The position numbers and the translations under genes are program-made. The notes below the pieces were generated by a model. The model saw only the letters and a program-made list of their open reading frames with translations, ran no database searches and had not been told where the DNA came from. From a virus (lineage: Duplodnaviria; Caudoviricetes), in the IMG/VR virus record IMGVR_UViG_638275558_000001, positions 1 through 64,000 of that record: a stretch of 64,000 nt of DNA; one strand, given 5' to 3'. Shown piece after piece: positions 1-64,000 of this stretch; the stretch's first letter is position 1; each line of letters opens with the position of its first letter.

Positions 1-75
1 CGGGTCTGCTTTTCCTTCACGGACCCAATTCTCCGTGAAAGAAATACGACATTCATACTGCACCTCCTGGTTGGT

Positions 76-285
76 TTAATTAGGGTTAATGTTATACCTT
101 TTCAGGAACTTCGATCGCTTTAACTCCCTCTGATGAAGCACGGTTTCCACCGCGGCAAAAATCACCAGCAGCAGAAACCACGCTCCTATCAGAAGCAGCG
201 CCGTTTCAAAATAAACCCACTTCATCACAAGCCCCGCCAGTACGAAGGCGGGCAAAAAACCTGTTATAACGTAAACAGCGCTCAT
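76..285 (-). CDS. Small membrane protein (two predicted TM helices), early operon
   Basis: Hydrophobic 69-aa ORF 3 nt downstream of 289..714. Confidence 0.7.
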   Translation of the reverse strand: MSAVYVITGFLPAFVLAGLVMKWVYFETALLLIGAWFLLLVIFAAVETVLHQRELKRSKFLKRYNINPN

Positions 286-288
286 GGT

Positions 289-714
289 TCACCCCTGAGT
301 CTGGAGTGCAAAGGCACCTGTAATATCCACCCAACCCTCATGACGAAATACCGTCTTCTTGACCACGGTTCCGTCGGGCTGCTGCTCCTCCACCGACACC
401 CTCTTCGTAAAGGAAAACAGAGGAATGATACAGAAAGCCATCAGAGCATTGACCAGAAACGGCATGAAGTAGGGCGCGCCTCCAATCATGGCGGCACCCA
501 GCAAAATATCCTCCGTCTCCCCACTCTTCTTGAAAAACCCGGCGGCAAGAGCGGCAATCTCCCACGCGCGAGACATCATCTGATCGAAATCAGGAATTTC
601 CTCGAACGTAAGAAGCTCCTTCACCCGATTCCACTGATCATCAGGAAGGTTTACAACCCCCGCCTCCATCTGTTCGGGAGTCGGATTGTGCTGGGTGAGA
701 TTCAGAATCGTCAT
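289..714 (-). CDS. Csx20/Csx15-like protein, putative cyclic-oligoadenylate ring nuclease
   Basis: N-term ILNLTQHxxTPEQ and C-term FTKRVSVEEQQPDGTVVKKTVFRH resemble, from recall, Csx20-family motifs; strong GGAGG RBS. Confidence 0.55.
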   Translation of the reverse strand: MTILNLTQHNPTPEQMEAGVVNLPDDQWNRVKELLTFEEIPDFDQMMSRAWEIAALAAGFFKKSGETEDILLGAAMIGGAPYFMPFLVNALMAFCIIPLFSFTKRVSVEEQQPDGTVVKKTVFRHEGWVDITGAFALQTQG

Positions 715-753
715 GGCTTGTACCTCCGTTTGTTTGTTAAGTGATCCACAGCC

Positions 754-782
754 AGTATACGCATAAAGCGGAAAAAAGTCAA
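754..782 (-). promoter_or_regulatory. Sigma70-type early promoter TTGACT-N17-TATACT
   Basis: Near-consensus -35/-10 with 17-nt spacer, followed by the AACAAACAAACGGAGGT leader of 289..714. Confidence 0.75.
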
Positions 783-1033
783 TCGGTATTTTCTTTCTTC
801 ATCTTAATTTCATTTTTTTCCTTGAGGGAAATATCCGCCGCATACATTTTTTCGGCTTCCTTCAGCACCTCAGAGACTCTGCTGAAGATCTCCCTGAGCT
901 GAACCATTGACCACTCCGGATCGTCAAGCACCAGTGGAAGCGCGTAGCCGTCTTCATACGTTTCATAGTTATCCTCAAACAGATCTTCCAGCAGACGATC
1001 CAGCAGTGCAGGAATTTCATATCGGTAACTCAT
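779..1033 (-). CDS. Hypothetical acidic protein
   Basis: ORF with GGAGGAG RBS. Confidence 0.7.
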   Translation of the reverse strand: MSYRYEIPALLDRLLEDLFEDNYETYEDGYALPLVLDDPEWSMVQLREIFSRVSEVLKEAEKMYAADISLKEKNEIKMKKENTD

Positions 1034-1052
1034 AACTCCTCCGGCGGTTAAC

Positions 1053-1478
1053 TTATCGGTAAACCTTCACGGATGAAGGTCTCATGTGAATGAACACTTT
1101 TGCTCCCGGATACACTTCATCCAGAACCATAAGCGCCACAAGCGAAGCAAGCGTCATGTACACCCCCTGGATACCTCCCACCGTCATATAATCCAGAAAT
1201 CTGATCGTACCCGCCGAAATGGTATCTTCAAGCCCCCCATCCCAGATAAGATATTCCACGATGGAGGGAATCTGAACCCTGATCTTTTCCAGCTCCCGCT
1301 CGATATGGATATGCGGATCCGAACTACGCGCTGCTTCCCTGCAGATACCTTCCGCCAGAACAAGCAACGTTTCATTTCGATTCTGATAAAAATAATTCAG
1401 AGCACCCTCGAACAGCGCTTCAGGATCTGTAGCCGCACGCGGAACGCTTCTGGAAACGTCTTTCAGAATCTGCATCAT
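1053..1478 (-). CDS. Hypothetical protein (start reassigned to ATG 1478)
   Basis: GGAGGTG RBS upstream of ATGATGCAG. Confidence 0.7.
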   Translation of the reverse strand: MMQILKDVSRSVPRAATDPEALFEGALNYFYQNRNETLLVLAEGICREAARSSDPHIHIERELEKIRVQIPSIVEYLIWDGGLEDTISAGTIRFLDYMTVGGIQGVYMTLASLVALMVLDEVYPGAKVFIHMRPSSVKVYR

Positions 1479-1525
1479 GACGCACCTCCATTTTTTCCAA
1501 CATAACCTTCTTATTTCCTTTTCGG

Positions 1526-1554
1526 TTCCACGCAATCCCAATTACCACTATTAA
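1526..1554 (+). repeat. Dispersed ~30-bp motif, copy A (TTCCACGCAATCCCAATTACCACTATTAA)
   Basis: Near-identical to copies at 1639, 37493 (reverse complement) and 54896. Confidence 0.85.
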
Positions 1555-1638
1555 TCTCCATCAAGTCAGAAACCCGAATTCAATTTAAAACTTTTCTGTC
1601 TGAAATTCCCTTATAACCCTTAAAACTTAACACTACCC

Positions 1639-1668
1639 TTTCAACACAATCCCAATCACCAGTAAAAA
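1639..1668 (+). repeat. Dispersed ~30-bp motif, copy B (TTTCAACACAATCCCAATCACCAGTAAAAA)
   Basis: Shares the core ACACAATCCCAATYACCAGTA with the other copies. Confidence 0.8.
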
Positions 1669-1801
1669 CCTACCTGCATTAGATCTACTACTCCCCTTTG
1701 AAGCAAAAAGGAAAAAACCAAAAATCAAAATTCTATAACCCCTACAGGATACGCTCAGCTTTAAGTCGCATATTACCCATTGGGATTTTAGAATTTTAAA
1801 A

Positions 1802-1959
1802 TTTTGTTTTTCTTTAATCTCCATAGGGTACGCTTAGCATTGAGTCTTAATTTACCATTTGAGGGATTTTAATTTAGAAGTTTTTGTTTTTCTTTAATCT
1901 CCATAGGGTACGCTTAGCATTGAGTCTTAATTTACCATTTGAGGGATTTTAATTTAGAA
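1802..1959. repeat. 80-bp-period tandem repeat (2 exact 78-bp copies, plus a degenerate copy at ~1730-1800); candidate replication origin
   Basis: 1802-1879 equals 1882-1959; AT-rich non-coding region upstream of the primase-like gene. Confidence 0.9.
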
Positions 1960-2090
1960 ATTCAAAAATTTAATTTTTTCATAACCTTGAGTGGCTTATT
2001 TACCTGTAGAGCGTCATTCAAAAAACACCCCATTTCAAGAAACCTTCACATTGATCTGTCGTTTTACAACATAAAACCTTTAAGTGGTAT

Positions 2091-3476
2091 ATGATCAGAA
2101 AGCGTAAAAAATCTGAACATATCGGAGCGGATGCGATTCCAAAGGGATTGGTCTATGATGTTTTAAATCTTGGGTATACCGATAAGCTCAAATCCCGCAT
2201 GATTGCTATACTGAGCATTCTTATCTACCATCGCCACCGGGAAGATCACACCTACGAGATTGAAACAGGATCGAAATGCAAGCGCATGGTGGAAGTTAAA
2301 AAAGGGGAGTCCTGGATCAGCATTCCAACGCTTATTGAGCGGGTTTACAACACATTTGGAATTAAGCTTACCAGGGAGCAGGTTAAATATGCCCTTCGTT
2401 TGCTTTTACAGCATGGTCTGATTTCGGTAAAGGAAGCAACCGGTGGGGTTTCGAAAGGTCATTTTGGAAACATTTATACATTCAGAGAAACGGATTTTGA
2501 AGGAGAGTTTGTCGATCCTGTGGATTTTGTGAGGGAAAATAGTGAAAGTGAAGAAGAAATCTGGTATGCAGATTATACGGAAAGTCGGTATTCGAATCGC
2601 GTAACCGTCAGAGAAGGAGCATTTCATCCGATTATGAAAAGTAGGACACTTCTAAAAACGCATGTGCTTAGAAATCATCCAGATAGAGAAAAAGCTACGA
2701 AGTTTTACCCGAAAGAGATTGTTGTGGATATCGAAGCGGGTGGATATCGCGTAGATGAAACAGAGCGGTACAGACGCTTTAGACTCTTCGTGATAAACCG
2801 CGCTGCGAAGTTTGCGAGAAAGTTCAGAGCACGCTACGGGGGGAAAGTTGATATATGTTTTACCGGAGGTAGGGGAATTCATCTGCATATTACGGGAAGT
2901 GTGCTCAATGTTCCAATGAACCGCAGTCAATTCGACAGGATTTTGAAAGAAGCAATTGTTCGTATGCTTAAAGATACGGAACTATGGCGGTTTTTCGATC
3001 CTTCCACGCTGAATCCTTTTCAGCTTGCCGGGGTTCGCGGAAAACTTCATGATAAGGCTCCTTTTGACGACTGGGTGTATGTGAAGCGTACCTATCAAAC
3101 GATTAAGCCGCTCAAAGCCGGAAGTCTGCTTTCGAGTTTTGAGGAGGCGGCTTTCTGGATTTCGCGTAGCTTCGTCAGAAAAGCGGCTAAAGGCAATCCA
3201 TTTAGAACGTACAGTCTGGTAAAGGAAGGGCTACTGGAAGGGGAGCCGTGGAGCGATCACCATGCGGGAAGAGATACGGCTGCTTTCTGCATGGCATGCG
3301 ATCTTCTGGAAGCCGGATACATGACGGATCAGGTGTTGCTGTTTCTGAAAGATTGGGATAAGAAAAACAAACCTTCTCTTGGAGATAAGATTATCGCGCA
3401 GAAGGTAAGATCGGCGCGGCGGCTTCTTGCGCGAAAAGGAAAGCTTAAAGCAAACCCTTCTCTACAGCTTCTCTAA
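2091..3476 (+). CDS. Rep-like protein: N-terminal wHTH + archaeo-eukaryotic primase (AEP) + PriCT domain
   Basis: VVDIE and FTGGRGIHLHI (AEP motifs I/II); C-term GRDTAAFCMACDL...DWDKKNKPSL...VRSAR is PriCT-like. Confidence 0.7.
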   Translation: MIRKRKKSEHIGADAIPKGLVYDVLNLGYTDKLKSRMIAILSILIYHRHREDHTYEIETGSKCKRMVEVKKGESWISIPTLIERVYNTFGIKLTREQVKYALRLLLQHGLISVKEATGGVSKGHFGNIYTFRETDFEGEFVDPVDFVRENSESEEEIWYADYTESRYSNRVTVREGAFHPIMKSRTLLKTHVLRNHPDREKATKFYPKEIVVDIEAGGYRVDETERYRRFRLFVINRAAKFARKFRARYGGKVDICFTGGRGIHLHITGSVLNVPMNRSQFDRILKEAIVRMLKDTELWRFFDPSTLNPFQLAGVRGKLHDKAPFDDWVYVKRTYQTIKPLKAGSLLSSFEEAAFWISRSFVRKAAKGNPFRTYSLVKEGLLEGEPWSDHHAGRDTAAFCMACDLLEAGYMTDQVLLFLKDWDKKNKPSLGDKIIAQKVRSARRLLARKGKLKANPSLQLL

Positions 3477-4395
3477 TTGTTTTGAAAAAGTGATAGAATC
3501 TTTCCGGGGAAAAGCTGTATCCGATCATGTCGGTGATAACGCTCATCACATTGAAAAATCGTTGGACTTCATCCGGATTTCTTCTGTCGATTTTGATAAG
3601 AAGTTCGATTATACGTTTAAACGATTTAGGATAATCGTACCACAGAAAGGAAAGATATGCACCCGACGATCCTTCTTCCTCTTCTTTTTTCATGTAAGAA
3701 CGAATATCTTCATACAGATACCATATATCCACAATGCTTTGAGCGAGTTTCTCCATAATTCTGGTGGCGGTGTTGCTGAACGTATTGATATACTCACAGG
3801 TAACAACATACATATTCTTTTTGATTTCTTCGATAATTTCAACATGAATATTTGTTTCCAGAAGATAAACAGGGAAAGAAATTGAAAGTTTTTCAAGCTG
3901 CACAATTTTATGCAGAAAGGTGTTTTCGCGCACTTCCCAATCCCACAGACATTTCACAGTCAGATATATTTCATTTCTTATAACTTTCTCCAGTTCGACG
4001 AAAATATACGATTTATTTTCTATAAAGCCGGGTAACTCTTCATGAATGATGCGGTTTAAGTTGCTGTGTTTTTTCATACGGGTGTTATCTCTCAGCAATT
4101 TTCTTTTAGCATTTGCCACAAATCTCTGATATCTTTCTTCAAAATCTTCTTTTTTGAATTGGATGTTGGCTTCATTTTGCAATTGTCTGGTTCTTATAGC
4201 AAGCGTCTCAATGAACGTTTTGATTAGAAGTATTGCTCCCTTAGCCATATCCTGAATGGTGGAATCGGCGGGTAAATCCACACGAAAGATTTTTCGAGTT
4301 TCTTCGTTTTTGATCAGTGCGACGTTCCATCCCATTCTCTTTTCCATGAAAAACCTGAGCGCCCAGACCAGATATTCGTAGAAGTTTTCAGTCAT
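3445..4395 (-). CDS. Hypothetical protein, paralog family A, late promoter
   Basis: 316-aa ORF; TATTTAAAATAAAATG start context. Confidence 0.8.
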   Translation of the reverse strand: MTENFYEYLVWALRFFMEKRMGWNVALIKNEETRKIFRVDLPADSTIQDMAKGAILLIKTFIETLAIRTRQLQNEANIQFKKEDFEERYQRFVANAKRKLLRDNTRMKKHSNLNRIIHEELPGFIENKSYIFVELEKVIRNEIYLTVKCLWDWEVRENTFLHKIVQLEKLSISFPVYLLETNIHVEIIEEIKKNMYVVTCEYINTFSNTATRIMEKLAQSIVDIWYLYEDIRSYMKKEEEEGSSGAYLSFLWYDYPKSFKRIIELLIKIDRRNPDEVQRFFNVMSVITDMIGYSFSPERFYHFFKTIREAVEKGLL

Positions 4396-4413
4396 TTTAT
4401 TTTAAATATTCCC

Positions 4414-5055
4414 TTATCTGTATTCCACTTCCGGAGATTCTATATGGATGTAAAGTATATTTTTTCGTGGTATAAAATTCATCTGAGCGTGCACCGCAAT
4501 TTTCAGGTCGTTCTCGCTCAAATGATGCTCGCCCCACCTGAACGATCCGATAAACTGCAGCGTGATATGGTGCGTGATCAAATCCGTAGAAAACTCCAGC
4601 TTATCATCTGTTTCGGGTGGAAGCACATCGGTAGAGGGAAACCGGGATTTCACATCAAGACGTGCAAGCACCAGATAATGATGGTAATTCTCGACGTTTG
4701 ATGCCGGTGATATGTTTTTGAGTTTGTCGTTTAATGTGCGGATTACTTCTTTCATTTCCTTTTCGATGGTGGTATCCTCTGATTCTTTTCTGGAGAAAAT
4801 GTTTTTATAAGAGGGTCCTTTTTTGATATGTTCTACCGGGGAAATGGCTTTAAGCAGTCTGTAGGCATAATGCAACGTGTCGTTTATCATCTTTATGAAT
4901 TTTCTGATCGCAACGCTTACAGGTGTATCCTCAGAGATGCTCAGGTAGACCAGATCGGGGTGTTTTCTCAAATGATAATCAGGTGGAGAGAAGCCGGGAT
5001 ATTTTTCCAGATAGTTTTTGATGGTGTTTGTAAGCAGTTCCTGATACGATGGCAT
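4414..5055 (-). CDS. Hypothetical protein, paralog family A, late promoter
   Basis: 213-aa ORF; TATTTAAAATAAAATG start context. Confidence 0.8.
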   Translation of the reverse strand: MPSYQELLTNTIKNYLEKYPGFSPPDYHLRKHPDLVYLSISEDTPVSVAIRKFIKMINDTLHYAYRLLKAISPVEHIKKGPSYKNIFSRKESEDTTIEKEMKEVIRTLNDKLKNISPASNVENYHHYLVLARLDVKSRFPSTDVLPPETDDKLEFSTDLITHHITLQFIGSFRWGEHHLSENDLKIAVHAQMNFIPRKNILYIHIESPEVEYR

Positions 5056-5056
5056 T

Positions 5057-5984
5057 TTATTTTAAATAAGTGTTGATAAACAAACAGGCTTTTTTCACAT
5101 ATTCGAACAATTCATCTTTGGAAAGATGGTGTGGTTTGTACTGACGATGCATAAACTTATAAGCAATATCAAACAATACCCTACCCTTTTCCTCACTTTC
5201 TTTAATAATATCTATAATGCTGTCTATTTCCTCTTTCAGTTCTCTGTAAATGGTTCGGTATCGGTTTATGTCCTGCTCTGTCAGGTGTTCACTATTTTCA
5301 TATTTTATCCCGAATACAGACATAATACCTATTGTTCCTCCGATAAATTCCAGTGTTCCATTCCGGGTAGAGGCGCTTACAAATGAGTTGCGAATCTTCA
5401 ATGTTTTATCTGAAACGAAACTTTTAAAACTTAAGTCAAGGAGCATTTCTGTAACAAACAGAGGAGCATTCAGGTGGAAAATTTTTGCAAATTTTGAATT
5501 TTCTCGGGGAAACCATTTAACAAAACCGATTATCATTATACCAAGATGAGCTTCCTTTGCAAAAACCGGCATAATGTAAAGATGAATTTCGTTTCGAAAT
5601 TCTATTTCGTCTGTGAAGTGGGTGATTAATTTTTTATCGATATTATTGTAGTGTATAGTATCGTCTTTAAGTTCTTTCATTTTTTTCTGAAGTTTCTTTA
5701 ATGCCTGTTGAAACTTCTCCTCAATTTGATCTACAGCTATTTTTTCAACTCCGATATCTTCTTCGAAGTGTCTGATTTTGGTAAGTGATAGTTCTATAGT
5801 CTTTTTAAGCGTATGAACATACATCCGCGTAAAATCTCTGGGTAACTGCTTTTCGGCGGGAATAAGACGCACTTTTACATAAGAAGGTCGTTTCTCTATA
5901 ATTTCTACACTGGAAAATTCCGATCTTTTTTTTAAAATATTCAATGATGTTCATTGCAAGTAGTGCTTCAACAACGCCTTCCAT
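5057..5984 (-). CDS. Hypothetical protein, paralog family A; likely start at 5984 with a frameshift in an A8 run (5926-5933)
   Basis: MEGVVEALLAMNIIEYFKK joins RSEFSSVE... if one A is removed. Confidence 0.6.
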
Positions 5985-6064
5985 AGTTTTTTTAGCTAAG
6001 GTTTTTTGTTTACAGTTTTGTAGTTTTCGTTAATTAAGGTGTTTAATGCTATTGGTTTTTTTAA

Positions 6065-6949
6065 CTATTCCCCACGAACTATCTGTTTCAATACACGATA
6101 TCTTTCCACCATATCGAGGTTTATAATATCCAGCGCTCTACCTATTTCATCAAACATTTCGATCACGCGTTCATCCTGATTGTTTTTGCTGTGTTCGATA
6201 AGGTTTCTGAGTTCAAAAGCTCCCCGTATACCACTGGAATACAGAAATGCGATTTTTGGAATATCAGGGTGTCCGGGATTAATAAGAGATAGAAAATGTT
6301 CAATGTTTTTTATGAGTTCATGAAGGCGATTATACTGCATGTTGAAATAAGCGTGGGCTTTTGTCAGCCTGATGTTTTCTTCTATCATGGGGCGCACGTA
6401 AAAACTCCCATGCAGAGCGGTTCCGATATTGGTAAAAACTGTCTCGTGAAACAGAATAGCGGAAAGTGCGGCGTTTTTAACCGGATAGAGAGAACTTGCA
6501 CCAATAACCGATATATCAAACAGAGCAGGAAAAAACTCGAAAAGACTCTGATCATTAAAGAAAATATGCATTTCGTTTTTTCGATATACCAGATCAGGGT
6601 ATTTATGTGTGGTGTTAAATATTTTCTGTATTTTCTGAACCGTTTCTTTCTCCTTATTTATTTTTTCTTTAAACTTCTCAATAGCCTGCTGGTACTTATC
6701 ATTTATTTTGCTGTCTACAGAAAACCCGGAATAAATGGTTCGTGTCTTTTTTATAAAAAACTCGATCAGTTCTTTGAACATGCGCGGCGTTTCTTTTATA
6801 ATCTCTTTTGCGGTTGCGTTTTCACCGATGTCAAGGATTATGGTTACATGTTTATCGCCGGCGTCTATGTTTACCGGATACTTTTTTTGAAATCTGTAAT
6901 ACTGCTGAATTGCACTTAAAATCTCTTTACGGTATTTTTTCGGAGTCAT
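6065..6949 (-). CDS. Hypothetical protein, paralog family A
   Basis: 294-aa ORF; N-terminal pattern similar to its neighbours. Confidence 0.8.
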   Translation of the reverse strand: MTPKKYRKEILSAIQQYYRFQKKYPVNIDAGDKHVTIILDIGENATAKEIIKETPRMFKELIEFFIKKTRTIYSGFSVDSKINDKYQQAIEKFKEKINKEKETVQKIQKIFNTTHKYPDLVYRKNEMHIFFNDQSLFEFFPALFDISVIGASSLYPVKNAALSAILFHETVFTNIGTALHGSFYVRPMIEENIRLTKAHAYFNMQYNRLHELIKNIEHFLSLINPGHPDIPKIAFLYSSGIRGAFELRNLIEHSKNNQDERVIEMFDEIGRALDIINLDMVERYRVLKQIVRGE

Positions 6950-7002
6950 AAGGTGTCGGGTTTGATTTTATTAAATCACTCAGGTTTTTAAGTCGTGCAT
7001 GT

Positions 7003-7845
7003 TTAACCCAGTTTTTTAACCACCCTGTTATTCCACCATATGACTTTTCCATCTGATCTTACGATTCCTCCGTATCCCATGCGGCTCAGGATCTCATTGA
7101 TTTTTCCGTTTTGAGGAACGTTGAGTGCACCAAAATAGAGTTCAGTAAGTTGCTTCATAAAACGGTTTCTATCCTGATTCAGATCTTCTTCTATCATCAT
7201 CTGAATGCGGGTTGGAAATGTATCTACGATCAGGTTTACGACGTAGACTCTATCGCTGGCTTCCCATCTTGAAAGGAAAAAGGAATCATATCGAAGCAAC
7301 CGGTCAAACGTTTCGTCAACGACGGTTTTGACAAATGTCGCAAGTTTTCGGGTGAAAACGGCTCCGGTTTGCTCGAAAGTGATAAGCAACCCTTTGAAAA
7401 GCATTTTTCGGAGTGCGGAGAGGCTGTAGGGAACGTCAAAATGAATTCCCCTTTCGACGAATCCATATGGCGGCTTTCCAAATACCCCCTGAAGTTTCAT
7501 TCGGTGAAGTTCCCAGCCGCTTCCAAGAAATTCGTCAATCTGAAGTTTTTTAAGTTTTTTGAGATCGGAGGAGTTAAGGTGCACGCCGAAATAGTTAAGT
7601 GCGCCCCCGGTGGACGCGAAAAGGGGGAGGTTGTAAAAATCTTTTGGATAATCGTTTTCCTTTTTGACGTTGAGAAATTCCTCCGGCTCGATGATATAGT
7701 AGAGGTGATACCCGCGCTCCAAGATTTCCCGAAGGGTTTTTTCGTTTAACGGGATTTCGCTCATAAGGAGTCCGTTTCCCTCCACAGAAGACACAATCAG
7801 GTTTGAGGGATCAAGCGTTTCGATTTTTTCAAGGAGCTCTTTCAT
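7003..7845 (-). CDS. Hypothetical protein
   Basis: 280-aa ORF coupled (4-nt overlap) to the gp25-like gene. Confidence 0.75.
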   Translation of the reverse strand: MKELLEKIETLDPSNLIVSSVEGNGLLMSEIPLNEKTLREILERGYHLYYIIEPEEFLNVKKENDYPKDFYNLPLFASTGGALNYFGVHLNSSDLKKLKKLQIDEFLGSGWELHRMKLQGVFGKPPYGFVERGIHFDVPYSLSALRKMLFKGLLITFEQTGAVFTRKLATFVKTVVDETFDRLLRYDSFFLSRWEASDRVYVVNLIVDTFPTRIQMMIEEDLNQDRNRFMKQLTELYFGALNVPQNGKINEILSRMGYGGIVRSDGKVIWWNNRVVKKLG

Positions 7846-8153
7846 ACGGGTATCTGCAGGGTTATCTGTTCGCGGTTAATCTGCACAACGATTTTGAGAA
7901 GGTGTGTGGCTTCGTCAAAACTCACGTCTATAGTATCTATGTCGTAGGGTTCGAGGTTGGAGGCAATCAGGTTGAACAGTTCATCATAATCATAATTCTC
8001 GAAAAGAATGTTGCGAATACCGATCCCTCTTTCTGGATCGTAGGGATATTCCCCCGGCTCGATGAAAAGCAGGAGTTTTATCTTATCGATCAGGAGTTTT
8101 ACCGGGTCATCAGGAAATCTGAAATTCGGTGCAGTGTCGTTCAGATAGAACAT
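7842..8153 (-). CDS. Baseplate wedge subunit, gp25/GPW-like
   Basis: LLFIEPGEYPYDPERGIGIRNILFE matches the gp25 family signature. Confidence 0.8.
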   Translation of the reverse strand: MFYLNDTAPNFRFPDDPVKLLIDKIKLLLFIEPGEYPYDPERGIGIRNILFENYDYDELFNLIASNLEPYDIDTIDVSFDEATHLLKIVVQINREQITLQIPV

Positions 8154-8211
8154 TTCATTTTTGTTTAAATAAATCCTCGAGGAATCTTCAAATAAAGAGG
8201 GGCGTTAATGG

Positions 8212-9168
8212 ATGAAAAGACTGAGGAATATGGTCAATCTTATCGATCTCAAAAATCAGTATTATGCTTACTCTTTCAAGTTTTTCGACTCCTATCAGAT
8301 CAGCTGGGATAATTACCCGCATCTTAAAGAGTTCGTCATTGAAAACTATCCCGGCACTTATTTTTCATGCTACGCTCCGGGGATTCTGTACAAGCTTTTC
8401 CTCAAATGGAAGCGGGGTATGATCATTGACGACTATGACCGACACCCGCTCCGAAAGAAGTTACTTCCTCAGTACAAAGAGCACCGCTATGAATACATTG
8501 AGGGAAAATACGGTGTGGTTCCTTTCCCCGGGTTTCTGAAATATCTGAAGTTCCACTTTGAGGACTTGCGGTTTAAAATGCGCGATCTTGGAATCACCGA
8601 TTTCAAATATGCACTTGCCATTTCTCTTTTTTACAACCGGGTAATGCTCAGAGATTTTCTGAAAAACTTTACCTGTTATTACATTGCCGAATATGAAGCT
8701 GACGATGTAATCGCACATCTGGCGCGTGAGATTGCACGAAGCAATATCGACGTAAACATCGTCTCAACGGATAAAGATTATTACCAGCTATGGGATGAAG
8801 AGGATATAAGAGAAAGGGTTTATATCAATTCTCTTTCATGTAGTGATGTGAAGACACCCCGCTACGGATTTCTTACCATTAAAGCACTTCTTGGAGACAA
8901 AAGCGATAACATTCCCAAATCTCTGGAAAAAGGAAAAGGCGAAAAGTATCTTGAAAAGAAAGGATTTGCGGAGGAAGATTACGATAAGGAACTATTCGAG
9001 AATAATCTGAAGGTGATCAGGTTTGGAGACGAATATCTTGGAGAAAGGGATAAAAGCTTTATAGAAAATTTTTCTACGGGGGATACTCTGTGGAACTTTT
9101 ATGAATTTTTTTACTATGACCCTTTGCATGAACTTTTCCTCAGAAATATAAGAAAGAGGAGACTATGA
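8212..9168 (+). CDS. 5'-3' exonuclease / T4 RNase H-like flap nuclease
   Basis: EADDVIA, STDKDYYQL and LLGDKSDNIP motifs. Confidence 0.9.
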   Translation: MKRLRNMVNLIDLKNQYYAYSFKFFDSYQISWDNYPHLKEFVIENYPGTYFSCYAPGILYKLFLKWKRGMIIDDYDRHPLRKKLLPQYKEHRYEYIEGKYGVVPFPGFLKYLKFHFEDLRFKMRDLGITDFKYALAISLFYNRVMLRDFLKNFTCYYIAEYEADDVIAHLAREIARSNIDVNIVSTDKDYYQLWDEEDIRERVYINSLSCSDVKTPRYGFLTIKALLGDKSDNIPKSLEKGKGEKYLEKKGFAEEDYDKELFENNLKVIRFGDEYLGERDKSFIENFSTGDTLWNFYEFFYYDPLHELFLRNIRKRRL

Positions 9169-10619
9169 AAGTACTCGCATTTACCGATGCACCTACGTTT
9201 CCCACGGGGGTGGGTCATCAGCTTCACAACATTATCAATTACGGGTTTGACGCAACCGATCGCTGGGTTGTGGTGCACCCGCCCCGGTCGCCAAGGGCTG
9301 GAGAGACTAAAAACGTCGTTATTGGAAACACTCCAGTCAAGCTTATCAATTCTCCGCGAGGATATGCGGATGATCCGGCGTTTGTGATGAAGGTGGTGGA
9401 AGATGAAAAGCCGGATGTGCTTGTAATTTTTACCGATCCGTGGGCTTACCACCCCTTTATGCAACAACTTTCTTACTGGATTATCGAGCGGAATCTCCCG
9501 CTGGTATATTATCATGTGTGGGATAATTTTCCGGCTCCTCTGTACAACATCCCCTTCTGGCACACCTGCAATGAAGTGATAGGAATTTCGATGAAATCGA
9601 CGATCAACGTGCAGCTTGCGAAGGAGTATGTGGAGGCGTATGAAATCACCATGTATCGCGATCCGGAGGTATTCTATCTTCCGCATGCGGTCGAACCCAA
9701 TGTATTCAAACGCATGGATCGCAAGAAAGCACGTGAATTTGTGCGGGGACTTGTCGGAGATAGGATGTTTGATGACAGCGTGATCTGGCTTTACAACAAT
9801 CGAAATATTTCACGCAAGAATCTGATGGATACCATTTATGCTTTTCTGGTATACATGCTCAAAAACTACAGGAAACATCACCTTTTGATTATAAAGTCTG
9901 ACCCGGTTGTACCGGTGGGAACGGATATTCCCGCGTTTCTTGCCGATATTAATTCGTTTTTCCACTACCGGGATATTGACCTTCGGGAACACATTGTTTT
10001 CATTTCCAATGACGAAGTATTTCACAACGGCGGATTTTCAAGGGAGGAAATCGCATTGCTTTATAACGGCGCCGATGTGGTGCTGCAGCTTTCATCTAAT
10101 GAGGGGTTCGGGATCGCTTCGCTTGAGGCGTCGCTGTGTGGAGCCCCGGTGGTTGCTACTATGACGGGTGGTATTGCAGATCAGTACTCCCTCTACGAAA
10201 TGGATTATGAGGTGGCGGATGGAAGTGATGAAGATATAATCTGCAAGATTTATGAGGAAGTGCACCGTCAGGTGCTCAATCAGTATCTCGATATGCTCCG
10301 TCAAAACGGAAAGGATCCGGAAAGCGCTCCCCGCAAAAATCATATGATGCGGATGGTGAAACCTTATCGTCATTATCAGGGATCGCCGGCTACTCCCTAC
10401 ATTCTTGACGACAGGGTTCCTATCCGGGACGTATTCCCGAAGTTCGATGAAGCGCTGGCGCTGAGGAATCGTGAGGATTACGAAAAACTTTATGAAGAAT
10501 CGGTTGAGTACATCACCATGCACTTCGATGTAGAGGTGCTCGGAAAAGAGTTCAAGAAATCCCTTAGCCGTGCCATTAAGAATAACCAGAAAACCACAAG
10601 ACAGGTTGTCGTGCTATGA
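9165..10619 (+). CDS. Glycosyltransferase, GT-B/GT4 family
   Basis: TDAPTFPTGVG, NRNISRKN, LYNGADV, NEGFGIASLEA motifs. Confidence 0.9.
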   Translation: MKVLAFTDAPTFPTGVGHQLHNIINYGFDATDRWVVVHPPRSPRAGETKNVVIGNTPVKLINSPRGYADDPAFVMKVVEDEKPDVLVIFTDPWAYHPFMQQLSYWIIERNLPLVYYHVWDNFPAPLYNIPFWHTCNEVIGISMKSTINVQLAKEYVEAYEITMYRDPEVFYLPHAVEPNVFKRMDRKKAREFVRGLVGDRMFDDSVIWLYNNRNISRKNLMDTIYAFLVYMLKNYRKHHLLIIKSDPVVPVGTDIPAFLADINSFFHYRDIDLREHIVFISNDEVFHNGGFSREEIALLYNGADVVLQLSSNEGFGIASLEASLCGAPVVATMTGGIADQYSLYEMDYEVADGSDEDIICKIYEEVHRQVLNQYLDMLRQNGKDPESAPRKNHMMRMVKPYRHYQGSPATPYILDDRVPIRDVFPKFDEALALRNREDYEKLYEESVEYITMHFDVEVLGKEFKKSLSRAIKNNQKTTRQVVVL

Positions 10620-11893
10620 AGAAGAAAGTGCTTCTTGTTTCGCCGCTTCGTTCCGTTAGCGGCTATGGAACCGTAAGTCGCGGAATTTATCGCATTCTGA
10701 AGCGAATGGAAAAAGAGGGGTTGATCGATTTTGATGTGATGGTATTGCGGTGGGGTACGTTTTCGGAAACCACCCACCTTGATGATGAAATCAAGAAGAG
10801 AATTCAGGAGAAGTATGATCAGGTGTACGATGTTGCGATCATGGTTTCTTCTCCCTACGACTATCGCTACTGGAACAACATCTTCAGAGCGAAACACCTG
10901 CTCTTTTTCAATGCGATGGTGGAAACGAAACCGTTCCATCCGAATCTGTTCCAGCAGCTTTTCAACTTCATGCTTCAGGTTCCCACCGCGCACCTTGTGT
11001 TTCCTTCTTCCGAAATCAAGAGGATCTGGGAAGAAATCATCAATTCCCAACCCATCCATCCGGCAATGGGTGCTGCAGTGCTCTCCCGCATTCATGTAGT
11101 ACCCAACCCGGTAGATGAAGTTTACTATACTTCGAACTTCGGGAATAAAAACGTTCGTAAAAATGTGATCGGCGCGATTCGAAAGAAGATTGAGGAAATC
11201 CGTCGATCCTATGAACTGGAGCGGGTGTTTCTGACTTTTGCGCCTATGGGAGTAGATCGAAAGAACACCAGGGTTTTACCCGAACTTATCGAAATGGTGG
11301 GGCGGGTTGGAATTCTGGCGCTGGCGGGCGGAACAAATTCTTTTATACTTTACGACTTTCAGCGGCTTATCTGGATGGAAGGTGAGAAAGCCTATAAGCG
11401 GCTTCCGCTTCACCGATCGATCGACGTTACCCCGGAAGAGCTTATGTTCGTTTTTGGATCGCTGACGGTGGAAGAGCTGAGTGCGGTGATGGATATGGTG
11501 GATGGTGGAATCAACCTTTCGCATGGAGAATCGTGGGATTACCTGTTGCACAACATGATGCTACTGGGCAAACCCTGTCTTTACGTCGACTTCTTCCGTC
11601 GGGATTATATCCCTTCGGAGCTTCGTGATGTGCTGGGGGTGGATTTCAATATGGTACCCCTCCCGAAGGTGGTTCCCAACATTCCGCACGATCATCCGTT
11701 CTTCCACCCGCAAACGATGGTGGCGGAACCCAATTTGCAGGATGCAGCGGAAAAGCTCGACTGGGTGTTGCGGAACTACGGTGAAGTCTCAAAGATGATT
11801 ACCAGCCATAGAGACGCTTTCAAAACCGACGATACGATCTATGAATTTCTGGTTGACGCACTGGAGTCGATCGAAGAACCACAGGCGGCATAA
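10616..11893 (+). CDS. Glycosyltransferase, GT-B/GT4-like
   Basis: SGYGTVSR, DRKN and SHGESWD (E-x7 region) motifs. Confidence 0.8.
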   Translation: MKKKVLLVSPLRSVSGYGTVSRGIYRILKRMEKEGLIDFDVMVLRWGTFSETTHLDDEIKKRIQEKYDQVYDVAIMVSSPYDYRYWNNIFRAKHLLFFNAMVETKPFHPNLFQQLFNFMLQVPTAHLVFPSSEIKRIWEEIINSQPIHPAMGAAVLSRIHVVPNPVDEVYYTSNFGNKNVRKNVIGAIRKKIEEIRRSYELERVFLTFAPMGVDRKNTRVLPELIEMVGRVGILALAGGTNSFILYDFQRLIWMEGEKAYKRLPLHRSIDVTPEELMFVFGSLTVEELSAVMDMVDGGINLSHGESWDYLLHNMMLLGKPCLYVDFFRRDYIPSELRDVLGVDFNMVPLPKVVPNIPHDHPFFHPQTMVAEPNLQDAAEKLDWVLRNYGEVSKMITSHRDAFKTDDTIYEFLVDALESIEEPQAA

Positions 11894-11915
11894 AAATTTC
11901 ACATTCTGGATAAAC

Positions 11916-11956
11916 CGGGGGAATTCGGGCATTTATCCCGAAAATCCCCCTTTTTT
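11916..11956 (+). terminator. Intrinsic terminator after the GT pair
   Basis: GGGGGAATTCGGG...CCCGAAAATCCCCC stem followed by T6. Confidence 0.65.
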
Positions 11957-12031
11957 GTCTCAAAACCGTTTTGGCGGGGTAGATATTTAATATCACCCCG
12001 TGGAAAGTTTAACCCCAAAACAGGAGTGGAT

Positions 12032-14008
12032 ATGTCGTACTATACTGAAGTCGGCGCACCCTACTTTACACGTGAAGAGCAGTTTGTTCGGAATTTGCTG
12101 TTCGACGTAACTTTTAATTCCAAATATTCTTTCTTCGATCTGACGCTGCAGCGTCGTCTTACCTTTGAGGAAGTGCTGGAAGAGGTGCTGGCGGTGTTTC
12201 ATGCCCGAATCGAGGAAGTCTGCAAACCCATTTATCGCCAGCAGGCGCACCAGTACGTGGAGAAGTTCGGCGAGTATTTCCGCCAGCGCAAGCTTTTTCC
12301 CTCGATGCGCCTTGTGCAGTTTTCGCGCATGGTTCCTTACAACCACACCCGTCTTTACAATTGCTCTTATACTCCCGTTGATTCCATTGATTCGATCGCG
12401 GAGCTTTTCTACCTGATGTTGTGTGGCGTGGGTGTGGGATACAGCGTGGAGCGTAAATATATCGAACAGCTTCCTGTTGTATATCCCGAAAGTGAGGGGC
12501 AGACAATCACCTATCAGGTGGAGGATTCGATCGAGGGATGGTGCTCGGCGCTCAAGCGTTATCTCTATGCGCGGTTTACGCCCAACCACCCGAAGATTGT
12601 ATTTGACTATTCTCTTTTGAGACCGGAGGGAAGTGTGATTGGAAAGCGTTACAATGCTGCATTTGGTTATACTAAAAACAATCCCATCAAAGAAGCAATC
12701 GAGGCGGTAAAGGGGATTTTCGACAAAGCAGTAGGAAGGAAACTCAAGCCGATCGAGGTACATGATCTCATTACAACGTTCGGCATGATTATCAATCGTG
12801 CGAACGTGCGCGGAATGGCGGCGATCGTCTTTTTCGATTATGATGATGAAGAAATGCTTCGCTGCAAGGATTTCACGCGCGGCGAAGTCCCTCAGAACCG
12901 CTGGTATGCCAACAACTCTGTCGTGTTGTATAGAGACGGCGATAAACTTCGCGGAGTGCGCGGGGAAATCGTCGATCTTCGGGATATTTTCATGGAAGCC
13001 TATTGTGGGAAGTCTGGTGAACCCGGCGTCTTTGTAACCAACGACGAACATTATCGCACGAACCCGTGTGGTGAAGCTTCTCTTTATCGCAATTTCTGCA
13101 ACCTTACGGAGATCGCCATTCCCCGTGTTCATCAGAGTGAGATCGCGGATGTGTTGAACACAGCTATCTTCATTGGTGTGCTTCAGTCTACGTTTACCGA
13201 CTTTAAGTTCCTTCGCGATGTGTGGAAAGAGCGCACCGAAGAAGACAACTTGCTTGGCGTTTCGCTGACCGGCATTTACGAAAATCTGGATGCGCTCAAA
13301 GAGTACATGAAGCTTTCTTCGAAAGGTCATGTCAAATTCATGGCGGCTCAATTTGCCGGTTGGTTCGGGTTGAACAACCCGGCTCGCATTACGCTGGTCA
13401 AGCCCTCCGGCACGGTGTCGCTGCTTGCCGGGGTTTCTCCGGGTTGCCACCCACCCTATTCCGAATATTTTATCCGGAGAAACCGGGTGGATATGAATCA
13501 CATGCTGGTTGAAGTTTTGAAGGATTATCCGTTTATCATTGATGATGAAGTGTATCCCGATAAGAAAGTGATCGAATTTCCGCTTCGGGCGCAACGCCAC
13601 TTTACGCACGATCCCATGTTTCAGGTGCGTCTTCGCAACCAGATCATGAGGGGCTGGGTGGAACCCTCGCATAATCGCGGCAAAAACACACACAACGTAT
13701 CGATTACGGTTTATGTAAGAGATGAAGGGGAAGTGGAGATTGTAAGTCGCGAACTCAAAAATGAGCGAAACATTTCGGGAATCACGATTCTTCCGGTGGT
13801 TGAGAATGGCTATAAACTGGCACCATTCGAAGCAATTCCCAGGGAAAAGTATGCCGACATGATGGGCGAAATCCACGTGTACCTTGATAGAATCAAACAC
13901 CAGCTAAACGGCACGCCCGACTCCCCGCGTCTGAAACTGATCTCCGATTCCGACGTTTTTGAGGGAGAGAAAGGTTGTGCCGGTCTGCAATGCTATTTCG
14001 ACATGTAA
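12032..14008 (+). CDS. nrdJ: Class II (adenosylcobalamin-dependent) ribonucleotide reductase
   Basis: YNC, TNPCGE, CNLTE, KPSGTVS motifs and C-terminal GCAGLQC. Confidence 0.9.
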   Translation: MSYYTEVGAPYFTREEQFVRNLLFDVTFNSKYSFFDLTLQRRLTFEEVLEEVLAVFHARIEEVCKPIYRQQAHQYVEKFGEYFRQRKLFPSMRLVQFSRMVPYNHTRLYNCSYTPVDSIDSIAELFYLMLCGVGVGYSVERKYIEQLPVVYPESEGQTITYQVEDSIEGWCSALKRYLYARFTPNHPKIVFDYSLLRPEGSVIGKRYNAAFGYTKNNPIKEAIEAVKGIFDKAVGRKLKPIEVHDLITTFGMIINRANVRGMAAIVFFDYDDEEMLRCKDFTRGEVPQNRWYANNSVVLYRDGDKLRGVRGEIVDLRDIFMEAYCGKSGEPGVFVTNDEHYRTNPCGEASLYRNFCNLTEIAIPRVHQSEIADVLNTAIFIGVLQSTFTDFKFLRDVWKERTEEDNLLGVSLTGIYENLDALKEYMKLSSKGHVKFMAAQFAGWFGLNNPARITLVKPSGTVSLLAGVSPGCHPPYSEYFIRRNRVDMNHMLVEVLKDYPFIIDDEVYPDKKVIEFPLRAQRHFTHDPMFQVRLRNQIMRGWVEPSHNRGKNTHNVSITVYVRDEGEVEIVSRELKNERNISGITILPVVENGYKLAPFEAIPREKYADMMGEIHVYLDRIKHQLNGTPDSPRLKLISDSDVFEGEKGCAGLQCYFDM

Positions 14009-14009
14009 C

Positions 14010-14636
14010 ATGAAACTCGTACTTAAACACTCCAGAGAAGAGTCTTTCTATCCTGAAACAATAAAAACTCTTGATCATCTTAGAGAGAATGGGTGGGAAA
14101 TCGTTCTCCTACAGGATAATCGTTTTAATATCATAGAAGGTTACGATTTCGATATGGTGATTACCACGTCGAACCCTCAATACAGCTTTGCGGATTTCCA
14201 CAATGAAGCATTGAAATTTGCCAAGCACGGGGAGTGGCTTTTTTATCTTGATTTCGATGAATATTTATGTGATAATTTTTGTGAAAGGGTTAAAAAATAT
14301 ATCAACAGAGATGTTCATTGTTACAACATCGCACGCATAAACATTATAATTCCTCAGGAGAAAACGGGTGATGTGTGCGGGATGTACGGATGGCGTAGTT
14401 TTAATATCAATATACCTGAGGAAGGGAGTGTAAAAGCGATAAATTTCCCCGATTACCAGACGCGTCTGGTTCGCGCCGGAACCGGCAAATGGTACGGGAA
14501 CGCCCACGAACGCTTTGTGTGCGATAATGCTTTTAAACACAAAACGTTACCGTTTGATGGTGGATATATTATCCACCGTAAATCTTTTGAGAAACAGATT
14601 ACCGATAACGCGCTCTGGTCAACCTATACACCGTGA
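14010..14636 (+). CDS. Glycosyltransferase, GT-A/GT2-like
   Basis: WLFYLDFDE, FPDYQTRL and WYGNAHE motifs. Confidence 0.8.
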   Translation: MKLVLKHSREESFYPETIKTLDHLRENGWEIVLLQDNRFNIIEGYDFDMVITTSNPQYSFADFHNEALKFAKHGEWLFYLDFDEYLCDNFCERVKKYINRDVHCYNIARINIIIPQEKTGDVCGMYGWRSFNINIPEEGSVKAINFPDYQTRLVRAGTGKWYGNAHERFVCDNAFKHKTLPFDGGYIIHRKSFEKQITDNALWSTYTP

Positions 14637-14639
14637 TAT

Positions 14640-15269
14640 ATGTTCAGCGTAATTCTCATACACGGAAACGAGGATCTTATCAATAAAGAACTGATAGATA
14701 ATCTTAATGAATTCAGGGAAGCAGGATGTGAACTCATTTTGCTGCAGGATGATCGTTTTTCACCGCCCGACTTTTTCAAATTTGATATTGTTATAAAACA
14801 TTCCGTTTCCGAAGGGATGGACCGTCATCGAAATTTTGCCAATCAACATGCTTCTTTTGAATGGGTGTTGTGGTTGGATTTTGACGAATATCTATTCCCC
14901 GGATTTACAGAACGAGCTCCTGAATACATGAAAAGGGATATATGGGGGTATGGATTTTACAGATTGAACATGATCGTTCCACCTGAAAAAACTTCATGGT
15001 TCGTTCAGAATTATGGCTGGTATGAAATGGTTGGGTGGGTTTCAACCATATCGATCAGGGGGGTTTCTTATCAGGCTATAAATTACCCGGAGGTTCATTA
15101 TCGTTTTGTTCGAAGAGATTGCGGCAAGTGGGTTGGTAAAAGACATGAATACTGGTATTCAGGTGATTTTCGTAAAAAAGCCATATTTCCGGCGGATCGA
15201 GAAACACTTTTCCACGTTAAACCCATTGACAAAGCAATAAGAGACAACTATAAATGGAGGGCACTATGA
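14640..15269 (+). CDS. Glycosyltransferase, GT-A/GT2-like (paralog of the preceding gene)
   Basis: RNFA, WVLWLDFDE, YPEVHYRF and WVGKRHE motifs. Confidence 0.8.
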   Translation: MFSVILIHGNEDLINKELIDNLNEFREAGCELILLQDDRFSPPDFFKFDIVIKHSVSEGMDRHRNFANQHASFEWVLWLDFDEYLFPGFTERAPEYMKRDIWGYGFYRLNMIVPPEKTSWFVQNYGWYEMVGWVSTISIRGVSYQAINYPEVHYRFVRRDCGKWVGKRHEYWYSGDFRKKAIFPADRETLFHVKPIDKAIRDNYKWRAL

Positions 15270-15760
15270 TGAACCCCGAAATGAAAGAGATTCTGAAGAA
15301 GCTTATGAAACCCTTCCACCCTGATCGCCATTCCTATCGCGTTACCGGAACCTTCCGGACTCGGGAAGGGCGGAACATGGGGGTGGTGGCATTTTACATT
15401 TCATCACGCGACGTGATGGATCGGTTGGATGCGGTGGTGGGACCAGAGAACTGGCGAGACGAATATGAAGTGCCGGCTCCGGGGGTGATGAAGTGTGTGC
15501 TTTATTTGCGTATAGGTGGGGAGTGGGTTGGAAAGAGTGATGTGGGGACCGGCAACATAGAAAACCCTGAAAGTGGATGGAAAGGCGCCGCTTCTGACGC
15601 CTTGAAGCGAGCGGCGGTCAAGTGGGGAATCGGGCGTTATCTCTATGCACTTCCCAAATGCTATGTGGAGGTGGATGATAGAAAGCGTATTGTTAATGAA
15701 GAGGCGGTCAAGTCTTTTCTCCATAAGCATGTTACCGAACTGCTGAAGAATTATCAGTAA
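15266..15760 (+). CDS. Rad52/Sak-family ssDNA annealing protein
   Basis: YISSRDVMDRLDAVVGPENW...KGAASDALKRAAVKWGIGRYLY. Confidence 0.9.
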   Translation: MMNPEMKEILKKLMKPFHPDRHSYRVTGTFRTREGRNMGVVAFYISSRDVMDRLDAVVGPENWRDEYEVPAPGVMKCVLYLRIGGEWVGKSDVGTGNIENPESGWKGAASDALKRAAVKWGIGRYLYALPKCYVEVDDRKRIVNEEAVKSFLHKHVTELLKNYQ

Positions 15761-15784
15761 CCCAAACCTAAACCCGAAAAATAT

Positions 15785-17035
15785 ATGGAAACGATTGTAA
15801 TTTCCCAAAACAATACGACGGAGATGACGGAACCCCCCCAGAACATTTCCGATTCGGTTAAAAGCGGGTTTATCTATCTTATCGAAAAGTCTCATTTCCT
15901 TGAAAAGAAAAACTTCCTTAAAATCATATCGAACATGGACCCCCGCCGCATTTCCAATCCGGAGGTGCGCGTGGTGGCGGAGTACATATATGATTATTTC
16001 AAAAGTCATAGTAATTTCCCTTCTAAAAGAAATCTTTGCCATCACTTTGAGTGGAGCGAAGATCTGGAAGGAGACCCCGCCGATTATCAGCGTATCATTC
16101 AGTATCTCAAATCTTCTTACATTCGATCCTCTATAACAAAAACGCTTTCATATCTTGAGAAGGATGACCTTTCCGCGTTGAAAGAAATTGTCAGAGCCAT
16201 TCGGGTGGTGGAGGATAGTGGGGTGTCGCTGGTGGAGGAATTCGATCTTGCAACCAGCGAGTTTAATGAACTTTTTGTTAAAGAAGAACGCATTCCCACC
16301 CCCTGGGAGAGTGTAAACAAAAATATGGCGGGCGGTCTTGGTCGGGGAGAGCTTGGAATCGTTATGCTTCCTTCGGGGTGGGGTAAGTCATGGTTCCTTG
16401 TTTCACTTGGTCTTCATGCCTTTCGAACGGGTAAGCGCGTGATTTATTTCACTCTGGAGCTTGACCAAAAATATGTGATGAAGCGGTTTTTAAAGATGTT
16501 TGCACCTTATTGCAAAGGACGCGCTTCTTCCTATCGCGACGTTTATCAAATAATGAAAGAGCTTATGTTTTCTCAGGATAATCTTTTGAAGATTGTTTTC
16601 TGTAATGCGATGGAAGATATTGAGCACTATATTGCGCTGTATAACCCCGACGTTGTGCTGATTGACTATGCCGATCTTATTTATGATGTGGAAACCGACA
16701 AAGAGAAAAATTATCTGCTTTTGCAAAAAATTTATAGGAAACTTCGTCTCATTGCAAAGGTATATAATACAGCAGTATGGAGCGCCTCTCAGCTTAATCG
16801 CGGTTCCCTTTCAAAGCAAGCCGACGTCGATTTCATTGAGAAATACATTGCCGATTCATTTGCAAAAGTTGTTGAAATCGACTTCGGGATGGCGTTTATT
16901 CCGGATAGCGAGAACTCAACCCCCGATATTCACGTCGGATTCGGTAAAATCTTCAAAAACCGTATGGGTGCGGTAAGAAAGCTGGAATATACAATTAACT
17001 TTGAAAACTATACGGTAGACGTTGCTGTTAAATGA
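15785..17035 (+). CDS. Replicative helicase, DnaB/gp41-like
   Basis: Walker A PSGWGKS, FTLE, IDYAD, SASQLNR, KNRMG. Confidence 0.9.
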   Translation: METIVISQNNTTEMTEPPQNISDSVKSGFIYLIEKSHFLEKKNFLKIISNMDPRRISNPEVRVVAEYIYDYFKSHSNFPSKRNLCHHFEWSEDLEGDPADYQRIIQYLKSSYIRSSITKTLSYLEKDDLSALKEIVRAIRVVEDSGVSLVEEFDLATSEFNELFVKEERIPTPWESVNKNMAGGLGRGELGIVMLPSGWGKSWFLVSLGLHAFRTGKRVIYFTLELDQKYVMKRFLKMFAPYCKGRASSYRDVYQIMKELMFSQDNLLKIVFCNAMEDIEHYIALYNPDVVLIDYADLIYDVETDKEKNYLLLQKIYRKLRLIAKVYNTAVWSASQLNRGSLSKQADVDFIEKYIADSFAKVVEIDFGMAFIPDSENSTPDIHVGFGKIFKNRMGAVRKLEYTINFENYTVDVAVK

Positions 17036-17826
17036 CACAAGTTAAGACAAAAGGGCTTAAAGACATCAGAATAGGTAGAAAGGAGGGTAAGTTCACACAT
17101 GTAAATACAACAAAGAAAGGAAAGAATAAGAAATATTTCAGGGCGGAACATGAACGCCTGTTTCTCAACCTTATTCGAGCACTTCAGGTTGGGGATTATG
17201 CCGAAATCAATTCTCTTTTTCCTCTTGTCGAAAAGCAACTCCGATGGATGGTACGAAAGATAGTGAACCGACTCAATCTCACTTCACTTGTTTCATATTA
17301 TGACCACGGCGAATGGGAGCATGATATTGTAAGTTATGTGTTCTCCAAACTCGATAACTATTCTCCCGAAAAGGGAAGGGTGTTCAGTTATATCAGTGTT
17401 ATCATAGTCAATTATGCTATCAATTTGAACAATAAAATTTATTATAACCGGGTGGGGTATCATTCAGATTTCTATGCAGATAATCCTACCACCGAAGACT
17501 ACAAGGGTCTGGATGAAAAGGAAGAGTTGAGTTATGAAATAGACGATCAGATTAATCTGAAGATTGATTTTGAGCATTTCTGCAATCTGTTTTTAAATGC
17601 TTCCGAAGAAACTTTACTCAAGCATTTTCAGGAAGACGAAGTTTTTATTGTTAAAAATATTGCGCTTTCTCTGAAATATGATCCGGATATTATCACGACG
17701 CCTTTTCTGGGGGTTGTACATCGGATGATCTGTGAGTTTTGTGGGGTGGAATTTTCCCGCTATAAGTTTTCCAAAGTGTTCAAGAAAATGGTTCAACTAT
17801 ACCACGAAGTTTTTAACGGGGGGTAA
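17032..17826 (+). CDS. Late-transcription sigma factor, gp55-like
   Basis: EHDIVSYVFSKLDNYSPEKGRVFSYISVIIVN resembles sigma region 2 as seen in gp55. Confidence 0.65.
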   Translation: MTQVKTKGLKDIRIGRKEGKFTHVNTTKKGKNKKYFRAEHERLFLNLIRALQVGDYAEINSLFPLVEKQLRWMVRKIVNRLNLTSLVSYYDHGEWEHDIVSYVFSKLDNYSPEKGRVFSYISVIIVNYAINLNNKIYYNRVGYHSDFYADNPTTEDYKGLDEKEELSYEIDDQINLKIDFEHFCNLFLNASEETLLKHFQEDEVFIVKNIALSLKYDPDIITTPFLGVVHRMICEFCGVEFSRYKFSKVFKKMVQLYHEVFNGG

Positions 17827-17846
17827 AGGTTATTTAAATAAAAAAT

Positions 17847-20267
17847 ATGTTTTCGGCTTCTGATTATAAAGGAAACGTAACTTTTAGTTTTCACTTCCCT
17901 TCGCTTCTCACCAATGCCGGATCGCACCCAAATAAGGCATATGTGTATTACGACTATATGGGTAGTGATCTGGTGTTCACTTTTTCTCGAATAAGATTCA
18001 GCCTGTCGGCACCCGGCACCTACGATGCTTATTTTGACGCTCATATTCAGGATGTTGACACCATTACCTTCGATTCAAACGGATACCGTGAGCTTTATTT
18101 CATTTTCAGCGTTTCCTGGGAAGGATCCAACACTTCGGGCACCATTTCGGGTGCCAATCTTATCAGCGTATCTTCCTTTGTTACTGGATACCCCGAAAAC
18201 AGTTTTCTTGCCTATACGCTTTCCGTTTACTCTGCTTCCGCCACAACCTATCTTAACCTTAATGATGCTTACAGAATTTACGTAGGGAACATTTTCGGCA
18301 CCCCGCAATGGGAAGTTGGTTTTACCGGTAGTTTCACGGTTTCTGCTACGCCTTCAATTTCTCACAACCGTTTCAGGATTTTACTTCTTTCTAACTTTGA
18401 TAGTGCACTTAATTACTATATTACTACGTTCAGCGCACCAGCATTCGCCTCACATTCATTTCAGGTTATCAGGAAAATATATGAAGTTGAGCCACTTTCT
18501 GCTTACACAGTACCGTCTATCGTGTTTTTCTACACGGTTTCAGCTACTAACAGCTTCGGGTGGAGCTATTCCAATATAGAAATGGGGTCTCTTTACAGAA
18601 TATCAACTATGTCCATTCTAAGTTATCCTTACCCCTACACGGCACCGGCTATAACGTATATCACTTTTTCTGGCGGAATTGTTTCGGATGAAGAATTTAT
18701 TGTAAAGGTGCCCATAACCCTTTCTTATATTAACAACATAATACCGTATTTCATCGGCAACCCCACTACCACTTCAAACATTGACGATGTGAATGCTACT
18801 GAAGATAAAATTATCCCTACTTCGATAAGTAACTTTAAAACAACCCTTTCATTTCAGGTTTTTGCTTTTCCGAACACACTCCCTGTTAAAACGGAACAAG
18901 TATCAATTCCCGTTACCTTCAGTCCGGAAACGGGCAACATTTCTATTCCTGTTTCCATCTCATTTCCTGCGTTTGTAAGAACTGCTGCGGCTACAATGGA
19001 TAATCCGGGCAATTTTTCCACTTCTGTCGGAAATGGTATCGTGGTTAGCGATCTTGTGTGTCAGAATACAGGGAATATACCTATTACATTTAGTGGTGTC
19101 AGTCTTGCAATAGACGATGGTAACTGGTATGTGGACACCCCCTCCGTGGGATATGGTTTTAACCCGAACAGCGGGTTTTGGTTCGATGTTCACTTTATGC
19201 CTTATGGGGATGTAAACTACAGTCAATCCATTTATTTTACGTTTTCGTTCAATTATCCAACAAATTATGGAAATATATTGTCAGGTAGTTTTGTTGAATC
19301 CATTTCTTTCCATGCGGTTGCTACAGGAACCGCCCCTTCCGGTCAGGTGGGTATTACGGTGTCCAACTGGAATGTGGACAACCCTAACACCGTTATGGTT
19401 GGTAAATATGTTACCGGTTCCTTCAGCATCACGGCAAGTGCTACAAACAATCAGATCGCTCAGGTTACCCTGACTTCATCAACCCCCAATCTGTATTTCA
19501 CGACGGTTTCAGGTGTTGGTATTAACAATCTTCATGCTACGGCGGTAAATTCTCTGGCGCTACAGGTTGCTCCCGGAGCTTCTCTTTCTGTTTATACCCA
19601 GTGGTATATGAATATGGTTTATACGGCTTCGGCTCCTGATGTAACCATATCGGTAACGTCTTCTAATGCTACGGAAATGAACGGCGTGCCGGGATTGACG
19701 GAAGTTAAGCGATCGCATTCGCTGACGAACCCTGCTCGATATGCAAATTTGAATATAGGAATTTTTTCACTCAGTGCTTATGGTCCCTTCTATCAATCAA
19801 CCGCCTCTATTTTGCCGTTCCCTTATTCTTTTAGTCTTGGGGGCATCAACGTCGTTAGAAATGTTGGTTTGGCTTGGCTTGATTTTTATCCAACGAACAG
19901 CACTCATTCTGAAATGTATGTTAAATTGACCATGTCTCTGACAGGATCGGCTTTAAATGTTCATAGCGTAGTAACTTCATCGTATTTTTCTGATCCTTCT
20001 AATTTCGAGTGGGAAGTCAACACTTTGCAGCATACTCTGTTCAGCCCCCCTTATGGATATTTTCTTCATATTAGAATAAGACCGACTCCAAGTGATATTA
20101 ACATAATACCGACTTCAAGTGCATATGGATATGGTACGTTTGTTGTAAGTTGGAGCATGAGTCTTATTTCCCATATAAATGGGGTAAGCGTGGCTTCTCT
20201 TGGACAGGGGTATTCAAATGCTTTGAGTTTGTGGTTTGATCATACTGTTTTCTATGAAGCACCATAG
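17847..20267 (+). CDS. Ser/Thr-rich beta-strand virion protein (tail fibre or decoration-like)
   Basis: 806 aa, very few charged residues; TATTTAA upstream. Confidence 0.6.
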   Translation: MFSASDYKGNVTFSFHFPSLLTNAGSHPNKAYVYYDYMGSDLVFTFSRIRFSLSAPGTYDAYFDAHIQDVDTITFDSNGYRELYFIFSVSWEGSNTSGTISGANLISVSSFVTGYPENSFLAYTLSVYSASATTYLNLNDAYRIYVGNIFGTPQWEVGFTGSFTVSATPSISHNRFRILLLSNFDSALNYYITTFSAPAFASHSFQVIRKIYEVEPLSAYTVPSIVFFYTVSATNSFGWSYSNIEMGSLYRISTMSILSYPYPYTAPAITYITFSGGIVSDEEFIVKVPITLSYINNIIPYFIGNPTTTSNIDDVNATEDKIIPTSISNFKTTLSFQVFAFPNTLPVKTEQVSIPVTFSPETGNISIPVSISFPAFVRTAAATMDNPGNFSTSVGNGIVVSDLVCQNTGNIPITFSGVSLAIDDGNWYVDTPSVGYGFNPNSGFWFDVHFMPYGDVNYSQSIYFTFSFNYPTNYGNILSGSFVESISFHAVATGTAPSGQVGITVSNWNVDNPNTVMVGKYVTGSFSITASATNNQIAQVTLTSSTPNLYFTTVSGVGINNLHATAVNSLALQVAPGASLSVYTQWYMNMVYTASAPDVTISVTSSNATEMNGVPGLTEVKRSHSLTNPARYANLNIGIFSLSAYGPFYQSTASILPFPYSFSLGGINVVRNVGLAWLDFYPTNSTHSEMYVKLTMSLTGSALNVHSVVTSSYFSDPSNFEWEVNTLQHTLFSPPYGYFLHIRIRPTPSDINIIPTSSAYGYGTFVVSWSMSLISHINGVSVASLGQGYSNALSLWFDHTVFYEAP

Positions 20268-20274
20268 TAATTTC

Positions 20275-21240
20275 TTATCTATACGACACATACTTGATAA
20301 AATTGCCGCTTTCTCCCATTTCAAAATATTTTCTGAGCGTAGAAGGAGTAAAATCCGTGGCGTCTCCAAGCTTTCGAGTGGGGGTGATCAGTGTTGCGTT
20401 GATTTTGACATAGTGGCTTTTGATCATTTTGTTGTGGGGGAAAAGCAGGTTGTAAAGCGCCATCTGGTTTACGTCGTTCAAAAGATGTTCATGCCAGAGA
20501 ATATCGTAAGTGCGGGTAAGCAGCGCAAGAAGATTGGTGTAGTAGTTCCGTTCTTCCTTAATGGTGTAAAGCGGCGTGCAGGAAATGATGATCGCTTGAA
20601 TTTCCTCACCCGGCTTTAATTCTTTAAGTTTAATAAGGTTTTCAATGGTAAACCCAAGCGGAATCACTTCTCTTACCCCACCGTCTACATAGGTGTTGTC
20701 TCCGATTTTAACCGGAGGAAAGACCAGCGGAATGCTACAAGAAGCAAGAATGGATTTGAGAAGAAGTTCCTCTTTTTGCTCTTCCGGGATTTCCTGATCT
20801 TCAAAAAGGTAGTTACCGTCTTTTACAACGATTCCGGTGGATTTGCCGTTTTGCAAATTCACAGAACAATTGATATAGATTTTATTGAAATTCAGAAGCG
20901 GGAGCACGTTTTTCTCAAGGTATTTCCCAAGAGGGGAAAAATCATACAGATAATTTCGTTTGAGAATAAGTGTTTTGAGAAGGGCAAACCACTCAGGCTG
21001 CTGTTTGTAAACCTGTTTCGGGGAAAGAGAAAGCCACATTTGCTTCATGAGATCGGTACCTTTCGGGGTAAGCGCCGCGCGGGAAGCACACCACACGCCG
21101 TTGATACTTCCCACCGAAGTTCCGGCTACAGCAAGAATTTCGTTGTCTTTAAGCGCTCCTTCCCTCACCAGACAGGAAATGACGCCCGCCTGAAAAGCAC
21201 CTTTGGCTCCTCCCCCCGACAGGATCAGCAGTTTTTTCAT
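20275..21240 (-). CDS. Patatin-like phospholipase
   Basis: LSGGGAKG, GTSVG (catalytic Ser) and YVDGG (catalytic Asp). Confidence 0.9.
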   Translation of the reverse strand: MKKLLILSGGGAKGAFQAGVISCLVREGALKDNEILAVAGTSVGSINGVWCASRAALTPKGTDLMKQMWLSLSPKQVYKQQPEWFALLKTLILKRNYLYDFSPLGKYLEKNVLPLLNFNKIYINCSVNLQNGKSTGIVVKDGNYLFEDQEIPEEQKEELLLKSILASCSIPLVFPPVKIGDNTYVDGGVREVIPLGFTIENLIKLKELKPGEEIQAIIISCTPLYTIKEERNYYTNLLALLTRTYDILWHEHLLNDVNQMALYNLLFPHNKMIKSHYVKINATLITPTRKLGDATDFTPSTLRKYFEMGESGNFIKYVSYR

Positions 21241-21257
21241 TTTTAATTAAATAATGC

Positions 21258-21992
21258 TCATTTTCCCGATGGAAGCATGGAAATCCACTTCAATTTGGCA
21301 AATCCGTCTTCCGTTTTCCCGTTGATCATATATGCGTAGGCTCCAAAGACGTGAGCTATCTTGCAATACTCCTCTTCGTTGTCAATAAAGATTGTATAGT
21401 GGTTGGGTGGAATGATTCCATAGATGAGTTCGTTTACTTTCCCGATTTTTTTGCCCCCGACAATGCGGTTGGGAAGTGGAAGATTATGTTTTTTCAAATA
21501 CGACTCGATGTTTTCCCGGTGGTTTGCGCTCAGGATGTAAAGGCGGTGATAGTTCGGATTTCTTTTTACCAGATCGTAAAGATAGGTGTACAGGTTATGA
21601 AATTTCGTAATCGTTCCGTCGAAGTCTATACACACCGCCACCTTGATTGGTTTGACAAGAATCCGGGAGAGCAATATATGAGCGGATTTGTGCATAGTCA
21701 TAGACACCTGATCCGGTGAAAGATCGATAATGCGGGGAAATTTGTAAATGCGGCGGAGACGGTTGGTAAGGTAGCGGATGTATCTATCCATTCCCATGTA
21801 CTTCTCGATAATATCAAGGTATTCCGGATTTTTCCTTACAAACACCTCTTTCATCAGGTGTTTAATATGAATGGTTTCCCGTCGGGTGAGAAGAAGTTTT
21901 GTTAAACCTCTCACCCGCAACTCTTCGAGAATCTCCGGAGATAAATCTTCGAACTGGAGATAAAGCGTTTCGTCAATGGTCTGCATATTCAT
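21258..21992 (-). CDS. HAD-superfamily phosphatase domain protein
   Basis: IDFDGTIT, ILSA and FIDN motifs. Confidence 0.7.
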   Translation of the reverse strand: MNMQTIDETLYLQFEDLSPEILEELRVRGLTKLLLTRRETIHIKHLMKEVFVRKNPEYLDIIEKYMGMDRYIRYLTNRLRRIYKFPRIIDLSPDQVSMTMHKSAHILLSRILVKPIKVAVCIDFDGTITKFHNLYTYLYDLVKRNPNYHRLYILSANHRENIESYLKKHNLPLPNRIVGGKKIGKVNELIYGIIPPNHYTIFIDNEEEYCKIAHVFGAYAYMINGKTEDGFAKLKWISMLPSGK

Positions 21993-21995
21993 AGT

Positions 21996-23045
21996 TTACT
22001 CAGGTATTTTTTTGAACATTGTATTAATGGTGTCGATTTTCTTGATGTAATCAACGAATTTGACACCAAGTTTTCCTGTAACATTTCCGATAAGAATATT
22101 GGAAGCGTTCAATGCCAGTGCGGGAGTCAGATTTGAAAGTCTTGCAATTTCAAACAGCGTCGGGAGAATATGGTTTTTATTTTCGATTTCTTCCATCAAA
22201 ATGGCGTCTACGGCGTTGTATTCCACCAACTTTTTATCCGGGTAGACAGGAATCTCATGATAGAATCTTACGTCGAAATCCACCTTACCTTCTCCTATTT
22301 CCTCTCGCGCAATATAGTCGAGCCGGTAGGACTCCAACTCTTTGTATGCCACAAAGGAGCGATAAAGCCGCATGTAATCAAAAAACACAAATTCTACAGG
22401 GGTACGGGGATTGAAATAGAATGGTAGGTTTCGATCGGAAATTTTCCGCACCAGCTTCCAGTCCGGAAGCAACTTATCACTAATGACATTCACCTCATGG
22501 ATATGACTACGAATGAGCAGGTAGGGATAATCGAACTGATAACCGTTCCATGCGAGCATGAAAGTAAATTTTGGTTTCAGCACATTCCAGAAATACTCGA
22601 GCAATCTTTTTTCCGAAAGGAATGTTCTGTAATGAATTTCAAATGTGTTATCCCCTACGCTGGTGGTAAATTTGTTAAAGTTATCGATATGAGCCTCCGG
22701 GTTGGTGATAAGGAGAAGCACTACCACCACCGGTTTTCCATACGGTTTGATGGAAATGGAATAAACTGGGTCTCTCCACGGGTCGGGAAAGCTTTTTTTC
22801 GGGGAAATCGTCTCAATATCGATAAAGACGCACTGAGACAAAGCTTCCGGCGTGATGTGGCTTTTTTGTTCTCTGATGTAATAGGATATAGCCTCAGCCT
22901 CAATCTTCCCTCGATTCTGCTGAGCGATGCGCTTCAAATGTGGGGGTACGGGTGATTGAAATAAGTGTTTTTTCCCCTCGATTAGCTCCACTCCGTAAAT
23001 TTTCATCGATCGGGGGTATACGCTTGCGCTTAGCGTGATCTTCAT
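21996..23045 (-). CDS. Stand-alone 3'-5' exonuclease subunit of a split family-B DNA polymerase
   Basis: ExoI IDIET, ExoII WNGYQFDYPYL, SYRLDYIA, ExoIII YNAVD; no polymerase domain follows. Confidence 0.9.
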   Translation of the reverse strand: MKITLSASVYPRSMKIYGVELIEGKKHLFQSPVPPHLKRIAQQNRGKIEAEAISYYIREQKSHITPEALSQCVFIDIETISPKKSFPDPWRDPVYSISIKPYGKPVVVVLLLITNPEAHIDNFNKFTTSVGDNTFEIHYRTFLSEKRLLEYFWNVLKPKFTFMLAWNGYQFDYPYLLIRSHIHEVNVISDKLLPDWKLVRKISDRNLPFYFNPRTPVEFVFFDYMRLYRSFVAYKELESYRLDYIAREEIGEGKVDFDVRFYHEIPVYPDKKLVEYNAVDAILMEEIENKNHILPTLFEIARLSNLTPALALNASNILIGNVTGKLGVKFVDYIKKIDTINTMFKKIPE

Positions 23046-23292
23046 AATTCTCCTTCAGGTCTTCTTCGAGGAAATCGTTTAACGATTGAAGCAACTGATA
23101 ATAAGCTTCGCGGGTTTCGAGCATGTCGAATACTTGCCTGTGAAAAAACAGAAAATCTCTTATCTTGCGCGTGGCTCCGATCAGAAGACGGTGTTTCCGC
23201 TGGAGGATGTTATACCTTATGATATAAGTAATCAGCACCCCACTTACGGTTGCCGCAATAGCAACCCCCAACCAGAAATATACTTCCTGCAT
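22900..23292 (-). CDS. Single-pass membrane protein
   Basis: N-terminal TM helix; overlaps the exonuclease 5' end by 146 nt. Confidence 0.55.
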   Translation of the reverse strand: MQEVYFWLGVAIAATVSGVLITYIIRYNILQRKHRLLIGATRKIRDFLFFHRQVFDMLETREAYYQLLQSLNDFLEEDLKENYEDHAKRKRIPPIDENLRSGANRGEKTLISITRTPTFEAHRSAESRED

Positions 23293-23374
23293 GGTTTCTT
23301 TTTTTCTTCAAAAAAACCTTTCCGTGAAAAAATAGTTTCAACTGGTAACTGCAAACAAACATAAGGAGAGAGTC

Positions 23375-24301
23375 ATGCTCGACTTTTATCGCTGCTTTGT
23401 CAAAATCTTTCAGAATAGCTACTTCGCCAACCCAACAAAATACCGGTTTGGCGAAAAGGTCAGAGAAGCAGTGTTCAACTGGGGAGCACGCGTGGCACAC
23501 CACGACATCAATTCGCGAGAAACCGAAATCGTTGCAGATCCGGAGATGGATGATTATTTCAGAAGATCATTTTTCTCCGAAAACCCCTATATGCTTGTTA
23601 AAATTACCCATCCCGATGAATCGATGATAAATACGGTAATATGGCAAAGCAAGCGATATGAAAACTTTTCCCGCGTCTATCAACTCATTCGCACAATTGC
23701 ACAGATGAGAGAAGAAGAAGTCGATAACTACATGAATCAGATCATGCCGTTTATTGCGTTGAATCTCAATACGATCAATCGCTATATGAACAAAACAAAT
23801 CTTCTCTTTCAAACCCCTTATGATGAGTTATACGGTTTCACTCTGCTTTTCAAGTCGGTAATTCGCATTGCCGAAGAAGAAAACGAACTGGAGTATCTTG
23901 CGAATAAAGATGTCATTGATAGTTATAATAAGAAGATTGAGGAATTTTTCAATACCGATGAAAATATCGCTACATTTGGATATGTTCTAAAAGATATGCT
24001 GTCTCACTGCATTATTGCCATCGGTATGATCCTGCTGGAAGCGAAGGATAAAACACACATGAAGTTTTATGAGGAACTTGGTGAGTTTATGGCGGAAATA
24101 GGTAAGGTATACTTAAAAGTGATAGAGGAAGGTGAGAAAGATATGAATGCGCTGACGCATTTATACCTCTGGTGTATGATTGCCGGTTGTATCATTAACA
24201 TGTTGAACGTCAGGATTCCGGATGAATTGCGGTTGGCTGCTATCATGGTTGAAGAAACGCTTGCCTCGCACCAACTGCAACCCTTTATTTCGTTAAACTG
24301 A
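23375..24301 (+). CDS. Hypothetical helical protein
   Basis: 308-aa ORF, AAGGAG RBS. Confidence 0.75.
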   Translation: MLDFYRCFVKIFQNSYFANPTKYRFGEKVREAVFNWGARVAHHDINSRETEIVADPEMDDYFRRSFFSENPYMLVKITHPDESMINTVIWQSKRYENFSRVYQLIRTIAQMREEEVDNYMNQIMPFIALNLNTINRYMNKTNLLFQTPYDELYGFTLLFKSVIRIAEEENELEYLANKDVIDSYNKKIEEFFNTDENIATFGYVLKDMLSHCIIAIGMILLEAKDKTHMKFYEELGEFMAEIGKVYLKVIEEGEKDMNALTHLYLWCMIAGCIINMLNVRIPDELRLAAIMVEETLASHQLQPFISLN

Positions 24302-24309
24302 AGAGGGGT

Positions 24310-25056
24310 ATGATACAGAAAACAACCCCGTATAAAAACTACAAAAAGTACATGGATCAGCGGGGAGAAGTGCTGAGACCGCACCCCCGCAAGAAGGTAT
24401 ATATCCCATTTCTTATTGCGGAATGTGGAACTTATCTATGGAACGACATAAGAAACATGATGTTTGCGCTTCCGGGGTGGAAAGATGTGGTGAAAAAATA
24501 CGGTGTGGGGGAAAAATCCACCCCGGAGCCTTTCTATGATTTCCTTTCGCTTTTTATCAAGAATACTACGCTTTACAGTGATTATAGAACCAAACAAACG
24601 CTTTTTCAATCGCGAATAGAGCGCATAAAAATGGAAGAGGAAGTCTGGAATCTTTCCAATGCACTGATCAATCTGTTCTTTTATCTGAAAGAGCATTATC
24701 CCTATTATTTCTCAAAAGAGTTTGTCTTTTACTTTGACATTAATTTCTATTTCAGGAAGCTCACATTTTATGATATTCTTGCCGGGGAAGATTTGCGGAA
24801 TAAAATCAACGACACATTTCAGAAAATGCTCTCTAAAGGTTACACGGTACACCTTTCAAAAATGAAACCTCAGAGTAGAGAAGATTATCTATGTTTGCGT
24901 TATGCCGAATATATGGAAGCTATTATGGCTCGAGATGAGTTCAAGCAGGAAATGGATATGAAAGGGAGTGGGAATCTTTTTTATCTTATTGATGGTTTTA
25001 AATGGGGGTTGATAAATAGAAAAGATGAAGTAGAATTTGTTGTACTGGTAAGGTAA
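24310..25056 (+). CDS. Hypothetical protein
   Basis: 248-aa ORF, GAGGGG RBS. Confidence 0.75.
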   Translation: MIQKTTPYKNYKKYMDQRGEVLRPHPRKKVYIPFLIAECGTYLWNDIRNMMFALPGWKDVVKKYGVGEKSTPEPFYDFLSLFIKNTTLYSDYRTKQTLFQSRIERIKMEEEVWNLSNALINLFFYLKEHYPYYFSKEFVFYFDINFYFRKLTFYDILAGEDLRNKINDTFQKMLSKGYTVHLSKMKPQSREDYLCLRYAEYMEAIMARDEFKQEMDMKGSGNLFYLIDGFKWGLINRKDEVEFVVLVR

Positions 25057-25062
25057 AAACTA

Positions 25063-25070
25063 TATAAATA
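25063..25070 (+). promoter_or_regulatory. T4-type late promoter TATAAATA
   Basis: Exact T4 late consensus 14 nt upstream of the ATG at 25085. Confidence 0.55.
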
Positions 25071-25084
25071 AAAGGGGTTAGTTT

Positions 25085-25387
25085 ATGGCGAGCTGGACTT
25101 ACGATACCACTTCGCGTATTCTGTCAATTACCGTTAGTGTGGTGGATCTCGACAATAACGATGTACTGGTTTACACCGGTAGCAATTATCCTACATGGTT
25201 GAGTCCGCCGACCACTTCGTACGTTTCCGGTTCGTTGTCTCCAAAGCAGTTTGATGTGTATATCAGCGGTAGCACGCTCAACGTTCAGACAGGGTCTTAT
25301 CAGGTTGATTTGCTTGCCATTGAACAGGGTGTGTCGTTCCCGCTCACCTCTTCGGCAAGCTTCACGATTACGGTTACGGCGGTTTAA
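25085..25387 (+). CDS. Small Ser/Thr-rich putative structural protein
   Basis: Beta-rich composition similar to 17847..20267. Confidence 0.65.
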   Translation: MASWTYDTTSRILSITVSVVDLDNNDVLVYTGSNYPTWLSPPTTSYVSGSLSPKQFDVYISGSTLNVQTGSYQVDLLAIEQGVSFPLTSSASFTITVTAV

Positions 25388-25396
25388 CAAATTTTA

Positions 25397-25739
25397 GGCA
25401 AGAAGTCTCCATCCTCTACAGGGTGGAGATGAATTGCCTATTGACAAAATTCAGTGGTGTATTACAATAAAAGCAAGATGTTTAGAGCATACAAATACAG
25501 GATATATCCTAACAAAAAACAAAAAGAACCCTTAGAGAAAACTTTTGGTTGTGTGGGGTTCTACTGGAACAGGGCATTAGAAATCAAACTCAAAGCTTTA
25601 GGAAATAAAGAGAAAATACCACAGGTCTTGCCCGCCTTAAGGGTGGTAGGGTCGGAACGACCCGAACTTATGCCTGTGGAGGAGCGGGTAGCTCCGATGA
25701 AGCAGGAAGCTCCATCTTCTACAAGATGGAGTAGTTCAC
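25397..25739 (+). mobile_element. Internally deleted IS200/IS605-family element (MITE-like) with a tnpB remnant
   Basis: Matching subterminal hairpins CTCCATCYT-CTAC-ARGRTGGAG at both ends, terminal TTCAC; remnant ORF from 25478 joins the TnpB N-term (YKYRIYP...KTFGC) to the TnpB C-term (ERPELMPVE...KQEAP). Confidence 0.85.
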
Positions 25740-25793
25740 TTCACAGAAACTTTATTTCTGTTTTATCGTTTTTTCCGTAAAAAAAAAGAAATT

Positions 25794-26471
25794 ATGGTTG
25801 TAAAACTACCGCTGCATGATTTTTACCCTGAAGGTTCACCTTTCAAAACCGAAAACTTTACGGTAAAAGACCCCACCATTGAAGACGAAGACCGCCTTTT
25901 CAACCCGGATCGCATCAAGGGGGGATATGCTCTGGATGATTTTGTGAGAGGACTCCTTCCCGAAGAGGCTCAGCGCCAGTACGGAAACATGTTCCTCATT
26001 GACAGGAATTTCATTCTGTATGCCGTCAGGGTGGCAATGTTCGGAGACACCATTGAATTTCGGGAAAACATCGAATGTTCTCATTGCGGCGCTTCGCTTC
26101 GGGAGGCTACCATAGACAGCGAGGTTTTTATTCCCGAAAATCGTAAGTTTGAGTTAAAAGAAGGGGGTTATTTTATCCGTTTTAAGTTGCTTACCGTTTC
26201 AGATCAGAATGTTATGAGAAAAGATCCACTCATGAAAAGCAACTTTCTGACGCGCACGCTTTATTACGTAATCGATACGATTGAAAAAGAAGAGAGCGAC
26301 ATTACCGACAAATATGCGCTTATCCGTTCTATTCCTATTTCACTTGGCACCAAGATCAGAGAGTTTCTGAATACACAATATCCTCGATTTGATATTTTCA
26401 TCAAATGCGGTTCGTGCGAAAGCACCATCCCCTTTGAGATGAACGAATCCTTTTTTTGGAATAAGTTATGA
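25794..26471 (+). CDS. Baseplate hub assembly chaperone, gp26-like
   Basis: PTIEDED, DRNFILYAVRVAMFG, CSHCG...CGSCE and terminal FFW. Confidence 0.75.
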   Translation: MVVKLPLHDFYPEGSPFKTENFTVKDPTIEDEDRLFNPDRIKGGYALDDFVRGLLPEEAQRQYGNMFLIDRNFILYAVRVAMFGDTIEFRENIECSHCGASLREATIDSEVFIPENRKFELKEGGYFIRFKLLTVSDQNVMRKDPLMKSNFLTRTLYYVIDTIEKEESDITDKYALIRSIPISLGTKIREFLNTQYPRFDIFIKCGSCESTIPFEMNESFFWNKL

Positions 26472-26496
26472 TTCAGAAGAAGAGCTTGAAAAAATC

Positions 26497-26673
26497 GTGG
26501 TAGAACGGTATGAAGCCCGAAGGAAATTGCTTCTCTTTCTGAAAGAACTGGATACCTATTCCAGTTTAAAAACGAAAATTTCTATATCAGAACTCCGGGT
26601 AATTGCCTATATGTATACCCAGCAACTGGAAGAGCAGGAAAGAGAGTTCAAGCGTTTTCGGGGACCGCACTGA
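26497..26673 (+). CDS. gp51-like short ORF (not in the ORF track); possibly expressed as a frameshift extension of the gp26-like gene
   Basis: Frame open from 26458 (GISYDSEEE...ISISELRVIAYMYTQQLEEQERE...); GTG at 26497. Confidence 0.55.
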   Translation: MVERYEARRKLLLFLKELDTYSSLKTKISISELRVIAYMYTQQLEEQEREFKRFRGPH

Positions 26674-27154
26674 AGTCAAGCGTGGCGTAGTCAAATTGAA
26701 GGGTAAGCTGCACGTTCACAAGACCCGAAGCATCGGAGAAGTCGAGCGAGTCGCCGTTGATGTCGGCAACCCAGGCTCCGTGGAAAGTCCATTGTTCAAT
26801 TACGGCACCCTGAGGATCAAGAAGCAGAAGCTGGATATTTTTCTTGTAAACATCCTGATAGCCGTCGCGCCCGGTGGTAGGATCGTGGTGTGCAAGTACC
26901 CACTGGTAAACCGCCATCATCCCCGATTCCTCGATTGGATCATAAAGCGTCAGGTTGATTGGGTTCCAGCTAATTTTTCCCTTATATTTGAAGTAGGTGT
27001 TAATGTGGTGCACTTCGCCGACGGCAAAGCTGAAATTAGGACGCGCCGAAGCGTAGACCATGTAGGCGGGAATCCCGTCGATCTGCATGAGGAAAAGGCG
27101 TTTCTGCTTGGGTTCAAAACGCCGGAAAAGCATGTTTTCAACAACGCGTGCCAT
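26648..27154 (-). CDS. Tail tube protein, gp19-like
   Basis: FEPKQKRLF, KGKISWNPINLTLYDP, IEQWTFHGAW, LQFDY. Confidence 0.85.
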   Translation of the reverse strand: MARVVENMLFRRFEPKQKRLFLMQIDGIPAYMVYASARPNFSFAVGEVHHINTYFKYKGKISWNPINLTLYDPIEESGMMAVYQWVLAHHDPTTGRDGYQDVYKKNIQLLLLDPQGAVIEQWTFHGAWVADINGDSLDFSDASGLVNVQLTLQFDYATLDFSAVPENA

Positions 27155-27252
27155 ATCGTTCCTTTTTCTTTAAATATGTATAAATCGTTTTTCAAAAAAA
27201 TGACAGGGAAAAATATTTAAAGTTGACAATTAACAACAAAACCGGAAAAAAT

Positions 27253-29481
27253 ATGTATAGGGTAAACGTAAAAGAAGTAGACCTTTCGATTACCCCTGAA
27301 GTCGGGACACCGGTCCAAACGGCGCTTGTAGGTGCGTTCGATCTACCGATTCCCAGCGAACTTCCGGTATCGGTAACCCCCGATGAATTCCGCCGCGTCG
27401 GATCAACCGAACTCAGTCTCATTGCAGATTCGCTGGTGGGTGGTCAGGAGGTTACGGTGATCAGACCGCGAGGAGAAACGCAATCGCTGAATGCGGCATT
27501 TGTTGTGGTGGGTGGTTATAATGTAACCCTTGGTGCCTTCAACGTTTTCTATCTGATGTTTCTGGGGTATGATCCTCAGAAAGGATATACTGATGTGTCT
27601 TATGTAGATGTGCAATTGGCTGGTACCCCAACGGATACCATTCTGTTCAGCTACTCGCTGGACGGTTCTTCGACAACGCATTCACTTACCATAAATCTAA
27701 ACGCCCCCAGTGTTACGCTACCTTCTAATATCGTACCGCTCTTTTTCTACTATGAACCTTATACGGGTTCGATTACGCTCCAGAGTTCCGTTAACTATAG
27801 TGGATTAACACTGAATTATACGGTCAGCAAAGCGACCACTCCTTGGGTGTATTTTGCTGAATATGGCACGCCAACATCTTCTCTTACGCTTTATAAAGGA
27901 TTTTATCTGGAAGGAATTGACCTGAACAGCTTTAACAAACAATTTGTTGTATCTATCGAAAATATTACGGTAAATAGAGAAAAAGGTCAGGTGCTTTATC
28001 CTTCGTTTGATGTGGTGGTACACTTCCGGGATATTAGGGGGGTCAGTGCCAATACCGAATATATTCGCTTCCGTCAGGTCAATCTCAACCCTGAATCTCC
28101 GAATTATATCGAGCGCGTAATTGGCAACATGACCTTTGAGTTTGACGGTGAGCGCATTGTTACAGGCGGTGAATACCCCAATCAGGTACCCTTCCTCCGC
28201 GTGGTGGTCTCTCAGGATATTAAGCAAAACGTCGCCGGGGTTGAAAAGTGGGTTCCGGTTGGATTTGAAGGTATTTATTCTGTAGGCGACTTCACTGTTA
28301 TTGTTAACGAATTGACCAATGTGTCAATCCCGGTTACGGATTCGGCTATTATTCCGCCCATGCGGTTTACCCGCATTGAACAGATTACGCTGTCGGGCGG
28401 TGCTTCGTTCAGCGTGATCAGCAATCAACCGTATGGTTTCAATATTCAGGATTCTCGTCATAGCTACTGGCTCTCACCTTTCAAAGATGATGAACTGATA
28501 ATCGGAACCGAACTGGTACTTCCGGCTCTGGATGTTTCAACGGAATTCGGAGTTTCAAGTTGGGAAGAAGCACTTCCTGAATTCAGCTTCCTGATGCCGT
28601 TCCAGGGCGGTTCAGACGGATACATTCGCGTTGATGAAAATGAGCCGGATACAATCGGGCGCGTGAAGATCACTCCGGCATTGCTTGCCAACTATGAAAG
28701 GTTGCTTCCGCTTCTGACGGAAGATCAATTCGATCTGGTGCTCACGCCCTATCTGACGTTTGCTGATCATGCCGGAACGGTGAATGCTTTCATCAATCGC
28801 GCCGAAAACAGGTTCCTATATCTGTTTGACATTGCCGGAGATGATGATACCGAAAATCTGGCTATTTCGCTTGCTGGATATATCAACTCCAGCTTCGCAA
28901 CTACGTTCTTTCCGTGGGTGCGTCGTCTGACCAATAAGGGAATGCGTACGGTTCCGGCTTCTCTTGCAGCCTACCGGAGCATTCGCACCACCGATCCGGA
29001 GACGGGTCTGGCTCCGGTGGGAGCGCGGCGCGGCGTGGTAACGGGCGAGCCGGTGCGTCAGGTGGATTGGGAAGACCTGTACAACAACCGAATCAACCCG
29101 ATCGTTCGCGTCGGAAACGATGTGCTTCTCTTCGGTCAGAAGACGATGCTCAATGTCAATTCGGCGCTCAATCGAATCAACGTGCGTCGACTCCTGATTG
29201 TTATGCGCAATCGGATTTCTCAGATTCTTTCCAGCTACCTGTTTGAGAACAACACCAGTGAAAACCGGCTTCGTGCCGAAGCGCTGGTGCGCCAGTATTT
29301 GGAATCACTCCGTCTCCGGGGCGCTGTAACCGACTATGAGGTGGCGATCGATTCGGTTACCACACCGACGGATATCGACAACAACACGCTCCGCGCACGG
29401 GTTACGGTGCAGCCCGCCCGCTCGATCGAATACATCGATATTACCTTTGTTATCACGCCGACAGGCGTAGAAATCACCTGA
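27253..29481 (+). CDS. Tail sheath protein, gp18-like
   Basis: N-term VKEVDLS; C-term LYNNRINPI, FGQKT, SALNRINVRRLL, LFENN, VQPARSIEYI. Confidence 0.95.
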   Translation: MYRVNVKEVDLSITPEVGTPVQTALVGAFDLPIPSELPVSVTPDEFRRVGSTELSLIADSLVGGQEVTVIRPRGETQSLNAAFVVVGGYNVTLGAFNVFYLMFLGYDPQKGYTDVSYVDVQLAGTPTDTILFSYSLDGSSTTHSLTINLNAPSVTLPSNIVPLFFYYEPYTGSITLQSSVNYSGLTLNYTVSKATTPWVYFAEYGTPTSSLTLYKGFYLEGIDLNSFNKQFVVSIENITVNREKGQVLYPSFDVVVHFRDIRGVSANTEYIRFRQVNLNPESPNYIERVIGNMTFEFDGERIVTGGEYPNQVPFLRVVVSQDIKQNVAGVEKWVPVGFEGIYSVGDFTVIVNELTNVSIPVTDSAIIPPMRFTRIEQITLSGGASFSVISNQPYGFNIQDSRHSYWLSPFKDDELIIGTELVLPALDVSTEFGVSSWEEALPEFSFLMPFQGGSDGYIRVDENEPDTIGRVKITPALLANYERLLPLLTEDQFDLVLTPYLTFADHAGTVNAFINRAENRFLYLFDIAGDDDTENLAISLAGYINSSFATTFFPWVRRLTNKGMRTVPASLAAYRSIRTTDPETGLAPVGARRGVVTGEPVRQVDWEDLYNNRINPIVRVGNDVLLFGQKTMLNVNSALNRINVRRLLIVMRNRISQILSSYLFENNTSENRLRAEALVRQYLESLRLRGAVTDYEVAIDSVTTPTDIDNNTLRARVTVQPARSIEYIDITFVITPTGVEIT

Positions 29482-29502
29482 GAAATAAACCTTTCAAAAT
29501 AT

Positions 29503-29535
29503 AAACCCGCCTATCAAAAGGGGCGGGTTTTTTTA
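29503..29535 (+). terminator. Intrinsic terminator after the sheath gene
   Basis: AAACCCGCC...GGCGGGTTTTTTT hairpin plus U-tract. Confidence 0.85.
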
Positions 29536-29546
29536 TTTAAAATAAA

Positions 29547-29996
29547 ATGAAGTTTAACAACTGGGTTGAGTATACCGACGACGTACTCCGACTTGAGTAT
29601 TACCTTGAGTACGAAATTCGCCGGTGGAGATATCAGTATTGTGATCCGTTCCCCACTTTTGAAGATTTCAAAGAGGCGGTCAAAAAAGCCCCTCGAATTA
29701 TCGTAACGCCGGAACTTGATAAAATTATAAGAAATCGTTCTCGAACCCGCACGTTTGACGAACTGCTTGCATTGATTAAAACTTACCGGGGATATCCGAA
29801 ATTTCGCAATGAAAAGACGCTTCAGGCTATATATGACGGGTTTAAAAACAATAAACCCATGAAAATGCCGATCGTGTTGGAGCTTCCCGACGGAACATTA
29901 CGGGTTATGTCTGGAAATACCCGTATGGATGTGGCATTCCAGCTCGGGATAAACCCCAAAGTTATTCTGGTGAAGGTTCCTGATAGGTGCCATTAA
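29547..29996 (+). CDS. ParB/Srx-like domain protein
   Basis: MPIVL...VMSGNTRM resembles the ParB GxxR motif. Confidence 0.6.
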   Translation: MKFNNWVEYTDDVLRLEYYLEYEIRRWRYQYCDPFPTFEDFKEAVKKAPRIIVTPELDKIIRNRSRTRTFDELLALIKTYRGYPKFRNEKTLQAIYDGFKNNKPMKMPIVLELPDGTLRVMSGNTRMDVAFQLGINPKVILVKVPDRCH

Positions 29997-30310
29997 TCCA
30001 CACTTTCCATATCACCATACTGATCTACAATGTAAATCTTGTTGCAGAATTCTTTAAATTTATTCAGCGGAACCACTTTGGGGTTGGTGATAGCCCATTC
30101 GTTTACGATAAATGCGTGGAGACGCGATCCCATTTCTTTCAAATCCCTCTGGATTTGTTCAACTTCATCATCCCATTCCCCATCACTTATCTTATGGATT
30201 CCTCCACTTGGTACGGGTTTGCCAAGATAGTGAAAAATGAAAGGGTGGGAGGAGTCGTTTTTAAGCCGCTGCAGGATTTTCTGACCTGCTTTCGAGGAAA
30301 CGCTGAACAT
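29993..30310 (-). CDS. Hypothetical protein
   Basis: ORF with TATTTAAAAGAAAATG context. Confidence 0.65.
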   Translation of the reverse strand: MFSVSSKAGQKILQRLKNDSSHPFIFHYLGKPVPSGGIHKISDGEWDDEVEQIQRDLKEMGSRLHAFIVNEWAITNPKVVPLNKFKEFCNKIYIVDQYGDMESVD

Positions 30311-30953
30311 TTTCTTTTAAATAAGATTCATAATCTTCAATTAGCGGAAAGTGTTCAAGCTGTTTGAGCAGGGTGTTAACTTCATAGGCAAAACGAAAGC
30401 GGGAGTTCTGGTAGAAGTCTCCGATTGTTACCGGAATTCTGAAATCAGGAATGTTTTTGATTTCATTGTCTTCAATATTGAAGACGAAATAGCAGTGAAT
30501 GAGCGGGTTTTGAAGCTCTTGCTTGATAACATAACGATCGAACATTTTGATATATTTCCAGATCACTTCCCGGTTGTTCAAATAGATTTCTTTTGCCCGA
30601 TTCGGGAGAAACTTTGTTATGAAGAAATCGTCAAGCAGCTCTTCGATCTCACTTAGTGCACTGGTCTGCTTGTTAATAAAGCTTTTAATTACTCCGTTGA
30701 AATCCCCAAGCACACATTCGGAGCTATCGTGCATGAGCACACAATAGCCGAAAAGCGCATCGCTACACACTTCGCGAGCCACGTCGTAAACAATCAGACT
30801 ATGTTCGAGCACGGAATAAAAATATTTTCCTCCGTTTCCCTGATAGCGGCAAATGTTGGAGAGCCTTGCAGCAACATCTTCAATGGTAATACGGTGAAGG
30901 CTCGGGTGCAATTCGAGTTTCATGGTGTTATGACTGTTTGGTTCACACGACAC
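30261..30953 (-). CDS. HD-domain phosphohydrolase (YfbR/YfdR-like 5'-deoxynucleotidase)
   Basis: LSNICRYQG, YSVLEHS and LMHDSSECVLGD motifs. Confidence 0.85.
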   Translation of the reverse strand: MSCEPNSHNTMKLELHPSLHRITIEDVAARLSNICRYQGNGGKYFYSVLEHSLIVYDVAREVCSDALFGYCVLMHDSSECVLGDFNGVIKSFINKQTSALSEIEELLDDFFITKFLPNRAKEIYLNNREVIWKYIKMFDRYVIKQELQNPLIHCYFVFNIEDNEIKNIPDFRIPVTIGDFYQNSRFRFAYEVNTLLKQLEHFPLIEDYESYLKENVQRFLESRSENPAAA

Positions 30954-30997
30954 AATCCTTAAAGAGGATAAGGTTAAAAGAGGTTCCCTTCCTTCAA

Positions 30998-33343
30998 TTA
31001 AAATTCAAAAATGTCAATATCAATGTCAAGATCAGTGTCGTCTTCGGTTTTACGTTTTCGAAGAACATAATCGACGTAATCTATATGGACCACAAAGTAG
31101 GAGGTATCGTAAATCTGAACCAAAATCGCATTGACAAACCGTTCAACATACTTTTTGGAGGAAAAGAAAGCATTTATCAAAATATCTAACATCATCTTAT
31201 AATACCTATCGTCTGTGTTCATTACATTTTTAACAAGTACATCTTTAATTTCATCTAATATAGATTTGTTTTGAGGTATAGTTTTTATTGCTTGATCTGT
31301 GATAGCTTTCAATAATTCATCGTCATTAAGTATTGTTATTACAGTTTTCCATAAATTTGTAATCATATTGCTGTTATTTGAAGAGAAAAAGTTGCGTGGG
31401 TCACTTAAATGCAAAACTACACTTGGTATAAATAAACGGTAAGTATTACTTACATTATCTTTTAATCCATTATCTTTTAATCCCAGAAGAGATTTATAGG
31501 TATCGATAATTATAGAAATTTTGTCAACATCCATTATAATATCTTTGTATTTAAGTATATTTTCTCTGGTGGCGTCATTAAAATCTCTTGTCGGGGTACC
31601 AAACAGCGTTTTAATAATCTCATCTTTCAGTTTAGGTATAATCTCATTTAAAATTTCCTCTCTTTTTGATTCGTATTGTTTTACTTTGTTTTCTATAACT
31701 AAAGACGCGAGAAATGTAGAAAAAAGGTCAAATACTGTTTTTTTGGTCTTTTCATTATTAGGTCTCACCAGATCTTGATATTTATAATCTATAAAAAATT
31801 TCAAATTGTTTTCTATTTTTTTTCTGTTTATGTTAATAAATTTATCTCTGAGCGTTTTATATACGACTTCGTTTTGAAGATGGAAATCTCCCACAAGATC
31901 TATGGCTGACGAACTTTCTGGTGGTATGAATTGAAGTTTGACGTTCTTCACAAGGGGAGAATCCTCTTCATAGTTGGCTTCTGCAATTCTAAACGTTTCG
32001 GAGCTAATTATATCTGAAATAACTTCCAGTTGGGACTCTCTGATAAAGAAGGAAATAAAATCTTTTATTTTATCTTTCAATTGATTCCAGAGATCGTAAC
32101 CGGGTACGTATTCCTGAAAATCTGTATTCAACCATATATTAAGTACTTTTCCCACACTTTCTATTCCCTCCTTTATTTCCTTACTATTAACAGATAAACC
32201 AATGACTTTGTTAATAACATTTTGTGCAATAGTTTTAACTATACCCTCAATGACTTTTTCATCCAAACTCTGAGAGGGTTGAAGAATATAGATGTTAGAT
32301 ACAAGGTTCTGGAGTAATAGTAGGGCTTCGGGGGAAACATTTTTCATGAATTTATCTAAAGTGGAGTAAAGCTCTTCGAGTTCTTTCTTTGCTTTATCAC
32401 TGAGACCGATTATTTCCGCTATTTTAAAGTTAATCTCTTTAATAATGGGCAAAGGTAGCGAAAGTGTTTCGAGATTTTGATTGAACTGGTTTTTATACTC
32501 TCTGATATCGGTTGATTTGTAAGTAATGACATGGGCAATGACGCCGCTGGTTTCAATTGTTCCGGTAAATGTGGATACTTTTATTTTATGGTAAAAGTCA
32601 TTTCTCGGGTGTATAAAGAGAATAAAAACATAATCATGTTTATAATTATCCCAATAGCTATCGTTTTGAGCAATACAGACGGTGGTACTTTTGTTGGTGT
32701 TGGTTTCGGTTAACATTTCTTTGATTCCTTGATAGGATATTTCAGGTAAAAGTCGAACAAGTACGGCATCGCTATCTTCCATTTCCGGTTTATTATGATA
32801 GACAAGTTCTATGTCCCCGTTCTTGATATATTTTCTGACGGCTTCCATGGTGTTGTTCCAGCGATCCAGGTAGCGAACCGTATAAGAGGGGAGGTATGTA
32901 TCGATGATCTGCTCGAGATCGATAAAGCTTTTAATAAACTTGAACTTCATAGAATGAAGTTCGTCTTTTCTTCCCTCCTGACTCAATTTTTTATTGATAA
33001 CAAAAAGAGCCGCCAGTTTATCTACATTGCTGAGCATGTTATGATAATAAAAACGATTCTCCACCGGAATATGACTTTCATCCGATCGATTTGTATACAT
33101 TGCTACAATACCCTGTAGAATAAAAACCTGAGCCTGCTCCGGAAGAGGTGTGTTGTAGGTGGTTTTTGCCGATTGCATAATTCGATCGACAAGTTCTTTT
33201 TTGACCTTATCTTTTACAAAACTGAAAAACATACTTTTAAGCTCTTGCTCTGTAGCCGTTTCCGGATCAATTTCTATATTGAGTGTGGGGTCTTCGTTTA
33301 TTTTTTGTGCCAGCTTACGTGCAAAATTAATATCGAATTGCAT
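30998..33343 (-). CDS. Large hypothetical protein (late promoter)
   Basis: 781-aa ORF, very AT-rich; TATTTAA at 33361-33367. Confidence 0.8.
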   Translation of the reverse strand: MQFDINFARKLAQKINEDPTLNIEIDPETATEQELKSMFFSFVKDKVKKELVDRIMQSAKTTYNTPLPEQAQVFILQGIVAMYTNRSDESHIPVENRFYYHNMLSNVDKLAALFVINKKLSQEGRKDELHSMKFKFIKSFIDLEQIIDTYLPSYTVRYLDRWNNTMEAVRKYIKNGDIELVYHNKPEMEDSDAVLVRLLPEISYQGIKEMLTETNTNKSTTVCIAQNDSYWDNYKHDYVFILFIHPRNDFYHKIKVSTFTGTIETSGVIAHVITYKSTDIREYKNQFNQNLETLSLPLPIIKEINFKIAEIIGLSDKAKKELEELYSTLDKFMKNVSPEALLLLQNLVSNIYILQPSQSLDEKVIEGIVKTIAQNVINKVIGLSVNSKEIKEGIESVGKVLNIWLNTDFQEYVPGYDLWNQLKDKIKDFISFFIRESQLEVISDIISSETFRIAEANYEEDSPLVKNVKLQFIPPESSSAIDLVGDFHLQNEVVYKTLRDKFININRKKIENNLKFFIDYKYQDLVRPNNEKTKKTVFDLFSTFLASLVIENKVKQYESKREEILNEIIPKLKDEIIKTLFGTPTRDFNDATRENILKYKDIIMDVDKISIIIDTYKSLLGLKDNGLKDNVSNTYRLFIPSVVLHLSDPRNFFSSNNSNMITNLWKTVITILNDDELLKAITDQAIKTIPQNKSILDEIKDVLVKNVMNTDDRYYKMMLDILINAFFSSKKYVERFVNAILVQIYDTSYFVVHIDYVDYVLRKRKTEDDTDLDIDIDIFEF

Positions 33344-33360
33344 ATTTGTAGACTTTTATT

Positions 33361-33954
33361 TTAAATAACTTTTCGTTTTCGGGTATAAAAAGGTCTGGTT
33401 TTGCTGGTGGATTCCTCCACCTGAATGTTCAGCGAGAAGTTCGGATCACGCGGAAATTCCTGATAGTTTTCCATATGCATTAAAATTTTCAGGTGATAGT
33501 TTATTTCCGCCACAAATACCAGTTCATCAGACGACGGGTTGATCATACGATCGGAAATTCCTTCTACGACAATATCCCATACCGCCGCATTGTCTTTGGT
33601 AAGGATAAGATCGGGTCTTACGTTTGAGAGAATCTGAGTGATCTCGCTTTCTTTTGTAAGATAATAAAAAGCACGATAGTTGACTTTATAGGGAACCGGC
33701 ACCCTGTACTGAATGGTGGATTGGTGTTGATTTTCCGTAAAGGTAAGAAAAGCAGGAAAATTCTGTATAACTTCGATTCCTTCTCGCATGACAACAACGA
33801 AGGGATACTCCACTTTGAACATATCCGTTACCATCGATTTCCTTTGCGCCTGAGATTTGTCGAAAATAATGCGCGGTTTGGTGCCAAGAGCCTTTTGATA
33901 GATTTCTTTTGCAAAAACTACGGCAAAGTAATCGGCTGTAATAATTTCGTTCAT
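33361..33954 (-). CDS. Tail terminator / sheath stabiliser, gp15-like
   Basis: YPFVVVMR...VPVPYKVNY...EITQIL pattern; directly downstream of portal. Confidence 0.5.
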   Translation of the reverse strand: MNEIITADYFAVVFAKEIYQKALGTKPRIIFDKSQAQRKSMVTDMFKVEYPFVVVMREGIEVIQNFPAFLTFTENQHQSTIQYRVPVPYKVNYRAFYYLTKESEITQILSNVRPDLILTKDNAAVWDIVVEGISDRMINPSSDELVFVAEINYHLKILMHMENYQEFPRDPNFSLNIQVEESTSKTRPFYTRKRKVI

Positions 33955-35552
33955 TCTTCTTCAGGGAATGGAAGTTCTTCTTCACCACCACCCGTTTCTT
34001 CTTCGAATTCTTCGAAGGCTCCGCCAAGATTAAGTTCGCCGCCCAGTTCTTCTCCGCCTTCCGTTCCGAAATCGAATTCCGTTCTTCCTCTTGGCGATTC
34101 GATCGGGGAGCCGCGCTCGCCAAGGAAGTCGGCGGGGGTTGTTTCCTCACCGAATCCGCCCGTGTCGAAAAGACCGCCGCCACCGGCTGCTTCCGCCACT
34201 TCCTCCTGGGGCTTGAGATCGTAGGGAATCTGAAGAATGTTACTATAAATCCAGTCTTCACGAACCCAGCCTTTGAGGCGTTCGGCAATACCGATTCGCT
34301 GCTCAATCACGGCAAAGCGCTCACCTTCCACAATCGAATTCGAGCGGTTCATTACCAGGCGGAAATCCTGATCGGCAAACTCTTTGTTCATGCGCACCAT
34401 GCGTTCGAGTTCTTCCACAAAGAACCCCTGAATGCGTTTGATCGTGTTGTTGAATTTGATATCCTGAGTAGCCAGTGTGTTTTTAGCATTCACGTCTCCT
34501 TCATAACCAATGAACGCCTTTGGTACCTTGAGTGCGGAGATGAGTCGGTTGAGCATGTATTCCACATCTTCAGCAAGATCTACTTTGGAACCCTGAAGAA
34601 TATCGATTTCCACCGCACGACGATCTCCGCGCCGGGGAATGAAGTAATCTTTGAGAATGCTTTCGATAGAAAAGTAGTTATCGATTCCGAGAAATTGATT
34701 CTGATTATTTCTTACCCAATAGTCTCGCTTATACTGCATGGCAATATTGGTCAGATATTCGTTGATCTTGTCGGGCGGCACGTTTCCGACATCTACGTAA
34801 AACACCCGTCTATCGACACTACGAACCACACGGTAAAGCATGAGCGCATCTTCCATGAGTCGAAGCTGGTTCCATATCGCTCGAGCACTTTCAAGGTAGC
34901 TTCTACCATAGGGGAAGAAGTTGGTGTCGATTTTGTGAGAAAAGTGAATGACATCTTCCTCAGGAATATCTTCGTTAAAGTATCCGCTTACAACGTTACG
35001 GTAAACGTCGGTAATAACATAATACCAGGTATCCGTTTCGGGGTTATATCGCTTTGAGAAAATGTAAGGAGAGACCACCTGAAATTTTTCGATCGTGCCA
35101 TCCGAACCTTTTTCAAGAATATGAAGAAACATATCTCCGTATTTGATCATGTTGCGAATGATAGGATAGGCGTTCTTTTCAATATTTATAACATAATCCA
35201 GATAGGAGAGTATTGCTTTTGCAAGCTCAATGTCTTTTGTTACCACATCCACAATATTACCGTTTTCGTTGGGAATCGTGCATTCATCTGCAATGATATC
35301 CAGCACCGTGGAAATAAGCGGATCGGTATAATCCATGCGATCGTACATATCGTAGAGGAAAAACCGGTTGAATTCTATTCCTCCGTAGAACCTGCTCGCA
35401 TACCCCGCTGTCGCAAACGGGTGGTACATGTTAATCGGAATCATGGAAGAGCCACCCGCACCGTGCGGCGCTCCCATACCATACATCGGAGAAAGGAAAT
35501 TGGTGAAGTTGACAGCTTCGTTCAGTTTTTTATATTTTTCCAGAGACGGCAT
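33951..35552 (-). CDS. Portal protein, gp20-like (start reassigned to MPSLEK)
   Basis: YGRSYLE, NQLRLMEDALMLYRVVR, RRVFYVDVGNVPPDK, DYFIPRRG, ALKVPKAF. Confidence 0.95.
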   Translation of the reverse strand: MPSLEKYKKLNEAVNFTNFLSPMYGMGAPHGAGGSSMIPINMYHPFATAGYASRFYGGIEFNRFFLYDMYDRMDYTDPLISTVLDIIADECTIPNENGNIVDVVTKDIELAKAILSYLDYVINIEKNAYPIIRNMIKYGDMFLHILEKGSDGTIEKFQVVSPYIFSKRYNPETDTWYYVITDVYRNVVSGYFNEDIPEEDVIHFSHKIDTNFFPYGRSYLESARAIWNQLRLMEDALMLYRVVRSVDRRVFYVDVGNVPPDKINEYLTNIAMQYKRDYWVRNNQNQFLGIDNYFSIESILKDYFIPRRGDRRAVEIDILQGSKVDLAEDVEYMLNRLISALKVPKAFIGYEGDVNAKNTLATQDIKFNNTIKRIQGFFVEELERMVRMNKEFADQDFRLVMNRSNSIVEGERFAVIEQRIGIAERLKGWVREDWIYSNILQIPYDLKPQEEVAEAAGGGGLFDTGGFGEETTPADFLGERGSPIESPRGRTEFDFGTEGGEELGGELNLGGAFEEFEEETGGGEEELPFPEEE

Positions 35553-35630
35553 ATTCTCCACTTTTTTGTTAAATAACATTAACCTAATAATGTACCAAAT
35601 AACGAAATGGTTTCGTTTATTTAAAAGAAA

Positions 35631-37496
35631 ATGACCTATCGGGAAGCCAGAGCACTTTTCAACAAGATCAAAACACTCCCTGATTATAGAAACCGCGTTG
35701 TCATTCGGATGTCTGAAATCAGAGAAAGACCCACCTTCAACCCTCGAGGACAATATAATACCACACCCCCCGGCACTTATGCCTATCCACTTGGCTTCGT
35801 ACTGGACATCGGGGGTGGGGGCGAGGATTTTGTCGATTTTATTGCGGGTATTATGCTTTTGCCCTACGCTTCACATGCCGAATGGGTACATATCTTTTAC
35901 ATAAAAGACATGGGTTGTTTTCTGAATCTTGGGGATAAAGAGGATACAGAGGAATTCCTGAGAAAGTATGCAGAGAAAAATCCTTTTATAAATACTTTAA
36001 TAGAGCACATTCGCATTTATCAGCCGATAAATGATAATACGCTCTTTCCCATTCTAAACCGCTATCTTGTCGGAATGCCTTATGAAAACATATCAAGCGA
36101 AGAGTTTCACCAGAGTTTCAACAGGGTTCTGGAAAAGCTGAAAGAAGGATACATAGACATTTTCAAAGGTGTTTACCAGCATATCACCCCAGATGACGCA
36201 CCTGCTGTTGCTTTCGTGAACGAATTCAGAGATTTTATTTCCAATCTGGGGGATTATCACACTGGAAAAAATATACTGGAAGTGGCAATAGCCCGAATTG
36301 TGTTCGCCGTTTTCAGACGTCATGAACTTATAGAAATGATCGAAGCAATGATCGGTAATGCACCGGGAGAAATTACCTCCTCACGCTTTATCAACTATCT
36401 TCCGGTTTCTGATTCCAGAAGTCTGAGTGCATTTACCCGATGGTTTGCCATTACACATCGCCTGTTTTACTATGCTTTCAATAAAGGGGTAATCAGAGAG
36501 CAATATCTTGAAGAATCGGCTACGCTGTTTGTGGATATGATTTTCACCATTGCCTTTTCAAAGGAAAAAATAAGAGCTGCTATGGATACAATGTTCAGAA
36601 TGTTAATAGATCAAATCAAAGATAAAGGTATACCCAAATCCTATCGGGTTTACAGCGAACTTGGTTATTGCGGAATATACGATCCGGGAACCGGCGGTGT
36701 GCATGAAGCCGAACCTGCTCAGGTGGTCTGGTGGGATCCCTCCGTGGTGGAATACTACGGGGCGATTCCCAACATAGGGATGCGAGAACGTAAAATTCAG
36801 AACCTGAAGGATTATATAACCGCCCTTGACGTGGTCAGATTTTTTGTCAAGGTGTTTATATACAATAAACATTTACTTACACAAGAACCCCGTTTGTTTA
36901 ATCAATCGGCTGAGGATATTGCTTGGCATTTTAAAAGAATATTTTATAAGAAAGAATTCATTTACCTTTTTGAAAAAGGTTTGCGGATGATTAGTAGATT
37001 TATCAAAACAGGAAATGTAAATCAGTTGATGTCTCTTATTCATGATGTACTCATGTTGCACCTTAGAACAGATCTCCTCGCGAGGGTATCTGCAGTTTAT
37101 AGATCATACTCTCTTGAAGATTATTATAACGAAGAACTCAAACATATGAAGAGGGTGGTAGGTGATATTGCCGATAACATGGTTGCACTTCTTACAAATT
37201 ACGCCGTGGATATTCTGACCGGTAAAGAGCAGGTTAAGGATATAGACAGCGCATTTTCCCATTATCTCGATCATCTCAGAGAAAAACTTCAAGAATTGTT
37301 AGATAAGTCTGCTTTAGAGTTGCGCGGAAAAGCAGGTACAAAAACACTATTGCAAAGATCTTTAGCAGTAGAGTCGGGGATAGAGTCTATTCTTTCAGGA
37401 ATTATCTTCATGAGAAAGTTTCTGGAAGCTTATGATTCGGATAGAGAGAAGATTGAGGAAGCGTTCAGGGTGGTAAAAGAAAGACTAAGGGATTAA
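35631..37496 (+). CDS. Hypothetical protein, paralog family B (possible ADP-ribosyltransferase-like domain)
   Basis: FNP..YNTTPPGTYAYP and LGYCGIYDPGTGGVHEAEPAQVVWW, shared with 45740..47158. Confidence 0.75.
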   Translation: MTYREARALFNKIKTLPDYRNRVVIRMSEIRERPTFNPRGQYNTTPPGTYAYPLGFVLDIGGGGEDFVDFIAGIMLLPYASHAEWVHIFYIKDMGCFLNLGDKEDTEEFLRKYAEKNPFINTLIEHIRIYQPINDNTLFPILNRYLVGMPYENISSEEFHQSFNRVLEKLKEGYIDIFKGVYQHITPDDAPAVAFVNEFRDFISNLGDYHTGKNILEVAIARIVFAVFRRHELIEMIEAMIGNAPGEITSSRFINYLPVSDSRSLSAFTRWFAITHRLFYYAFNKGVIREQYLEESATLFVDMIFTIAFSKEKIRAAMDTMFRMLIDQIKDKGIPKSYRVYSELGYCGIYDPGTGGVHEAEPAQVVWWDPSVVEYYGAIPNIGMRERKIQNLKDYITALDVVRFFVKVFIYNKHLLTQEPRLFNQSAEDIAWHFKRIFYKKEFIYLFEKGLRMISRFIKTGNVNQLMSLIHDVLMLHLRTDLLARVSAVYRSYSLEDYYNEELKHMKRVVGDIADNMVALLTNYAVDILTGKEQVKDIDSAFSHYLDHLREKLQELLDKSALELRGKAGTKTLLQRSLAVESGIESILSGIIFMRKFLEAYDSDREKIEEAFRVVKERLRD

Positions 37497-37522
37497 ATAC
37501 TGGTAATTGGGATTGTGTGGAA
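37493..37522 (-). repeat. Dispersed 30-bp motif, copy C
   Basis: Reverse complement is identical to 54896-54925. Confidence 0.9.
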
Positions 37523-37612
37523 TGGGTATTTTTGAAAAGAAGGTGAATCTGAAAGAGGGGTGGATCCACCTTACAACATTTCCGTAGAAAGAGGCAAAAA
37601 GGGGAGAATGCT

Positions 37613-37705
37613 ATGAAGATCAAAAAGGTAATTATAGCGCTGCTGTTTCTACTCACAGCCTTCCAGCTTGGGGGGATTATGGCATTGTATCTTTTTCCGC
37701 GATAA
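37613..37705 (+). CDS. 30-aa membrane peptide
   Basis: GGGGAG RBS; MKIKKVIIALLFLLTAFQLGGIMALYLFPR. Confidence 0.5.
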   Translation: MKIKKVIIALLFLLTAFQLGGIMALYLFPR

Positions 37706-37779
37706 GCGCCTGTAGCTCAACCGGAAAGAGCACCAGCCTTCTAAGCTGGTGGTTGTGGGTTCGAGTCCCACCGGGCGCT
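37706..37779 (+). tRNA. tRNA-Arg(UCU)
   Basis: Acceptor GCGCCTG/CGGGCGC, anticodon arm CCAGC-CTTCTAA-GCTGG, T-loop GTTCGAG; CCA not encoded. Confidence 0.95.
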
Positions 37780-37814
37780 CAGGTGTAATCAGAAACAAAA
37801 AAAGGGAGGGAGTC

Positions 37815-37997
37815 ATGACAGTCATATGGGCAATCTTTTTTATAGTCATGGTGTTGATGGAAATTCGAACCTTTCGGGTAAAGAGGTATCTGGAAGATCA
37901 CTCCACCCGACAAGGTTCTTATGCAACCGAATGGTATTACCGGGTGGTGAATGAAAAGGAGGAACGTAAAAAACCGGGTTCGCAATGGGATTTGTAA
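37815..37997 (+). CDS. Small membrane protein
   Basis: GGAGGGAG RBS; N-terminal TM helix. Confidence 0.65.
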   Translation: MTVIWAIFFIVMVLMEIRTFRVKRYLEDHSTRQGSYATEWYYRVVNEKEERKKPGSQWDL

Positions 37998-38311
37998 GAA
38001 AAAAAGAGCGCCTTATTATCAAGCGTGATTTCGACGCGCTTAAATTTGAAGACGCGTTCGATCTTGAGATCGTGTTTCACGTCAACCCCGAAGTTGAAAT
38101 TATTGATCGGGGAGAAGACGTGGTTGTCGTATATGCCCCGCTTGGCATTTTGGGAAGCGGGGAAACAGTTGAAGAGGCAATGAATAGTTTGCTTCTTCAG
38201 GCTGTAAAGGAATATAAAGAGAGCACTTATGAAGGAGAGCGAGAGATACTTCGTTCCTTTATAAAGTTGTACACGTCGTTTCTCCCGCCCGACTGGAAAA
38301 GTCGGGTTTGA
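37985..38311 (+). CDS. HicB-like antitoxin-fold protein
   Basis: VVVYAPLGILGSGETVEEAMNSL...KEY resembles the HicB GxTxEEA motif. Confidence 0.55.
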   Translation: MGFVRKKERLIIKRDFDALKFEDAFDLEIVFHVNPEVEIIDRGEDVVVVYAPLGILGSGETVEEAMNSLLLQAVKEYKESTYEGEREILRSFIKLYTSFLPPDWKSRV

Positions 38312-38370
38312 GTAATAGGGCATTCGTCTGCTCTCATGAGTAACCGATAACCAAACAAACGGAGGTAGCC

Positions 38371-38778
38371 ATGAAAGAGGTCAGCGTCACCCATGTCGTC
38401 GTTTGCCCCTTCTGTGGCAAGACGGGCGAAGTCACCATTACGGCGGATGGGAGTGGTCCCCGCCTCGTGGAAATGGAGCGCATTTGCCCCCACGTAGATA
38501 CTGAATACGACGAAAGAAAGCGGGGGATTTACGTACATTTCAGTGACGGCGAAAGGGGGGACTACGTCTTCCTATACGCCCCCCTTGCGCTGTACGTCCG
38601 GGAGGGCGATCCCCATCTGATCGCCCGTGCGCTCCGCCGGCGGGGCTTTAAGGTACGGGTCGACGGGCGCCACATCATCTTCAAGACACCCGTCTACCCG
38701 TATCCGGTGGACTTGGCGCTTAGGCAGTATATGCTTAACGCCGGGCGCACGGTCTCATACAAACACGTGCATCTGTGA
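38371..38778 (+). CDS. Zn-ribbon protein, GC-rich
   Basis: CPFCG...CPH; ACCAAACAAACGGAGGTAGCC leader. Confidence 0.75.
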   Translation: MKEVSVTHVVVCPFCGKTGEVTITADGSGPRLVEMERICPHVDTEYDERKRGIYVHFSDGERGDYVFLYAPLALYVREGDPHLIARALRRRGFKVRVDGRHIIFKTPVYPYPVDLALRQYMLNAGRTVSYKHVHL

Positions 38779-38794
38779 AGATTATGTGAGGGGG

Positions 38795-38823
38795 TTGCGC
38801 GGCGCTTGGCATTTTCGTATATT
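38795..38823 (+). promoter_or_regulatory. Sigma70-type early promoter TTGCGC-N17-TATATT
   Basis: Correct spacing, followed by an AC-rich leader and GGAGG. Confidence 0.6.
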
Positions 38824-38860
38824 AGAACTGTCACCAACCAAACAAACCAAGGAGGTAGCC

Positions 38861-39085
38861 ACGAAAGCGATTGACGTTCTCAAGACATTCCCAGCCCCGG
38901 ACAGCTTCGAGGGCGTCTATTACTGTCCGGAGCATCCAGAGGTTGAAATCAAAGAAACCGTCCGTTGGACGGAGGTTCCAAACCCCAACCCCGACGCCCG
39001 CAACCCGGTCGCAGTACACCGGGTTGTGGACCGCTGGTGCCCGGTCTGCGGGAGACCGGCTGTTCTGGGAGCTCGATCCGCATGA
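38861..39085 (+). CDS. Zn-ribbon protein with an ACG (mutated or non-canonical) start
   Basis: GGAGGTAGCC-ACG-AAA parallels GGAGGTAGCC-ATG-AAA at 38371; CPEH...CPVC. Confidence 0.6.
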   Translation, partial: TKAIDVLKTFPAPDSFEGVYYCPEHPEVEIKETVRWTEVPNPNPDARNPVAVHRVVDRWCPVCGRPAVLGARSA

Positions 39086-39212
39086 CGGGTGTTTCGGCGA
39101 TATTCGCAATCTTCGCAACGCCGAAGCAAAGCTTGCCCGCCACATTTTAAAGTAATTTCCGTTTATATTTACTTATATTTACATAGGGGTTTAGAACAAA
39201 CCGGAAGATATT

Positions 39213-40106
39213 ATGAAGTGGTTTAAACGACTTACGACGCTGGAGATTTCCCTTCTTATTCCTCTCTTTATTTCCTTGAGCGTTTACTTCTCCACTCAGG
39301 GAGTCGCCAAATTTGTGGCGCTTCCTGTGTGGGTGGTGGCACTGGTAATAGCGGCTATTGACGTGGCAAAGTTCGTAAGTGTGGGTCTCCTTGTTACCAC
39401 AAGGGGATGGCTGCTCAAAACAATTCTGATTCCGGTCATCCTGTGCGCCGTCTTTGCCACTTCTTTCAGTTTTTATGCGGCACTTGTTTATTCACACGCG
39501 GAGTCGGTGTCTTCAGAGAAAGTTGAAAACATCACAGAAGCTACCATAACTCGTGAAACCGTTCAGCGTCAGATCGCGCGTTATGAGCAGCTTCTTGAGG
39601 AGGTTGACCGTTCTATTGAAAATATGAACAACACAACCACAGAGAGCATCTGGCAAGAACGTCTCCGCAAGCGAGAGTTGGAGTCGCTGGTGAATCGAAA
39701 GGAGGAGTACCTTGCCGCTATTGACTCTCTTGAAGCCGTTCTTGTAAGCAGCACGGTGGAATCGAATCAGCGTCAAAATCTATTTTTCCTCAACTATATT
39801 ACTCCCAACTTCTATTTCGTGCTTCTTACGATCATTTTCGATCCGCTTGCCGTTCTTCTTTACGCGCTGTTTGTGCGCATGCTGAAGCAAAATGCGCGTG
39901 AGGAAGATGAAAAAGAAGTGAAAGAGGAAAAAACGGGAGTGGAGGTTGTGAAACCTAATGAACCCGAAGAGCAGGATTTCGTTTCCAAGCAAGAGGAAGC
40001 GGAGCAGCTGCTGATGGATAAAGTTTTTCAAACCAAACGCTTTGCATTTGATCCAACCCGAATGCAACCCCAGAAGGTGGTTATACGGGAAAAAAGGAGG
40101 AGGTGA
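39213..40106 (+). CDS. Multi-pass membrane / coiled-coil phage protein
   Basis: Three N-terminal TM helices, a coiled coil, then IIFDPLAVLL TM. Confidence 0.8.
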   Translation: MKWFKRLTTLEISLLIPLFISLSVYFSTQGVAKFVALPVWVVALVIAAIDVAKFVSVGLLVTTRGWLLKTILIPVILCAVFATSFSFYAALVYSHAESVSSEKVENITEATITRETVQRQIARYEQLLEEVDRSIENMNNTTTESIWQERLRKRELESLVNRKEEYLAAIDSLEAVLVSSTVESNQRQNLFFLNYITPNFYFVLLTIIFDPLAVLLYALFVRMLKQNAREEDEKEVKEEKTGVEVVKPNEPEEQDFVSKQEEAEQLLMDKVFQTKRFAFDPTRMQPQKVVIREKRRR

Positions 40107-40107
40107 T

Positions 40108-40362
40108 ATGTACATTGTAAAAAAAGTCAGGATATTGAGTGAGACGGCAACGGTAATCGTCGAATATTCAGATTACAGGGCAAATGTATGGGTTGGGAAG
40201 GGAATCTCCTGTAGAGCCTTTCTCAAAAGCAAAGAGGTTAGAACAGGGGTAATCCCTTACCTGACCATTTACAAAAGATACCCCAGAAATGGAAAGCTAC
40301 TGGAAGATTTCTTAAAATCGATGGAACAACAATATGTACAACATACGCGTCAACACATATAG
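40108..40362 (+). CDS. Small-ORF array member 1 (MYIVKK)
   Basis: GGAGG RBS, GTGATATG junction. Confidence 0.75.
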   Translation: MYIVKKVRILSETATVIVEYSDYRANVWVGKGISCRAFLKSKEVRTGVIPYLTIYKRYPRNGKLLEDFLKSMEQQYVQHTRQHI

Positions 40363-40660
40363 TGTAGGGCTGCATTCGCACCAAGTTCCGATTCTCAAAG
40401 CAGCCAACGATCCTTCCATTGTTGATCACAACATGTATCTGTACATTACCGCCCGCCACCCCTTTTTGCGGCTCAAGATAGATTTCACGTTTAACGGCAA
40501 CAAAAGGGTGGCGTCATCGGCAATTATTTCCATGCACAACAGGGGGAAAGATCTGATTAAAGAATATAAGCTGTTCGATCTTGATATATACAAACCGACA
40601 ACTGCTTCGTATAAACCCTCAGATAAGACCAAGACTGTAAAGTTGATTTATAACTTTTAA
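40334..40660 (+). CDS. Small-ORF array member 2 (MYNIRV)
   Basis: Shared N-term motif; ends KLIYNF. Confidence 0.7.
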   Translation: MYNIRVNTYSVGLHSHQVPILKAANDPSIVDHNMYLYITARHPFLRLKIDFTFNGNKRVASSAIISMHNRGKDLIKEYKLFDLDIYKPTTASYKPSDKTKTVKLIYNF

Positions 40661-40683
40661 ATGATAATAGACGTTGGGTGATT

Positions 40684-40986
40684 ATGTATTGTCTTCGATA
40701 TAAAATAGCAGATATACGTTGTGCCGCCCTTAACGTACATGCGTCGAAAGTGGCACCCCCCTCCTATGTAGACATAGTGATTAAGGGGGTTTTTAAGATA
40801 AAAAAAGGGGCGCTCAGTATCGCGGTTCATCCTGATACACCTGTGGGAGACATAAGGTTTGATTGTCTCATGAAGGTTTATGGAAGCGGAGATGTGTTTG
40901 AAATACACTGTTTTAAAATCATTTTTCATTTGAATGATATTAAAAAGAGGTGTTATCGGAATCTTTTAAAGTTGGTTATAAGTTAG
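40684..40986 (+). CDS. Small-ORF array member 3 (MYCLRY)
   Basis: Shared N-term motif; ends LKLVIS. Confidence 0.7.
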   Translation: MYCLRYKIADIRCAALNVHASKVAPPSYVDIVIKGVFKIKKGALSIAVHPDTPVGDIRFDCLMKVYGSGDVFEIHCFKIIFHLNDIKKRCYRNLLKLVIS

Positions 40987-40993
40987 TGTAAAT

Positions 40994-41290
40994 ATGTGGG
41001 TTCTAAAACGGCAAGAGCAGGAAATAGGGATAAAGAGTCAGGATACGCCGATTCTGGCTCCTATTAATGCTGAGGTGGAAATACACATAGAAAAGTATAT
41101 AGGCGGATTTCCGAAGACAAAAGGCTTGTATGCAGAAGTGATCTATGCGTCAAAATATAACAAACCGGTTGTTTTTGCGCAAACCTTAAATGCGAACTAC
41201 GAAATGTACTTATGTTCTATTGGTATTTATAAAAACGTCGGAAGACAGAATAACATTATAAACATCTTAAAACTTTATGTAAACCTGTAA
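40994..41290 (+). CDS. Small-ORF array member 4 (MWVLKR)
   Basis: Shared N-term motif; ends LKLYVNL. Confidence 0.7.
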   Translation: MWVLKRQEQEIGIKSQDTPILAPINAEVEIHIEKYIGGFPKTKGLYAEVIYASKYNKPVVFAQTLNANYEMYLCSIGIYKNVGRQNNIINILKLYVNL

Positions 41291-41294
41291 CACC

Positions 41295-41582
41295 ATGTAC
41301 GTTTTAAAAATTAAAAAATACAGCTTTCATACCGGATTTTACAAAATTCCGGCAAATGGTATGGTACGGGATCCTGAGAATGGGTATATTGATCTTTGTC
41401 TCAAAACGGAACTCCCGTTATGTGCTTTCTTTGTAAACTATGAGGAAGAAGATGAACCGCGCGTTTTTGTTATAAAAGAGGCTGGAAAAGATCCTCAGGA
41501 AACTATCGTAGAATTTATTGTAAGTAAAAACTTTCCCATTAATAGGAATTTCAACATAATCAAACTGATATTTGCGCCATGA
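41295..41582 (+). CDS. Small-ORF array member 5 (MYVLKI)
   Basis: Shared N-term motif; ends IKLIFAP. Confidence 0.7.
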   Translation: MYVLKIKKYSFHTGFYKIPANGMVRDPENGYIDLCLKTELPLCAFFVNYEEEDEPRVFVIKEAGKDPQETIVEFIVSKNFPINRNFNIIKLIFAP

Positions 41583-41809
41583 TGGTTGTTGCCGGTAGAA
41601 ATTACAAGCTGGAATCCAGCGAAATGCTGATTCCCAACGTGGTGGTTACATCCAAAAACCGAATCTATAACGTTTCGATATGGGTTATAGACATCGGATA
41701 TTTCTATGCGGGAAATGAACGGGGGTATCTTGGATTAAGATGTGGGGTTGAAAAAACGTTTACTGGCTTTAAAATTAATGTCTATAAAACCACAAATCGC
41801 GGGAAGTGA
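41579..41809 (+). CDS. Small-ORF array member 6 (MMVVAG)
   Basis: ATGA-coupled to member 5. Confidence 0.65.
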   Translation: MMVVAGRNYKLESSEMLIPNVVVTSKNRIYNVSIWVIDIGYFYAGNERGYLGLRCGVEKTFTGFKINVYKTTNRGK

Positions 41810-41810
41810 T

Positions 41811-42071
41811 ATGTATATGATAAGATTGAAATGCCACGATTATCCCAATACGGTCAACAGCAAAAAAATGGTTAATTACAAAATAACTCTGAAATCAGAA
41901 CACCCATCAAACACACTTACCATTCTGATAAACTGGGTTTCAACCAATATCGAAAGATATGGCAACCATATTATGTTTCAGCGTCCCGGTTATTACCTGA
42001 GCGCTACGTTTTTGTTTAAAAAACATCTTTATTTCAAAGGCGGTTACCATCTACAAAGCTTTCGACTGTAA
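41811..42071 (+). CDS. Small-ORF array member 7 (MYMIRL)
   Basis: GTGATATGTA junction. Confidence 0.7.
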   Translation: MYMIRLKCHDYPNTVNSKKMVNYKITLKSEHPSNTLTILINWVSTNIERYGNHIMFQRPGYYLSATFLFKKHLYFKGGYHLQSFRL

Positions 42072-42086
42072 AAAATGTAAACCGAT

Positions 42087-42347
42087 ATGTATCTCATAAG
42101 ACATAGTCTCAAAAATAGGGTTGCCTATCCAGAGGATCCTTACTACAAACCACCGGTTTCCACCGGCGGGAAATGGGTTACGCATCTGGGAAAGCTTTGT
42201 AAAATAGAATTTCACGCACTGGTTTTGCAGAAGGAAATGTGGGAAGAGATAAGAAGTAGGAACAAATCACTATTCAACGATCGGATTCGCAAAGTACTTT
42301 TGTACGATACTGAAGAAAACCTATTTGCCATATATAAGATAATCTGA
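42087..42347 (+). CDS. Small-ORF array member 8 (MYLIRH)
   Basis: Shared N-term motif. Confidence 0.7.
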   Translation: MYLIRHSLKNRVAYPEDPYYKPPVSTGGKWVTHLGKLCKIEFHALVLQKEMWEEIRSRNKSLFNDRIRKVLLYDTEENLFAIYKII

Positions 42348-42580
42348 TGTTTCTGCTTAAGACAACACCGCGCAATCACAATCCGCGTCAGGTATGGTTG
42401 AAACTACCTGACCAGAGACGGGTGTTTTTTGAGGTTTCCTACAGATTCGTAGAAATTTCACATGCGACTGGAAACCGTGTTAACAGAATTCTATTACAAC
42501 TCCTGTCGGAATATCATTTTACATTTGTAAAAAAGGCGGACTATGCTGCTGGTCAAAAACAGCCACATCGATCCCAATGA
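42347..42580 (+). CDS. Small-ORF array member 9 (MFLLKT)
   Basis: TGATG-coupled; shared N-term motif. Confidence 0.7.
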   Translation: MFLLKTTPRNHNPRQVWLKLPDQRRVFFEVSYRFVEISHATGNRVNRILLQLLSEYHFTFVKKADYAAGQKQPHRSQ

Positions 42581-42761
42581 TGGTGAAATGCGGCTAAAAT
42601 ACAGCCGCGTTATGGATGTTAAAATTTATCTTGGGGCGTTTGGGAAATACCCAAACCCCCGAAGGGTGTCTTATAGTCTGGCACCCTTTGATGAACTGTT
42701 TGAGTTTGCAAGCTGGATGTCACTTTTGATGATAGAAAAGCACATAAACCGGAAAAAGTAA
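42543..42761 (+). CDS. Small-ORF array member 10 (MLLVKN)
   Basis: Variant of the shared N-term motif. Confidence 0.65.
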   Translation: MLLVKNSHIDPNDGEMRLKYSRVMDVKIYLGAFGKYPNPRRVSYSLAPFDELFEFASWMSLLMIEKHINRKK

Positions 42762-42762
42762 T

Positions 42763-42942
42763 ATGTACGTGTTTAAAGTAAGTTATTTTATGAACGGCGA
42801 GCCGATAGGCATACGTACCCTTTCAAGGTGGGTGCAGGTTGAAATTGCCTACTGGGGTAAAGAAGGTACACGTTATAAAAGAGTTACCGGTGGGAGATTT
42901 GAGGAAAATGATTACTGGTACGAAATAGAGATAAAAAAATAG
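42763..42942 (+). CDS. Small-ORF array member 11 (MYVFKV, 59 aa; not in the ORF track)
   Basis: Translated by hand; TAATATGTA junction. Confidence 0.7.
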   Translation: MYVFKVSYFMNGEPIGIRTLSRWVQVEIAYWGKEGTRYKRVTGGRFEENDYWYEIEIKK

Positions 42943-42953
42943 AATGTGTCATT

Positions 42954-43184
42954 ATGTATCTTATGAGAATGAATAAAAGTGTACCAATAACACCCATTTC
43001 CGGGAGGGGGAGTACACTGAGCGGGCATAGCGAGATTAGAATAGGAGCCGCGTGTTTTCGCGCCATGCACTGGACTTATATAATAAGTGTACACATACCG
43101 AACAATCAGTTTAGTGTTTGTTTAATGGAAAAAAGAGAATTAATAAACGTATTTTTAGACAAGCATATAAAATGTACGTATTAA
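42954..43184 (+). CDS. Small-ORF array member 12 (MYLMRM)
   Basis: Shared N-term motif. Confidence 0.7.
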   Translation: MYLMRMNKSVPITPISGRGSTLSGHSEIRIGAACFRAMHWTYIISVHIPNNQFSVCLMEKRELINVFLDKHIKCTY

Positions 43185-43396
43185 GTACAGGTGTTGATGA
43201 TCCACTATTTATGACCGGAACTTCTACACCGGGTGTGATCACTCCCAAAGAGGGTTTTTATACAACCCAGAAGTTTATTCGTGTGTGGTTTTTTGTACGC
43301 TACTACAGTGTTCCCCCAAAATCCCACAACGTTGTACATTTTACCAGCGCCAACCATTATAAACTTATAAAAAAATTCTATTATGTATACTATTAA
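43172..43396 (+). CDS. Small-ORF array member 13 (MYVLST)
   Basis: Shared N-term motif; C-half similar to member 16. Confidence 0.7.
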   Translation: MYVLSTGVDDPLFMTGTSTPGVITPKEGFYTTQKFIRVWFFVRYYSVPPKSHNVVHFTSANHYKLIKKFYYVYY

Positions 43397-43700
43397 ATTA
43401 AACAAAGGGGTTAAAAACAACGAATGTTTTGTGGTTGTCGGAAACGAAATTCTCTCCAATGACCCCATTGTAAACTATAATATATTTAGCAAACAGGATG
43501 ATCTGTTCGCATTTACAATTCAATACTGGCATAGCTTAAGAACACTGGGACCAGAAGGCACACCACTTGATCTGGAACTGACGTCTAATGCGATAAATCT
43601 TGGAAGGATTTATAACGAAGAAGATGAACCCTTCCCGGATTTCATTTTTGAAAAACTGATATATAAAGACTTTCAAGAAAGCTCTAAATTTGGGTGGTGA
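43383..43700 (+). CDS. Small-ORF array member 14 (MYTIKL)
   Basis: Shared N-term motif. Confidence 0.7.
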   Translation: MYTIKLNKGVKNNECFVVVGNEILSNDPIVNYNIFSKQDDLFAFTIQYWHSLRTLGPEGTPLDLELTSNAINLGRIYNEEDEPFPDFIFEKLIYKDFQESSKFGW

Positions 43701-43972
43701 TGTATATAACAATCAGAAAACAAATCGAATCGGTAGTATACGTAGAACCTGAATTGCTATATCATATGTTCGTAGAAATGCTGGGATACGATGTGGTAGT
43801 TTATACGCTATATGCCGCCCAATGTACCAAATATCCCGATAATAAAACGGGGGTGGTTAAGATGTTTAGTAAAAAGAAGGTGTTTTATGTGCTGAAGGTG
43901 ATAAAAGTGAGCAGGAAACCTTCTTTCTGGAAACGTCTTTTAGAATGGGTAAAAGCTATTATCAGGGGGTGA
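43700..43972 (+). CDS. Small-ORF array member 15 (MYITIR)
   Basis: TGATG-coupled. Confidence 0.7.
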   Translation: MYITIRKQIESVVYVEPELLYHMFVEMLGYDVVVYTLYAAQCTKYPDNKTGVVKMFSKKKVFYVLKVIKVSRKPSFWKRLLEWVKAIIRG

Positions 43973-43973
43973 T

Positions 43974-44141
43974 ATGTATTACCTCAAGTTGCCGGTAGCA
44001 AAGCACTCACCCTTTGATTGTATCTGGGTGTTGTTTATGATACATTACTTTCCTGTAAGTGTTTCTTTAAACACCCCGAACGCTGTATATTTTAACATCA
44101 AAAATTTTAAACTTATTAAGAGAATTTATCAAAGGTTATAA
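43974..44141 (+). CDS. Small-ORF array member 16 (MYYLKL, 55 aa; not in the ORF track)
   Basis: Translated by hand; GTGATATGTA junction. Confidence 0.7.
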   Translation: MYYLKLPVAKHSPFDCIWVLFMIHYFPVSVSLNTPNAVYFNIKNFKLIKRIYQRL

Positions 44142-44171
44142 TGTGGAACAATCAACTTTGGGGTGATCACA

Positions 44172-44456
44172 ATGATTGTACTTAAAACACCGATACTCAG
44201 AGTTACTTCGTGGTTAGATATTAGAACCGTTTTGTACGTTGAGGGGATTGGATTTGTTACCAGAATCCCCTGGATGTGGGATATTATCTTTGAAATTGTT
44301 TACGTTTATAATAAAATTGAGCGTAATGCTTGTTATTATACCAATTACATCAATTTCACTTTGAATCTTGATTCAGTAGGCGGTAAAGCGTTTGCTGTGT
44401 TGAAAGGGGTCGCACCAGAACAGGTTTTTTCCATTATTATGGTGGTTAGAAGATAG
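44172..44456 (+). CDS. Small-ORF array member 17 (MIVLKT)
   Basis: Variant of the shared N-term motif. Confidence 0.65.
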   Translation: MIVLKTPILRVTSWLDIRTVLYVEGIGFVTRIPWMWDIIFEIVYVYNKIERNACYYTNYINFTLNLDSVGGKAFAVLKGVAPEQVFSIIMVVRR

Positions 44457-44465
44457 AAAGGTGTC

Positions 44466-44576
44466 ATGTTCGTATTGAAAATGCGTGTTGTCGAAAAGAT
44501 TAGAGATCATTATGTACCTTCCGACTATAGATCTTTTATACGTCTTGGTAACTATACTTGGTTCTATCTTTTTTAT
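44466..44576 (+). pseudogene. Small-ORF array member 18 (MFVLKM), apparently interrupted by the tnpB element
   Basis: Shared N-term motif; reads in frame into GC-rich IS sequence after ...TTTTAT. Confidence 0.5.
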
Positions 44577-45709
44577 CATGACACCCATGACATACCGTTG
44601 ACACCGGCGCATAATACCTTCCCACAAACGTTTGCCGCCATGCAGACGCTCACGGTCAAATGCAAGCTGGTCCTCTCTAAGGAGCAGCGAGAAGCACTTG
44701 ACACCACCATGCGAGCGTTTGCCGCCGCGTGCAACGATGCAATCGCCGTCGGTCGAAGACTGAATACCGCGTCGAACATTCGCATCCACCGCGTCTGCTA
44801 CAGCGACCTCAGAGCAAGGCATGGTCTTACAGCCAACCTTGCCGTCCGTGCCATTGCCCGAGCAGCAGGCATTCTCAAAGTCAAGAAGCGCCAGTGCAGT
44901 ACAGTACGCCCGACAAGCATCGACTACGACGCCCGCATCTTCTCCTTCCGAGAAGCCAACAAGCGCCGTGGTCTGGAAGACGCGGCAAGGAGACTACTAC
45001 ATCGGTATCCACATTAACGTAGAGACGCCCCCACCTGAAGATGAGCACGGGTGGATTGGCGTCGACCTTGGAATCGCGAGCATTGCCACGCTGAGCGACG
45101 GCACGGTGTTCAGCGGCGACCAGATAGAGCGGGTCCGTGCTCGGTATGAAAGAACCCGCCGCTCCCTCCAGCGAAAAGGCACGAGGGGCGCAAAGCGCGT
45201 CCTGAAACGGCTCTCGGGAAGGGAGCGGCGCTTCCAGCAGGCGATCAACCACACCATCAGTCGCCGTATCGTAGACCGGGCTATCGCCGAGGGTAAGGGT
45301 GTCCGGCTCGAAGACCTCAGCGGCATTCGCAAAAGTGTGCGCGTTCGAAAATCGCAGCGCAGAAGAATCCACCGCTGGGCGTTCTATGATTTGCGCATTA
45401 AAATCGCGTACAAGTGCGCCCTTGCCGGGGTGCCCTTCGAGCTGATTGATCCCCGATATACGTCTCAGCGCTGTCCGGTCTGCGGGCATACCGAGAGGGC
45501 AAACCGCAAGAGCCAGAGCAAGTTTGTCTGCCGCTCGTGCGGATTGGAAGCGAACGCCGATGTGGTTGGCGCAATTAACATTGCACTCGGGGGCGTTGTC
45601 AACCGTCCCGAAGTAGCGCCCGATGATGTCGAAGCGGTGTTGCATGGTCAGCGCCGAACTGAGACGGAGGGCAGCTACAAGCCCACGACTGAAGTCGTGG
45701 GTAGTTGAT
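44577..45709 (+). mobile_element. IS200/IS605-family (tnpB-only) element; left boundary approximate
   Basis: Abrupt GC-rich segment; right-end hairpin CCCACGACT-GA-AGTCGTGGG followed by TAGTTGAT. Confidence 0.75.
44640..45708 (+). pseudogene. tnpB: tnpB with an internal deletion and frameshift near 44950
   Basis: MQTLTVKCKL...IFSFRE in one frame; KPTSAVV...GVDLG, RLEDL, CPVCG/CRSCG, NADVVGAINI in another. Confidence 0.85.
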
Positions 45710-45739
45710 GAATATCCATAGCCATTTATTTAATCAAAA

Positions 45740-47158
45740 ATGCTTCTCGAAAGCCGAAAAGGAGAATTCCTACAACAGGAAATTCTTCGGTTGTATAAAA
45801 CCTATGGGGATCGTCTTCTGGTAAGATTTTCCAGCGCCGAACGCGAAACCTTCAATCCCGACGCCGACTATTTCACAACGCCTATCGGTACTTACGCCTA
45901 TCCTGTCGGTGCTATCTTCCACATTTCGGAAGACGATGTGGTGATCGATCCCGACATGTACGGGGTTTCCGAAAGAAAATATATTTATTTTTTTGTGGCA
46001 AGTAAAGATGCTTCTTGGCTTAACATATCCTCTCAACATCCGGCGTTTGAAATTCCCCTTGTTTTGTACAACCAGTTCAGAAATTATGCCGATCTCTATG
46101 ACGTTTCACTGGATGATGTTTTCCGGAATCGAAACAGTATGGAAAGCTATCTTACCTACTGGTGCTTTGCCATTGCATCCCGTGTTTTCTCCGATCTTAC
46201 AGAGACACTCAAGCAGAACTTGATGGAATTGCTTCGAAAAGATCTTCCCCGTATGCGGGGATATTATCAGGAGCTTTCAAATATTTGCAGGGAATTTGAC
46301 GTCGATGTTTCAAGATTCTATCATGCACGTAACAATCCCGAAGAATGGCTCAATTTGCTGATTGCAGAACTTCTTGACCGGCTCAACAGCGGCTTCAGAC
46401 ACATGAAATCAGCCGGGGATGTAAAGCATAAGTATTTCATGTATCCTCTGATCGTTTTTATAACATTGCTTCACAACAGGTATGCACCTTATCCGAATTC
46501 CATTGAAGCGGCTTATAATATAGGAGCCAAAAAAGACCCTGTTGTTCTGACGGGTTTCCTTCGAAAGGTGGGATATGATGGAATCTGGGATCATGGCACC
46601 GGAGCCATTCACTCCAATGAACCCGCTCAGGTGGTCTGGTGGAAACCCACTGCTGCAAGGCTGGTGAACAAAATGGATAACCCTCTTTATGTTTCGCCTT
46701 CCTCCATAGGATTCGGTTATCTTGCGTTTGCCGATGAAGGGGTTGCACCCTCCAATGAAAAACAGAAAAAATATTTATGGAATCTGATTTTAAGTGGTAA
46801 AATGGATGAGTTTATTGAAATCATGGATATGATCATGTACCGTAAGTATCTTGCAGCGCTTTTCAACGCGTTTTTGAATGAAAGACGGGTGGCTCTCAAA
46901 CACGCTATCGGATTCAAGGCATTCAAGGAATATCTCAAGCAAAATGCAGAGGAAATCAGAAACTTTTTCAGAGTGAGCAGCAATGCGCCGGTGCAGCTTG
47001 TATGGGACCGGTTCAGAAAAGCATTCAGAATTTCTGAATTACTTCGAAACTACGAAGAATTGATTGACCGGCACCCTTATGAGGTGGATGATTTTGCCCA
47101 CAAGCTTCTTGGTAATTTTAACTTTTTGAAAGAACTGATTAAGCCCACCAGACTATAA
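45740..47158 (+). CDS. Hypothetical protein, paralog family B (possible ADP-ribosyltransferase-like domain)
   Basis: FNPDADYFTTPIGTYAYP and VGYDGIWDHGTGAIHSNEPAQVVWW. Confidence 0.75.
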   Translation: MLLESRKGEFLQQEILRLYKTYGDRLLVRFSSAERETFNPDADYFTTPIGTYAYPVGAIFHISEDDVVIDPDMYGVSERKYIYFFVASKDASWLNISSQHPAFEIPLVLYNQFRNYADLYDVSLDDVFRNRNSMESYLTYWCFAIASRVFSDLTETLKQNLMELLRKDLPRMRGYYQELSNICREFDVDVSRFYHARNNPEEWLNLLIAELLDRLNSGFRHMKSAGDVKHKYFMYPLIVFITLLHNRYAPYPNSIEAAYNIGAKKDPVVLTGFLRKVGYDGIWDHGTGAIHSNEPAQVVWWKPTAARLVNKMDNPLYVSPSSIGFGYLAFADEGVAPSNEKQKKYLWNLILSGKMDEFIEIMDMIMYRKYLAALFNAFLNERRVALKHAIGFKAFKEYLKQNAEEIRNFFRVSSNAPVQLVWDRFRKAFRISELLRNYEELIDRHPYEVDDFAHKLLGNFNFLKELIKPTRL

Positions 47159-47210
47159 AACGCAAAATAATTAAAAAAATGAAAGTTAATTAAAATAAAA
47201 GGAGGTCAAA

Positions 47211-47791
47211 ATGAAGAGGTTGACAAAAGAACAGTTTATTAACAATTTTCACGAGCCCAACTCGCTGCATTTGTTCCCATCTATAGAGGATTTCATTAAC
47301 CCTCGACAAGGAGATATTACTCAATCCTACTGTTATGTATTACCTGTTCAGGATTTAAAAATCGACAACAAAATGGGCATACCGGTAAATTTTGATTTAT
47401 CACAGGCTTTAAATAAGATGATAGGTTCTAAAGGTGAGTTGAACAAAAATTTGATCAAACAAAAAAACTCGGCACTTAAGGAATTAAAAAATATATTACA
47501 GAAGTTTCACAAAATTTTACAATCATTAAAATCTAATTTTAATGAAGGGATAGCACTGGTTTTTCATTCCTTTTTTTTTATGAAAAAGTGCACTCCTTTG
47601 ATCATGCTCGCGCATCGTATGATTATGTAAAAAGCAACCCCAAAAGTGTTTTAGAGCCACTCAATGAAGCATTAAAATACGATGAAGAAATCGTCGAGGA
47701 AGCTATTAGAGAAACAGTATCAGATTATCTGGAAAGTGGAGACTGGTATGATATGATTGAAAATGCAGTCGAAAAGTATTTGAGGGGTTAA
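47211..47791 (+). pseudogene. Shortened paralog of 50664..52244, split by a frameshift at a T9 run (47571-47579)
   Basis: LTKEQFINNFH/CYVLPV/GIPVN/GIALVF match the 50664 protein; the reading continues in the 47588..47791 frame. Confidence 0.65.
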
Positions 47792-47804
47792 TTAAAAGAA
47801 AACC

Positions 47805-49211
47805 ATGCTTGATCAGCTTCTTTCTCTTTCCGGGCTTTACTTTGATCAACAGCTTTTTGCGGGTTCACCGGGAGAGTTGTTTTTGCGGTTGGTGGCGGAA
47901 GCACTCGATGAAGCGGAGTTCAATGTAAGGAGTCTGCAGAACCGAAGCTATCCGCTGACTGTAGAGAATACTGATGATCTGCTGAGACTGGCACACCTGA
48001 ACGGTGTAAGTATTACCCCCTACGTTCAGGGAATTGTCAAAGCAGAACTTCTTGTTACTTTCCCCATTTCGGTTACCACATCTGTTCCTGACTTGACAAC
48101 ACATGCACCGGAAATTCTCTACATGGATATTCTTGCCGATACGGATTATTTCTATCTGGATTATACCGATTTCCGCCAGACCGATACCCGTATCATTACC
48201 ACCAGCACCAATCTTATCTACTCAAGAGACGTAGTCTTTCGTCATGGTAGGGTTGAGCGGAGAAGCTATCCGGTAAGTCAGACGATCCCCTTCATGATGT
48301 TAGAACTTGAGGAAGATGTGGTGGATGTTAAGAACGTTTTCGTGGAATACCCTGATGGAAGGCTGGTCAAGTTTTACCGCTCACGTAATCTTCATGAAAA
48401 TCTGGTGGTTGAAAATGCGGTAATTTACAACACCCGCCACATTTACGACGTGGTGTTTTCCTCGGGGAGAGTGCATTTGCTTTTCGGTAGAAAGATTTCT
48501 CTGGAAGACCCGATTTCACATACCGGCTATACTTTTCCCGCCGGAAGCACCATATATGTCGACACGGTTGCAATCGATCCGACTACCCTGAACAGCTTCA
48601 TTCCGGAACTTGAAGCAGATATCAAAACCGTTAAGATCAACAACCGTATTGGGGCAACCCCTCAGATTCAGGTGCTCACCGAAGGTGGATACACTTCCCG
48701 TCTTAAAGACATCGAATATCTCAAACGGGAACTGCTTGTCGCTCTTCAGAAAGACGAACTGGAAAGAGAAATCGCAAAATATTTCGATAAATACAGATTC
48801 GTTCGAGAAGATGATATTGTCTATGTGGAAGGAGCCATATACCGCAACGGTAGATTCACCTTCCACGAAGCCGATCGATTCTATATGCAGAAAGTGGTTT
48901 CCACCTACAACCGCAACATGATCGTCAGGAAAATTCCGATCACCCCCCTCAAGATCATCATTCGCGCTTCCAACATTCTGAACCCCGGAGAACTGATCAC
49001 TTTCGTAAAAGATTATATCAGAAAACTTCCGATCGGTGGAACGTGGATCACAAATGAACTTGTGGGGTTAATAAAAGAAAAATTCAATGTCGTATGTGTG
49101 CTGGAAATTTATTTTGGAGAAACTTATGCCCGAAAGGTTTCGGAAGATATTATCATCTACGACGGCGTACTCGACGTTGAAAGTGTAGAAGTCAAACCCG
49201 TACTGGTTTGA
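47805..49211 (+). CDS. Baseplate wedge subunit, gp6/J-like
   Basis: LFLRLVAEALDEAEFNV...SYPLTV...LLRLAHLNG is gp6-like. Confidence 0.7.
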   Translation: MLDQLLSLSGLYFDQQLFAGSPGELFLRLVAEALDEAEFNVRSLQNRSYPLTVENTDDLLRLAHLNGVSITPYVQGIVKAELLVTFPISVTTSVPDLTTHAPEILYMDILADTDYFYLDYTDFRQTDTRIITTSTNLIYSRDVVFRHGRVERRSYPVSQTIPFMMLELEEDVVDVKNVFVEYPDGRLVKFYRSRNLHENLVVENAVIYNTRHIYDVVFSSGRVHLLFGRKISLEDPISHTGYTFPAGSTIYVDTVAIDPTTLNSFIPELEADIKTVKINNRIGATPQIQVLTEGGYTSRLKDIEYLKRELLVALQKDELEREIAKYFDKYRFVREDDIVYVEGAIYRNGRFTFHEADRFYMQKVVSTYNRNMIVRKIPITPLKIIIRASNILNPGELITFVKDYIRKLPIGGTWITNELVGLIKEKFNVVCVLEIYFGETYARKVSEDIIIYDGVLDVESVEVKPVLV

Positions 49212-49591
49212 TGGGGCGCTATGCAAAAACCAAGGGAAGGAAATTTCAGAACTTTGTAAAATCGCTGCTTGAATCCACCTTCAAAAATTGGAGCTTCAAG
49301 ACAGCAATCATGGGCGAATCAGGTTCAGATGTCAAGATATTTCCGGAGCAGATTTTTTCGGTTGAAGTAAAACACCACAAAAACGGATTGATCAGAAAGG
49401 ATGATATGCCTTCTGAAACCGTACTCAAGCAAGCACGCGAGCTTATCCGTAAGGAAAACAGTCATTTCTGTTTGATCGTTTTGAAGGAGAATTACAAAAC
49501 CCCACAATATTTTGTGCTTTATCGAAACGGAAAGCTGAGAAAGCTGGAAGATATATCGGAGCTTAAGGAAATTGTAAAAAGATATAAATGA
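49211..49591 (+). CDS. Holliday-junction resolvase-like PD-(D/E)xK nuclease
   Basis: KTKGRKFQ, MGESGSDV, FSVEVK. Confidence 0.75.
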   Translation: MGRYAKTKGRKFQNFVKSLLESTFKNWSFKTAIMGESGSDVKIFPEQIFSVEVKHHKNGLIRKDDMPSETVLKQARELIRKENSHFCLIVLKENYKTPQYFVLYRNGKLRKLEDISELKEIVKRYK

Positions 49592-49594
49592 TAG

Positions 49595-50578
49595 TTACTT
49601 TGAGAGAAAGACCGTATTGGAGATATATTTACCTGTTGAAAATTCCATAGCGGCGCTTAAGCAAAAACTGGCAAGGTTAGCCGCTGCAAACGAAACCGCA
49701 GGTGGAACGCCTGGACCCCCCATTTTGCTGAACTCCTGAGCAAACTTGCGCATCATCTTCGTCATGAAAGAATTGAAAGATTTTCCAAGAAGCGCATTTT
49801 CGGTAGCGCTACTGGTATTGCCTATATAAACCCTGTCTCCATGTAGATACATCCGTTCGGTGGAAATCCTCACCTTTCTCTCCGCACCCATTAGCAATTC
49901 TTCCTGCATGGCAAGGTGCAATTTTTTTGCAGCCACAAGGATTCGCTCACGTTGCAGCAGGTGCAGTGAATCCGATCTTATTTTAACAACGTAACCGCCA
50001 CTTTCTTCATCCACCGACTCATTCTTGAAAGATATTTTATATGATTTCAGATTTACCTGATCGCCGTCTATTTTACCATAGATTCCATACGGGGATTTAT
50101 CTTCGTCGACAGAAGTGGTTAAATCGTCAGAGACTTCATCACTGTACTTTCCAAGAAACAGATTTCCCTCTTCGTCAAACCATAGCGCCTGCATTCCCTT
50201 TCCGTTGAGAAAATATTCACCCGGAAACGATCTTATCCGTGCCCGTTTCAATTGATTAATCGTAACACCACTTTCATTGTCGTTGGTGGTTTGAAGGTAG
50301 TTTGACATGTTGACGGGGAAGGGGAAATACCAGAGCCTTCCATTGATTTCCACATAAGCAAGGAGATCACCCACCTCAGGATAAAATCCTATGTGCACGA
50401 AAAATGGATAGGCTACACCAATCACTTCTTCAGAAATGTCTTTGATTCTGACCGCCATGTATCTTTCGGGAGTATCGACATCATCTACTTCCAGTACCAA
50501 TCCGAATTTTACCGGAGATGAAAAGAAAGATATTTTGCTGCTTTTGTTAGAAAAGAATTCCTGAGTGTTGAACCCCAT
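49595..50578 (-). CDS. Baseplate spike, gp5/gpV-like
   Basis: OB-fold-like YPEVGDLLAYV, beta-rich middle, C-term ENALLG. Confidence 0.55.
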   Translation of the reverse strand: MGFNTQEFFSNKSSKISFFSSPVKFGLVLEVDDVDTPERYMAVRIKDISEEVIGVAYPFFVHIGFYPEVGDLLAYVEINGRLWYFPFPVNMSNYLQTTNDNESGVTINQLKRARIRSFPGEYFLNGKGMQALWFDEEGNLFLGKYSDEVSDDLTTSVDEDKSPYGIYGKIDGDQVNLKSYKISFKNESVDEESGGYVVKIRSDSLHLLQRERILVAAKKLHLAMQEELLMGAERKVRISTERMYLHGDRVYIGNTSSATENALLGKSFNSFMTKMMRKFAQEFSKMGGPGVPPAVSFAAANLASFCLSAAMEFSTGKYISNTVFLSK

Positions 50579-50663
50579 TTTTTATTTTATTTTTGTTAGT
50601 TAAACATATAAACTATATAGTTTTCTTTTAAATAAAACACCAAATGATTTTTAACACTTCATA

Positions 50664-52244
50664 CTATTGAAGATTTTTCAGAATACGATCCACGACCTGT
50701 TTCCATTTTCGGTTATCCTTATATTCACCAACAATCTCTCCTGCTATCTCGAATACCGCTTCTCCAAAATACCACAAATGTTTTTCCAGTTCTACGTGCA
50801 CATGATATTCGTTCCTTTCAATATAGTCTTCAATTAATCGTTTGATAAAATGATGTAAAACGTATTCACCTTCGAATCTTTCTTTAACATAAAACACCAC
50901 AATTTCTGCTCCCAGAGATACCGCATCTGTACCTCTTTGACTGATAGGTTCATCATAACGCATTCCAACCACAATACTCATAAGAACTTCTGAGGGTAAT
51001 GGATGACCTTCATGAGAGTGGAAAAGATAGTGGTTAGTTATTTTAGTCAGCAGCTTTTTTACCGTCTCTCTATCCAGAAAGTGTGTGTAGTTATTGATTC
51101 TATCTTCAATATAGTCAACGAATTCCAATTGCAGTTTGGTGAATATAAATTCTTCTTGGGCGTATAGTTTATCATATACAAAATCTACAAGATCATCATT
51201 TTGTTCATTGTACTGATCAATAATGGAAGTAACAATTTTTTCTATCTTATTCTCTATAAATTTATCTACGTTCAATGCGTGTTTTAAACCTTCCTTTATA
51301 ATCTCTAAAATTTCGGGGTCTGATAAATAATCTTCCCACAAATCATCTTTAAGCATATCTTTATAAACAATGAAGGCAATCGCATCTTTTACCGGTTCGG
51401 GAATGTGTGGAATAAGGTCTTCAGGTTCATTTATGCGTATTGCTCTTTCGATCAACAAACGAATATAAAAATCTATAGATTCGGGGGTTTGAATATTAAA
51501 GTCAAGTATCCTATCAAGGTCTGTTCTGTCATCAATGCCATATTTTAGCAACAGTCTCTGCTTATAAGATGGAATAGACGGCACCTGTTCCACAATAAAT
51601 TCATAAAGAGGAGAACCCTCTTTAAGATTGATTACAAAAAGGTCTCTCAAATAATTAGCAGCCGTCATCTTTACTCGAGCATTGACAAACGCCATTTTTA
51701 TAACGTGGGGTTCATTATAGTTTTGAACAACATTAAAAAGTGAATGGAAATGTTCAGTTGATTCGGCTACTATTAGTTTCCCATTTCTGGTTCCCACTAT
51801 CATAAAAGAATAAAACAGGGATGTGAAATATTCCTTGCCGGTTATGCTGTATGGAAAATTAGACTTTCGTAGTCCACAAAAAACAAGGGCTACGCCCCTG
51901 TCAACAATTGATTTCAACTTGTTTAATATTTGCGAACCTTTGGTTTTTATCTCATTTTGTTTATGAATAATGAAGTTTCTAAGTTGCAAAAATTGATCTT
52001 GGGTGACCCTTGATGAATGCTTATAGATATAATTGAATGTTTCTAATAAGTGGTGATTCAAGGGAATGCCTTCTTGGGGATGAAAACTAAGTTTTTCTAC
52101 GGGTAAAACATAACACCTTAAAAACAGCGAATCCCCACTATCGTTTGGTAAAACATACATGAACCAGTTAATTGAAGAAAAAAAGCTTAACGCCTCTTTG
52201 CTGTGGAAGTTATCCGCAAATTGTTCTCTTGTCAGTATCAGCAT
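50664..52244 (-). CDS. Hypothetical protein, paralog family C (start probably MLILTREQF)
   Basis: Long ORF; N-term aligns with 47211; TATTTAA at 52284-52290. Confidence 0.75.
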   Translation of the reverse strand: MLILTREQFADNFHSKEALSFFSSINWFMYVLPNDSGDSLFLRCYVLPVEKLSFHPQEGIPLNHHLLETFNYIYKHSSRVTQDQFLQLRNFIIHKQNEIKTKGSQILNKLKSIVDRGVALVFCGLRKSNFPYSITGKEYFTSLFYSFMIVGTRNGKLIVAESTEHFHSLFNVVQNYNEPHVIKMAFVNARVKMTAANYLRDLFVINLKEGSPLYEFIVEQVPSIPSYKQRLLLKYGIDDRTDLDRILDFNIQTPESIDFYIRLLIERAIRINEPEDLIPHIPEPVKDAIAFIVYKDMLKDDLWEDYLSDPEILEIIKEGLKHALNVDKFIENKIEKIVTSIIDQYNEQNDDLVDFVYDKLYAQEEFIFTKLQLEFVDYIEDRINNYTHFLDRETVKKLLTKITNHYLFHSHEGHPLPSEVLMSIVVGMRYDEPISQRGTDAVSLGAEIVVFYVKERFEGEYVLHHFIKRLIEDYIERNEYHVHVELEKHLWYFGEAVFEIAGEIVGEYKDNRKWKQVVDRILKNLQ

Positions 52245-52497
52245 ATAACCTAAGCAAAGTTTATTATACAAGGTAAATTTGGATTAAATAATAACCAGAC
52301 TTCTCAGATGTAATTATTCGTCTTTTCCAACCACATCAGAATAAAACGTTTCTATTTCGTTAAGATCTTTGTTGATCAGAGTTTCAATTTGTTTTTTTCA
52401 GCCCCATGACACACCCTCCATTTTTTGGCATACTAAACAAGGCAAAACCCAGACAGTTCCATAGCCGCCGACTTATTTAAAGAAAAATAAATGAAAA

Positions 52498-53364
52498 ATG
52501 CTTCAAGTACTGAAAGACACCTATTTAAACAGCGCTTCCCCGCATAACAACTATGGAGCCGACGAAATTCTCCGGCTCAATGCCACTTCCAGCATTGCAT
52601 TGCAGTTTGAAAACCCGATTGGAACGGGTTATGAGATTCGCCTGTTTGTTGCCGACGCGTGGATTCCCCATGTAGAATATCTGGGTGGGGGAAGCTATCA
52701 CCGGCTGCTCCTCACCGTTTCGCTCTACAGCTTTTCTATGGATGAAGGATATGGAACCGAAGTAGAACCGCTTATAAGCCAGAGTTTCAACTATGCGTCG
52801 CTGTCAACGCTTCCTTTACCACTGGAAGTTCGCACGGTAAGCGCATTTATTCATCTGGCACCGCTCAAGCGGCGTATGGTAAGCATTCCACTTACAAACT
52901 TTTTCAACGCCGGAAACTTTGTTCTTATCGAATCGGCTGAGGAAATGGCGGTCAACTTTTTCAGCAGACAGACGCGCACGGCTTTCATTCCCTATACTAT
53001 TCCGACAGTATCCTTGCAGCCCCCGGCGCTTTCAGACTTCGTATACGATACCCGCATAGACGACTACGGAGTATATCTGCAGGCTTGGGAGCGGAAGATT
53101 CCCATTGCGGTAAGGGGTTATCTCATGCAGACGCTGTCATACATAGACCTCTCAACCGTATGGTTTGAAGTATACGTGTTCGACATGATCACCGGTGAGG
53201 AACACTATTATACATCGCTGCTTCCCACTCCCGTTGGGAATAACTGGTACTATATTGACATGAGCCGTGTCAATATGAAAAGAACCCAGTATGTGAGACT
53301 CAAACCGGTTGGAAGCACCAACGACATTTTCCTTTCCTTCCACAACCGCTATCTGAGACTATGA
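52498..53364 (+). CDS. Putative virion protein with a DNRLRE-like N-terminus
   Basis: KDTYLNSASPHNNYGADEIL; late promoter upstream. Confidence 0.55.
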   Translation: MLQVLKDTYLNSASPHNNYGADEILRLNATSSIALQFENPIGTGYEIRLFVADAWIPHVEYLGGGSYHRLLLTVSLYSFSMDEGYGTEVEPLISQSFNYASLSTLPLPLEVRTVSAFIHLAPLKRRMVSIPLTNFFNAGNFVLIESAEEMAVNFFSRQTRTAFIPYTIPTVSLQPPALSDFVYDTRIDDYGVYLQAWERKIPIAVRGYLMQTLSYIDLSTVWFEVYVFDMITGEEHYYTSLLPTPVGNNWYYIDMSRVNMKRTQYVRLKPVGSTNDIFLSFHNRYLRL

Positions 53365-54887
53365 ACACCCAACAGATTATAAAACAGGAGCTTGAAAAAT
53401 GTAAAAACGATCCGATTTATTTCATTCGTAAATATGTGAAAATCCAGCACCCGATCAAGCGCGTCATACCGTTCGATCTATACCCGATTCAGGAGAAACT
53501 CATTAACTTTTATCATACACACCGATATGTAATCACGGAAAAACCCCGCCAGATGGGTGTAACGTGGTGTGCAGTGGCGTATGCACTTCATCAGATGATC
53601 TTCAACTCCAACTACAAGGTACTGATTGCAGCCAACAAGGAAGCCACGGCAAAAAACGTGCTGGAACGTATCAAGTTTGCTTATGAGCAGCTTCCCAGAT
53701 TTCTTCAGATTAAAAAACGTACATGGAATAAAACCTATATCGAATTTTCCAACTATTCTTCCGCAAGAGCCGTCTCTTCCAAAAGTGATTCTGGACGTTC
53801 GGAAAGTATTACGCTTCTGATTGTGGAAGAAGCCGCGTTCATTTCCAACATGGAGGAACTCTGGGCTTCGGTGCAGCAGACGCTTGCCACCGGTGGTAAA
53901 TGTATCGTCAACTCCACCTACAACGGGGTTGGAAACTGGTACGAACGCACAATCCGAGCCGCCAAGGAAGGAAAAAGCGAATTCAAGTATTTTGGTATCA
54001 AATGGAGTGATCATCCTGAGCGAGATGAAAAATGGTTTGAGGAGCAAAAAAGATTGCTTCCCCCACGTGTGTTTGCTCAGGAGATTCTCTGCATTCCTCA
54101 GGGTTCGGGAGAAAACGTCATTCCGTTCCATTTGATCAGAGAAGAAGAATTTATCGATCCGTTTGTGGTAAAATACGGTGGAGATTACTGGGAGTGGTAC
54201 CGCAAACCCGGTTATTACTTTATCAGCGTAGACCCTGCTTCGGGTAGAGGGGAAGATCGATCCGCCGTAGGTGTGCAGGTGCTGTGGGTAGACCCTCAGA
54301 CGCTCACCATTGAACAGGTGGCGGAATTCGCCTCCGATAAAACCTCGCTTCCCGTCATGCGTCAGGTGATCAAGCAGATTTATGACGAATTCAAACCACA
54401 ACTCATTTTCATCGAGACAAACGGTATCGGCATGGGGCTCTATCAGTTCATGGAAGCTTACACGCCCAGTATTGTAGGATACTATACCACACAGCGGAAA
54501 AAGGTGCACGGATCGGACCTTCTGGCAAAACTCTACGAAGACGGTAGATTGATTCTGAGATCGAAAAGACTCTTGGAGCAGCTTCAGCGCACAACATGGG
54601 TTAAAAACAAAGTGGAAACAGCAGGAAGAAATGACCTTTACATGGCGCTTATCAACGGTCTCATGGCTATCGCTACTCACGAAATCATGGAAGCCAACCC
54701 TGAATGGGAAAAGATTAACGTAACCTTCAACAGTTATCTTGGGAATAAGGTAACCCCCAGCACGCTCGACATCAACCAAGAGTTTGGAGGAGAATTTACC
54801 TATATCGCCACACCGAAGGTAAATCCTGATCTGAACAAAAATCTATTAATTCAAAAAAAATCCGAAGATTTCATCTGGTATATCTGA
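53361..54887 (+). CDS. Terminase large subunit, gp17-like
   Basis: KPRQMGVT (Walker A), LLIVEEAAF (Walker B), STYNG, VDPASG (nuclease). Confidence 0.95.
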   Translation: MNTQQIIKQELEKCKNDPIYFIRKYVKIQHPIKRVIPFDLYPIQEKLINFYHTHRYVITEKPRQMGVTWCAVAYALHQMIFNSNYKVLIAANKEATAKNVLERIKFAYEQLPRFLQIKKRTWNKTYIEFSNYSSARAVSSKSDSGRSESITLLIVEEAAFISNMEELWASVQQTLATGGKCIVNSTYNGVGNWYERTIRAAKEGKSEFKYFGIKWSDHPERDEKWFEEQKRLLPPRVFAQEILCIPQGSGENVIPFHLIREEEFIDPFVVKYGGDYWEWYRKPGYYFISVDPASGRGEDRSAVGVQVLWVDPQTLTIEQVAEFASDKTSLPVMRQVIKQIYDEFKPQLIFIETNGIGMGLYQFMEAYTPSIVGYYTTQRKKVHGSDLLAKLYEDGRLILRSKRLLEQLQRTTWVKNKVETAGRNDLYMALINGLMAIATHEIMEANPEWEKINVTFNSYLGNKVTPSTLDINQEFGGEFTYIATPKVNPDLNKNLLIQKKSEDFIWYI

Positions 54888-54895
54888 AAACGGCT

Positions 54896-54925
54896 TTCCA
54901 CACAATCCCAATTACCAGTATTTAA
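54896..54925 (+). repeat. Dispersed 30-bp motif, copy D (TTCCACACAATCCCAATTACCAGTATTTAA)
   Basis: Exact inverted copy of 37493-37522. Confidence 0.9.
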
Positions 54926-54964
54926 TATCCCTCTCTGATATACTCCCCCGTTATTTAAAAGAAA

Positions 54965-56341
54965 ATGCCACTGAGTAGAGACATCATAAATCGAATCAAA
55001 GAGAAACAGGATACTCTCAGAGAGAATATTACCTACAGCGCAAAGCTTCTCAAGAAGATTACAGAAACCAACCTTCAGAAATTCTTTTCAGAGACGCTTA
55101 CATGGGGGATAAGGGAAGCCAAAAACCTTGTACTGGCACAACTTCCTCCTGAATACAGAACTCAAAATCTAAACAACCCCACACTTACTCTTCACTGGTT
55201 TACCTTCAATTTCAATCCCTTTGTTTACAAACGCGAAGTTAAAAGCAAACTTTATGATTCTCCGACTCCCAAGGTTTATCCTCTTAAAAGCCATGATTAT
55301 GGGTATAGAACGGAGCTTTTGAGTGGGTCTCCGGTTCCTGCTCCCAACCTTCGCTATATTGTCAGATACAATCCTGAAACCGATCGTCTTGAAGCTCGCA
55401 CGGTGGATATTACCACCGAAGAAGGAATCAGATATGTGTGGGGTGCGTCGGGTAATATTCCTCAGGATACGCTCGAGTTTACATCGCTACGTGGTCTTGG
55501 TAAAGACGATATGATCGATCTGGCTCAGAGCGGCGTTCCCTATGAGAACTCGCTGGTGCAGCTTTTCCGAAACAGAGCTTCCATTGGGTTTCAGTATGAT
55601 GAAGACCTTCGCAAACCCATTCAGGTGGATCGTATCAATATGGAAGGATTTACTCAGAACGAATCGGAGATTATCAATGATTATGTTACGTTCTATTTCA
55701 AGAGCGTAGTGAGCGGCTGGATATGTCAGTTCAGAGCTTTTATCAACAGTTTTGGTGAATCCACCAACGCTTCATACAACACTCAGGATTATATCTTCAA
55801 CATCATCAAAATGTATTCGTATATCAATGTAGAGACCACCTATAACATTTCGTTCACCCTGTTTCCTATGAGTAAGCAGGAGCTTTCAAAAATATGGGGT
55901 AAGCTCTCATTTCTCAAAGCACACCTGTTTCCGGCAAAGCGGGTAACACCCGGCGGCAACTTTGTACCTCCGGTACTTGAAGTAACGCTTGGCAACGTCT
56001 GGAGAAAAAGGAAGGTGCTTCTTACTTCTCTCAATATCTCATTCGGGGAAGATACCGTATGGGAACTGGATCCAGGTATGCAACTTCCCCAGTGGATCAA
56101 AGTGGATCTGAATTTGATTTTGCTGTACGAACAGAATATTACCACGGAAGACTGGCTTCAAAACCGCGTTAAAATGTTCGATTATACGACAAACAAGCCG
56201 CCTTCTACGCTTGCCGCCTCCGACTCCATGATCGATCCCGCAACAGGCGTGGCACTTGACATTTCGACGTTCAAATACCCGGAACCCGAAAGTTTTAACC
56301 TGAAACTTGCAAAACTCGATATACTTAAAAACCTTGGATAA
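54965..56341 (+). CDS. Baseplate / tail-tube initiator-like protein (gp48/gp54-like)
   Basis: FRAFINSF...YNISFTLFP...PPVLEVTLGN...LTSLNISF...WE tube-fold pattern. Confidence 0.55.
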   Translation: MPLSRDIINRIKEKQDTLRENITYSAKLLKKITETNLQKFFSETLTWGIREAKNLVLAQLPPEYRTQNLNNPTLTLHWFTFNFNPFVYKREVKSKLYDSPTPKVYPLKSHDYGYRTELLSGSPVPAPNLRYIVRYNPETDRLEARTVDITTEEGIRYVWGASGNIPQDTLEFTSLRGLGKDDMIDLAQSGVPYENSLVQLFRNRASIGFQYDEDLRKPIQVDRINMEGFTQNESEIINDYVTFYFKSVVSGWICQFRAFINSFGESTNASYNTQDYIFNIIKMYSYINVETTYNISFTLFPMSKQELSKIWGKLSFLKAHLFPAKRVTPGGNFVPPVLEVTLGNVWRKRKVLLTSLNISFGEDTVWELDPGMQLPQWIKVDLNLILLYEQNITTEDWLQNRVKMFDYTTNKPPSTLAASDSMIDPATGVALDISTFKYPEPESFNLKLAKLDILKNLG

Positions 56342-56344
56342 ATT

Positions 56345-56563
56345 ATGAAAGTATATTCTTTTTCGGGAACGCGACGCGCTCAGAACATAGCCGTACAGGA
56401 ATATGGAGATTACTCCTACTGGCAAGATATGCTGCTTGCAAACGGTATTTACTCCGGATCGATCATTCCCCCGTATGTTCCGTCGCTTTCCATTTACACC
56501 CCGGAGGAACTCGAGAACCGTCTGGTAGATAAATACCATATTCCCGATCTGAAATATTTTTAA
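56345..56563 (+). CDS. LysM-like baseplate protein (gp53/gpX-like)
   Basis: IAVQEYGDYSYWQDMLLANG motif. Confidence 0.7.
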   Translation: MKVYSFSGTRRAQNIAVQEYGDYSYWQDMLLANGIYSGSIIPPYVPSLSIYTPEELENRLVDKYHIPDLKYF

Positions 56564-56566
56564 CCT

Positions 56567-59419
56567 ATGCTGATAAGAAGCCTGCACCCTTCCGTTGTAA
56601 AGTATATCAGACAATTTGCTTCGACATCGACGGTTCAGAAGATTTCCGCAAGGCTTGTGTTCATGGTGCGCGTGAGAGACGCCGCACCTTTCAGAGCGTA
56701 CAACATTGTCTTAAACAACATAAATTTCTATACCATTGAAAACGAAATCACTCCTGATCTCCAGTCGTACTACGATTATCTTCCGGCTCCAGCTATTCTT
56801 TCGGTGGACGTCGATCCGGCTCCTGACGGGATATACGGTATGATGGCGCGTGCCACCGTCAATGTGCGTTGCTTTTCTCTCAAACAACTTCGGGAACTGG
56901 AGTGGAGCCTGTTTCCGGGAATTACGGCGCTCATTGAAGTAGTGCGCACAAACAATGAAATTCCCGTGGATTTTATTTCTGATCGCTATGTGCGAAATCC
57001 TTCGCTTCTGAAAGACATTCTTTTTAGCCCGCAATCGGTAATCAAACTCCATGAGAGAGATGAAGGCAATAGGATATTTTTCCCCGGAATACTTAAAAGA
57101 ACAAATGTTTCGTATAACAACAATACCTTTGACATTACCTTTGAGTTTAGTAATTTTAGTATAGCTTCCGTATTTTTTTCTCGAAACTACGATATTAAGG
57201 ATGTAGAGACGGCTCGAAAAACGCTGGCTGGTTTCTACAATGAGCGCTGGAGTACGCTTTCCAGCCAGAAGAAAGTCAGATCGGGTCAGGATCTGAACCT
57301 TGACAGAACCTATCAGATGTTCGGTGGGGGGAATAAAGCATTTCCCGCCGAAAAGGGTATTGAAGTGGGCGTGGGTACTCATTTCGATACAGGCGACAAA
57401 ACTTTCGCCCCTTCGCTTCCTTCCAACACCTTCGAGTCGCTGGAATATATTCGTTTTGAAGATTTCCTGAAGGAAATTCTGATTCCCTATATTCGGGACA
57501 CCTACCCGGAAGATGTTCCTCCGGAAATGGCAATTCTACCGATCGACATAGACAACTCCTATATGTTCATTCATAAACACTTGAGAACCAACAACGTAGA
57601 TATCATTTTCCCAACCGAATACATGGTGTTCGATTCTACGAATATGACGCCGGATTACATTATGGGATTTTCAGATTATGAGGATCATGCAGAGTGGTTC
57701 GAGAAGAATTTCGGGAAACCTTACACCCGTCACCCGATTGGATCAGTTGGTAAAGTGGGGAAAGTGATGTTGGCTCGAAAGTATCTTTCCGAACTGATCG
57801 GAGAATTCGAACGCGGCGACGACAAGCCGTTCAGTTTCATTATTGATAGAATCATTCAGGATATAATAAAATCCACCTATGGCTTTTCTCAGCTTTTCCT
57901 GATGAAGGTGGGAGAGCAATACGTCATTTATGATAATAGACTTCTGGATGTAGAGACGCCTGTTCAGCAGGTGGAAAACAAATCCCGTCTTGAACCGGAA
58001 GAAATCAAGATATGGGAACTTCACGACATCAGCTATACGCTGGATATTCCTGAATATCTTGCGATGGCGGTAATGATGAAGCGTCTTTCAGACTCGCTGA
58101 ATACCTACGTCAACGATCCAGTGGATTTCCTTATTCCCGGTTCCGTTGAGGATGTGGTGCTGAAGACGCTTACCGGAGAGCGTGTGAAAGGAACCGCGCT
58201 GGAAGATACCACGGAAAGTTCGGATGTGGTTGTTACCAAGGTGAACCTGAGCGCTGAAGTAATCCGTGCACTCATGAACAATCCCAATTTCAGAGCGCTC
58301 ATGAATGTAATCAAAGAAAATGAATCGGGGGGCAACTACGAAGCCATTGAAATAGAACATATTATAGCAAAACACGGAAGTTATGATAACGCTTTTGCGC
58401 TGGCGCGGCTGGCGAACACCCGCTTTGCGCGGGGTAAAGTGTGGTATCGGGTAAGAGGCGATCAGAAAGAGGAAATTACCGGAGAGCTTGTAAGAAAGGT
58501 CGAACAGGCTTCCAGCTTCAGCGATCTGGTTACGCACCCGTTCGTCGATGTGCCGAAATCTCAGGTGTCGCTTCCGGTTTCTCCCGGAAGATATACCACC
58601 GCCTGTGGCGCTTACCAGTTTACGGAAACAACATGGCGGTGGATCGAGAGAGAGTACGCCGATCTGTGGCGGGAGCTTAGTAAGAAAGCGGATGTGGCGG
58701 TGGATTCCGCCGGAAATGAAATGGTGGTTACCGGTCTTCCACCCGCTACGGTATATGAATATCAGGCGGTTGTCGACACTACCGTTCAGTCTCGAATTGT
58801 GGTTCCTCCCACCCCCGTCAATCAGGATTACATGGTGGCAATTTATCTCACGATCATTCTCAACAACGCAAACCTTACCGAAGAAGAGTGGAATCTGTTT
58901 TTGAACGAAGGATTCGGGTTTAAGCGTGAGGAAATAGTTAAAGAAAAACTTACCACCCATTTTGCTTCCCTCAGAAAAGTCAATCTCAATGCTTCAATCA
59001 GAAGAGACGCGTTTGAGCGCAAAGGAAATGTCAGTACATTTTTGAGTATAAAACATAAGGATCTGAGCGAAACAAAAAGTGTTAAATCTATTACATTTGA
59101 TGTAACGAAGGTTGACGATAGATATGTAGCCTACATTCCCATGCACCTGTCAACCTATTACAAAGTGCTTCTTTATATGGGCACGCTCCCGGAAAGACAG
59201 CGGGGGAAGGGTGCTCAGTATCTGACCGGTATTACACTCAACATAACGGTTCCGGGTAATTCGCTCTGGAGGATTTTTGACACGTTCAAAATAGAAGGTA
59301 TTCCCGAAATCTATTATGAAAACGGCTATTTCATTGTAACGAAAATCTCCCACAACATATCAGGCGGAACATGGACCACCGGGGTTACGGCAAAATACTT
59401 TTACACGGGCAAAACGTAA
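56567..59419 (+). CDS. Baseplate hub protein with an inserted lambda-lysozyme (lytic transglycosylase) domain
   Basis: ALMNVIKENES...HP...TACGAYQFTETTW...NQD; C-term YFIVTKISHNISGGTWTT is hub-like. Confidence 0.7.
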   Translation: MLIRSLHPSVVKYIRQFASTSTVQKISARLVFMVRVRDAAPFRAYNIVLNNINFYTIENEITPDLQSYYDYLPAPAILSVDVDPAPDGIYGMMARATVNVRCFSLKQLRELEWSLFPGITALIEVVRTNNEIPVDFISDRYVRNPSLLKDILFSPQSVIKLHERDEGNRIFFPGILKRTNVSYNNNTFDITFEFSNFSIASVFFSRNYDIKDVETARKTLAGFYNERWSTLSSQKKVRSGQDLNLDRTYQMFGGGNKAFPAEKGIEVGVGTHFDTGDKTFAPSLPSNTFESLEYIRFEDFLKEILIPYIRDTYPEDVPPEMAILPIDIDNSYMFIHKHLRTNNVDIIFPTEYMVFDSTNMTPDYIMGFSDYEDHAEWFEKNFGKPYTRHPIGSVGKVGKVMLARKYLSELIGEFERGDDKPFSFIIDRIIQDIIKSTYGFSQLFLMKVGEQYVIYDNRLLDVETPVQQVENKSRLEPEEIKIWELHDISYTLDIPEYLAMAVMMKRLSDSLNTYVNDPVDFLIPGSVEDVVLKTLTGERVKGTALEDTTESSDVVVTKVNLSAEVIRALMNNPNFRALMNVIKENESGGNYEAIEIEHIIAKHGSYDNAFALARLANTRFARGKVWYRVRGDQKEEITGELVRKVEQASSFSDLVTHPFVDVPKSQVSLPVSPGRYTTACGAYQFTETTWRWIEREYADLWRELSKKADVAVDSAGNEMVVTGLPPATVYEYQAVVDTTVQSRIVVPPTPVNQDYMVAIYLTIILNNANLTEEEWNLFLNEGFGFKREEIVKEKLTTHFASLRKVNLNASIRRDAFERKGNVSTFLSIKHKDLSETKSVKSITFDVTKVDDRYVAYIPMHLSTYYKVLLYMGTLPERQRGKGAQYLTGITLNITVPGNSLWRIFDTFKIEGIPEIYYENGYFIVTKISHNISGGTWTTGVTAKYFYTGKT

Positions 59420-59428
59420 AAAAAAACT

Positions 59429-60130
59429 ATGAGCAAGTACTTTCTAAAACCAACTTCTTACGCTTCCGACGTTTATCTTGCACCACACGTTCCCGAACTG
59501 GAATACGTTCCAAAGGAACTGATAAAAGGGTTTGACATGCTCCTCAACTGGATCAGTGCACTGGAAACAAATCATCTGTTTTACAGCGCAATCAACTATC
59601 TGGCTAAAGATTACCATGTAAAGAAACACCGCGAATATGTGATCCATTTCATTTATCCTAAATTCAATCTTTCGGAAAAGGATTATCCAGAAAAAGATGA
59701 AGATTCCCTTATTATGCTTCCCGATCACCCTTTTGCTCGGCACCGCAAAGAGGAAATCTTAAAACCATTTAAGGGTAGATATCTTGCGTTTACCGCTTCC
59801 GGAAGATATCAGTTTATTCGATCCACATGGAAACATCTTGTAATGAATTATCACACTCAGAAAATTACCGCCTTTTCTTCGCTAAATCAGGATTATCTTG
59901 CGCTGTGTCTTGTAAGGGAAGCCTTAATGCGCGTTAAGGCAACGGGGAATAAACGGTATATGAACCTCTGGGAGTATTTTATAGACTACGGATATATTCA
60001 TTTCGATGAATTCATGCACCATAAACAGGTAGTATATGCCCTTTCAATGGTATGGGAAGCTTTCCAGAAATTTCCTGAGGGGCTTCAGAGTGATGAATTT
60101 ATTAAAGAATATGAAAAGCTCTATCGCTGA
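59429..60130 (+). CDS. Lambda-R-type lysozyme / endolysin
   Basis: ISALET, PDHP, TASGRYQFIRSTW, FSSLNQD, WEAF. Confidence 0.8.
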   Translation: MSKYFLKPTSYASDVYLAPHVPELEYVPKELIKGFDMLLNWISALETNHLFYSAINYLAKDYHVKKHREYVIHFIYPKFNLSEKDYPEKDEDSLIMLPDHPFARHRKEEILKPFKGRYLAFTASGRYQFIRSTWKHLVMNYHTQKITAFSSLNQDYLALCLVREALMRVKATGNKRYMNLWEYFIDYGYIHFDEFMHHKQVVYALSMVWEAFQKFPEGLQSDEFIKEYEKLYR

Positions 60131-61323
60131 CGAGTTTCTGTTACATACCCCGTCGATTTGATCTGCATAATCGCTTCTCTTCTGGTAGAGTCGTACAGGA
60201 TAGAAGTCTCATGATCCATGTAACCCAACTCTCCGGCTTTTTCATGAAGGATACCGCTCAGCGTCTGCGCCAGGTTCGAGTTGGGAAGAATACCCGGCGT
60301 GATTTCGATAAGATATTTTCCTCCCTGTTTCGATCCGTTGAGTTTGCCGCCCCCAAGACCAAATTCCCGCAAAACAGATTTCAACCTTTCGACGTTAATT
60401 TCTTTGCTTTGAGCCGTAACGTATATCGAGATCGTATTCCGCTCTTTTTCCTGCTGGTATTTGTGGTTGAACACCACTTCGATCTTTTCAGGGGTTTCAA
60501 AAGCAGTTTGCAGTCTGGAGACAAAACGCTCAAGTACCGGAATGCGGAGCGCGGCTTTTACAAGTTGACGCGTTCCCTTCTTCTGGATAATTTTGTGAGA
60601 GCGCTGAATGATGAATGAAAGATGCTGAAGCACTTCCACAGTGAATTCGGCAATGCTTTCGTCTACTTCGGCAAGCTGATCGTCGGGTAAATTGTCGGCT
60701 TCTTCCAGCGATTGATAAAGTGCGTTAATGTATTGCCTTACTTCATCAGGGATATAGAAATGCATGACCGGCTCAACTCTGAAAGGTAGCGTGCCGTAAA
60801 AAAGTACGGCATGACCGTTTTCTCTGTTAATTTCGATCATGGTGGTACCGATATTCTGTAAATAATTACCTTCAATCGGCACCCTTCTTTTGGACGCCCG
60901 CTCCAGAGGAATCTCCATCTCCTCCTGTTCGATTTCTTCCTCTTCTTCCTCCTCTTCTTCCTGAGCTAAAACAAGCATGTCATCTTCTTCTTCCTCGACA
61001 TAAGCAGGCTCACCGGTGGTCTTGAAGAATTGGAGCGTAATGATTGCCACCTCTTGCGGCTGAGGAAGTCTGATCACACCACCTTCTCCCCACCCCGGCG
61101 GCGGCTCAAAACCCATGCGAATCAGCGCTTGCATTTCCTCCGGGGTTGGAGCCGGAAGTTCCATACCCCCTTCGGTAATCTGACAGATAATTGAAAGCTC
61201 CGGGGGATTGATGCGCCTTACGTAAACGATGCGATCGTAAGGGCTGTACGCACCGACGTATTCGTGCTCCTGCAAAGTGGAAAAATAGGAAAGAAATGTC
61301 TGTATTCCCTTTAGCGGATTCAT
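60121..61323 (-). CDS. Hypothetical protein with a poly-Glu linker (late promoter)
   Basis: 400-aa ORF; TATTTAAAAGAAAATG context. Confidence 0.75.
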   Translation of the reverse strand: MNPLKGIQTFLSYFSTLQEHEYVGAYSPYDRIVYVRRINPPELSIICQITEGGMELPAPTPEEMQALIRMGFEPPPGWGEGGVIRLPQPQEVAIITLQFFKTTGEPAYVEEEEDDMLVLAQEEEEEEEEEIEQEEMEIPLERASKRRVPIEGNYLQNIGTTMIEINRENGHAVLFYGTLPFRVEPVMHFYIPDEVRQYINALYQSLEEADNLPDDQLAEVDESIAEFTVEVLQHLSFIIQRSHKIIQKKGTRQLVKAALRIPVLERFVSRLQTAFETPEKIEVVFNHKYQQEKERNTISIYVTAQSKEINVERLKSVLREFGLGGGKLNGSKQGGKYLIEITPGILPNSNLAQTLSGILHEKAGELGYMDHETSILYDSTRREAIMQIKSTGYVTETRQR

Positions 61324-61329
61324 TTTCTT

Positions 61330-61662
61330 TTAAATATATGCTTCTTCAGGAACAAGCGAAATGGTGGGAGGAGACGTGATTCGGGAAAAATCTTTAAATT
61401 CATAATCATTCCCACGATACAGTAGATATGGAGAGATTCCCCCTACAGGCAAAGGTGGTGTGGGTTTTCTTGGGGGAGTACCACCGCCGCCGGGTTCATC
61501 TTCATCGTCATCCATATCTTTGTTTCTTTTTCCACCAAACAGATTTTGGCGGTATTTTGCCTCGAAAATAATTTCAATAATGTAGTAAAGAACAACGCAC
61601 ATGACGATACAGGCGAGCAGAAAAACGCTGACGACAAATATGTACTGGATCAGGTACTCCAT
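61330..61662 (-). CDS. Single-pass membrane protein with an acidic/Pro-rich tail
   Basis: N-terminal TM helix; DDDEDEPGGGGTPP. Confidence 0.7.
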   Translation of the reverse strand: MEYLIQYIFVVSVFLLACIVMCVVLYYIIEIIFEAKYRQNLFGGKRNKDMDDDEDEPGGGGTPPRKPTPPLPVGGISPYLLYRGNDYEFKDFSRITSPPTISLVPEEAYI

Positions 61663-62342
61663 GTTACAAACCGTTCAAAACAACTTTTACATACGGGTTT
61701 ATAATGGCTTACCTCCGGCACAATTAAATAAGGGTCTTCCAGAGGGTTCAGGTAACCCATTCCCCTCAAATCCACACTTCCATTCACAAATCGTATGTTG
61801 TATTGCGTTGGATTACCGCACTCACAACGACTGGAAATGTTTATTTTAATGGGATTGTATTTTTCTTCGATCTGTTTCCATACCGGAAATTCTCTTCCAA
61901 GATAGTCGGTTCTGAGACCGCTGAGCACCACTTCTATTTTCCACGAAAAAATAAATTCGATCTCTTCAGGTGTTGCAAACTGGAATTCATCAACGGCTAT
62001 GAGCGAACACCTACCGGTTTTAAGCTGGAGATATTCGGCTTCATAAAATGTGGGGTTTTGAATGAAGTCGGTAAGATTGTAAACGCAAGAATGGGTAAAT
62101 CCGCTTCGAGATTTCAAGGTAGGGGAATAGCCGTAAATGCTTCCGGGTTTAAAGACAAGATAATCGTCAAAGTTTTCTAAAAGTTTTATAAGAAAATGAG
62201 TTTTACCCGATGCCATCGCCCCGTTGATGACGGTAACGGAGCGGGTTGAGCGTTCCTTCAGAAATTTTATAACAGCCTTATCCAGTTCGATATTGTGCAG
62301 GGTGGTATCTCCGGAAAGCGTCTCAGGGAAATCGTACTTCAT
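61650..62342 (-). CDS. tdk: Thymidine kinase
   Basis: GAMASGKT, VDEFQF, SGLRTDY, CECG...CKSC. Confidence 0.9.
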   Translation of the reverse strand: MKYDFPETLSGDTTLHNIELDKAVIKFLKERSTRSVTVINGAMASGKTHFLIKLLENFDDYLVFKPGSIYGYSPTLKSRSGFTHSCVYNLTDFIQNPTFYEAEYLQLKTGRCSLIAVDEFQFATPEEIEFIFSWKIEVVLSGLRTDYLGREFPVWKQIEEKYNPIKINISSRCECGNPTQYNIRFVNGSVDLRGMGYLNPLEDPYLIVPEVSHYKPVCKSCFERFVTWST

Positions 62343-63031
62343 AGTTGATTTATTTTTAAGCCGAAGTCTCTGACCACAAGGGGTTTGTCATCGGTTCTAC
62401 CCCAGTTGTCGATCAGGGTAAAATCCTCACCCAGCAGATTGAATTGCCGAATCAGCCTTACGGTTTCCCGGATTACAGGATTTTTAAGAACGGTGAAGTA
62501 AAAAGTGTGCCTATCTTCTACGCTTACGTTGTCAAGCGTGAGTCTATTAATGGCATTTCCAAATATATCGGCAAAACGCCTATCATAAGCAGAAACCACC
62601 TCGAAACCCTCGAACGTTGCGTCTTCCCGTAAGTAGCGTTTCCGGATAAACCCTTCAATCAGAACACTATAAACATCAAAGTCAATATCAGCGACACTTT
62701 CAAAATAGGCTTCATTGACAGGTGCGACAAATTCGGTGATTAGAACCCCACCTTCTTTGAAAACCTGAGCGTAGTCGACGGCGATTTCACTTCCTGACCT
62801 ACGCACCACCTCATATTCGGTAATGTTCTGTTTGATTCCATTGTCATTATGAGCAATTTTCAAAACCAGTTCGGTGTCGGGTATTCTGAATACTTCTCTC
62901 CCTCTTCCCCTTTTGACGGGTTCAAGGTATTTCTTTTGAGCCAGAAGGTAAGCCGCGCGAAGCGGGTTTTCACTTCGCTGAAAGTAAGTCAGAATATCCC
63001 GGAGCGTGTCTGTTTCTTTTAAGGTTATCAT
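62339..63031 (-). CDS. Protein-kinase-like fold protein
   Basis: GRGREVF, VLKIA, QNITE, D..LIDNWG, VVRDFG. Confidence 0.7.
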   Translation of the reverse strand: MITLKETDTLRDILTYFQRSENPLRAAYLLAQKKYLEPVKRGRGREVFRIPDTELVLKIAHNDNGIKQNITEYEVVRRSGSEIAVDYAQVFKEGGVLITEFVAPVNEAYFESVADIDFDVYSVLIEGFIRKRYLREDATFEGFEVVSAYDRRFADIFGNAINRLTLDNVSVEDRHTFYFTVLKNPVIRETVRLIRQFNLLGEDFTLIDNWGRTDDKPLVVRDFGLKINQL

Positions 63032-63034
63032 AGG

Positions 63035-63979
63035 CTAATCCAGTGTTATATCATACATGATTTGTGCGGCAACCACTTCTTTAAAATATTCAACGAAATC
63101 TCTGTCGTCTCTAACGTCCTTTAAATACTTTTCTATTTCCGGTTTTACATATTCAAAAAACTCATCCATAATAACTTGTTTGATAAATAATGTAAAATGA
63201 TCCCCCTCTTCATCCATATTGAGTTTGTTAATGATAACACCATAAGCAATTCGTATAAAGGTTTGTACATCTATTACGTGGCGAAGGTCTTTCTGAATAA
63301 GGATATTTTCTATCTTATGCTTTATTGGAAAATATCCGGAAAGAAACCGAATCGCTTCCTCAAGATTTTTGCTGACAAAAGCTATAATATCGCTCTGCAG
63401 TTTTCGCAAAATATAATGATAATGTGCATCTTCGATTTTATAATAAGCCGCATCTCTGAGATAATCGTATATCTGATCCGCGATATTAAGATGATCTATT
63501 GCTTCCTTTATGGCTTTTGCTTTGAAATTTCTGTCAAAGAAAATTGGGTGTTGCCTTCTTTCCTCTTCTTCAAATTTACGTACAACATATTGTGCGATCG
63601 GATTTAAATGATCTTGCCCGTAATGATAAGCCGCGAATCTTATGACATTTGACCAGAAATATTCGATTTGGGGAGGAAAAAGCACATTTATTAGACTGGT
63701 TCCACCGTATTCTTCATAAAGAAAAGAGCGAACACACCAGCGGATAATGTCTTCGTTATTTTTATAATCCGACAGAATCAAATAAACCTGATTGGTGGGA
63801 TCGAAGCCGCCAAGTACATCTCGAGTCAATTTTGAGATTGTCTCTTTCAGTTCAAAAGAAGGGGTGGTTTCTTTTAGCAGGAATATCATTCCGTCCCCGC
63901 GGGGTATTTTACCTTCGTGGATGTAAAAATAGTAGTACATTTCACGGGTTACAATGATATTCCAGAGAGGAGTAGCCAC
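63035..63979 (-). CDS. Hypothetical protein (start uncertain, may lie beyond the window)
   Basis: 314-aa ORF near the window edge. Confidence 0.65.
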   Translation of the reverse strand: MATPLWNIIVTREMYYYFYIHEGKIPRGDGMIFLLKETTPSFELKETISKLTRDVLGGFDPTNQVYLILSDYKNNEDIIRWCVRSFLYEEYGGTSLINVLFPPQIEYFWSNVIRFAAYHYGQDHLNPIAQYVVRKFEEEERRQHPIFFDRNFKAKAIKEAIDHLNIADQIYDYLRDAAYYKIEDAHYHYILRKLQSDIIAFVSKNLEEAIRFLSGYFPIKHKIENILIQKDLRHVIDVQTFIRIAYGVIINKLNMDEEGDHFTLFIKQVIMDEFFEYVKPEIEKYLKDVRDDRDFVEYFKEVVAAQIMYDITLD

Positions 63980-64000
63980 CCATTGATAAACTTCGTCATC

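What the first reader, a model, noticed from the sequence alone, without database searches (positions are those of the whole stretch)
289..782. Candidate anti-CRISPR ring nuclease (Csx20/Csx15-like) as first gene behind a strong early promoter
Seen: a 141-aa ORF sits directly downstream of TTGACT-N17-TATACT, an AC-rich leader and GGAGG. From recall: Csx20 proteins of type III CRISPR loci have an N-terminal H-x-x-T-x-E-Q and a C-terminal T-K-R-x-S-x-E...DG-x-V-x-K...F-x-H, and have been reported to degrade cA4. This protein has QHNPTPEQ and TKRVSVEEQQPDGTVVKKTVFRH. Inference: a phage-borne cOA-degrading or cOA-sequestering anti-type III factor distinct from AcrIII-1.
Basis: partly seen in the sequence, partly recalled or inferred. 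Interest (0 to 1): 0.8.

Follow-up and report, generated by a model that had tools for sequence, protein, structure and literature searches.

The report
Phage-borne Csx20-like ring nuclease gene
A small gene at the left end of a large T4-like phage genome encodes a diverged relative of Csx20, an enzyme that destroys the cyclic signal molecules of type III CRISPR defence, so it is probably a phage counter-defence gene of a kind already proposed in print but not yet tested.

Summary
Window 289-714 (minus strand) is a 141-aa ORF behind TTGACT-N17-TATACT and GGAGG, and it carries the quoted motifs. It is not the first gene of its strand.

- The protein matches NCBIfam CAS_Csx20 at E 8e-8, which is below the curated cut-off.
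- A profile-profile comparison with bona fide Csx20 gives 97.7% probability.
- It carries the precomputed Pfam label PF27247 (MJ1673).

It belongs to a large, well separated clade found mostly on mobile elements:
- at least 1,846 clusters at 50% identity;
- 184 IMG/VR stretches;
- 133 plasmid records.

The record is a complete 129,908-bp T4-like phage. I found its likely host lineage, genomes G078 and G083. Both share a 92-99% identical IS element with the phage and hold CRISPR spacers against it, one of them 38/38. Each has two GGDD-bearing Cas10 genes. In G078, the one annotated, these are a III-A and a III-B locus with CARF-domain ancillary genes.

Best reading (0.6): a homodimeric, CARF-like binder and cleaver of cyclic oligoadenylate that blunts the host's type III signalling. 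Activity, specificity and timing are untested.

Phage Csx20 homologues are already reported as candidate anti-CRISPRs, so this is a new member of a known kind.

The parts
289..714 (-). 141-aa ORF: diverged Csx20 / MJ1673-family (PF27247) CARF-like protein, putative ring nuclease
   Evidence: ORF. NF040559 E 8.2e-8, 32.7 bits. PF27247.1 precomputed for the identical protein P0001, named MJ1673. hhalign against true Csx20 gives 97.7%. AF2 model pLDDT 92.3.
754..782 (-). sigma-70-like promoter motif TTGACT-N17-TATACT; the -35 overlaps the stop codon of the upstream ORF
   Evidence: 10 of 12 matches; sequence; background frequency.
723..727 (-). Shine-Dalgarno GGAGG, 8 nt before the ATG
   Evidence: Read from the sequence.
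779..1033 (-). upstream same-strand 84-aa acidic ORF (pI 4.4), no family; shows that the Csx20-like gene is not the first gene
76..285 (-). downstream 69-aa hydrophobic ORF (GRAVY 0.87), start 4 nt after the stop of the Csx20-like gene; not conserved with it in relatives
   Evidence: In 3 laid runs the contigs diverge below about position 320.

Best explanation
The gene encodes a phage version of the Csx20-type ring nuclease. This is a small CARF-like alpha/beta protein that most likely works as a homodimer. The two subunits would together form a pocket for a cyclic oligoadenylate (most likely cA4, perhaps also cA3), built from three elements: the loop after strand 1 (T7-Q8-H9...T12...Q15), the glycine loop after the central strand (G78-G79-A80-P81), and the C-terminal beta-hairpin (R105, K119, F123, H125). 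The pocket would cleave the ligand, or at least sequester it.

Made during infection, the protein would remove the second messenger produced by the host's Cas10 complexes. The host's CARF-domain ancillary effectors would then stay inactive.

Shown here: homology to Csx20, the phage setting, and a host lineage that targets this phage with CRISPR spacers and carries cyclase-competent type III-A and III-B systems with CARF proteins. Inferred: dimerisation, ligand, catalysis, timing of expression and the anti-defence effect.
For: 1. Homology.
- NF040559 matches at E 8.2e-8 over nearly the whole profile.
- 38 of 39 relatives hit it, best E 5.8e-12.
- hhalign against bona fide Csx20 gives 97.7%, E 1.4e-12.
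- All 120 listed homologues, including the window's own protein, carry PF27247, which is the MJ1673 family.
- Csx20 cleaves cA4, and cA3 at high enzyme concentration (PMC12409355, passages).

2. Shared polar residues. H9, T12, Q15, R105 and H125 are invariant or nearly so in the clade. They align with invariant H10, Q16, R101, H121 and near-invariant T13 of Csx20.

3. Fold.
- The confident monomer model lists CARF/SAVED chains among its best second-look rows: Cam1-cA6 Z 6.2 with 109 aligned, Cap5 6.1, Crn1 Sso2081 4.3.
- Natural tandem-duplicated relatives exist.
- A model of one of them (pLDDT 84.4, pTM 0.67) has SAVED domains as its top 7 of 48,161 chains, Z 7.7-7.1 with 180-205 residues aligned across both halves. 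A viral SAVED ring nuclease scores Z 6.6. This supports a two-unit ligand site.

4. Link to type III signalling inside this clade. In L040 the domain (146 bits to the clade profile) is the C-terminus of a WYL-WCX protein. That protein lies next to type III RAMP and Cas10 genes.

5. Mobile-element habit.
- 184 confirmed stretches in IMG/VR.
- 133 plasmid records, 76 of them conjugative.
- Atlas clusters are 60-82% viral.
- Viral and cellular rows are intermixed on the tree.

6. Host.
- G078 and G083 share the phage's IS/TnpB at 92-99% nucleotide identity.
- G078 has a 38/38 spacer against window 11370-11407.
- G083 has two further spacers, 97% of 35 nt and 89% of 36 nt.
- G078 encodes a III-A module (Csm1 408 bits, Csm3-5) and a III-B module (Cmr2 296 bits, Cmr3-6).
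- Both Cas10s carry GGDD.
- Ancillary proteins in G078 are a Csm6-family protein, a Csx14-like CARF protein, a TIGR02619 CARF protein and a small Csx20-like protein.
Against: - The score is below the curated Csx20 cut-off (32.7 against 70 bits).
- The clade is separated from Csx20 by a long branch of 3.3 changes per column. Cross-profile scores are only 0.4-34 bits.
- The central motif differs (MIGGAPYF against QGDFGAT), and the Csx20 C-terminal RFRKY is absent.
- Structural matches are middling. Foldseek found nothing at E <= 1e-3, the best monomer Z is 6.4 and goes to racemases, and the tandem Z values are under 8.
- No Aca-like HTH or RHH neighbour and no conserved partner gene were found.
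- 24 of 36 cellular genomes that carry a clade member showed no Cas10-palm match. Many carriers are Enterobacterales plasmids. The clade's target therefore need not be type III.
- The host's Csm6-family effector might respond to cA6, which Csx20 did not cleave (PMC12409355, passages).
- No assay of activity exists, and no evidence of transcription or timing.
- BLASTP against the host's own small Csx20-like protein finds nothing.
Confidence: 0.6

Rival explanations
1. It is a sponge rather than an enzyme. The dimer binds the cyclic oligoadenylate tightly and sequesters it without turnover.
For: Sponge proteins are a known phage strategy. The related Csx15 was first discussed as a possible sponge (PMC12409355, passages). 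The clade differs from Csx20 in the central motif and the C-terminus, which could have removed catalysis while keeping binding.
Against: The polar residues shared with the active enzyme Csx20 (H9, T12, Q15, R105, H125) are invariant or nearly so across 39 diverse members. This is what one expects of a conserved active site. No stoichiometric argument, such as evidence of very high expression, is available.
Confidence: 0.12
2. It acts on a different or broader set of nucleotide signals than type III cA4, for example cA3 or other CBASS-type or still unknown messengers. Type III CRISPR would then be only one of its targets, or not a target at all.
For: - The clade occurs on 133 plasmid records, mostly from Citrobacter, Providencia and Klebsiella. 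In two of them, Rts1 and pECTOK-001_1, it sits beside ssb-recT-exo.
- 24 of 36 cellular carriers gave no Cas10-palm match, among them the small (0.6-1.6 Mb) genomes behind the Patescibacteria-group loci, where 13 loci share a TrmB-type neighbour.
- Csx20 itself cleaves cA3 at high concentration (PMC12409355, passages).
- The tandem relative's best structural matches are CBASS and CRISPR SAVED sensors alike.
Against: For this particular phage the host lineage has two cyclase-competent type III systems and spacers against the phage. One clade member is fused inside a type III locus. I did not search the host for CBASS. MAGs are incomplete, so missing Cas10 is weak evidence.
Confidence: 0.13
3. 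It is not a counter-defence gene. It would be a small nucleotide-binding or regulatory protein serving the phage's own replication or metabolism, or a domesticated housekeeping function as perhaps in the Patescibacteria chromosomes.
For: No anti-defence neighbours or Aca were found. The surrounding ORFs are all of unknown function. Chromosomal copies lie beside TrmB, RNase Y, ClpP and trigger factor genes in 13 loci.
Against: The protein is a bare sensor-type domain without any output domain. Its only characterised relatives are ring nucleases. Its distribution across unrelated phages and plasmids, with variable neighbours, is typical of accessory counter-defence genes.
Confidence: 0.1

Closest known systems
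Csx20 (NCBIfam NF040559; CRISPR-associated cA4 ring nuclease; Hoikkala et al. 2025, PMC12409355)
   Same: Homologous over the whole length. Similar size, about 125-140 aa. Both have the N-terminal H-x-x-T-x-x-Q after strand 1, a glycine loop, [ST]-x-R, D-G and F-x-H in the C-terminal hairpin. Both are also found fused to larger CRISPR-locus proteins: Csx1-Csx20 in L157 and WYL-WCX plus clade domain in L040.
   Different: The score is 32.7 bits against a cut-off of 70, while true Csx20 proteins score 142-171 bits. It falls in a separate clade on the tree. The central motif is MIGGAPYF rather than QGDFGAT, and there is no RFRKY tail. It is encoded on a phage, not in a CRISPR locus. Its activity is untested.
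Phage and MGE csx20 homologues already in print (4 of 28,114 phage genomes, PMC12409355; csx20-aca14 operons, PMC13551039)
   Same: The proposal is the same: a cas ring nuclease co-opted by mobile elements for counter-defence. My tblastn found the clade in Pasteurella phage Pm86. Pasteurella multocida is the species of the published csx20-aca14 operon.
   Different: No RHH or HTH Aca gene lies beside this copy. I could not see the papers' supplementary lists (paper reading closed), so I cannot say whether this phage or this clade is among their hits.
AcrIII-1 / Crn2 (DUF1874 viral ring nuclease)
   Same: It has the same proposed role: a small, dimeric, phage-encoded enzyme that removes cA4 to defeat type III CRISPR (role as described in PMC12409355, passages).
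   Different: It is an unrelated family. No DUF1874 match appeared at E <= 10. The model is a CARF/SAVED-like Rossmann-type fold.
Viral SAVED ring nuclease (PDB 9r8s; PMC12751052, search listing only) and SAVED/CARF sensors
   Same: The tandem-duplicated relative of this family aligns to SAVED domains over both halves, Z 7.7-6.6. It points to the same logic of a two-unit cyclic-oligonucleotide pocket.
   Different: The window protein is a single unit that would need to dimerise. Sequence identity to SAVED chains is 6-11%. Z values are below 8.

Membership tests
Csx20 (NCBIfam NF040559, equivalog) | Whole-protein score at or above the curated cut-off of 70 bits | tested here: not met
   32.7 bits, E 8.2e-8. 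True Csx20 proteins score 142-171 bits.
Csx20 (NCBIfam NF040559, equivalog) | Full-length homology with bona fide Csx20 | tested here: met
   hhalign of A1 against A2 gives 97.7%, E 1.4e-12, 109 columns. The match covers profile positions 2-119 of 124.
Csx20 (NCBIfam NF040559, equivalog) | Conserved polar residues (His, Arg and others) thought compatible with ring nuclease function | tested here: met
   H9, T12, Q15, R105 and H125 are conserved in the clade and aligned to invariant H10, Q16, R101, H121 and near-invariant T13 of Csx20. Which residues are catalytic has not been shown in the texts I read.
Csx20 (NCBIfam NF040559, equivalog) | Encoded in or beside a type III CRISPR-Cas locus | tested here: not met
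   The gene lies in a T4-like phage record. Among 36 cellular carriers of the clade, only L040/G065 has it on a contig with Cas10.
Csx20 (NCBIfam NF040559, equivalog) | Cleaves cA4 to linear products | not testable with these tools
   Needs a biochemical assay.
Pfam PF27247 (MJ1673 family, Pfam 38.1) | Match to the family model | tested here: met
   Precomputed label PF27247.1 on P0001, which is 100% identical to the window protein, and on all 120 listed homologues. The name comes from the Atlas. The local Pfam copy lacks this model, so I could not rerun it.
CARF/SAVED-like fold | Rossmann-like core resembling CARF or SAVED units | tested here: inconclusive
   Monomer: Foldseek found nothing at E <= 1e-3. 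VIA best Z is 6.4, to racemases, with SAVED/CARF rows at 5.5-4.5. Second look: Cam1 6.2, Cap5 6.1, Crn1 4.3.
CARF/SAVED-like fold | Two units arranged as in a SAVED pseudo-dimer or CARF dimer | tested here: inconclusive
   For a tandem relative (not the window protein), the top 7 of 48,161 chains are all SAVED, Z 7.7-7.1 with 180-205 residues aligned. Z is under 8 and pTM is 0.67. Dimer prediction for the window protein was not available.
AcrIII-1 / Crn2 (DUF1874) | DUF1874 domain | tested here: not met
   No such match at E <= 10 in Pfam.
acr-aca type anti-CRISPR operon | Adjacent HTH or RHH regulator (Aca) gene | tested here: not met
   Neighbours 76-285, 779-1033 and 1053-1541 have no Pfam, PHROG or NCBIfam regulator match. 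Very small or novel regulators could be missed.

The most novel reading that the evidence does not exclude
The mobile-element clade to which this gene belongs is not just 'Csx20 on a few phages'. It would be one of the largest anti-signalling families of phages and plasmids. It has at least 1,846 clusters at 50% identity, against 4 phage hits reported with Csx20 profiles. Its reach would go beyond type III CRISPR. Its presence on conjugative Enterobacterales plasmids beside ssb-recT-exo, and in Patescibacteria genomes without detectable Cas10, suggests that members degrade or sequester other cyclic oligonucleotides as well, such as cA3 or CBASS-type signals. The tandem-duplicated forms would be a SAVED-like offshoot.
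Probability: 0.25. Interest if true: 0.7.

Novelty: new member of a known kind. Interest (0 to 1): 0.45.

Why it matters
Few families are known to subvert type III CRISPR, and only some of them have been tested. This gene offers a compact candidate from a phage whose likely host lineage is in hand. That host has spacers against the phage, two cyclase-competent type III systems and several CARF proteins, so attack and counter-attack can be reconstituted with matched parts.

The likely thermophilic setting should favour biochemistry and structure work. That setting is inferred from the closest named TnpB relatives and from laid compost and hot-spring contigs.

The size and spread of the clade also suggest that surveys using Csx20 profiles undercount mobile-element ring nucleases.

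Tried and rejected
- Local Pfam and PHROGs gave nothing for the protein, because the relevant Pfam model is newer than the local copy.
- A sequence search of PDB chains with the family profile gave 0 hits at E <= 10.
- Foldseek against PDB gave no hit at E <= 1e-3. BFVD gave only three uncharacterised viral proteins.
- Pfam on 39 fused or long relatives gave only DUF4116 in one, so fusions are uninformative apart from tandem duplication.
- Supplements of PMC12409355 could not be read because paper reading closed. Its table of phage-encoded ring nucleases may bear on novelty.
- Cas10 in G052 seemed to lie on the contig of L015 by its number, but it is a different 16-kb contig.
- No terminal repeat or overlap was found between the two ends of the record. 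A further ORF starting near position 55 runs off the left end.
- Expression. All runs are kept as contigs. One soil RNA-library run (X20) has short, diverged pieces over 320-378 and 452-499. That does not show transcription of this gene.
- BLASTP of the phage protein against the host's 130-aa Csx20-like protein found no alignment, so a recent capture from this host locus is rejected.
- The window's neighbours (9 ORFs) have no BLASTP match among 1,568 neighbour ORFs of 136 related loci, so there is no conserved operon.
- Papers: 'PF27247' occurs in 0 papers and 'MJ1673' in 1. A listing for ring nuclease + anti-CRISPR + phage since 2024 (64 papers, 25 listed, titles and abstract starts only) showed no title on a characterised phage Csx20-type Acr.

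Full report
THE OBSERVATION

Window 289..714 on the minus strand is an ATG-started ORF of 141 aa. Upstream on the same strand lie TTGACT (782..777), a 17-nt spacer and TATACT (759..754). This is a 10-of-12 match and the only promoter-like site that the scan reports in 1..2200. An A/C-rich leader follows, then GGAGG (727..723) 8 nt before the ATG. The quoted peptide motifs are present at residues 8-15 and 103-125.

Matches of this quality are not rare. I counted 36 in the window on both strands, against 19.6 +/- 4.1 in 30 Markov shuffles. The motif therefore gains weight only from its placement, which has about a 1% chance for a given 70-nt slot (my arithmetic).

The gene is not the first of its transcription unit by position:
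- ORFs 779..1033 and 1053..1541 precede it on the same strand;
- the stop codon of the first of these lies inside the -35 hexamer;
- no terminator-like site intervenes.

WHAT THE REPLICON IS

The window is bases 1-64000 of a 129,908-bp virus record, rated complete and linear. It encodes:
- a T4-type portal, a large terminase, a tail sheath and a baseplate protein;
- a family-B polymerase exonuclease domain, Rad52, a DnaB-like helicase and thymidine kinase;
- a patatin-like lipase and a TnpB.

Its portal is only 33% identical to the nearest cultured phage. The gene lies at the very left end of the record. A further ORF starting near position 55 runs off that end, and I found no terminal overlap.

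WHAT THE PROTEIN IS

The local Pfam and PHROGs copies give nothing. NCBIfam CAS_Csx20 (NF040559) matches at E 8.2e-8 and 32.7 bits, over profile positions 2-119 of 124. That is below the 70-bit cut-off.

A search of 5.8 billion proteins returned 130 relatives. All 120 listed, including the identical P0001, carry PF27247.1. The Atlas names this the MJ1673 family of Pfam 38.1.

Thirty-nine relatives align with strong motifs: NLTQHxxTxxQ, LTF, MIGGAPYFM, F[ST]xRxS, PDG, K and FxH. Of these, 38 hit NF040559.

I collected bona fide Csx20 proteins from 26 of 40 genomes of one bacterial class, scoring 142-171 bits, and aligned ten. The profile-profile comparison gives 97.7% probability, E 1.4e-12, over 109 columns. 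It pairs H9/T12/Q15, the glycine loop, R105, D114-G115 and F123/H125 with the Csx20 counterparts.

The two groups are nevertheless well apart:
- cross-profile scores are 0.4-34 bits;
- on a tree of 107 rows the ten Csx20 rows sit across a branch of 3.3 changes per column (SH-aLRT 93, quick method).

FOLD

The AlphaFold2 model is confident (pLDDT 92.3, pTM 0.84). It has a short strand 1, helices, a central strand followed by the glycine loop, and a long C-terminal beta-hairpin.
- Foldseek finds nothing significant in the PDB.
- The exhaustive aligner gives a best Z of 6.4, to racemase-type Rossmann-like domains, with SAVED and CARF chains at Z 5.5-4.5.
- The second look lists Cam1 with cA6 (Z 6.2, 109 aligned), Cap5 (6.1), Cam1 with cA4 (5.9) and the ring nucleases Sso2081 and Sis0811 (4.3).

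Alone this is inconclusive.

The representative library shows natural tandem duplications of the domain. A model of one (pLDDT 84.4, pTM 0.67) picks SAVED domains as its seven best matches among 48,161 chains. These score Z 7.7-7.1 with 180-205 residues aligned over both halves. A viral SAVED ring nuclease scores Z 6.6. That fits a two-unit nucleotide pocket, and hence a homodimer for the single-domain phage protein.

DISTRIBUTION AND CONTEXT OF THE CLADE

The clade profile finds 2,656 clusters at 50% identity with E <= 1e-3, 1,846 at <= 1e-10 and 952 at <= 1e-30. The true Csx20 proteins I tested would score E >= 0.003 at that database size. The 1,846 therefore belong to this clade.

Where it occurs:
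- IMG/VR holds 184 confirmed stretches.
- One genome per species holds 57 loci, many in Patescibacteria-group MAGs.
- PLSDB holds 133 records, 76 of them conjugative. In the two I opened, Rts1 (IncT) and a related MOBH/MPF_F E. coli plasmid, the gene follows ssb-recT-exo.
- Cultured phages hold only 2 of 50,697 records.

I examined 1,568 neighbour ORFs of 136 loci. No neighbour family recurs widely and none of the recurrent ones is a Cas protein. Phage terminases, SNF2, ParB-HTH, NinG and YqaJ recur in viral loci. A TrmB-type regulator, RNase Y, ClpP and trigger factor recur in 13 small-genome loci.

Among 36 cellular carriers, 8 have a strong Cas10-palm match. Only one, G065/L040, has it on the same contig as the clade member. 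There the domain is the C-terminus of a 580-aa WYL-WCX protein, next to type III RAMP and Cas10 genes. On the tree that domain nests among viral rows. Viral and cellular rows are intermixed generally (17 and 19 label changes).

THE LIKELY HOST

The phage's TnpB has its closest named relatives in Rhodocaloribacter litoris (77%) and Salinibacter ruber (61%). Among 401 genomes of the phylum of G050, G083 and G078 hold copies at 90-95% protein identity and 92-99% nucleotide identity.

Spacers against the phage:
- G078 has a CRISPR array of at least 30 repeats. One spacer is identical, 38 of 38, to window 11370-11407.
- A second G078 array, beside a I-B/III-B locus, has a 30-of-34 match to 38440-38473.
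- G083 has two spacers in a 50-repeat array: 97% of 35 nt to 59381-59415 and 89% of 36 nt to 22749-22784.

Each genome has two Cas10 genes. G078 encodes:
- a III-A module (Csm1 408 bits, Csm3, Csm4, Csm5) with a Csx14-like CARF protein, a HEPN-like fragment, a 130-aa weak Csx20-like protein and a Csm6-family protein;
- a III-B module (Cmr2 296 bits, Cmr3-6) with a TIGR02619 CARF protein.

Both Cas10s keep GGDD. The phage therefore meets cyclic-oligoadenylate signalling in this lineage. The phage protein is not a recent copy of the host's small Csx20-like protein, since BLASTP finds no alignment.

Relatives of the region occur in laid compost and hot-spring metagenome contigs. One example is a contig spanning 1-785 with 35 differences and 9 gaps.

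MECHANISM AND RIVALS

The best-supported reading is a homodimeric, CARF-like ring nuclease, or at least a binder, for cA4 and possibly cA3, which removes the type III second messenger (confidence 0.6).

Rivals:
- a non-catalytic sponge (0.12);
- a broader or different signal target, suggested by the plasmid and Cas10-less carriers (0.13);
- a role that is not counter-defence (0.10).

Nothing here measures activity, specificity, oligomeric state, transcription or timing.

COMPARISON WITH WHAT IS KNOWN

Csx20 is a confirmed cA4 ring nuclease. It was reported in four of 28,114 phage genomes (PMC12409355, abstract and passages read). csx20 homologues in Aca14-regulated operons were proposed as co-opted counter-defence genes (PMC13551039, passages read). 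Crn4 and a viral SAVED protein extend the list of mobile-element ring nucleases (PMC12830947, passages read; PMC12751052, listing only).

The present gene is thus a new member of a known kind. It fails the curated Csx20 threshold but belongs to the wider MJ1673 family.

- the size and separation of the mobile-element clade;
- its tandem, SAVED-like forms;
- a type III-linked fusion;
- a matched phage-host pair.

I could not read the supplementary tables of these papers, so prior listing of this phage or clade cannot be excluded.

Noticed in passing
window 11370-11407 (also 38440-38473, 22749-22784, 59381-59415): Protospacers matched by CRISPR spacers of genomes G078 (38/38 and 30/34) and G083 (97% of 35 nt, 89% of 36 nt). 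Each lies exactly between array repeats. This points to the phage's host lineage.
   Followed up: yes
window 44466-45708: An IS605-type TnpB that seems split over two frames (ORFs 44466-45017 and 44821-45708), whereas homologues are about 388 aa. The element is 92-99% identical in DNA to copies in G078 and G083, one of which sits inside the host's III-A locus region (L175 14724-15869).
   Followed up: partly
L175 (G078:C1:1698001-1718000) 15763-16648: In the host III-A locus a HEPN-like fragment (R-N-D-I-N-H) is followed by a 130-aa protein with a weak Csx20 match (E 3.6e-7). On the tree this protein forms a very long branch, and its family is unsettled (Csx16- or Csx20-like).
   Followed up: partly
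L040 8645-10384: A 580-aa protein with WYL and WCX domains and a C-terminal domain of the phage-type Csx20-like clade. It lies beside type III RAMP and Cas10 genes in a Synergistaceae MAG. It may be a signal-degrading or signal-sensing regulator.
   Followed up: partly
L164 6989-7369 (plasmid Rts1) and L165 6995-7375: Distant clade members (27-31% identity) on IncT/MOBH conjugative plasmids of Enterobacterales. They lie directly after ssb, recT and lambda-exonuclease genes and before MoxR, DUF3150 and VWA genes. In all, 133 plasmid records carry a member.
   Followed up: partly
L014, L018, L037, L039 and other Patescibacteria-group loci: Thirteen cellular loci share a TrmB-type regulator about 1.7 kb upstream of the clade member. 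RNase Y, ClpP or trigger factor lie nearby. The genomes of this kind that I searched had no Cas10-palm match. The role there is unexplained.
   Followed up: partly
P0121-P0139 (representative library); L005 180-1072; L110 3901-6390: Tandem-duplicated or triplicated forms of the domain occur in one polypeptide, some with one degenerate half. Loci also occur with two separate copies.
   Followed up: partly
window 3445-7845 (minus strand): A run of five ORFs of 213-316 aa without any family match. The ORFs at 5057-5944 and 6065-6949 are weak paralogues (26% over 131 aa).
   Followed up: no
window 9165-10619 and 20275-21240: A GT4 glycosyltransferase that also matches the 'GT4 in conflict systems' model, and a patatin-like phospholipase. 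Both are unusual cargo for a T4-like phage and are possible counter-defence or host-takeover genes.
   Followed up: no
window 37706-37780: A phage tRNA-Arg(TCT), 83% identical to a host tRNA region in G078 and G083.
   Followed up: no
window about 320: Contigs of three metagenome runs diverge from the window below about position 320. Relatives therefore carry a different C-terminal tail of the protein and a different downstream gene. Close homologues P0004-P0010 end in an acidic tail instead.
   Followed up: partly

Follow-up and report, generated by a model that had tools for sequence, protein, structure and literature searches.

A variable array of small genes with a constant N-terminal pentapeptide in a putatively thermophilic T4-like phage

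The window analyzed here, a stretch of 64,000 nucleotides of viral DNA, harbors a run of 18 small genes whose products carry a constant N-terminal pentapeptide on variable bodies. The pentapeptide is selected at the amino-acid level, and whole genes of the run are gained and lost among related phages. We tentatively favor, as a possible reading of these observations, a strain-variable array of accessory cassettes (a "hyperplastic region") with a constant terminal beta-strand module.

Results

The array (~40108-44579) comprises 18 ATG-initiated ORFs of 40-108 aa, all on the + strand (Table 1), and our survey reproduced the positions, orientation, start codons and N-terminal pentapeptides reported in a preliminary description of this DNA, together with the 55-108 aa range of the 17 intact members. 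The genes are close-packed, abutting or overlapping their neighbors with spacers of about 0-23 nt, and the stop codon of the upstream 297-aa gene falls within the AGGAGGTGAT ribosome-binding site of m1. The product of this upstream gene, judged by eye, has the look of a membrane or coiled-coil protein. ATG ORFs of at least 50 codons cover 95% of the + strand of the array, versus 9.9% (sd 6.2, max 38.6%) in 1000 Markov-1 randomisations; the array ORFs are maintained as open frames and have conserved counterparts in relatives. Isoelectric points exceed 9 in 15 of the 18 members and equal exactly 9.0 in one more, and per-residue scores of codon usage reach about half the level seen in other small genes.

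Table 1. Coordinates of the array members and of associated features of the phage
Feature	Position	Strand	Length	N-terminus	Remarks
Upstream gene	39213..40106	+	297 aa		Translationally coupled to m1
m1	40108..40362	+	84 aa	MYIVK	ATG 1 nt past stop of upstream gene
m2	40334..40660	+	108 aa	MYNIR	KLIYNF at C-terminus
m3	40684..40986	+	100 aa	MYCLR	KLVIS at C-terminus; missing in hot-spring variant X14
m4	40994..41290	+	98 aa	MWVLK	KLYVNL at C-terminus; ortholog P0008, 92%
m5	41295..41582	+	95 aa	MYVLK	Acidic, pI 5.8; KLIFAP at C-terminus
m6	41579..41809	+	76 aa	MMVVA (relaxed)	Overlaps m5 by 4 nt
m7	41811..42071	+	86 aa	MYMIR	Ortholog P0014
m8	42087..42347	+	86 aa	MYLIR	Orthologs P0013, P0016
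m9	42347..42580	+	77 aa	MFLLK	Ortholog P0007
m10	42543..42761	+	72 aa	MLLVK (relaxed)	
m11	42763..42942	+	59 aa	MYVFK	Missing with m12 in X14
m12	42954..43184	+	76 aa	MYLMR	Orthologs P0010, P0015
m13	43172..43396	+	74 aa	MYVLS (relaxed)	Paralog of m16; KLIKKFY at C-terminus
m14	43383..43700	+	105 aa	MYTIK	Acidic, pI 4.5; KLIYKD close to C-terminus
m15	43700..43972	+	90 aa	MYITI (relaxed)	
m16	43974..44141	+	55 aa	MYYLK	Paralog of m13; KLIKRIY at C-terminus
m17	44172..44456	+	94 aa	MIVLK (relaxed)	
m18	44466..44579	+	First 38 codons	MFVLK	Split by the IS
IS200/IS605-type element	44580-45724	+	1145 nt		Pfam PF07282, PF01385
gp21-type prohead protease	G000 104862-105287	-			PF03420, 56.2 bits, cut-off 27

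The final two codons and the stop of m18 lie beyond the insertion sequence (45725-45733), the removal of which yields a 40-codon ORF. This element carries tnpB only, out of frame, at a GC content of ~60% versus ~38% in the array (GC profile), and is missing from the contigs of X1, X3 and X5. Because copies in G115 and G116 are 93-99% identical to that of the phage, which is shorter by ~95 nt, the host probably belongs to the Rhodothermales. The phage itself, which encodes a T4-type portal, is best read as a thermophilic T4-like myovirus of the Far-T4 type.

The strict tag, M-[YFW]-x-[ILVMF]-[KR], begins 13 of the 18 members. With 50 or more open codons behind it, it occurs at 19 sites when all six frames of the complete 129,908-bp phage are read, and the clustering of 13 of these in the array is highly significant (binomial p=2e-15). 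According to the preliminary description, an equal frequency of the tag in other small genes would speak against a shared signature; the strict tag begins none of the 33 genes of up to 130 aa outside the array (counted by reading the listing of a crude call of 147 genes). Similarly, a six-frame pattern search and the crude gene call revealed the tag on no large protein of the phage, and the pattern is present in none of 83 other phage genes tested, in which position 2 favors K, N and S. As a check on look-elsewhere effects, a reduced-alphabet scan of N-terminal patterns placed 12 of 14 genome-wide matches inside 4.5 kb at the array, while the best clusters elsewhere, made up of very common residue classes, held 7 of 30 matches (remainder of this genome), 10 of 27 (T4, bases 1-50000) and 8 of 17 (Microcystis phage Mel-JY01, bases 1-50000).

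Selection on the tag acts at the amino-acid level. T occupies the second position of codon 3 in 14 of 18 genes and that of codon 4 in 17, whereas the first and third positions of both codons are nearly random (~0.05-0.2 bit), which indicates selection on residues and not on DNA identity. Residue 4 is encoded by 13 different codons across the array, the tag tyrosine by TAT (seven) or TAC (five) and the Lys/Arg by AAA, AAG, AGA, CGC and CGA. The tag is confined to the extreme N-terminus; in all 18 members Met and motif are joined without an indel, and conservation across members stops after residue 5. At position 7, 17 of the 18 have a polar residue, so that the hydrophobic patch is short and exposed.

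With the first five residues removed, a Gibbs motif search detected nothing common to the bodies (z=0.2 and -1.6 versus 30 shuffles each), and in hhalign the 136 member pairs averaged 10.06, versus 9.92 in 340 pairs of a member and another small protein (p=0.43). The bodies are thus no closer to each other than to unrelated small proteins, and the original wording of a constant tag on a variable body is accurate. The all-versus-all profile comparison that had been proposed, here run with hhalign, recovered the similarity of m13 and m16 and no family-wide similarity of bodies. The suspected paralogy of these two genes is further borne out by blastp (E=4.8e-4) and by an in-frame blastn match (64%, 112 nt, E=1e-7), and hence, as judged from sequence similarity, at least this pair arose through duplication. 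Shorter similarities include an in-frame stretch common to m5 and m14 (18 of 20 nt matching) and a 31-nt repeat family common to the 3' ends of m4, m13 and m16.

At the opposite end of the proteins, seven of the 17 intact members have K-L-[IVY] among their final 15 residues, and the other ten lack it. These seven are all of its occurrences in the array, versus a mean of 0.39 and a maximum of 4 in 5000 shuffles, which substantiates the C-terminal motif proposed earlier. The K and L codons of this motif vary among members when the sequence is read directly and, again by reading, the N-terminal Y-h-L-K and the C-terminal K-L-h-Y mirror each other codon by codon without being nucleotide palindromes. 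Both termini have a high crude strand propensity (Chou-Fasman). A single paralogous family defined by detectable body similarity is not supported, since only m13 and m16 are alike; the second motif links the seven members named above. With bodies lacking family-wide similarity, any common descent of all 18 is hypothetical.

None of the 17 intact members has a significant match in PHROGs, Pfam or NCBIfam, in agreement with the earlier statement that no described family could be recognized, and a scan of these 17 for toxin or immunity families was likewise negative. The search for homologs outside the phage's own lineage found none; among 1.84e9 representatives, m2 matched nothing beyond a protein 94% identical to it and a fragment of 29 aa.

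Comparison of the array content with related metagenome contigs, as advocated in the preliminary description, revealed the gain and loss of whole cassettes, the presence or absence of which differs across four related runs. Two of about ten array joints sit exactly at conserved starts: the loss of m11 and m12 in X14 joins 42762->43172 start-to-start, the eight shared letters being the two gene starts, and in X5 an insertion of 1537 nt immediately follows codon 5 of m12. The joint left by the loss of m3 in X14 is 40658->40945. In X1, X3, X5 and X14 the stretch from m15 to m18 has been replaced or has diverged, m17 showing a nucleotide divergence of 12-14% in X3 and X5. Full-length orthologs of array genes were found down to 67% identity, and the four orthologs of m5 (67-89%) are each 95 aa long, with no indels. 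Among the differences listed, array genes have 19 nonsynonymous and 5 synonymous changes, and the upstream gene has 3 and 6, respectively (p=0.033), a weak hint of fast evolution. In one related contig, the identity of m4 (92%) and m5 (83%) is higher than that of the upstream protein (75%).

Discussion

Under the accessory-cassette reading that we tentatively prefer, each cassette would start with a ribosome-binding site and an ATG, followed by a module of four codons (aromatic, hydrophobic, hydrophobic, Lys/Arg) and then by an otherwise unrelated small ORF. The pentapeptide would form a constant terminal beta-strand which, in at least seven members, might pair antiparallel with a mirror-image C-terminal strand, K-L-hydrophobic-(Y/I/F/V/K). 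The resulting two-strand clasp, which we infer from the termini, could hold together a small, heat-stable fold with a freely variable middle or provide a constant docking edge; an ESM Atlas model of m14 (pLDDT 0.36) gives no confident fold. Counting against this reading are the lack of family-wide similarity among the bodies, the intact members without the C-terminal motif, the scarcity of joints at the start module, the weakness of the hint of fast evolution and the identity of m4 and m5 in excess of that of the upstream protein. A strand with a purely structural role, in addition, should not outlive all other core positions.

An unlikely alternative is suggested by analogy with the internal proteins (IPs) of T-even phages, the loci of which are said to be polymorphic (Repoila et al. 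in 1994). The pentapeptide could be an address tag, comparable to the capsid targeting sequence (CTS), that docks a polymorphic repertoire of proteins to the prohead core, to be packed and injected with the DNA, for instance in counter-defence. The presence of a gp21-type (S77) prohead protease and a T4-type portal, the small and mostly basic products, the fixed N-terminal tag on unrelated bodies and a locus that varies between close relatives, with joints in conserved 5' ends, all fit this proposal and uphold the IP analogy of the preliminary description as far as the behavior of the locus is concerned. A looser, positional parallel is that T4 ipI lies just past a tRNA cluster, as the array lies 2.3 kb downstream of a tRNA-Arg. 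The accessible parts of PMC3012670 and PMC9026906 likewise describe T-even IPs as diverse defence proteins with the CTS as sole common part. Membership of the IP/CTS class, however, is unsupported, since the tag does not resemble the N-terminus or propeptide of T4 IPI (NC_000866), which starts MKTFKEF and ends ..ITE, and only one of 18 members has [LI]xE within its first 25 residues, with the proviso that the phage's own protease may differ in specificity. Furthermore, the tag spans five residues, versus 10-19 for the T4 CTS in the portion of PMC9026906 at hand, and the 18 genes, in one operon-like run, far outnumber the IPI, IPII and IPIII named for T4 in the material available. The low codon-usage scores would also be odd for abundant virion proteins, and no large protein bears the tag.

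Rather less probable is a module for turnover or expression, in which the N-terminal residues would set the half-life or early-elongation yield of all cassettes. Met would be kept before a bulky residue, and the hydrophobic-hydrophobic-basic pattern would act as a protease signal in the manner of the N-terminal ClpX motifs that Flynn et al. reportedly described in 2003 as recognition signals. Strict N-terminal anchoring, protein-level selection and the short, exposed hydrophobic patch are congruent with such a role. On the other hand, the pattern is missing from the other phage genes tested, mRNA folding from -20 to +20 is the same as in other genes (-3.18 versus -2.71 kcal/mol, p=0.34), any protease or partner is putative, and the ClpX motifs documented in the accessible part of PMC3983244 are C-terminal only.

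More improbable still is a recombination handle devoid of any protein-level role, whereby the start (ribosome-binding site and first 15 nt) would persist because cassettes are exchanged or converted there. Two clean cassette indels are joined in the start module, and start families D2, D4, D5 and D18 (15-18 nt) are 87-93% identical between particular members. Moreover, shuffling of the hyperplastic regions of T4-type phages by promoter-early stem-loop (PeSL) motifs has been documented in the consulted parts of PMC2839356, and PMC4122927, as far as available, also deals with these regions. The array may resemble them as a run of small ORFans that differs between near-identical genomes, with two of its roughly ten joints at a gene-adjacent repeated motif. 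The information at second codon positions, however, denotes selection on residues, and the remaining array joints fall elsewhere. PeSL-flanked cassettes, also considered in their own right, are not supported by the layout of the array: the PeSL unit, as described for these regions, is intergenic, spans ~100 bp and places a strong sigma-70-type promoter and a stem-loop terminator next to the variable genes, whereas the array motif is coding (ribosome-binding site plus first five codons), ~15-25 nt long and under protein-level selection. No long intergenic repeat family was found in the array, where genes abut or overlap, and there is no clear excess of promoter-like (28 versus 20.4 expected, sd 4.6) or terminator-like sites (15 versus 10.6, sd 3.6).

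Finally, chance, or the accidental presence of ORFs in AT-rich non-coding DNA, accords with the low codon-usage scores and lineage-restricted homologs but is contradicted by the tag enrichment, the ORF cover and the full-length orthologs, and is scarcely credible.

In combining a constant N-terminal part with a variable rest and, presumably, recombination with stand-alone cassettes, the array is also reminiscent of polymorphic toxin and orphan-cassette arrays, as outlined in the accessible part of PMC3482391. In those, a long region for trafficking or of repeats stays constant and toxin domains paired with immunity genes serve as cassettes, unlike the array members, in which no such family was detected. 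Returning to the accessory-cassette reading, the products would be non-essential and host-acting, possibly serving in takeover or counter-defence, each through its own variable body, and the tag and the turnover of cassettes together point to a shared putative handling signal.

The array and its N-terminal signature

Eighteen co-oriented ORFs starting with ATG, here termed m1 to m18, tile the array, either separated by 0-23 nt or overlapping slightly (see table). The strict signature M[YFW].[ILVMF][KR] opens 13 of them and the remaining five come close to it (MMVVA, MLLVK, MYVLS, MYITI and MIVLK), in agreement with the preliminary description, which had reported an 18-ORF array with a shared N-terminal signature. 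When the whole genome is scanned in six frames, 13 of the 19 strict sites that are followed by 50 or more open codons fall in the array (binomial p=2e-15), and none of 33 other small genes, as delimited by a crude gene call, carries the strict signature. The pattern is thus more frequent in the array than in other small genes, contrary to one of the outcomes that had been named as refuting the proposal. As a control, an unbiased scan of reduced-alphabet N-terminal patterns found no comparable cluster in the rest of the genome, in bases 1-50000 of T4, which are rich in small early genes, or in bases 1-50000 of Microcystis phage Mel-JY01. Accidental ORFs of AT-rich DNA are ruled out by the extent to which ATG-started ORFs of at least 50 codons cover the array (95%, versus 9.9%, sd 6.2, in random sequence). 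Orthologs of m5, with identities down to 67%, keep exactly 95 residues.

Coordinates of the array and of features discussed in the text
Feature	Position	Strand	Remarks
tRNA-Arg	37706-37780		anticodon TCT, reads AGA
GC-shifted stretch	38600-39150		~50% GC among AT-rich genes
Upstream gene	39213-40106	+	297 aa
Array m1-m18	40108-44579	+	18 ORFs
Segment repeated at m7 start in run X1	41803-41835		33 nt
tnpB-only IS200/IS605-type element	44580-45724		1145 nt, ~60% GC
tnpB frame disruption	near 44952-44960		at deletion within the element
RusA-like Holliday-junction resolvase	49211-49591	+	phrog_244, E=4e-13

Level of selection on the signature

Over the 18 starts, information content is highest at second codon positions, where T is found in 14/18 members at codon 3 and in 17/18 at codon 4, and the first and third positions of these two codons are nearly random (0.05-0.21 bit). 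Because this second-position information is accompanied by varied codons at residue 4 (13 different codons), for Tyr (TAT in seven, TAC in five) and for Lys/Arg (AAA, AAG, AGA, CGC and CGA), the pattern is one of selection on hydrophobic and basic residues rather than on a nucleotide motif. Neither is the signature a general start preference of the phage, since 83 other genes prefer K, N and S at position 2 and mRNA folding around the starts shows no difference between the array and other genes (p=0.34). A tRNA-Arg gene lies 2.3 kb upstream of the array, and AGA, which would be rare in a GC-rich host, is the residue 5 Arg codon in three members; in T4, ipI is likewise found directly downstream of the tRNA cluster.

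Variable bodies and a C-terminal motif

Behind the signature, an all-against-all blastp yields a single marginal pair, m13/m16 (E=4.8e-4), which is clear in the DNA as an in-frame match (64% over 112 nt, E=1e-7) and upholds the paralogy that had been suggested for these two members. This pair apart, the middles appear unrelated, as had been stated: with the first five residues removed, the bodies show nothing family-wide by phmmer against the other six-frame ORFs, by Gibbs motif search (z=0.2 and -1.6) or by hhalign, in which 136 member pairs were compared with 340 member-control pairs (p=0.43). The C-terminal K-L-[IVY] attributed to several members also holds, being present within the last 15 residues of 7/17 (shuffle mean 0.39), and its K and L codons differ between members. 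This C-terminal K-L-h-Y mirrors the N-terminal Y-h-L-K, a relation that antiparallel pairing of both ends would produce. The pI exceeds 9 in 15/18 members and is exactly 9.0 in one more; m5 and m14, which are linked by an 18-of-20-nt in-frame match, are acidic. No frameshifted paralogs were found by tblastx and blastn.

The earlier impression that the members belong to no described family is sustained by the database searches. No member reached E=1e-3 in PHROGs (17 members and 13 neighbours searched), none of 17 matched Pfam, nothing significant appeared in NCBIfam (best E=0.064) and a PDB sequence search with an m5 profile gave nothing (best E=0.95); in the ESM Atlas, m5 has no model and that of m14 is poor, with all scores below 0.9. 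The sole PHROGs match among the neighbours is a RusA-like resolvase, encoded downstream of the array in the same gene run. Searches of 5.8e9 and 1.84e9 proteins returned orthologs from this phage lineage only. In particular, m2 retrieved a 94% identical protein and a fragment from 1.84e9 representatives, and m5, followed by a 17-member profile, retrieved only orthologs at ~65-99% identity; P0028 is a 56% relative. The tag is kept in all orthologs found, with conservative changes such as L4F. A tblastn search with m14 and m4 against 50,697 phage records gave no match.

Two further candidates were rejected. The C-terminal K-L-I is reminiscent of the type IX secretion C-terminal domain, for which there is no NCBIfam match; on reading the N-termini by eye, no long signal-peptide-like hydrophobic stretch was seen. 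As RiPP precursors the members would have a 'leader' of 5 residues and bodies of 50-100, and a RiPP modifying enzyme, though not excluded, was not seen by Pfam on the nearest flanking ORFs and by PHROGs alone on the other neighbours. A search for T4-style regulation found neither RegA (PF01818) nor a match to T4 gp55, and counted TATAAATA 6 times versus 3.4 expected.

Population variation of the array

Contigs of four metagenome sequencing runs (X1, X3, X5 and the hot-spring run X14) were compared with positions 39200-47200. Divergence is 1-3% over the flanks and most of the array, and reaches 12-14% over the m15-m17 region in X3 and X5. In X14, m3 is missing with the m2 stop intact (joint 40658->40945), as are m11 and m12, from gene start to gene start (joint 42762->43172), the 8 ambiguous letters at this second joint being the first 8 letters common to m11 and m13. 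Everything from m15 codon 33 to the end of the IS is also absent from X14, in which m1, m2, m4-m10, m13 and m14 are covered as in the reference. Conversely, X5 carries 1537 extra nt exactly after m12 codon 5. The remaining joints lie inside genes or are replacements, so that 2 of about 10 array joints fall in the start module.

At the m7 start, an X1 contig has the repeated segment on both sides of a 33-nt GC-rich insert; the repeat spans the ribosome-binding site, the ATG and 8 codons, and the total in-frame addition of 66 nt resembles a footprint, or a small insertion, where a gene begins. An ortholog of m12 (P0015) has a different C-terminus that matches an alternative frame upstream of m13, which means that the m12/m13 overlap tolerates a frameshift.

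Among the differences listed, 19/24 are nonsynonymous in array genes, against 3/9 in the upstream gene (p=0.033). Nonetheless, we make no claim of unusually fast evolution of the array, because a further 728 differences fall outside these counts and because, in one related contig, the upstream protein is only 75% identical and thus diverges more than m4 (92%) or m5 (83%). By eye, the upstream protein seems to combine several hydrophobic helices with a central coiled coil, and its orthologs form groups at 97-100% and ~75% identity. Its gene is mosaic among relatives, with X1 and X3 contigs skipping or replacing ~540-576 nt of the 5' half, and its TGA stop lies inside the m1 ribosome-binding site. 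The GC-shifted stretch preceding it holds ORFs that overlap on the two strands, including one whose terminal part has a C-x-x-C pair, and may be a further relic of foreign DNA.

The insertion in m18, the phage and its host

The last ORF, already described as interrupted, is indeed cut by the IS, inserted two codons before the end of m18. Contigs of X1, X3 and X5 lack the element (joint 44579->45725), and m18 without it is a 40-codon ORF ending just before the next gene. Read depth over the IS is several-fold above that of its flanks; the IS therefore also resides in further genomes, of higher abundance in the same samples. Its closest copies, 93-99% identical, are in two 3.4-Mb genomes (G115 and G116) that share their order with a Rhodothermaceae MAG; the copy in that MAG shows 77% protein identity. 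For this reason the host is most likely a member of the Rhodothermales. Relative to the G115 and G116 copies, the phage copy lacks ~95 nt, with a 9-nt overlap at the deletion, which puts tnpB out of frame.

The 129,908-bp record, of which the window is the first 64 kb, is rated complete by CheckV and encodes a T4-type portal (PF07230, E=4e-56), a tail-sheath C-terminal domain and a gp21-type prohead protease. The portal is 33% identical to that of the nearest cultured phage, Mel-JY01, and 31% to those of Flavobacterium phages; a search of 285 genomes from the presumed host order did not detect it. Near-identical DNA occurs in compost, manure, landfill, soil and hot-spring metagenome contigs (20 rows, 12 studies); megablast against phages gave no match, and no related loci appeared in the viral and metagenome contig collections scanned. 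The literature (PMC4360716) describes a single cultured representative of this type, Rhodothermus phage RM378, as an outlying Far-T4 phage that lacks clear modules, and it is this description that the record resembles.

Interpretation of the signature

In its behaviour the locus is comparable to the hyperplastic cassette regions of T4-type phages, in which ORFans are shuffled at repeated motifs (PMC2839356). Unlike in those regions, the repeated element here is coding, spans only ~15-25 nt and is selected as protein. Anchored at the extreme N-terminus in 18/18 members and outlasting every other position, the tag must therefore do something specific. Our preferred reading, held tentatively, is that a constant terminal strand may clasp with the C-terminal strand, or offer a constant edge, around a variable body.

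The analogy with T4 internal proteins drawn in the preliminary description still provides the best functional parallel, but it fails on two defining features of the T4 system: the tag does not resemble the T4 propeptide, and an [LI]xE site is present in the first 25 residues of only 1/18 members. An internal-protein-like capsid tag appears unlikely. It is equally doubtful that M-aromatic-hydrophobic-hydrophobic-Lys/Arg is a free-N-terminus address label read by one phage or host partner, of which the prohead core would be the most interesting candidate; with that partner, a thermophilic Far-T4 phage would package a repertoire of small proteins that varies between strains, up to 18 or more of them, and inject it along with its DNA, and the same 15 nt would also be the joint for cassette capture. 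A turnover or expression module is weaker still and seems improbable, as mRNA structure at the array starts does not differ from that of other genes, and a pure recombination handle is very improbable.

Implications for the evolution of phage gene repertoires

Phage hyperplastic regions are a source of new genes, many of them counter-defence, and to our knowledge their build is poorly understood outside coliphages. The locus offers a clean case, with a fixed start module selected as protein, freely varying bodies after it, and natural variants that show gain and loss of whole cassettes, in part at that module. Were the address-label reading true, no shorter phage protein-targeting signal would be known, and the T-even internal-protein principle would have been reinvented independently. 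Should the module act as a signal for targeting, docking or stability, it would constitute a five-residue heat-proof tag, useful to load or control proteins in thermophilic hosts and capsids, and the 18 bodies would be ready candidate effectors against Rhodothermales defences. If, on the other hand, it forms no more than the opening strand of a minimal fold, the array would be an unusually clear example of paralog drift with termini kept.
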